This document shows positions 1 through 19,821 of a stretch of DNA of 19,821 bases, in pieces. A program made the translations under genes and the position numbers. The stretch spans positions 1 through 19,821 of the forward strand of contig JBHIAT010000057.1 of NCBI GenBank assembly GCA_046758705.1, given 5' to 3'. Below the pieces are notes generated by a model. The model made no database searches. It was given only the letters and a program-made list of their open reading frames with translations, and was not told where the DNA came from. This DNA comes from Candidatus Bipolaricaulia bacterium. GTDB lineage: Bacteria; Bipolaricaulota; Bipolaricaulia; JBHIAT01. Position 1 is the stretch's first letter, and each line of letters begins with the position of its first letter.

Positions 1-1804
1 TTAGGCTCTTCAGTTGATCGACCATCCTTGTCAGCACGCCGAACGTCTGTTCCACCGGTTCCGGTGACGTCAAATCCACACCCGCCTGCTTGAGCGCGTC
101 CAGCGGGTAGAGCGAGCTGCCTGCCTTCAGGAACTCCAGGTAGCCCTCTGCCGCGCCCGGTTCACCGGCCAACACCCGCTCGGCCAGCGCGTGCGCCCCG
201 GAAATGCCCGTGGCGTACTGGTACACGTAGAAGTTGGCATAGAGGTGTGTGGGAAACTGTGCCCACGTGATGCCGACGCGGTCGGGGTCAACCTCCACCT
301 CGTCACCGTAGCCTTCACGGAAAAGGTCGGTCATCAGCGTTATCAGGCTTTCGGCGGTCAGCGCTTCACCGCGCTCCACGCGCTCGTGGATCTCAAGCTC
401 GAAGCGAGCCAGGGTCGGCATGATGAAGAAGTAACGGTAAAAGTTCGACATCGCCTCTTCGATCACGGCGATCTGGAAGTCGGGATCGCTGTTGGTCTTC
501 AGCAAGTAATCCCGCACGAGTGCCTGGTTGAAGTTCGAGGCCACCTCGGCGGCGAAGATCGAGTAATGGGCGTACACAAACGGCTGGGTCTGCCACGTGT
601 AATATGAGTGCATCGAGTGACCTAGCTCGTGAGCCAGCGTGCTCATGCTGAACAGGTCGTCGGTGTAGCTCATCAAGATGAAGGGGTGTGTCCCCGGCCT
701 GCCACTCGAAAACGCACCGGCACGCTTGCCCTTGTTGGGGTAGATGTCCACCCAGCGTTGCTCCAACACGCCGCGTTGCAGGGTGTTGACGTATTCGACC
801 TCCAGCGGTTGCATTCCTTTCGAGATCCACTCGACCGTTTGTTCGAACGGCACATGCGGCTCCTTCGTCGTCAGCGGTGCCTTGATATCGTAGACATGGA
901 GCGTATCGTAACCCAGCGCCTGCCGTCGGATACGCCAGTAGCGGTGCCAGATCGGCAGATGTTTTCGGTAAGTCTCTATCAGATTGTGAAACACCTCGAC
1001 GGGAATGTGATTTGGGGTGAGGGCTGCTTCCAGTGACGAATTGTAATGCCGTGTGCGGGCCATGAACACGTGTTGTTTAACGCCCGTCGCGATGCAATTT
1101 GCCATCGTGTTCTTGACGGCCAGGTGCGCATCAGCGTAGTTTTCCCAGGCAGTGTGGCGCACCTCGCGGTCAGGGTCGGTGAGCAGCTTCCAGATGTTGC
1201 CCTGCGCTATCTCGATGGGTTCGGATTCGTTCGCGGTGGCGTGAGCGGAACGGAAGGTGAGATCAGCGTCAGCGAGGATACCGTGGATCGCCGAAGCGGT
1301 ACGGAACGGGTCGATCACTTGGCTCAACAGCTCCTCGACCTCCGTCGAGCACACATGGGCTTGTTGACGCTCAAGCTGATCGAAATAATGCTCGTAGATA
1401 GCGAGGCGCGGCTCCTCTTGTGTCCAGCGACGTAGCGTATCAAAGCTGATCGTCAGCATTTCGGGATCGGCGAATGCGATCGTGCCTATGACGCGGGCGT
1501 AAAGTCCCTGTGCGCGGTCGTTCTTGGCAGTCGCGGCTTGGTCAGTGGTGTCCGCATTGTGGTGCATGCTGGCGTACACCATGATCTTGCCCAGGCTTTG
1601 CAATACCTGCTCCGCGGTGTCGAACCAATCGGCCAGGGTCGTGGAGCTGTCGCCGAGATGCCCTTTAAAGCGGGACAGATCAGGCAATTGCTCGGTGACT
1701 CGCTGGATCTTGGCTTCCCAGGCCTCGTCTGAGGGGAACACACTGGCGACGTCCCAGGTGTGTTCGAGTGCGATTTCGCTACGCAGTGGGATGGTCTTTG
1801 CCAT
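1..1804 (-). CDS. pepF: Oligoendopeptidase F (peptidase M3B), 3' end runs off the window
   Basis: Absent from the ORF track (no stop in the window). ATG at 1804 behind AAAGGAG reads [29 protein letters not shown]. Zinc motif [12 protein letters not shown] at ~606-640. C-terminal [27 protein letters not shown] is in the same frame. About 600 codons. Confidence 0.95.
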
Positions 1805-1855
1805 ATTGATCTCCTTTGTCGGGTGGTCGGGTGAACTTTCAGCTGTCAGCTATTC

Positions 1856-1884
1856 AGTATGATAGAAACCTGAACCATGAGCAA
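1856..1884 (-). promoter_or_regulatory. Putative sigma70 promoter of pepF
   Basis: TTGCTC (1884-1879), 17-nt spacer, CATACT (1861-1856), about 50 nt upstream of the ATG. Confidence 0.4.
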
Positions 1885-1964
1885 GTTTTCCACGAAAAAG
1901 CATGGTACTTCGGCTTTCAGAACTCAGTTCTGTTCCGGGAGGACCCACAGAGGCGAGCGGGTGG

Positions 1965-2801
1965 TTAGCGATCCTGGGCAGGTTGAATCTCGCCTGGCAC
2001 ACCCGTTATCCGGGTCAGTGGCGTGCCGCTGCCCCCACGATGGCAAGCGATAATCTCGGCGATGATGCTGACCGCGATCTCTTCAGGGGTGATGGCACCT
2101 AAGTCCAGACCGGCGGGCGTGTGGAGTCGTTCCAACTGTTCTGAGCTCGCACCGCGGTCCTGCAACCGCTTCCAGATGAGTTTCGCGCGCTTAGCGCTGG
2201 CGACCAACGCCACATAACGCACATCGGCGTTCAGCGCCTTTTCCACCGCCAGGTGATCGGTCGCTTGATGGGCAGCGACCACCATGTAGGTGTTCTGGTC
2301 AAGCTCCAGTGCGCTAAAATCTGGATCCTCAGTGATCAAGTGACAGGAAGCAGGGAATGACTCGGGCTTGGCTCGGGGATCGTCTACCGTGATGGCAAAC
2401 CCCAACAATTCGCCCAGGTGGGCTAAGCTCTCTACAATCCGTCCATGGCCGAGCAACACCAATTGAGATGGCTTCAATTGCGGCTCCACGTATACGCGCA
2501 TCGTTCCACCACAGGGCATACCGGCCCCCAGCACCTCGTCATCGAGATCCACCTCCACGATCCGAGTTTGTCCGTCTCGGATACTGGCGACAGCGGCTTG
2601 CGAGACCATAGACTCAGCGCAGCCGCCACCGACCCAACCGTGCAAGTTTTGGCCGTTGGCGTCGAAGATGGCCTTTGCGCCAGGCTTGGCCGAGGCCGAC
2701 CCCCGTATTTCAACTACGGTCGCCAACGCGCAGGGGACACCTTGCTGCTGTAACCGTTGTAACACATCAATCCACTTTGTGTCCATCACTTTACTTGGCA
2801 T
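1965..2801 (-). CDS. xdhC: XdhC/CoxI-family molybdenum hydroxylase maturation factor
   Basis: ALATVVEIRGSASAKPGAKA, GWVGGGCAE, GMPCGGTMRVYVEP, LHTPAGLDLGAITPEEIAVSIIAEI. Start placed at ATG 2801 (TAATG overlap with the upstream stop); ATG 2786 is an alternative. Confidence 0.92.
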   Translation of the reverse strand: MPSKVMDTKWIDVLQRLQQQGVPCALATVVEIRGSASAKPGAKAIFDANGQNLHGWVGGGCAESMVSQAAVASIRDGQTRIVEVDLDDEVLGAGMPCGGTMRVYVEPQLKPSQLVLLGHGRIVESLAHLGELLGFAITVDDPRAKPESFPASCHLITEDPDFSALELDQNTYMVVAAHQATDHLAVEKALNADVRYVALVASAKRAKLIWKRLQDRGASSEQLERLHTPAGLDLGAITPEEIAVSIIAEIIACHRGGSGTPLTRITGVPGEIQPAQDR

Positions 2802-3313
2802 TACCCATCGCGAAGCCGTCGTGCGGCATCCTGAACTGCGGTGATGATTGGCTGATAGCCTGTGCAGCGACATAGATTCCCTGAAAGCGCCTCACGAATC
2901 TCCGCCTCACTCGGGTCAGGATTTCGCTCCAGGAAGTCCAACGCGGTCAGCAAGAAACCCGGCGTGCAAAAGCCGCACTGTAGAGCGAAGTGCTCCCAAA
3001 ACGCTTGCTGTAGCGGATGCAATTGTTCACCTTGAGCCAGATCCTCTACGGTGCGCACACGGTGGCCATCCACTTGCACCGCATACGTCAAGCACGAACG
3101 CACCGGTTGGTCGTCCAGCAGTATGGTGCATGCCCCGCACACACCGTGCTCACAGCCCAAGTGGGTGCCGGTTAGGCCCAACTCTCCGCGGAGGAAGTCG
3201 GCCAATGTCAAGCGCGGCTCCACCGCGCGGCGATATTCCGTGTCGTTGACCGTCACACGGATCGTTCTCGGCTCTATGGCGGTTGCTTCAGGCTCAGACT
3301 CAGGTTGAGCCAT
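2801..3313 (-). CDS. Mo-hydroxylase small subunit, two [2Fe-2S] clusters (CoxS/CutS-like)
   Basis: CEHGVCGAC...SC and QCGFCTPG...NLCRCTGY motifs. ATG 3313 follows GGAGGT. Confidence 0.95.
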
Positions 3314-4193
3314 CGGTTCCACCTCCGTTCACGCGTGCGGCGGCGATCGCCAGCGCCCGACCCACAAGCACCGTGGCCAGATGGCGGCGGTAATCCACCG
3401 AGGCATGGAGGTCTCCCTCAGGATCGATCTCCTCGCCGGCGTGGTTTGCCGCCGCTTCGAATAGTGCTTCATCGGGGGGGCTTCCGTTTAGCAGGGCTTC
3501 AGCGTTGTAGGCACGCACCGGCGTCGGGCCAACGCCGATGAGCGCCAGGCGTGCATCGGTACAGATTCCGGCTTCATCGAGCGTCAACCGCGCGGCCACT
3601 CCCGCCAACGCAAAGTCGCCGTGCCGTCGACTCAGCTCGACAAACGCCCACCCCGACCTCTCGGGCCACGGGGGCAGTCGAACTTCAACCAGCAACTCGT
3701 CGGGCTCGAGGCTGGTGGTCAGGTAAGTCAGGAAGAAATCTTCCGGACTCAGCACGCGCAGTCCTTCCCTAGCACGTTGCACCACCAGTTCGGCTTCCAC
3801 AGCAGCCACCAGCGCAGGCCATTCCGCCGCAGGGTCCGCATGGACCAGACTGCCGCCGACCGTCCCTCGGTTGCGGATCGCTCGATGTCCAATCAATGGG
3901 ATCGTCTCAACCACCAAGGGTTGGCGTTCCTGAAGCGTGGGGTCGTCTTCCAACGTGCTCTGGCGCGTCAGTGCGCCTAAGACCAGCCAACCATTCTGTT
4001 CTCGTTGGTAGTCCAGCGCTTCGATACGATTGAGATCGATGATGACACCCGGGGTTGCCATGCGCATATTCAACAATGGGCCCAGACTTTGTCCCCCGGC
4101 GAGGAGTTTGGCATCGTCCCCGTACTGGTTGAGAAGATCGAGCGCTTCTTCCACACTTCGGGGATCAAAGTAGGCAAATGGCGCCGGCTTCAT
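3300..4193 (-). CDS. Mo-hydroxylase medium FAD-binding subunit (CoxM/CutM-like)
   Basis: MKPAPFAY, LAGGQSL, IRNRGTVGGSLVHADPAAE, RRHGDFALAG; 297 aa. Confidence 0.95.
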   Translation of the reverse strand: MKPAPFAYFDPRSVEEALDLLNQYGDDAKLLAGGQSLGPLLNMRMATPGVIIDLNRIEALDYQREQNGWLVLGALTRQSTLEDDPTLQERQPLVVETIPLIGHRAIRNRGTVGGSLVHADPAAEWPALVAAVEAELVVQRAREGLRVLSPEDFFLTYLTTSLEPDELLVEVRLPPWPERSGWAFVELSRRHGDFALAGVAARLTLDEAGICTDARLALIGVGPTPVRAYNAEALLNGSPPDEALFEAAANHAGEEIDPEGDLHASVDYRRHLATVLVGRALAIAAARVNGGGTDGST

Positions 4194-4669
4194 TGGCGCT
4201 CCTCACTTTCCTTTTCCCGTTCATGTGGCTCGGCCAGCTCGTGATCCAGTGTTTTGAAGAACTGTCCCACCAGAAACTTGGCCACACCGCTCATGATGCG
4301 CTGACCCACGCCGGCGATCTTACCGCCCACCTCGGCGTGTCCCTGATAAACCAGCCGGGTGGACGCCTCGCCAGGTTCCAGATCGAGTTGCCCGTGGGCG
4401 TGCACGAAACCGTTGGCTCCTTCGCCGTTGATGTCGAGTATCAGGTGTTGAGGGGGAGCCATCTCGGTCATACGGACTTGTCCCGCAAAGCGGCCTTTAA
4501 CGGCGGCTACGCCGATCTCAAGTACAGCCTGATAGACTCCTTCTTCCACAAGTTCCAATTGCTTGCAGCCGGGTATACAGCGCTGCAGCACGGTCGGATC
4601 AGTCAGCGCTTCCCACACGCGCTCAGGTGTAGCGTTGAGGCGTTGCTCACCGTTTAGGGTTAAGTCCAT
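4190..4669 (-). CDS. coxG: CoxG-family (SRPBCC) accessory protein, soluble domain only
   Basis: VWEALTDPTVLQRCIPGC, VGGKIAGVGQRIM, FFKTL. ATGA overlap with the FAD subunit gene. Confidence 0.88.
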   Translation of the reverse strand: MDLTLNGEQRLNATPERVWEALTDPTVLQRCIPGCKQLELVEEGVYQAVLEIGVAAVKGRFAGQVRMTEMAPPQHLILDINGEGANGFVHAHGQLDLEPGEASTRLVYQGHAEVGGKIAGVGQRIMSGVAKFLVGQFFKTLDHELAEPHEREKESEERQ

Positions 4670-4698
4670 ACCCCCACCCCCATTCTTCCTCGACAGGG

Positions 4699-5889
4699 TT
4701 AGACGACACCCGGTTGCTGCAATCTTGCGATCTCTTCCGGCGTATAGCCTAGCTCACCCAGGATCTCTTCCGTGTGTTGTCCCAACAGCGGAGGCGCATG
4801 GTAGATGCCGACCTCCGATTGCGAGAACCTTAGGGGAGGGTTTGGCAGTGACACCGACTCAAGCGTCGGGTGAGCCACCTGATGAAGCAGGCTGCGCACC
4901 CGGGCTTGGGGTGTATTCAGGGCGGTAGCGAGATCGTTCACCGGGGCCACCGGGACGTCGTGAGTTTGCAGGCACTCGATCCAATCCGTTGTGGGACGGC
5001 TCTGGAACAGCGGCTCCAGGATCTCCCCCACCAGCGATGAACGATGCGTCACCCGGTTTGCATTGGTAGCAAAACGCGGGTCTGTGGCCAGGTCTTCCCG
5101 CTCGATTGCCCGGCAGAAACGGGTCCAGATCGCTTCACTGGCCACCGCCACCACGACGTGCCCGTCTTGGGTCTCAAACGCCTGGTAAGGCACAATGGTG
5201 GGATGTTGGGAACCGAGCTTCGTTGGGCTCTGCCCACTGACCAGGTAATACTGCGCCATATAGCACAGTGAAGCCAGTGCAACATCATACATCGCGATCT
5301 CCAGGTACTGGCCGTGCCCATCGCGCGCCCGCGCCCAGAGTGCCGCTAAGATCCCCTGCACCGCGTAATGCGCGGCAAGTAGATCCAAGATGGCCACTCC
5401 AATGCGTACCGGGGCCCCATCCGGCTCACCCGTGATGCTCATCCAGCCGCTCTCCGCCTGCAAAATCAGGTCATAAGCAGGTTTGTGAGCAGCCGGTCCC
5501 GAATTGCCGTAACCTGTGATAGAACAGTGCACGAGATTGGAATTCATCTCCCGTAGAGATTCCTTGGAGAGTTCCAACCGTGCTAGCGAACCCGCACGGA
5601 AATTTTCTATCAAAATATCGCTTTTTTCAACCAATTGAGTGAAGATCTCCCGGCCCTGTGGATCCCTAAGGTTCAGCGTCAGGCCCCGCTTGTTGCGGTT
5701 GATGCTGAGATAGTAGGCACTTTGGTCTCCCTGATATGGCGGCCCCCAGCCGCGTGTCTGATCCCCTACGCCGGGTTGCTCCACCTTCACGACATCTGCC
5801 CCGAGATCACCCAGCATCATGGCTGCATAGGGTCCTGCCAACACGCGTGACGCATCCAATACGCGAACACCTTCCAGAGGTCTGTTCAT
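4699..5889 (-). CDS. Class III CoA-transferase (CaiB/BaiF/Frc family)
   Basis: PLEGVRVLDASRVLAGP, LGADVVKVE, NRNKRG, ENFRAG, catalytic Asp in AYDLILQAESG, PPLLGQHT. Start at ATG 5889 (ATGA overlap, AGGAGG upstream). Confidence 0.95.
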   Translation of the reverse strand: MNRPLEGVRVLDASRVLAGPYAAMMLGDLGADVVKVEQPGVGDQTRGWGPPYQGDQSAYYLSINRNKRGLTLNLRDPQGREIFTQLVEKSDILIENFRAGSLARLELSKESLREMNSNLVHCSITGYGNSGPAAHKPAYDLILQAESGWMSITGEPDGAPVRIGVAILDLLAAHYAVQGILAALWARARDGHGQYLEIAMYDVALASLCYMAQYYLVSGQSPTKLGSQHPTIVPYQAFETQDGHVVVAVASEAIWTRFCRAIEREDLATDPRFATNANRVTHRSSLVGEILEPLFQSRPTTDWIECLQTHDVPVAPVNDLATALNTPQARVRSLLHQVAHPTLESVSLPNPPLRFSQSEVGIYHAPPLLGQHTEEILGELGYTPEEIARLQQPGVV

Positions 5890-8117
5890 CCTTCCTCCTC
5901 GTCCACCTGGAGCCAGCGCCACACACGTTCCGGAGTCAACGGCAACCGATCGACTCGTCGCCCGGCGGGTCCCAAGGCGTCAGCCACGGCATTGGCCAAT
6001 GCCGCACCCATGCCTGCGATGCCACACTCGCCAGCTCCCTTGACCCCTAGCGGATTCAGCGGTGAAGGAGAACGTTCCAGACGCTGGAGCGTTACCGGCG
6101 GCAGCTCAGCGGCGGTGGGGAGCAGATAGTCCATGAACGTGCCGCTGATCAGTTGACCGGTGGTGTCATAGACCAGTTCCTCTAGCAGCGCCCCCCCCAG
6201 CCCCTGTGCAACCCCTCCCTGGATCTGGCCAGTGACCATCTGAGGGTTGATCACATTCCCCACATCGTAAACGACCCAAACGTGCGTGGGGGTCACTTCT
6301 CCAGTGCGTGTATCCATCTCCACTTGGGCCACGACCACACCGTGGGAATAAGTCATCCGTTCGGTGTGGAAGTAGCAGGTGGACTCCAAGCTGGGTTCCT
6401 CACCCGGGGCGCAGTCGTGGGGTCCGGCTCGGGCGGCCAGACGCAGCAGCTTGTCGCGCACCTGTTGAGCTGCCTGATATACAGCGTTGCCGGCCAGCAC
6501 GGTCGTGCGACTGGCGAAGCTACCCACGCTGTAAGGGATCAAATCGGTGTCCCCGTGTTGTACACTGATCTCCTCGGGGGGGACCCCCAACACCTGGGCA
6601 GCGATCTGGGCCAGTACAGTCTCCAGCCCTTGACCGACACTGGATGCGCCGGTACTGACGACCACATGACCGCTGGGATCTATCGCTACCCGCGCCCCTT
6701 CAAATGGGCCCAGGCCGGTCTTCTCCACGAAGCAAGCGAGCCCCAAACCGATCCGGCGAACTCCACCTTTCCGCTCCCGTTGCTGGTGCACTTGATAATC
6801 GCATAAATTCAGGGCTTCGCGCAACGCATAGGGATAATCCCCGCTATCGTAGACGATCTCCTCCCCCAAAGAATGCGTGCCCGGTCGGTAGGGCAACTCT
6901 TCAGGCAGGAGCAGATTCTTCATGCGAAGCTCGGCTGGGTCCAACCCCAGCTCGCCGGCGGCCAAGTCCAGCAGCCGCTCACGCGCGGCATTGGTCTCAA
7001 AGCGTCCTGGGGCACGATAGGTCCCTGTGGGAGTCTTATTGGTGAGCACGCACCGCACGTCACCGCGGTAGTTGGGCAGGCGATAAGGGCCGGGAAACAT
7101 CCCTGCGCTCAGCTCGGGCACGATTACGCCATGGGTGCGGATGTAGGCTCCCATGTCGTTGACCAGACGCAACCGAGCGCCCAGCAGCGTGCCGTCACGC
7201 CGCAGCGCCAGCTCCATGTGGTAAACCTGTTGACGTGAATGATTGCAGGCGACCAGGTGCTCCAGGCGGTCCTCGATCCATTTGATCGGTCGACCTAAGC
7301 GTAGCGCAGCAAATGGAATCAGAAAATCTTCAGGGTAGAACTCCCCACGCACCCCAAAGCTCCCGCCCACGTCCGGTTCGATGAACTGGATGCGGTGCTC
7401 AGGCAACCTCAACATGCGGGCCAAGATCCCTCGGTTGAAGTGGGGAACCTTGGTAGGCCCCCACACACGCAACCGGTCCCGGCTTTCGTCATAGAGGGCG
7501 ACTAACCCGCGGGTCTCCAGCGGCATGCCGGTGTGTCGACCTGTGGCAAAGCGTGCCTTGACGACGTGATCCGCTTCAGCAAAGGCCTGTTCCACGTCTC
7601 CGCGTTCCATCACGAAGTGCGAGGCCACGTTGTCCAGCGCAGCCTCGTGTAACGCAGCCGCCGGGGGGGCGGCCTCAGGGTTGACGACAGCCGGCAGGGG
7701 TTCATACTCGACGTGTATGGTCTCTAAGGCATCCTCGGCCCGATAGCGGCTCTCTGCGACCACCAGTGCCACCGGTTCGCCTACATAGCGGACGCGGTTA
7801 TGCGCTAACGGATACTGCAGAAACGGCTTAAGTGAACCGTAGGGGTTGAGGCGCACCGGGATCGGTTGTGCCCACTCCGATATATCCTCAAAAGCAAAGG
7901 CGGCCACCACGCCCGACAACCGCCGCGTTTCACTTAGATCGATGTCCGTAATACGAGCGTGGGCATGTGGACTGCGCACCACGGTCGCGTGGAGCAGGTG
8001 GGGCAGTTGTACGTCATCGACGAAACATCCCTGTCCTTTAATCAGGCGAGGGTCCTCAAGCCGTTTGATCGCCGCGCCGATGACCGCATTGGATCGCACA
8101 CGATCACTGGTGTTCAA
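5886..8117 (-). CDS. Xanthine-oxidase-family molybdopterin large subunit (L1, TYRAPGR loop)
   Basis: RLEDPRLIKGQG, RSPHAHA, DVGGSFGVRG, TYRAPGR, GQGLET, GSFASR, QIQGGVAQGLG, KGAGECG. TTG start with GGAGG overlaps the upstream stop (TTGA). Confidence 0.93.
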   Translation of the reverse strand: MNTSDRVRSNAVIGAAIKRLEDPRLIKGQGCFVDDVQLPHLLHATVVRSPHAHARITDIDLSETRRLSGVVAAFAFEDISEWAQPIPVRLNPYGSLKPFLQYPLAHNRVRYVGEPVALVVAESRYRAEDALETIHVEYEPLPAVVNPEAAPPAAALHEAALDNVASHFVMERGDVEQAFAEADHVVKARFATGRHTGMPLETRGLVALYDESRDRLRVWGPTKVPHFNRGILARMLRLPEHRIQFIEPDVGGSFGVRGEFYPEDFLIPFAALRLGRPIKWIEDRLEHLVACNHSRQQVYHMELALRRDGTLLGARLRLVNDMGAYIRTHGVIVPELSAGMFPGPYRLPNYRGDVRCVLTNKTPTGTYRAPGRFETNAARERLLDLAAGELGLDPAELRMKNLLLPEELPYRPGTHSLGEEIVYDSGDYPYALREALNLCDYQVHQQRERKGGVRRIGLGLACFVEKTGLGPFEGARVAIDPSGHVVVSTGASSVGQGLETVLAQIAAQVLGVPPEEISVQHGDTDLIPYSVGSFASRTTVLAGNAVYQAAQQVRDKLLRLAARAGPHDCAPGEEPSLESTCYFHTERMTYSHGVVVAQVEMDTRTGEVTPTHVWVVYDVGNVINPQMVTGQIQGGVAQGLGGALLEELVYDTTGQLISGTFMDYLLPTAAELPPVTLQRLERSPSPLNPLGVKGAGECGIAGMGAALANAVADALGPAGRRVDRLPLTPERVWRWLQVDEEEG

Positions 8118-10486
8118 GAAATGCCCTCCGGTTTCAGCTGCAATACGCGCTCAGGGGTAAGCGGCAATCGGATCTGAGGGATATTGGACTGCAGCGCATC
8201 GAACACAGCGTTGGTGATCGCTGCGGGCGCACCGATGGTGCCACTTTCCCCCACGCCCTTGAGCCCCCCCTCGGTCCAAGGGGAGGGCGTTTCCATATGT
8301 ACCATCTTGATCTCGGGTATGTCAAAGGTTCCCGGCGCCAGGTAATCCAGGAGTGTGGTGGTCAGCAGTTGTCCCTGATTGTCGTAGGCCAGCTCTTCTA
8401 ACAGGGCGATGCCAATCCCCTGTGCTACGCCGCCGCGGATTTGGCCTTCGACAACTTGGGGATTGATCATTGGACCACAGTCTTCAGCCACCAGATAGCG
8501 GCGCACCGCCACTTGGCCGGTGTTGGGGTCCACCTCGACGAGCGCCAGATGGACTGCCGCTGAGCAAGTGGCAGGTGGTGGATCATAGGCACAGTGGATC
8601 TCCAGACCAGGCTCACAGCCCGGCGGCAACTCTTGAAATGGTGTGTAAGCAATCTGGGCCAGCTCGCGCAGTGACAGACGTTGAGCCGGTTGACTTTGGA
8701 GTGTGACCGCGCCATCGGCGTAGTTGGCTTGTGTCGGCTCGACGTTCCAATAGGCTGCCGCGAGTTGGATGAGCTTGTCGCGCAGCTTGCTGGCTGCTTT
8801 GAGAAGCGCGCCTCCGCCGCTTACCATGCTGCGACTCGCAAACGTGCCTGAACCGTAGGGACAGCTGACGGTGTCCCCTAAAAGGATCCGTATCTGCTCC
8901 AAAGGCACACCCATCGCGTTTGCCAGCAATTGTGCCAGTGTGGTGAATTGACCCTGACCTTGCGACGGCGTGCTCACAAACGCCTCGAGATTGCCCTCGG
9001 GCCCCACACGCAACGTGGCCGCGTCGAAGGCCGGTACCTGCACCATGCCGCGTTTGCGATAAGTCTTACGTCCCATACCGGTGGACTCTACAAAACACGA
9101 TATGCCAATGCCGAGCATGCGACCTTGGGCGCGTGCTCGGCTCTGCTCGTCGCACCACGCATCGTAGTTCGCCTGTTCAAGCGCCAACTGGAGTAGCGCT
9201 GGATAGTCTCCACTGTCATAGGTGGCGCCCGAAGGGCTGGGGAATGGGAACTCTTCAGGGTGCGCCATATTCTTCAGGCGCAGTTTGGCGGGATCGATAT
9301 CGAGTTCACGCGCGAGTCGGTCCATCAGACCCTCCATCACCAGCGGTCCCAGTACGAAGCCAACTCCGCGATAGGCGCCAACCGGGCACTTGTTGGAGGC
9401 CACCGCATAGCCGTCATAGGCAAAGTACGGAAACCGGTAAGGTCCGGGCAGCCCGGTGGCGATGGTGTATGGTTCTAAGGCGCATGTGATCGGGAACGCA
9501 GAGTAAGCTCCCACATCGCAGATCGCCTTAGCCCGCAGGCCGATGAGCGTGCCGTCGCCGTGGGCGGCTAGCTCAGCCTCTACCCGATCATCGCGAGCGT
9601 GGATGCTCGCTTGCAAATTTTCCATGCGATCCTGTGTCCACTTGACCGGCCGGTCCAGGTGACGGGTGAGGTGAGCGACCACCAACTCCTCCGGGAAGGC
9701 GTGCATCTTAATTCCAAAGCCACCGCCTACGTCTGGGGCGACGACCCGCAGTCGGTTTTCTGGGTGATCGAGACATTGACTGAGTAGATCGCGCAGCAGG
9801 TGAGGGATCTGGGTCGAGGACCACACCACCAGCTCATCGGTTTCTCGATGATAGCTGGCCAGCACGCCGCAGTTCTCGATAGCCAGCCCGGTGACACGAG
9901 GATGTTGGAACATGGCGCGCACGTGCACCGCGGCGGCGTCGAAGTCATCTTCCCCCGCCTCTGACCCGATGTGCACGTGGAAGAGTGTGTTGTTGGACAG
10001 CTCTTCGTGTACGAGCGGTGACCCTGCTGCCATCGCATCTCTGGCCCGAGCCACCACCGGCAAAGGTTCATACTCAACCCGCACCCGAGCGGCGGCATCT
10101 TCTGCACGGTAGCGGTCCACAGCCACCACAGCTGCCACGGCTTCGCCCACGTAGCGCACCTTGTCCCAGGCCAGCGGATACCAGTCTATCATCTGGTACT
10201 CCGGCGCGTTTAACAGGGCGCGGATCGGTTTGATGAGGGGACGCAACTGTGCACCGGTGATCACAGACAGCACACCGGGCTGGCGAGTCGCTTCCTCTAT
10301 GTCTATCTCGCCCAAGCGAGCGTGCGCGTACGGGCTGCGTACGAAGGCGACGTACACGGTGTTCGGTGGGGTCAGGTCATCCAAATAGCGTCCCTGGCCG
10401 CGCAACAGAGCCAGGTGTTCAACACATGAGACGGTTTGTTCCGGACTTTCGAGGAGACCTATCTTGTTAGCGCTATTCACCTGCAC
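8114..10486 (-). CDS. Xanthine-oxidase-family molybdopterin large subunit (L2, AYRGVG loop)
   Basis: RSPYAHA, STQIPH, DVGGGFGIK, AYRGVG, QGQG, GTFASRS, QIRGGVAQGIG, KGVGESG. GTG start at 10486 or 10480 (GGAGGT spacing favours 10480). Confidence 0.94.
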   Translation of the reverse strand: MQVNSANKIGLLESPEQTVSCVEHLALLRGQGRYLDDLTPPNTVYVAFVRSPYAHARLGEIDIEEATRQPGVLSVITGAQLRPLIKPIRALLNAPEYQMIDWYPLAWDKVRYVGEAVAAVVAVDRYRAEDAAARVRVEYEPLPVVARARDAMAAGSPLVHEELSNNTLFHVHIGSEAGEDDFDAAAVHVRAMFQHPRVTGLAIENCGVLASYHRETDELVVWSSTQIPHLLRDLLSQCLDHPENRLRVVAPDVGGGFGIKMHAFPEELVVAHLTRHLDRPVKWTQDRMENLQASIHARDDRVEAELAAHGDGTLIGLRAKAICDVGAYSAFPITCALEPYTIATGLPGPYRFPYFAYDGYAVASNKCPVGAYRGVGFVLGPLVMEGLMDRLARELDIDPAKLRLKNMAHPEEFPFPSPSGATYDSGDYPALLQLALEQANYDAWCDEQSRARAQGRMLGIGISCFVESTGMGRKTYRKRGMVQVPAFDAATLRVGPEGNLEAFVSTPSQGQGQFTTLAQLLANAMGVPLEQIRILLGDTVSCPYGSGTFASRSMVSGGGALLKAASKLRDKLIQLAAAYWNVEPTQANYADGAVTLQSQPAQRLSLRELAQIAYTPFQELPPGCEPGLEIHCAYDPPPATCSAAVHLALVEVDPNTGQVAVRRYLVAEDCGPMINPQVVEGQIRGGVAQGIGIALLEELAYDNQGQLLTTTLLDYLAPGTFDIPEIKMVHMETPSPWTEGGLKGVGESGTIGAPAAITNAVFDALQSNIPQIRLPLTPERVLQLKPEGIS

Positions 10487-10555
10487 CGACCTCCAGGTAA
10501 GGCAACAATTCAGCCTCCTTGACTTGATCGGTCTGGGCCTGAAAAAAGTAGCAAA

Positions 10556-11224
10556 TCACGCTTTAAGGACGGCCACTGCCCGGGTCAGACCCCCGTCTCC
10601 TCCGGCAATCTTCACCGGAAGGGCGATCAGGTCGAACTCGTCAGCCCCGATTTGATCCAGGTTCACTAGATTCTCCACCAGAAGCACCGACGCCCCCAGG
10701 AGAATTTGATGGTTTGGGTAAGGCGTCTCAGCGTCGACTGCGAAGTCCACGCCGAGCATCACGAGGCCCGTCTCTGCCAGCCACCGGGACGTCTCCTCGG
10801 CCAAGCAGGGATTGTTCGTGTAAAAGTCGGCGTGTTCCCACATCTCCTGGGCCCAACCGGAGTACAGGATCAGCGCCTTTCCGGCCAACTCCTCAGGGCT
10901 TGGGACCCCACAGATCTCCAGGTCGGCCATCGTGATCTCGTTCCGAGGTCGGACTCGCTCCCGGATGTCGCACAGATAGGCCCGAGTAAAGAACGTCGAC
11001 ACCGGAATTTGATCGATGGTCCGACCGTTCCTGACAAAGTGGTAGGGAGCGTCCATGTGGGTTCCCAGGTGAACGGGGGTGGTCATCAGCGTGCTGGAGA
11101 ATCCGTCTTTCTCGTGCGTTCGCAGAGGGGTTAGCTGAAGTTCCGGGTTTCCTGGGACGGGCGTGACCTGGGGACTATGGGTTAGGCTCAAATCCACGTA
11201 TCTCCTGTCGTTTGAATTTGTCAA
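10556..11224 (-). CDS. Cyclase-family metal-dependent hydrolase (kynurenine formamidase/isatin hydrolase-like)
   Basis: HLGTHMDAPYH (HxGTHxDxPxH), GVD, VENLVNL, PVKIAGGDGGLTRAVA. TTG start overlaps the stop of the cupin remnant. Confidence 0.92.
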   Translation of the reverse strand: MTNSNDRRYVDLSLTHSPQVTPVPGNPELQLTPLRTHEKDGFSSTLMTTPVHLGTHMDAPYHFVRNGRTIDQIPVSTFFTRAYLCDIRERVRPRNEITMADLEICGVPSPEELAGKALILYSGWAQEMWEHADFYTNNPCLAEETSRWLAETGLVMLGVDFAVDAETPYPNHQILLGASVLLVENLVNLDQIGADEFDLIALPVKIAGGDGGLTRAVAVLKA

Positions 11225-11449
11225 TGCTTATCACTTTCCCTTTCCCAGCTCAATCCACATGTCTGCAGGAGATCGAAGTCCGGGGGGGCAGGTCCTCCCA
11301 CGCTAACCAATGTGGAATCCGGGTTGGCCCTGACTGCGTGCCGAACCCCGGTGGGCGCCCACACCGGGCCACACAATCAACCGCGCCTGTTTCGAAATGA
11401 TCGGGATGGGCACACCATCCACATCGCAGTGAAATACTTTGATGCCCAT
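11221..11449 (-). pseudogene. Cupin-like gene with an internal deletion and frameshift
   Basis: ATG 11449 reads MGIKVFHCDVDGVPIPIISKQARLIVWPGVGAH. A different frame from ~11355 reads PTGVRHAVRANPDSTLVSVGGPAPPDFDLLQTCGLSWERESDKH*. This contains cupin motif 2 (PxGxxH); its stop at 11221-11223 is coupled to the next start. Cupin motif 1 is missing. Confidence 0.7.
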
Positions 11450-11453
11450 AAAG

Positions 11454-11828
11454 TTATCCGTCTAAGAAAGCGACCACCCGACAAATGCTGGCCTCTCCGC
11501 CCTCAAATCTCCACGGGAACGCCCCGATCTTGCAGCGGCGGTTCAACACCCGATCGATATCGCCTCCGATATTTTCTACGTGGACGATGCCCTTGGGGAA
11601 CGGAACCCGATGCATGACGAACAGGCCGTCCTCAGGGAATTGCTCCGCGATCCTCTTCCCTGTTTTGCGCTCGTATTCCCGGGTGATGTCCGGCCGTCTG
11701 TCTCGGATGGAGGTGTTCATCTTGCAAAAGTAGCGAACTTCATCTTCCTCCGCCTGGGCCTGGCCGCGCCCACGAATCAGGGGAAGCATCTCCAGATCGT
11801 CGTGAATGGAGAGCACTTTCACCTTCAC
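11454..11828 (-). pseudogene. Chimeric remnant: probable cupin N-terminus fused in frame to the C-terminal part of a second cyclase-family hydrolase
   Basis: The C-terminal MH..FPKGIVHVENIGGDID...IGAFPWRFEGGEASICRVVAF is a cyclase-family end. HxGTHxD and the GxD segment are absent. The first ~26 aa (LPLIRGRGQAQA) resemble the start of the neighbouring cupin (IPIISKQAR). Confidence 0.7.
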
Positions 11829-11872
11829 CTAAAGCCACCCTCTCTATCAGCAAGCTTGACCCGTCTACGGAA

Positions 11873-12676
11873 CTAGAGCTGGACATCCATGAGCGCCTTG
11901 CGCTGGGCGCCGTCAATGTTGATCATCGTGCCGTTAATAAAGTGAGCCCGGTCCGAGGCCAGAAACGTCGCCAGGTCGGCTACCTCTTCAGGGGTACAGA
12001 TCCGCCCCAGCGGGATGCTCGATTTAGCCAGGCGATCCGCCTGTTCCACGCTGATGCCCTTGTCGCGTGCCATGGCTTTAACCAGGCCATCCCAACGCTC
12101 GGTGTGAACCGGACCGGGATTGATTGCCACAAAGGTGATGTTCTCCTTGCCGTACTGCTCCGCCAATGAGAGCGTCAGGTTCAGGTCTGCGGCGTTGGCT
12201 GCTCCGGCGGTAATCTCCCAATAGGCGTACTTACTGCCGTCGTTGCCCACAATGTTGACCACCCGTCCCTTGCCTTGGTTGCGCATGTGGGGTAAGACCG
12301 CTTTGCAGCAGCGTACATAGCCCATAAACTTGAGCTGCAACGCCTGGGCCCAATCCTCTTCGGTGAGGGTTTCCAGCACGCCGCCGGGCGCGCTGCCCGC
12401 ATTGTTGACCAGGATATCGATGCACCCGAAATGATCGATAACCCCGGTTACCAAGCGATCCACATCCTCCATGCGGGTGAGATCAGCTACGAATGGAGCC
12501 ACTTCACTGCCGGTTTCCCGTTGGATCCCGTCGCTGGTCTGTTTGAGCAGCGCCTCTCCCCGCGCACAGATAGCGACTTTGCAGCCCTCACGTGCCAACG
12601 CCGTCGCGACCGCTTGGCCGATCCCCTTACTGCCGCCGGTGACCAGTGCCACCTTCCCTTGCAAACCCAAGTCCAT
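11873..12676 (-). CDS. Atypical short-chain dehydrogenase/reductase lacking YxxxK
   Basis: TGGSKGIG, ICAR, NNAG, INPG, ASDRAHFINGTMINIDG. The catalytic region reads NIVGNDG...WEITAGAANAA. AAGGAGGT RBS. Confidence 0.92.
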   Translation of the reverse strand: MDLGLQGKVALVTGGSKGIGQAVATALAREGCKVAICARGEALLKQTSDGIQRETGSEVAPFVADLTRMEDVDRLVTGVIDHFGCIDILVNNAGSAPGGVLETLTEEDWAQALQLKFMGYVRCCKAVLPHMRNQGKGRVVNIVGNDGSKYAYWEITAGAANAADLNLTLSLAEQYGKENITFVAINPGPVHTERWDGLVKAMARDKGISVEQADRLAKSSIPLGRICTPEEVADLATFLASDRAHFINGTMINIDGAQRKALMDVQL

Positions 12677-13517
12677 GGGATACCTCCTTCTCGCTTCTCA
12701 TTTCGATGGTGTACAGGTCGGTGCGTCGATCGACAAACAGATCGTTCGGTCCCACACGTTTATCGTCCGCTTGGCGGGGGTCGATCTCGGTGACGAGCAC
12801 CGCCCTTTCATCGGGACCTGCAGGCCCGGCAACCGCTTGCCCGGTTGGTCCGGCAATCAGACTGTTCCCCAGGTAGCGCACCCGTTTCTCGGTTCCCACC
12901 CGATTCGCGCACAGCACAAACAGACGGTTGGCGTATGCGTGGCCCAATGCCAGATGAGCGGCTGCACACAGACCATATTGGTCCCAGGGTTGAGACTTGC
13001 CCGTGTCCGTCCAGGTGACGGGCACACACAGCAACTGCACCTGATCCAGCGCCAGCAGACGCACCGCCTCGACAAAGCGCAGATCGTAGCAGATTAGCAC
13101 GCCCAGTCGTGCCCCTTCGACATCGATCGAGTGGAACCGACCGTTGCCGGCGGTCAGGCGGCGTCCTTCCCAGCCGAACAGATGCGGTTTGCGATAGCGA
13201 GCCAGCACTCCCTGGGGGCCAAGCACCAGCGCCGTGTTGTAGCAGTGGTCCCCGGCTCGCTCCAGCAGACCGGCCACCATGTAGAGATCGAGCGCTTCGG
13301 CCTCACGGAGCCAACGCTGCACCGACTCCCCCGCGGGAATCTCCTCAGCCCAGCGTTCCAGCGGTTCGTTCCCCAACTGATAGGAACTGGTGCACAGTTC
13401 GGGCAGCACGATCAGCTGCGCCCCCCGCTCCGCCGCTTCACGGATCGCGTTGATCGTCTCGGCAACGTTCTGAGCCCGATTGGGTCCGGGAGCCAGCTGA
13501 GCCACCGCCACTTTCAT
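12627..13517 (-). CDS. Nitrilase-superfamily carbon-nitrogen hydrolase (amidase/carbamoylase type)
   Basis: Glu-Lys-Cys triad in LPEL, YRKPHL, ICYDLRF. Also ANRVG..E...YLGNS and DRRTDLY. AGGAG RBS. Confidence 0.93.
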   Translation of the reverse strand: MKVAVAQLAPGPNRAQNVAETINAIREAAERGAQLIVLPELCTSSYQLGNEPLERWAEEIPAGESVQRWLREAEALDLYMVAGLLERAGDHCYNTALVLGPQGVLARYRKPHLFGWEGRRLTAGNGRFHSIDVEGARLGVLICYDLRFVEAVRLLALDQVQLLCVPVTWTDTGKSQPWDQYGLCAAAHLALGHAYANRLFVLCANRVGTEKRVRYLGNSLIAGPTGQAVAGPAGPDERAVLVTEIDPRQADDKRVGPNDLFVDRRTDLYTIEMRSEKEVSHGLGFAREGGTGHRRQ

Positions 13518-13552
13518 TTGCCCACTCCTGAATTTTTCAATTTTAACACCGG

Positions 13553-14515
13553 TTACAGCAACAGACGACCCGACTCGACCACGACCTTCCCATCGAGTTC
13601 CACCATCGGGTTGAGCAACAGACCATCCAGGTGGATCTCGCTTTTGACGGTCCCACCGATGACGTGATTATCTCCAAGAGCGATGTGCACAGATCCCTCG
13701 AGCTTCTTATCTTCGGCCATGTTTCCGATAAGGCGGGCGTTTGGGTTGGTCCCGATGGCAAACTCGGCGATATTGGTCGCGTGGTCATCGGCCGCGTCCA
13801 CCAGACGTTGCAACTGTCCTGCGGAGCTCCCTCCTTCGATGGAGACGACCCGACCGGTCACAACACGCATACGGATCGGCTCGTCGAGCAAACCCAAACC
13901 GTCCATGGAGTTCTCGATTACCAGTGTGCCCTCCGTTGAACCCTCCACCGGGCTGATCGCCGTCTCGCCGTCAGGCATGGCCGCAAACGTGCCTGGACCT
14001 TTTACAATGCCGTCCAGTGCCTTTGCCTGACGGCCTGCCAGGCTCATCGCCAGCTCTGTGCCCTGGGGGGTGCGCAGGTTTACGTGGTCCGCGTCGTTGA
14101 GCCATTGGCGCAGTTGAGCACAGCGAGCCGCGATCTGTTGATAATCGGCGTTGATCGCCCCGTACAGCATAAGATCCTCGGTGACCCCGCGTAACACCAA
14201 CACGCGCCCGCCCGCGTTTAGCGCTCGCTGGGTGGCGTCGGTGTGGGTCATCGCATGGGTGACCACTTGAAACACCACATCGGCCTGCTCCATCGCGGCA
14301 GCAATGACTTCAGGAACCTCTCGTCCATGCTGAGCCCGTGGCGCCATGACCACCACCACCGGATCGGTGTCGAAGGTGGAGGCGACATCGGCGATCACCT
14401 CGGCCAGCATCAGCTTCTCGGTATCGGTGACCACGCACACCCGCTCGCCGGGCTGCAGCTGAACGTTATCTTGTGCCAATCGTCTGGCGACTCTAAACAG
14501 CTCTGGATTGTGCAC
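13553..14515 (-). CDS. Peptidase M29 (aminopeptidase T)/NicX-fold metalloprotein
   Basis: LQPGERVCVVTD, TPQGTEL, MPDGET, IAEFAIGTNP, VHIALGDN, IHLD. GTG start behind GGGAG. Confidence 0.85.
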   Translation of the reverse strand: MHNPELFRVARRLAQDNVQLQPGERVCVVTDTEKLMLAEVIADVASTFDTDPVVVVMAPRAQHGREVPEVIAAAMEQADVVFQVVTHAMTHTDATQRALNAGGRVLVLRGVTEDLMLYGAINADYQQIAARCAQLRQWLNDADHVNLRTPQGTELAMSLAGRQAKALDGIVKGPGTFAAMPDGETAISPVEGSTEGTLVIENSMDGLGLLDEPIRMRVVTGRVVSIEGGSSAGQLQRLVDAADDHATNIAEFAIGTNPNARLIGNMAEDKKLEGSVHIALGDNHVIGGTVKSEIHLDGLLLNPMVELDGKVVVESGRLLL

Positions 14516-14528
14516 GAACGTGACTCCC

Positions 14529-14547
14529 TATTTTGTAGTACAAAATA
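14529..14547. promoter_or_regulatory. Perfect palindromic operator-like site TATTTTGTA-G-TACAAAATA
   Basis: 9-bp inverted repeat with a 1-nt spacer. AT-rich in a GC-rich context. Lies directly upstream of the RBS of the first operon gene and overlaps the -10. Confidence 0.75.
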
Positions 14548-14573
14548 TATGAGCTAACGGAATTGGATGTCAA
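14544..14573 (-). promoter_or_regulatory. Sigma70-type promoter of the catabolic operon
   Basis: TTGACA (14573-14568), 18-nt spacer, TATATT (14549-14544). Confidence 0.65.
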
Positions 14574-14576
14574 GAA
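14563..14576. repeat. 14-bp direct repeat copy 1 (TTGGATGTCAAGAA)
   Basis: Identical to 15688-15701. Contains the ADH stop codon and the -35 hexamer. Confidence 0.85.
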
Positions 14577-15670
14577 AAGGTCAGCACACTGCGGGCGGTC
14601 TCACCCCGCTCCAGGGCGTCGAAGGCCTCGTTGGCCTGCTCCAAGGGGTAGGTACGACTCAAGAGCGGATCAAGCTTGAGTTTTCCGGCCATGTACAGAT
14701 CGAGCAATTTTGGGACGTCGATCCGAGGCCGAGACGAACCATAGAGCGATCCCATGACGGTCTGCTCCTCGAAGACCATCGGGAGGGTCTTCAACGGGAT
14801 GGTTGCTTCACGCCGGCTCACACCGACGATGACGGCCGTCCCTCGTTTGCGAAGCGCCTCCACCGCTTGGCTGATCGTTTCGGGAAGTCCGATCACCTCG
14901 AAAGCATAATCCACTCCTTGGCCGTCGGTCAGTTCCTTGATCTCGGCCACCGGCTCGGTCCGACTGGCGTTGACGCTGTGGGTTGCTCCCATCTCCTGAG
15001 CCAACGCGAGCTTGTTGTCCAGGAGGTCGATAGCGATGATCTTCTCTGCGCTCACCAAGGCTGCCCCTTGGATGACATTCAACCCCACGCCACCGGTCCC
15101 GAAGACAGCGACCGACGAGCCGGGGCGGACCTTGGCGGCGTTGATCACCGCGCCGACTCCGGTGATCACTCCGCAGCCCACCAAGGCAGCTATCTCCAGA
15201 GGCACGTCGTCGTGGATCTTCACCACCGCCTGTTCCATCATGACGCTGTAGCTGGCGAACGTCGACACGCCGAGGGCATGTTTAATCTCCGTCTCGCCCT
15301 TGCGGAAGCGACTGGTCCCGTCCATCAGGCGGCCGGTGCTTCGGATCTGAAATCCCACATCACATAAGGCCGGTCGGCCACCGAGGCACCACTCACACTG
15401 TCCACATGAGGTCCGCCACAGTGGGATCACATGATCCCCCTTCTTAACGGTCGTGACCCCATCTCCGACCATTTCGACGATCCCGGCCCCTTCGTGGCCC
15501 AGGATCGCTGGAAGCGGAATCTCTAGGTCGCCCTTTACCATGTGAAGGTCGCTGTGACAGACCCCGCCGGCCACCATTCGAACCATAACCTCACCAGGCT
15601 TCGGTTCCTCAACCTCCACGTCCTCGACCACAAGTCGTGTCTTCGGTTCATATAGGACGGCTGCTTTCAT
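14570..15670 (-). CDS. Zn-dependent medium-chain alcohol dehydrogenase (class III-like clade)
   Basis: GVCHSD, GHEGAG, CGQCEWC...C, GCGVITGVG, GTGGVG. GGAGG RBS. Confidence 0.95.
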   Translation of the reverse strand: MKAAVLYEPKTRLVVEDVEVEEPKPGEVMVRMVAGGVCHSDLHMVKGDLEIPLPAILGHEGAGIVEMVGDGVTTVKKGDHVIPLWRTSCGQCEWCLGGRPALCDVGFQIRSTGRLMDGTSRFRKGETEIKHALGVSTFASYSVMMEQAVVKIHDDVPLEIAALVGCGVITGVGAVINAAKVRPGSSVAVFGTGGVGLNVIQGAALVSAEKIIAIDLLDNKLALAQEMGATHSVNASRTEPVAEIKELTDGQGVDYAFEVIGLPETISQAVEALRKRGTAVIVGVSRREATIPLKTLPMVFEEQTVMGSLYGSSRPRIDVPKLLDLYMAGKLKLDPLLSRTYPLEQANEAFDALERGETARSVLTFS

Positions 15671-15687
15671 GTTTCCCTCCTCTGCGC

Positions 15688-15701
15688 TTGGATGTCAAGA
15701 A
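15688..15701. repeat. 14-bp direct repeat copy 2 (TTGGATGTCAAGAA)
   Basis: Identical to 14563-14576; just upstream of the ADH RBS. Confidence 0.85.
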
Positions 15702-15724
15702 GGAGCTGCACCCAGAGTGTTTAA

Positions 15725-18010
15725 TCACTCTTTTACCAGAGCGGCATAGTGCGGGACATCCAATTGCTCAAAGATCGTCAGCGCTTCGCGGAGCCGTTCG
15801 CGAGCCCGCTCGCGGTCCTCCGGCTCCCCGCGTGAAACGTGCGCCTCGGCCAACGACAGTGACGGCTCTTCCAAAGCGCTAGGTTGGGAGCCGAGCTTGT
15901 TTTGAGCCTCGGTCAGCAGGCGAGCCCGACCCGAATCAGAGTCAACCAGATCCAACGCTGCGCGATAGTGGCCTTCGGCCTCTTGATTGGTGTACACCAC
16001 CAGTGCTCGGTCGCCGGCTTTTTCCAGGTAGCCGAACGCCCGTTTCTTCTCCCCGGCGGCCAGGTAGTGATAGCCGAGGAGACCATATTGCTCTTCAATC
16101 TGTTCGCCATACAACTGCTCAATTGCCTCACCCGCCTGACGGTGCAGGGCACGGCGCTGCTCGTCGAGCAACGTGTCGTAGGTCACCTGTTGCACCACTG
16201 CGTGCTTGAAGATATATTCCAGCTCCGGCAGGCGCGCGCGCTCCCGAAGCAGATCGACGCGCTGCAGCGTCAGCAACCGATAGGACAGGCTACCGTTCTC
16301 TGGTGCCACCGCTTCCAGCACCCGGTAGGCGAAGCGTCGACCGAGCACCGAGGCAGCTTGAAGGGTGGCTCGCTCCAGCCGCGGCAGTCGGTCCAGCCGA
16401 GCCTGGATCACTTCGTGCAGCGTGTCCGGCACCCCGAGCTCGGCGACATCCTTGGCCGCCCGCCAGCGCTCGCCCTCCCGCACCACAGCGCCTGCCTCGA
16501 TCAACTCACGGATCAGTTCCTCGACGAAGAAGGGATTGCCTTCGGATTTCTCCAGAATCAACCGGCGCAGTTCGTCGGGCAACTCGGCCACCGTCAGTAA
16601 ATTCTCCACCAGTGCACGGCTGGCTGTCTCGTCCAGAGGGACGAGCGCTAGCTCGACATAGCGATGAGGGTAATCCGTCTCGGTTTTGACCTTGAGAGTC
16701 CAACATGGCTTGTCCCGCTCAGCTCGGAAGAGCAGGGCGATCAGCACCGGCGCGCGTTCGGTCGAGATCATCAACGACTCGATCAAATCCAGCGAACTGG
16801 GGTCGGCCCAGTGCAGATCGTCAAACGAGATGACCAACGGCTGGCGCTGCGCCAGCGCCTCCACCGTCCGGCGCACCGCACGGGTGACGGAGGCGTTCAA
16901 CGCCTCAGGGTCGAGCTGGTGCACAGCGGTTTTGTACTGAGGCGGTACCGGCGTGCCGAGCAGGACGGCCAGGAACGGCCAGACCTCTCCCATCGCCTCG
17001 CCAAACAGTGGTTCGAGAGTGCGTTCCAACTTGATATCCAGTACCGCCGGTGAGTCGTCCGGCGCCAGATCGAGCAGTTCACGCAGCAGATCCAGGATCA
17101 CGCCGTAGGACAGATCCCCACCATAGGAGTAGGCTCGACCTTCCGCCCAGTGTAGTGGCCGGTCAGCGTAAGTCTCTTTAATCTCCTGGAGCAGACGGCT
17201 CTTGCCAATTCCCGGCTCGCCGATGAGCGAGACGATCCCTCCGCGTCCGGCTTCCAGCCCTTCCACCAGCTGGGTCAGCTTCCCCCACTCGGCCTCACGA
17301 CCCACCAGTGGCGAGTACAGGCCGATAATCCCTCGCGCTGATTCAGGCTTGGCCCGCTCACCCACTAGTTCGAAGGCAGGCATCGGTTCGTCAAAGCCTT
17401 TGAGCTTCAGAGGTTCTACCGACTCCACCTCGAAACGATGGCGCACCAGGCGGGCGGTGGTTTCGCCCAGCAGGGTATGGCCAGGGGTGGCCGCATCCTG
17501 CAGGCGAGCAGCCAGGTTGATCGGCTGGCCCATGGCGGTGTACTCGGAGATGATTTCACCGCCCATTTCGCCCATCACAACGCGCCCGGTGTTGATCCCC
17601 ACTCGGACCTGTAACGGCTGGTCGAGTTCACGCGCATACTCGGCCACCGATTGATGGATGTGCCCGGCGGCGAGAGCGGCGCGTTCAGGGTCATCTTCGT
17701 GAACTTGGGGCGCGCCGAAGAACGCCAGCAGACCATCGCCCATCAGACGGGCGACGGTGCCGCCAGAGTCGTCCACCGCCTGGCTCATGCGGCGCAGACA
17801 GCGATCCATGATCAGGTGAACCGTCTCGGCGTCCAGCGTCTCACCTAAAGCGGTGGAGCCGACCACGTCAGCGAACAGGACGGTGACCAGTTTGTATTCG
17901 GCGTCGGAGGGTGCAGGGGAAGGTTGCGAGGCAGCAGCCAGCGGCGCACCACACTGGTTGCAGAAGCGAGCATCCTCGGGGTTCTCAAACCCGCAGTTGA
18001 CGCAGTTCAT
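15725..18010 (-). CDS. Zinc ribbon + class III adenylate/guanylate cyclase + STAND/AAA ATPase with shortened TPR-like tail (possibly degenerate)
   Basis: CxxC...CxxC, VLFADVVGST, RLMGDG, RVGINTG, NLAARLQ, Walker A GEPGIGKS, Walker B FDDLHWAD, GNPFFVEE, ARLDRL, FKHA. Confidence 0.9.
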   Translation of the reverse strand: MNCVNCGFENPEDARFCNQCGAPLAAASQPSPAPSDAEYKLVTVLFADVVGSTALGETLDAETVHLIMDRCLRRMSQAVDDSGGTVARLMGDGLLAFFGAPQVHEDDPERAALAAGHIHQSVAEYARELDQPLQVRVGINTGRVVMGEMGGEIISEYTAMGQPINLAARLQDAATPGHTLLGETTARLVRHRFEVESVEPLKLKGFDEPMPAFELVGERAKPESARGIIGLYSPLVGREAEWGKLTQLVEGLEAGRGGIVSLIGEPGIGKSRLLQEIKETYADRPLHWAEGRAYSYGGDLSYGVILDLLRELLDLAPDDSPAVLDIKLERTLEPLFGEAMGEVWPFLAVLLGTPVPPQYKTAVHQLDPEALNASVTRAVRRTVEALAQRQPLVISFDDLHWADPSSLDLIESLMISTERAPVLIALLFRAERDKPCWTLKVKTETDYPHRYVELALVPLDETASRALVENLLTVAELPDELRRLILEKSEGNPFFVEELIRELIEAGAVVREGERWRAAKDVAELGVPDTLHEVIQARLDRLPRLERATLQAASVLGRRFAYRVLEAVAPENGSLSYRLLTLQRVDLLRERARLPELEYIFKHAVVQQVTYDTLLDEQRRALHRQAGEAIEQLYGEQIEEQYGLLGYHYLAAGEKKRAFGYLEKAGDRALVVYTNQEAEGHYRAALDLVDSDSGRARLLTEAQNKLGSQPSALEEPSLSLAEAHVSRGEPEDRERARERLREALTIFEQLDVPHYAALVKE

Positions 18011-18067
18011 GATTTGCCCACGTACTGATTAAAACGTCGGCGCAGACCGGCCCCTCTGAGATCAAGA

Positions 18068-18466
18068 TCACTTACACCCTTCAACCAGTTTGAAGTTGGG
18101 CCAGACCTCTAAGACAGTATCCCGCAAGAAATCTCGTTCGCAAAAGTCTGGATCGACGAGCTCTCCGTTCCATACCACGATATCCAGATCGATGGTTCGG
18201 GGACCGTACCGGTTCTCCGTGCGCACACGGCCCAGTTCCCCCTCCAGCTGGCTTAACCAATTTTTTAGGGATTCCCGTTCCATTGTCGTCTCGATCAGGA
18301 TGGTTCCGTTGACAAAGTGAGGTTGGTCCAGATAACCGATCGGCTCGGTTTCGACCAGACGAGATTCGGCCACAATACGATGCTGCTCCGCAATCTTTTC
18401 CTTGGCTTGTTTAATATGCGCTTCCGGTTGGATGTTAGACCCCATACTGATCACGACTCGGTTCAT
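18068..18466 (-). CDS. folK: 6-hydroxymethyl-7,8-dihydropterin pyrophosphokinase
   Basis: ISMGSNI, ETEPIG, QPHFVN, GPRTIDLDI. ATGA overlap with the upstream gene. Confidence 0.93.
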   Translation of the reverse strand: MNRVVISMGSNIQPEAHIKQAKEKIAEQHRIVAESRLVETEPIGYLDQPHFVNGTILIETTMERESLKNWLSQLEGELGRVRTENRYGPRTIDLDIVVWNGELVDPDFCERDFLRDTVLEVWPNFKLVEGCK

Positions 18467-18822
18467 GCTTCCCTCCCCCGCTCAGCCGAGGACTGGACCG
18501 AGACCGAGTCTGAAAACCGTAGCGCGTGCGGCTTATCGACCTCTACAGTCGCTTTTTTCACCCGACGGTCCTCCATCACGATCTGAAGCACGTGGTTGGA
18601 TAGCGCTTCGAGCAGGTAAAAATCTGACCCTTCCACTTCCTTAATAATTCGTTTCGTGATCGCTTTGTAGTTGACGGTCTCATCGATACTGTCCGTCTCA
18701 GCCGCCTTGCTCCCATCGAACTCGATCTTCACATTGATCACGACATCCTGTTTGTTCTCTCGCTCCCAATCGTTAATGCCAATGATCGTTCTCAATCTGA
18801 GATCCTTGATGCGGATGATCAT
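18463..18822 (-). CDS. Dihydroneopterin aldolase / dihydroneopterin triphosphate epimerase family (FolB/FolX)
   Basis: MIIRIKDLRLRTIIGINDWERENKQ, VNYKAITK, LLE, VDKPHALRFSDSVSV. Start at ATG 18822 (ATGA overlap). Confidence 0.9.
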   Translation of the reverse strand: MIIRIKDLRLRTIIGINDWERENKQDVVINVKIEFDGSKAAETDSIDETVNYKAITKRIIKEVEGSDFYLLEALSNHVLQIVMEDRRVKKATVEVDKPHALRFSDSVSVQSSAERGREA

Positions 18823-19556
18823 ATGAGATGCTCTCCTCCGTCTACAAAGATCCATTCTCCGGTGATAAAACGGTGCCCTACCAGGAAGGAGACGGCAGAA
18901 GCCACACTCTCTGGGTCTCCTTTTCGCTGAAGCGGAATGCGTTGGCTCATTTGATCGAGATAGGCTTTATCCTTGCCCGGTGGTGGCAGGATCAACCCGG
19001 GGCAGACACCGTTGACCCGGATATGCGGACCCAGTTCTTTGGCCGCCATTTTGGTGAATTCAAAGAGCGCCTTCTTGGTGAGCGTATAGACAAAGTATTC
19101 CGTGAAATTTTTCGTGATTTTCGTGTCGAGGATGTTAACAATTTGTCCCTCCTGGCCCTGGAGGTGGCGTGCAAAATCGCGTGACAGGAAGAACGGGGTT
19201 TTGAGGTTAATATTGAAGTGTCTGTCAAAGAGCTGCTCGTCGGTCTCCACCAACGGAGCCCGCTGGAAGATCGAAGCATTGTTAACGAGGAGATTGCAGT
19301 CGGGGAAAACGTCAAAGACTGCGGGAATCAGTGCAGCAACGTCCTTCATATCGTTAAAGTCGCTACGAAACAGGTGATATTCTCTCCCTACCTCCTCTAT
19401 CTTTCGTGCGAGAGCTTGCGCATCATCGCTGGAACCGCGGTAATGCAGGGCGATGTTATATCCGTTTTCGGCCAGAGTCAACGCGATCGCTCGACCGACC
19501 CGCTTCGCGGCTCCGGTCACGAGGGCTGTCCCTTTACCTTGAGCATCCATGGTCAT
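18819..19556 (-). CDS. Pteridine reductase (FolM/PTR1-like SDR)
   Basis: TGAAKRVG (Arg of TGxxxRxG), HYRGS, NNASIF, NILD, YTLTK. Clustered with fol genes. Start at 19556 or 19550. Confidence 0.88.
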   Translation of the reverse strand: MTMDAQGKGTALVTGAAKRVGRAIALTLAENGYNIALHYRGSSDDAQALARKIEEVGREYHLFRSDFNDMKDVAALIPAVFDVFPDCNLLVNNASIFQRAPLVETDEQLFDRHFNINLKTPFFLSRDFARHLQGQEGQIVNILDTKITKNFTEYFVYTLTKKALFEFTKMAAKELGPHIRVNGVCPGLILPPPGKDKAYLDQMSQRIPLQRKGDPESVASAVSFLVGHRFITGEWIFVDGGEHLI

Positions 19557-19586
19557 CTTCAAAGATGCCAGAATAGGGAGTGAATG

Positions 19587-19821
19587 TCAAACACGATGGT
19601 GACTCACATCGATCGAAATCTGTGCGCGGTGGCCGGAGATCTTCACGGACGTTGAAGCCATCGGCGTCTCGATGGACGAATGAAAGCGGTCAGAAAGCGT
19701 CTCCTCGGCAATGTACTCTCTGTACGTCGACACCGCTTTGTTTAGATCTGAGGAGTCTGTCTGGATACAAAGTACGATGTGCTCCTCGACACGCAATCCA
19801 GCATCCTTGCGTAGAACCTGT
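19587..19821 (-). CDS. ileS: C-terminal end of a type-2 isoleucyl-tRNA synthetase (partial)
   Basis: Open from the window edge: QVLRKDAGLRVEEHIVL...AVSTYREYIAEETLS, which resembles the QxxRKxAGLxVxDRI...YIxxETL tail of type-2 IleRS. Confidence 0.72.
   Translation of the reverse strand, partial: QVLRKDAGLRVEEHIVLCIQTDSSDLNKAVSTYREYIAEETLSDRFHSSIETPMASTSVKISGHRAQISIDVSHHRV

Follow-up and report, generated by a model that had tools for sequence, protein, structure and literature searches.

The window analysed here is a whole 19,821-nucleotide stretch of Candidatus Bipolaricaulia DNA (contig JBHIAT010000057.1). It contains 13 co-oriented genes or gene remnants, a promoter-like site and a palindromic candidate operator (Table 1), all at the positions given in an earlier note made from the letters of the sequence. 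Family assignments with Pfam and NCBIfam placed all the main genes on the reverse strand and recovered no flavin or Rieske oxygenase in the window, as had been stated. The claimed overlaps were reproduced from the coordinates (TTGA at L2/L1 and ATGA at CoxG/M). The longest open reading frames overlap by 23-73 nt at the nitrilase/SDR, L1/CoA-transferase, M/S and S/XdhC junctions, with the 3′ end of the nitrilase gene running 50 nt into the start of the SDR gene.

Table 1. Genes, gene remnants and control elements of the operon, and a gene upstream of it.
Feature	Position	Strand	Assignment or remark
XdhC-family Mo-cofactor insertion chaperone, 302 aa (longest ORF)	1965..2873	-	PF02625 + PF13478
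2x[2Fe-2S] small subunit S, 173 aa (longest ORF)	2801..3322	-	PF01799 + PF00111
FAD-binding medium subunit M, 297 aa	3300..4193	-	PF00941 + PF03450
CoxG/SRPBCC protein, 159 aa	4190..4669	-	PF06240, E 2e-28
Family III CoA-transferase, 407 aa, SUGCT-like	4699..5922	-	PF02515 (CoA_transf_3), E 1e-129
Mo-hydroxylase large subunit L1, 743 aa, KdhL-like	5886..8117	-	34-codon in-frame deletion
Mo-hydroxylase large subunit L2, 790 aa, Qor/NdhL-like	8114..10486	-	three XO-family domains
Cyclase-family (KynB/isatin-hydrolase-like) metal hydrolase, 222 aa	10556..11224	-	PF04199, E 2e-27
Cupin_2 pseudogene	11230..11449	-	N- and C-terminal pieces in two frames
Truncated 'mini-cyclase' gene orf124	11454..11828	-	remnant
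AerF/BacG-like SDR, 267 aa	11873..12676	-	candidate NADPH C=C (ene) reductase
Nitrilase-superfamily amidase, 296 aa	12627..13517	-	PF00795 (CN_hydrolase), E 2e-47
M29-like/NicX-fold protein, 320 aa	13553..14515	-	PF02073, E 3e-17
Perfect 9+9 palindrome TATTTTGTA c TACAAAATA	14529-14547	.	candidate operator
Promoter-like TTGACA-18-TATATT	14544..14573	-	11/12 matches
Zn-ribbon/class III cyclase/AAA_16 signalling protein	15725-18010		upstream of operon

The promoter-like site was the best, and the sole 11/12 match, among six such sites in 16.5 kb (3.8 expected). Its -35 hexamer shares letters with the stop codon of a Zn-ADH gene, which lies upstream and ends at the promoter. The palindrome (TATTTTGTAcTACAAAATA) is flanked by the -10 hexamer and the ribosome-binding site and occurs once in the 3.7-Mb assembly when up to three mismatches are allowed. 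It would fit the GntR/FadR-type consensus, t.GT...AC.a, and its binding protein may be a GntR-type repressor whose gene lies elsewhere. Whether the window itself lacks a regulator, as was first thought, is uncertain because of the signalling protein encoded upstream.

Genome-neighbourhood analysis, suggested earlier as a check on novelty, revealed a conserved gene set. Related loci were defined by an M29-like protein at least 50% identical to that of the window (n = 61), and the 37 that also carry the cluster's SDR were counted. Many of them are related to one another or duplicated between two collections (e.g., L012 = L088), and the following counts therefore exaggerate independence: cyclase 35/37, a VOC/methylmalonyl-CoA-epimerase-like protein 36/37, nitrilase 26/37 and at least one Mo large subunit 29/37. 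The genes usually run M29 - cyclase - VOC - (nitrilase) - SDR - L2 - L1 - (CoxG) - M - S, with two L genes per one M and one S in every complete locus; CoxG is present in seven of the 37 and XdhC in two, within the flanks covered. Synteny records include Chloroflexota, Acidobacteriota, Armatimonadota, Sysuimicrobiota and Bacillota, and Brevibacillus and Scopulibacillus are cultured carriers. A characterised pathway matching the gene set was sought and none was found, nor was there a high-identity syntenic match. The nearest characterised system is that of pAO1, at only 24-41% identity (M and S aside), which lacks most of the partners. The gene set is widespread in bacteria and without a characterised member, and its description as a conserved N-heterocycle catabolic set with two different Mo-hydroxylase large subunits and common M and S subunits holds.

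The two large subunits differ in their closest relatives. The best PDB match of L2 was Qor (quinoline oxidoreductase, 1t3q, E 4e-176) and that of L1 was KdhL (7dqx, E 1e-176), split into two stretches. Against the pAO1 proteins, L2 was 41.0% identical to NdhL (519 bits) and 33.5% to KdhL, while L1 was 40.1% identical to KdhL (532 bits) and 36.4% to NdhL; M was 42.5% identical to KdhM and S 56% to KdhS. In the pAO1 pathway, C6 of a 3-substituted pyridine is the target of Ndh and C2 that of Kdh. Because L2 pairs with NdhL and L1 with KdhL, hydroxylation of a 3-substituted pyridine at C6 and then C2 is suggested. Identities of about 40% to NdhL and KdhL, and a quinoline enzyme as the best solved relative of L2, count against this reading.

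No gene of the cluster is more conserved than the SDR (49-83% identity). The Ser/Tyr/Lys triad is missing from the 'atypical SDR' of the earlier note and from all 20 orthologues compared, which share the motif GNDG..K....WE.T..A(A/V)NA; it is a candidate C=C reductase and not a spare dehydrogenase. Its best PDB match was AerF (6jh7, E 3e-51), with Asn at the Lys position in both, and BacG/YwfH (3u49) was also among the matches. AerF reduces alkenal double bonds with NADPH according to PMC13256417 and to the title of reference 59 in PMC10143770, and BacG is listed in PMC9147277 as the reductase converting H2HPP-type to H4HPP-type intermediates. Since the SDR is a candidate reductase of this type, it likely performs a ring-reduction step between hydroxylation and hydrolysis. 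An order of this kind is outlined for Aspergillus nidulans, where ring saturation precedes imide hydrolysis and an amidase (PMC9304392).

Two hydrolases of the cluster have family-level precedents. The cyclase, which contains HLGTHMDAPYH, matched kynurenine formamidases and isatin hydrolases in the PDB and is a candidate ring-opening amidohydrolase. The nitrilase best matched PH0642-type enzymes, mouse Nit2 and N-carbamoylputrescine amidase, and also resembles a chain titled beta-ureidopropionase. The hydrolytic logic of cyclase plus nitrilase, proposed in the earlier note, has published precedent in PKC/NIT of pAO1 and HpoH/HpoI of Rhodococcus, as given in PMC6214936. Identities to PKC (24%) and NIT (29%) make the pAO1 precedent one of family and not of orthology.

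The M29-like protein bears on whether the route uses oxygen. Its sole PDB sequence match was NicX (7cn3), and the AF2 model (pLDDT 91) matched NicX best in Foldseek (TM 0.85), followed by PepS, AmpS and AmpT, so that the fold proposed earlier stands. The cluster could accordingly encode an O2-dependent maleamate-type pathway, in which a NicX-like Fe(II) dioxygenase would cleave a di- or trihydroxypyridine made by Mo hydroxylases, e.g., from 3-hydroxypyridine, with the cyclase as N-formyl deformylase (NicD analogue), the nitrilase as maleamate amidase (NicF analogue), and the SDR and VOC protein processing the unsaturated diacid. NicX and then NicD act in their pathway, which parallels an M29-like gene beside a gene of the formamidase family. 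The two are neighbours in the usual order, and true formamidases belong to the cyclase family. Of the NicX residues, His105, His318 and Asp320 are retained as H91, H295 and D297; however, the ligand His265 is replaced by Glu251. All 19 sequences compared have E184, E251, H277, H295 and D297, and E184 and H277, which are Phe and Leu in NicX, fit an M29 aminopeptidase site, with PepS and AmpS aligning at E184 and E251. With the NicX ligand replaced and aminopeptidase-type ligands kept, a hydrolase is the likelier function, probably a dinuclear metallo-amidohydrolase and not a NicX-type dioxygenase. Moreover, the window has no monooxygenase, and Mo hydroxylases alone are not known to turn nicotinate into 2,5-dihydroxypyridine. 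A maleamate-type pathway would also leave the highly conserved ene-reductase-type SDR without a role, and we consider it unlikely.

We give an even chance to the interpretation that the operon in the window derives from a conserved one for the oxygenase-free catabolism of a pyridine-type N-heterocycle. The sequences show families, synteny, motif states and the pairing with pAO1 enzymes, from which the reactions, their order and the substrate are inferred. In this route, L2 with the common M and S would hydroxylate the first carbon adjoining the ring nitrogen (C6), and L1, using these M and S subunits too, would hydroxylate the second (C2), giving a 2,6-dihydroxy (dioxo) ring; XdhC and CoxG would serve the hydroxylases. 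In relatives, the VOC protein may tautomerise or epimerise the 2,6-dihydroxy intermediate. The SDR would then use NAD(P)H to saturate the ring C=C that is left, giving a glutarimide-type ring. Ring opening and the removal of a side-group amide or carboxyl would fall to the cyclase and/or the M29-like metallohydrolase, and the nitrilase would convert the omega-amide to a C5 dicarboxylate and ammonia. In the window, the CoA-transferase could activate this C5 diacid. Its nearest relatives support such a product: the best PDB match is succinate-hydroxymethylglutarate CoA-transferase (9br6, E 5e-100) and the best NCBIfam model succinate-glutarate CoA-transferase (367 bits vs. a cut-off of 750). The transferase occurs in none of the 37 related clusters and is a window-specific addition, placing CoA activation outside the conserved pathway. 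The route first proposed keeps its hydrolytic ring opening and deamidation, gains a reduction step and loses CoA activation as a conserved step. The C5-diacid clue from the transferase comes from one window.

Our best guess for the substrate is a 3-substituted pyridine, nicotinate or nicotinamide (vitamin-B3-like), probably set free from nucleosides in several lineages. GntR/FCD regulator genes precede the M29-like gene in nine of the 37 clusters, and FCD-type regulators suggest a carboxylate effector. IU-nucleoside hydrolases occur in 13 of the 37 (about four lineages), L004 has a ribokinase above cut-off, and L007 has a UbiD decarboxylase. This carboxylate and nucleoside context favours the pyridine route. 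The same hydrolases could also feed degradation of purine or pyrimidine bases. The L subunits would then form xanthine and urate, or else products of the barbiturate type, and the SDR would have a role like that of dihydropyrimidine dehydrogenase or YgfK. Rings would be opened by the cyclase and the M29-like protein, and N-carbamoyl groups removed by the nitrilase. The nucleoside hydrolases of L004, L012 and L016 scored highest on uridine or pyrimidine models, the nitrilase has the N-carbamoyl-type relatives named above, and reduce-then-hydrolyse logic is published for urate (bioRxiv 10.1101/2025.05.19.654654). TRZ/ATZ deaminase and M20 genes, with weaker matches to SsnA and YgeY, adjoin marine clusters, but in one marine lineage only. 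L1 and L2 group with Qor/Ndh/Kdh/CoxL and reach 313-411 bits on NCBIfam xanthine dehydrogenase models with cut-offs of at least 780. Uracil has one free carbon beside nitrogen only, and three hydrolases would be a small number for a purine. The suggested carboxylate effector and the C5-diacid type of the added transferase, unexpected for C3 products, argue in the same direction, and base degradation appears quite improbable.

The window copy is a derived, rearranged and partly decayed variant of the conserved set. The cupin/cyclase remnants noted earlier are real, being matched by genes of L115, while a Pfam search of both fragments detected no domain. Positions 11460-11750 (-) share 58% identity with residues 71-149 of L115:4533-4985, a PF04199 'mini-cyclase' of 150 aa (E 4e-26), and orf124 has a weak match (E 2e-4) to the C-terminal end of the intact cyclase in the window. 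Positions 11342-11449 (-) and 11230-11364 (-) match a Cupin_2 protein (PF07883, L115:5341-5739) at residues 1-36 (E 1e-7) and residues 86-128 (E 2e-8), respectively, the middle with the metal motif being gone. L1 lacks about 34 residues found in every compared relative (set A2), and the deletion is not shared by a 90-95% alike contig of run X4, which has 102 extra letters between 6429 and 6430. A VOC gene was not found in the window, and the genome holds only a 36%-identical paralogue. With the VOC missing, L1 deleted and two pseudogenes, the window copy may fail to work as proposed. Whatever the ancestral pathway, there is some, lesser chance that it is only what remains of the conserved operon, decaying, non-functional or put to another use, to which the altered gene order and the nitrilase tail inside the SDR gene would also point. 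Against this, each of the 11 main genes has an open reading frame, with motifs intact where checked, the L1 deletion keeps the frame, the CoA-transferase and XdhC were gained and not lost, and the strong promoter-like site and candidate operator are in place. Contigs of runs X1-X3 carry the same arrangement with zero differences; runs X1 and X2 are possibly the source itself, with X3 coming from the same study.

The assembly (3.7 Mb, 319 contigs, 94% complete) contributes the window as one entire 19.8-kb contig, C57, whose large genes all lie on the minus strand. Pfam and NCBIfam searches found no flavin monooxygenase, Rieske oxygenase or transporter family in it, in agreement with the earlier note, and the promoter and operator proposed there are both present as sequence features. 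The promoter matches at 11 of 12 positions and is the sole near-perfect match in 16.5 kb, while the palindrome is perfect and unique in the assembly. Conservation of this operator across relatives was rejected: 18 of 21 related loci had no perfect palindrome ahead of the M29-like gene, and the three that were found differ from the window's. Elsewhere in the genome there are three GntR/FCD candidates, 33-37% identical to the regulator of the related locus L022, and no tie between the operon and any of the three was found.

Positions of features in the window and of the genes and modules compared with it
Feature	Position	Strand	Content
Operon	14515 down to 1965	-	M29-like, nitrilase-superfamily hydrolase, SDR, remnants (about 650 bp without family match), PF04199 cyclase, L2 (790 aa), L1 (743 aa), family III CoA-transferase, CoxG, M, S, XdhC (Pfam and NCBIfam)
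Promoter	14573-14544		TTGACA-18-TATATT
Operator-like palindrome	14529-14547		9+9
Nitrilase-SDR overlap	12627-12676		50 nt
Remnant region	11225-11872		no Pfam family match
Small differences from run X4	11458, 11847		3-nt insertion and 1-nt deletion in the related strain
Loose ends of X4 contigs	near 11721, 11886
L1 deletion site	between 6429 and 6430
Upstream flank		same strand	Zn-dependent alcohol dehydrogenase, Zn-ribbon/class III cyclase/AAA_16 protein, folK, folB/folX-like gene, pteridine-reductase-like SDR
Zn-ribbon/class III nucleotide cyclase/AAA_16 protein	15725-18010	-	761 aa
Folate-type genes	18068-19562	-	folK, FolB-family gene, pteridine-reductase-like SDR
Downstream flank			pepF
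Second M29-like locus of the genome (L122)	G000:C27, 9319-16334
VOC gene of relative L004	L004:11638-12057
Cupin/mini-cyclase module of metagenome relative L115	L115:4148-6797

Database relatives of the M29-like protein number 557 at E <= 1e-10 among the 8000 candidates scored, and the best of them is 75% identical. A profile (A1) built from 19 of its relatives found 76 loci in one-genome-per-species contigs, the single protein as query found 37 loci in metagenome contigs, and local tblastn searches using six neighbor proteins along with those of the window gave matches in 111 loci. The M29-like protein was at least 50% identical in 61 loci, and 37 of these, hereafter the clusters, also held the SDR orthologue, so that the neighborhood comparison suggested in the earlier note uncovered a cluster conserved in several lineages. 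The other 24 loci were mostly short or ended at the gene; in L023, L026 and L117, and probably in L095, L110 and L116, the flank is present without a cluster. These counts are of loci and not of independent events (L012 is the same as L088, and L006, L091 and L092 are near-identical). The VOC gene, a methylmalonyl-CoA-epimerase-like gene of the relatives, occurred in 36 of the 37 clusters, the cyclase in 35, at least one L in 29, the nitrilase in 26, M and S in 20 each, CoxG in seven and XdhC in two. The genes are usually arranged as M29 - cyclase - VOC - (nitrilase) - SDR - [in some, Liv-type ABC transporter] - L2 - L1 - (CoxG) - M - S, so that two L genes come with a single M and a single S. 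Carriers by record title are Caldilineaceae, Anaerolineales, Acidobacteriota/Terriglobia, Armatimonadota, Sysuimicrobiota, Scopulibacillus cellulosilyticus and two Brevibacillus, to which protein matches add Aneurinibacillus and Alicyclobacillus. Below 50% identity, the 50 loci (mostly haloarchaea and Desulfobacterota) had the SDR in two cases and an L gene in three. Haloarchaeal M29-like homologues (L028-L072, 40-46% identical) often stand in two adjacent copies, and four of these loci (L042, L044, L045 and L047) have a CoA-transferase homologue (36-40%) near the M29-like genes, without Mo hydroxylases. The literature search turned up no described pathway with the operon's gene set, as had been supposed, and the joining of Mo hydroxylases with hydrolases for N-heterocycles is an already known principle.

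Both large subunits belong to the xanthine oxidase family, with PF01315, PF02738 and PF20256 in L1 and L2, PF00941 and PF03450 in M, and PF01799 and PF00111 in S. The C-terminal glutamate that is catalytic in large subunits of this family is invariant in all eight sequences of alignment A2 (KGAGECG in L1, KGVGESG in L2). L1 and L2 fall below every equivalog cut-off. For CoxL they reach 566 and 477 bits against 991 (TIGR02416) and 588 and 700 against 950 (NF040766), and the Cys-containing AYxCSFR loop of aerobic CO dehydrogenase is missing, the corresponding segments being AYRGVGF (L2) and TYRAPGR (L1). For the xanthine dehydrogenases XdhA/XdhB/PucD the best scores are 411 bits against 780 (NF043082) and 330 against 784 (pucD). 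Among solved structures L2 matches quinoline oxidoreductase best, and L1 matches 6-hydroxypseudooxynicotine dehydrogenase; of the two large subunits of plasmid pAO1, L2 is closer to NdhL (41.0%, 519 bits) than to KdhL (33.5%), and L1 closer to KdhL (40.1%, 532 bits) than to NdhL (36.4%). In the nicotine pathway, Ndh hydroxylates C6 and then Kdh C2 of a 3-substituted pyridine. An excerpt of PMC6214936 outlines these two hydroxylations.

The SDR keeps the TGGSKGIG motif but has lost the classical triad: the YxxxK position reads (A/P/S/G)GAANAA in all 20 orthologues aligned and the Ser position GNDG, within a segment GNDG..K....WE.T..A(A/V)NA that is likewise found in 20 of 20. Its best PDB match is AerF (6jh7, E 3e-51; next match 3e-37), which shares the Asn in place of Lys (active-site segment ...KSGVVNAALMNF in AerF and ...TAGAANAADLNL in the window), and BacG/YwfH is also among its structure matches. 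By closest similarity and by this non-canonical segment, the SDR groups at the sequence level with double-bond reductases of the AerF/BacG type, its best structural relatives, in which the YxxxK lysine is likewise lost to Asn. AerF and BacG are described in parts of PMC13256417 and PMC9147277 as reducing a C=C bond conjugated to a carbonyl in a six-membered ring, and the latter places the ring C=C reduction by BacG/YwfH in bacilysin synthesis. Those enzymes serve natural-product biosynthesis on carbocyclic prephenate derivatives, beside cupin isomerases, whereas the SDR of the window stands in a catabolic, heterocyclic context. No other gene of the cluster is as well conserved as the SDR, so C=C reduction probably has a central place in the pathway. 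The VOC gene, as represented in L004, scores below the TIGR03081 cut-off for methylmalonyl-CoA epimerase (93.5 vs. 115 bits).

The M29-like protein (model pLDDT 91) has the short M29-like fold of the dioxygenase NicX, its nearest structure (7cn3, E 3e-28, TM 0.85), at a sequence identity of about 20%; the aminopeptidases PepS, AmpS and AmpT follow and are about 90 residues longer. The metal site of NicX is not reproduced. The 2-His-1-carboxylate Fe(II) ligands of NicX, numbered on the 7cn3 alignment, are His265, His318 and Asp320; the positions of His318 and Asp320, and also of His105, are kept, but that of His265 is Glu251, giving Glu251, His295 and Asp297 in the M29-like protein. Glu251 is invariant in 19 sequences, as are Glu184 and His277 in the M29-like protein, where NicX has Phe194 and Leu300. 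The dinuclear metal site of M29 aminopeptidases has five ligands, Glu, Glu, His, His and Asp. Glu residues of PepS and AmpS align with Glu184 and Glu251 in a profile alignment that covers just the first two ligands, and His277, His295 and Asp297, all invariant, are assigned to the remaining ones by spacing only. Because of the replacement of His265 by Glu251, the invariant Glu184 and His277 and the alignment with the PepS and AmpS glutamates, the site looks more like a dinuclear peptidase site than a 2-His-1-carboxylate iron site, and the protein is more probably a hydrolase than a dioxygenase. In the marine Anaerolineales clusters without nitrilase (7 of the 37; loci L005, L006, L009, L091-L093 and L118), S is directly followed by an opposite-strand gene of the isochorismatase family. 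Its PDB matches are ambiguous between isochorismatase and nicotinamidase, and it may replace the nitrilase as amidase or act as a nicotinamidase. NicF belongs to the same family. An O2-dependent route resembling NicX/NicD/NicF, with ring opening by the M29-like protein as a dioxygenase, would draw on the NicX fold, but it is unlikely given the altered metal ligands.

The cyclase exceeds the PF04199 cut-off (96.8 vs. 23.1 bits) and carries the KynB-like motif HxGTHxDxPxH as HLGTHMDAPYH, and it remains well below the arylformamidase KynB model TIGR03035 (72.6 vs. 223 bits). The nitrilase covers positions 1-250 of the 256 of PF00795 (162 bits); the Glu-Lys-Cys triad of this superfamily was assigned by eye to PELC, RKPHLF and ICYD. 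For the CoA-transferase, the succinate-glutarate equivalog SUGCT/NF052585 is the best model even though its cut-off is missed (367.5 vs. 750 bits), and the best PDB match is the SUGCT structure 9br6 (E 5e-100), which together point to a C5 diacid as its putative substrate. The CoA activation that the earlier note placed last in the pathway would apply to the window, where the gene is present and nearest to SUGCT, and does not extend to the relatives, since none of the 37 clusters, VOC-bearing ones included, has a homologue. For the same reason the isonicotinate pathway of Mycobacterium INA1, which reportedly comprises two Mo enzymes, citrazyl-CoA, reduction and hydrolysis and which fits the window because of the CoA-transferase, was demoted to a minor possibility.

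Further genes near the clusters bear on the substrate. Nucleoside hydrolases of the IU type lie within 10 kb in 13 of the 37 clusters, from about four lineages (marine Anaerolineales, L004, L016 and L115), with a ribokinase over cut-off in L004 and PfkB kinases in the marine loci. In nine clusters, including L016 and L022, the gene immediately before that of the M29-like protein encodes a GntR/FCD regulator, Liv-type binding proteins are embedded in eight, and L007 has a UbiD decarboxylase. Three lines of evidence, namely the pairing of the large subunits with Ndh and Kdh, regulators of a carboxylate type and the nearby nucleoside genes, point to a 3-substituted pyridine with two free alpha carbons, i.e., nicotinate or nicotinamide, as the best-fitting candidate substrate. 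A purine or pyrimidine route, with the Mo hydroxylases acting on those bases, would also sit beside nucleoside hydrolases; given the low xanthine dehydrogenase scores, we regard it as quite improbable. The oxidative pyrimidine pathway (barbiturase) was rejected because uracil offers just one hydroxylation site, and the abstract openings returned by the literature search included no paper naming uracil dehydrogenase genes. Canonical pucD was over cut-off in none of five carrier genomes, a result uninformative on substrate.

Of the characterized systems, the nicotine pathway of plasmid pAO1 in Paenarthrobacter nicotinovorans likewise has two xanthine oxidase-family hydroxylases, which act in turn on both carbons next to the nitrogen of a 3-substituted pyridine; its M and S are 42.5% and 56% identical to those of the window. 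The pAO1 block (kdhL - Dabb - cyclase - dhpH - SRPBCC - CN-hydrolase - MoxR - VWA - XdhC, with a cupin nearby) has five families in common with the window. Its PKC and NIT are proposed, in an excerpt of PMC6214936, to open trihydroxypyridine and deamidate 2-ketoglutaramate. The cyclase and nitrilase of the window are too distant for orthologues of these two (23.6%, E 7e-9, and 29.1%, E 1e-13), and PKC orthology of the cyclase was rejected at 24% identity. In contrast to the window, pAO1 pairs every L with separate M and S genes and also encodes DHPONH, a C-C hydrolase, and the flavin monooxygenase DhpH, whereas the AerF-like SDR, the M29-like protein, the single shared M/S pair and, in relatives, the VOC gene are not pAO1 features. 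The upper 2-hydroxypyridine pathway of Rhodococcus rhodochrous PY11 uses a multicomponent oxygenase. Its ring hydrolase HpoH, of the cyclase family, is followed by HpoI, an omega-amidase of the nitrilase family, a likeness drawn from the description in part of PMC6214936. The route is not known to have Mo hydroxylases, an M29-like protein or an ene-reductase-type SDR.

The same logic is found in Aspergillus nidulans, where HxnS/HxnT/HxnW/HxnM/HxnN combine Mo hydroxylation, saturation by an alkene reductase, cyclic-imidase hydrolysis of a piperidine-dione and an amidase, but with other families (an OYE reductase, a PuuE-like imidase, an amidase-signature enzyme and two flavin monooxygenases), according to sections of PMC9304392, which call ring saturation before C-N hydrolysis unique to A. 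nidulans among the nicotinate degraders studied. In the operon of the window, the monooxygenases would give way to a second Mo hydroxylase. In Bacillus niacini, two separate Mo enzymes hydroxylate nicotinate at C6 and then at C2, and the candidate cluster is reported to encode two paired Mo oxidoreductases and one or more Fe-S proteins, together with nicF and nicE homologues and TetR/IclR regulators (PMC4256190). Pfam found no isochorismatase or maleate-isomerase family in the window, and the 76 loci of the M29-like profile scan, one genome per species, include no Neobacillus record. All four published parallels are by logic and not by orthology.

Pyridine rings, as in niacin, NAD breakdown products, alkaloids and pollutants, are a common source of nitrogen and carbon, and to our knowledge just a handful of bacterial routes for them have been described, most of which need oxygenases. 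We tentatively propose, as a possible rather than a probable reading, that the operon encodes a widespread oxygenase-free route that hydroxylates twice, reduces and hydrolyses NAD-derived pyridines, with a shared FAD/Fe-S module, a saturating SDR and an amidohydrolase of the M29 fold. These pyridines may be nicotinate or nicotinamide freed from ribosides. The mechanism that the evidence as a whole supports best would start with water-dependent hydroxylation of first one and then the other carbon beside the ring nitrogen, followed by a tautomerisation or epimerisation by the VOC protein, whose gene has been lost from the window. The AerF-like SDR would then saturate a ring C=C bond with NAD(P)H, the cyclase and/or the M29-like enzyme would open the ring hydrolytically, the nitrilase would deamidate the product and, in the window only, a C5 diacid would be activated with CoA.

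The carriers of this putative oxygenase-free route are marine Chloroflexota, Acidobacteriota, Armatimonadota and Bacillota. If correct, it could run without O2 and would explain pyridine recycling by bacteria of vents, the deep sea and oxygen-poor sediments, and it would be the first bacterial pyridine pathway with ring saturation by an SDR before imide hydrolysis. One FAD/Fe-S module would accept two Mo large subunits interchangeably, a test case for such sharing of an electron-transfer module, and an SDR without Tyr/Lys would saturate a heterocycle. The short protein of the M29 fold would represent a novel type of amidohydrolase, a hydrolytic sister of the dioxygenase NicX, and roles would be gained for three poorly understood groups: short M29-like proteins annotated as "aminopeptidase", triad-less AerF-like SDRs and methylmalonyl-CoA-epimerase-like VOC proteins outside CoA metabolism. 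Cultured carriers (Brevibacillus massiliensis, Brevibacillus sp. B_LB10_24 and Scopulibacillus cellulosilyticus) make experiments feasible.

The copy in the window is rearranged and partly decayed. The VOC gene is absent from it, and the genome's sole VOC relative, 36% identical, is on another contig. About 34 residues are missing from L1 that are present in all three L1 relatives aligned in A2. This deletion is real and strain-specific, because contigs of sequencing runs X1 and X2 (possibly the source) and X3 (same study) show the deletion and the remnant region without difference, while an X4 contig, 90-95% alike, has 102 extra letters exactly at the deletion site. The stretch between SDR and cyclase matches residues 71-149 of the L115 mini-cyclase (58% identity, E 4e-26) and, in two different frames, residues 1-36 and 86-128 of the last L115 cupin (E 1e-7 and 2e-8); the cupin and cyclase remnants postulated there, which Pfam alone did not see, are thus recognizable by their L115 homologues. 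That decay of this copy explains its unusual make-up is possible but less likely than not, with the losses speaking for it; it is compatible with the other readings. M29-like proteins of more than 39% identity occur in none of 40 genomes of the same class, and the operon may possibly have originated by transfer.

The L115 module, about 5 kb upstream of that locus's own GntR-M29 cluster, is a compact set of cupin, 150-aa mini-cyclase, cupin and cupin with an NMT1-like binding protein; the mini-cyclase is a PF04199 protein without the N-terminal metal motif region. Among the loci compared, the module is intact only in L115. The X4 strain has small insertions and deletions in the remnant region, and may be differently arranged there because its contigs have loose ends nearby. 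The nitrilase frame extends into the SDR gene, exceeding its counterparts in relatives by about 10-20 residues, probably as a side effect of the rearrangement by which the nitrilase came to lie beside the M29-like gene.

In the upstream flank, the 761-aa protein is a possible signalling link to the operon; it has a longer homologue (1143 aa, 36% identical) in L018 and L103, where the homologue stands next to a Zn-ADH-like gene and precedes the cluster by a few kb. The FolB-family gene is over the cut-off for dihydroneopterin triphosphate 2'-epimerase (154.9 vs. 152 bits), and the folate-type stretch has a G+C content of 0.51-0.52 against about 0.60. A second, distant M29-like gene of the genome, in L122, is 31% identical and adjoins genes for a class II aldolase, a Mo-hydroxylase large subunit (804 aa) and a Liv-type ABC transporter, with a luciferase-like monooxygenase and an IS110 transposase upstream; since the operon and L122 both show this company, M29-like genes accompany Mo hydroxylases twice in the genome.
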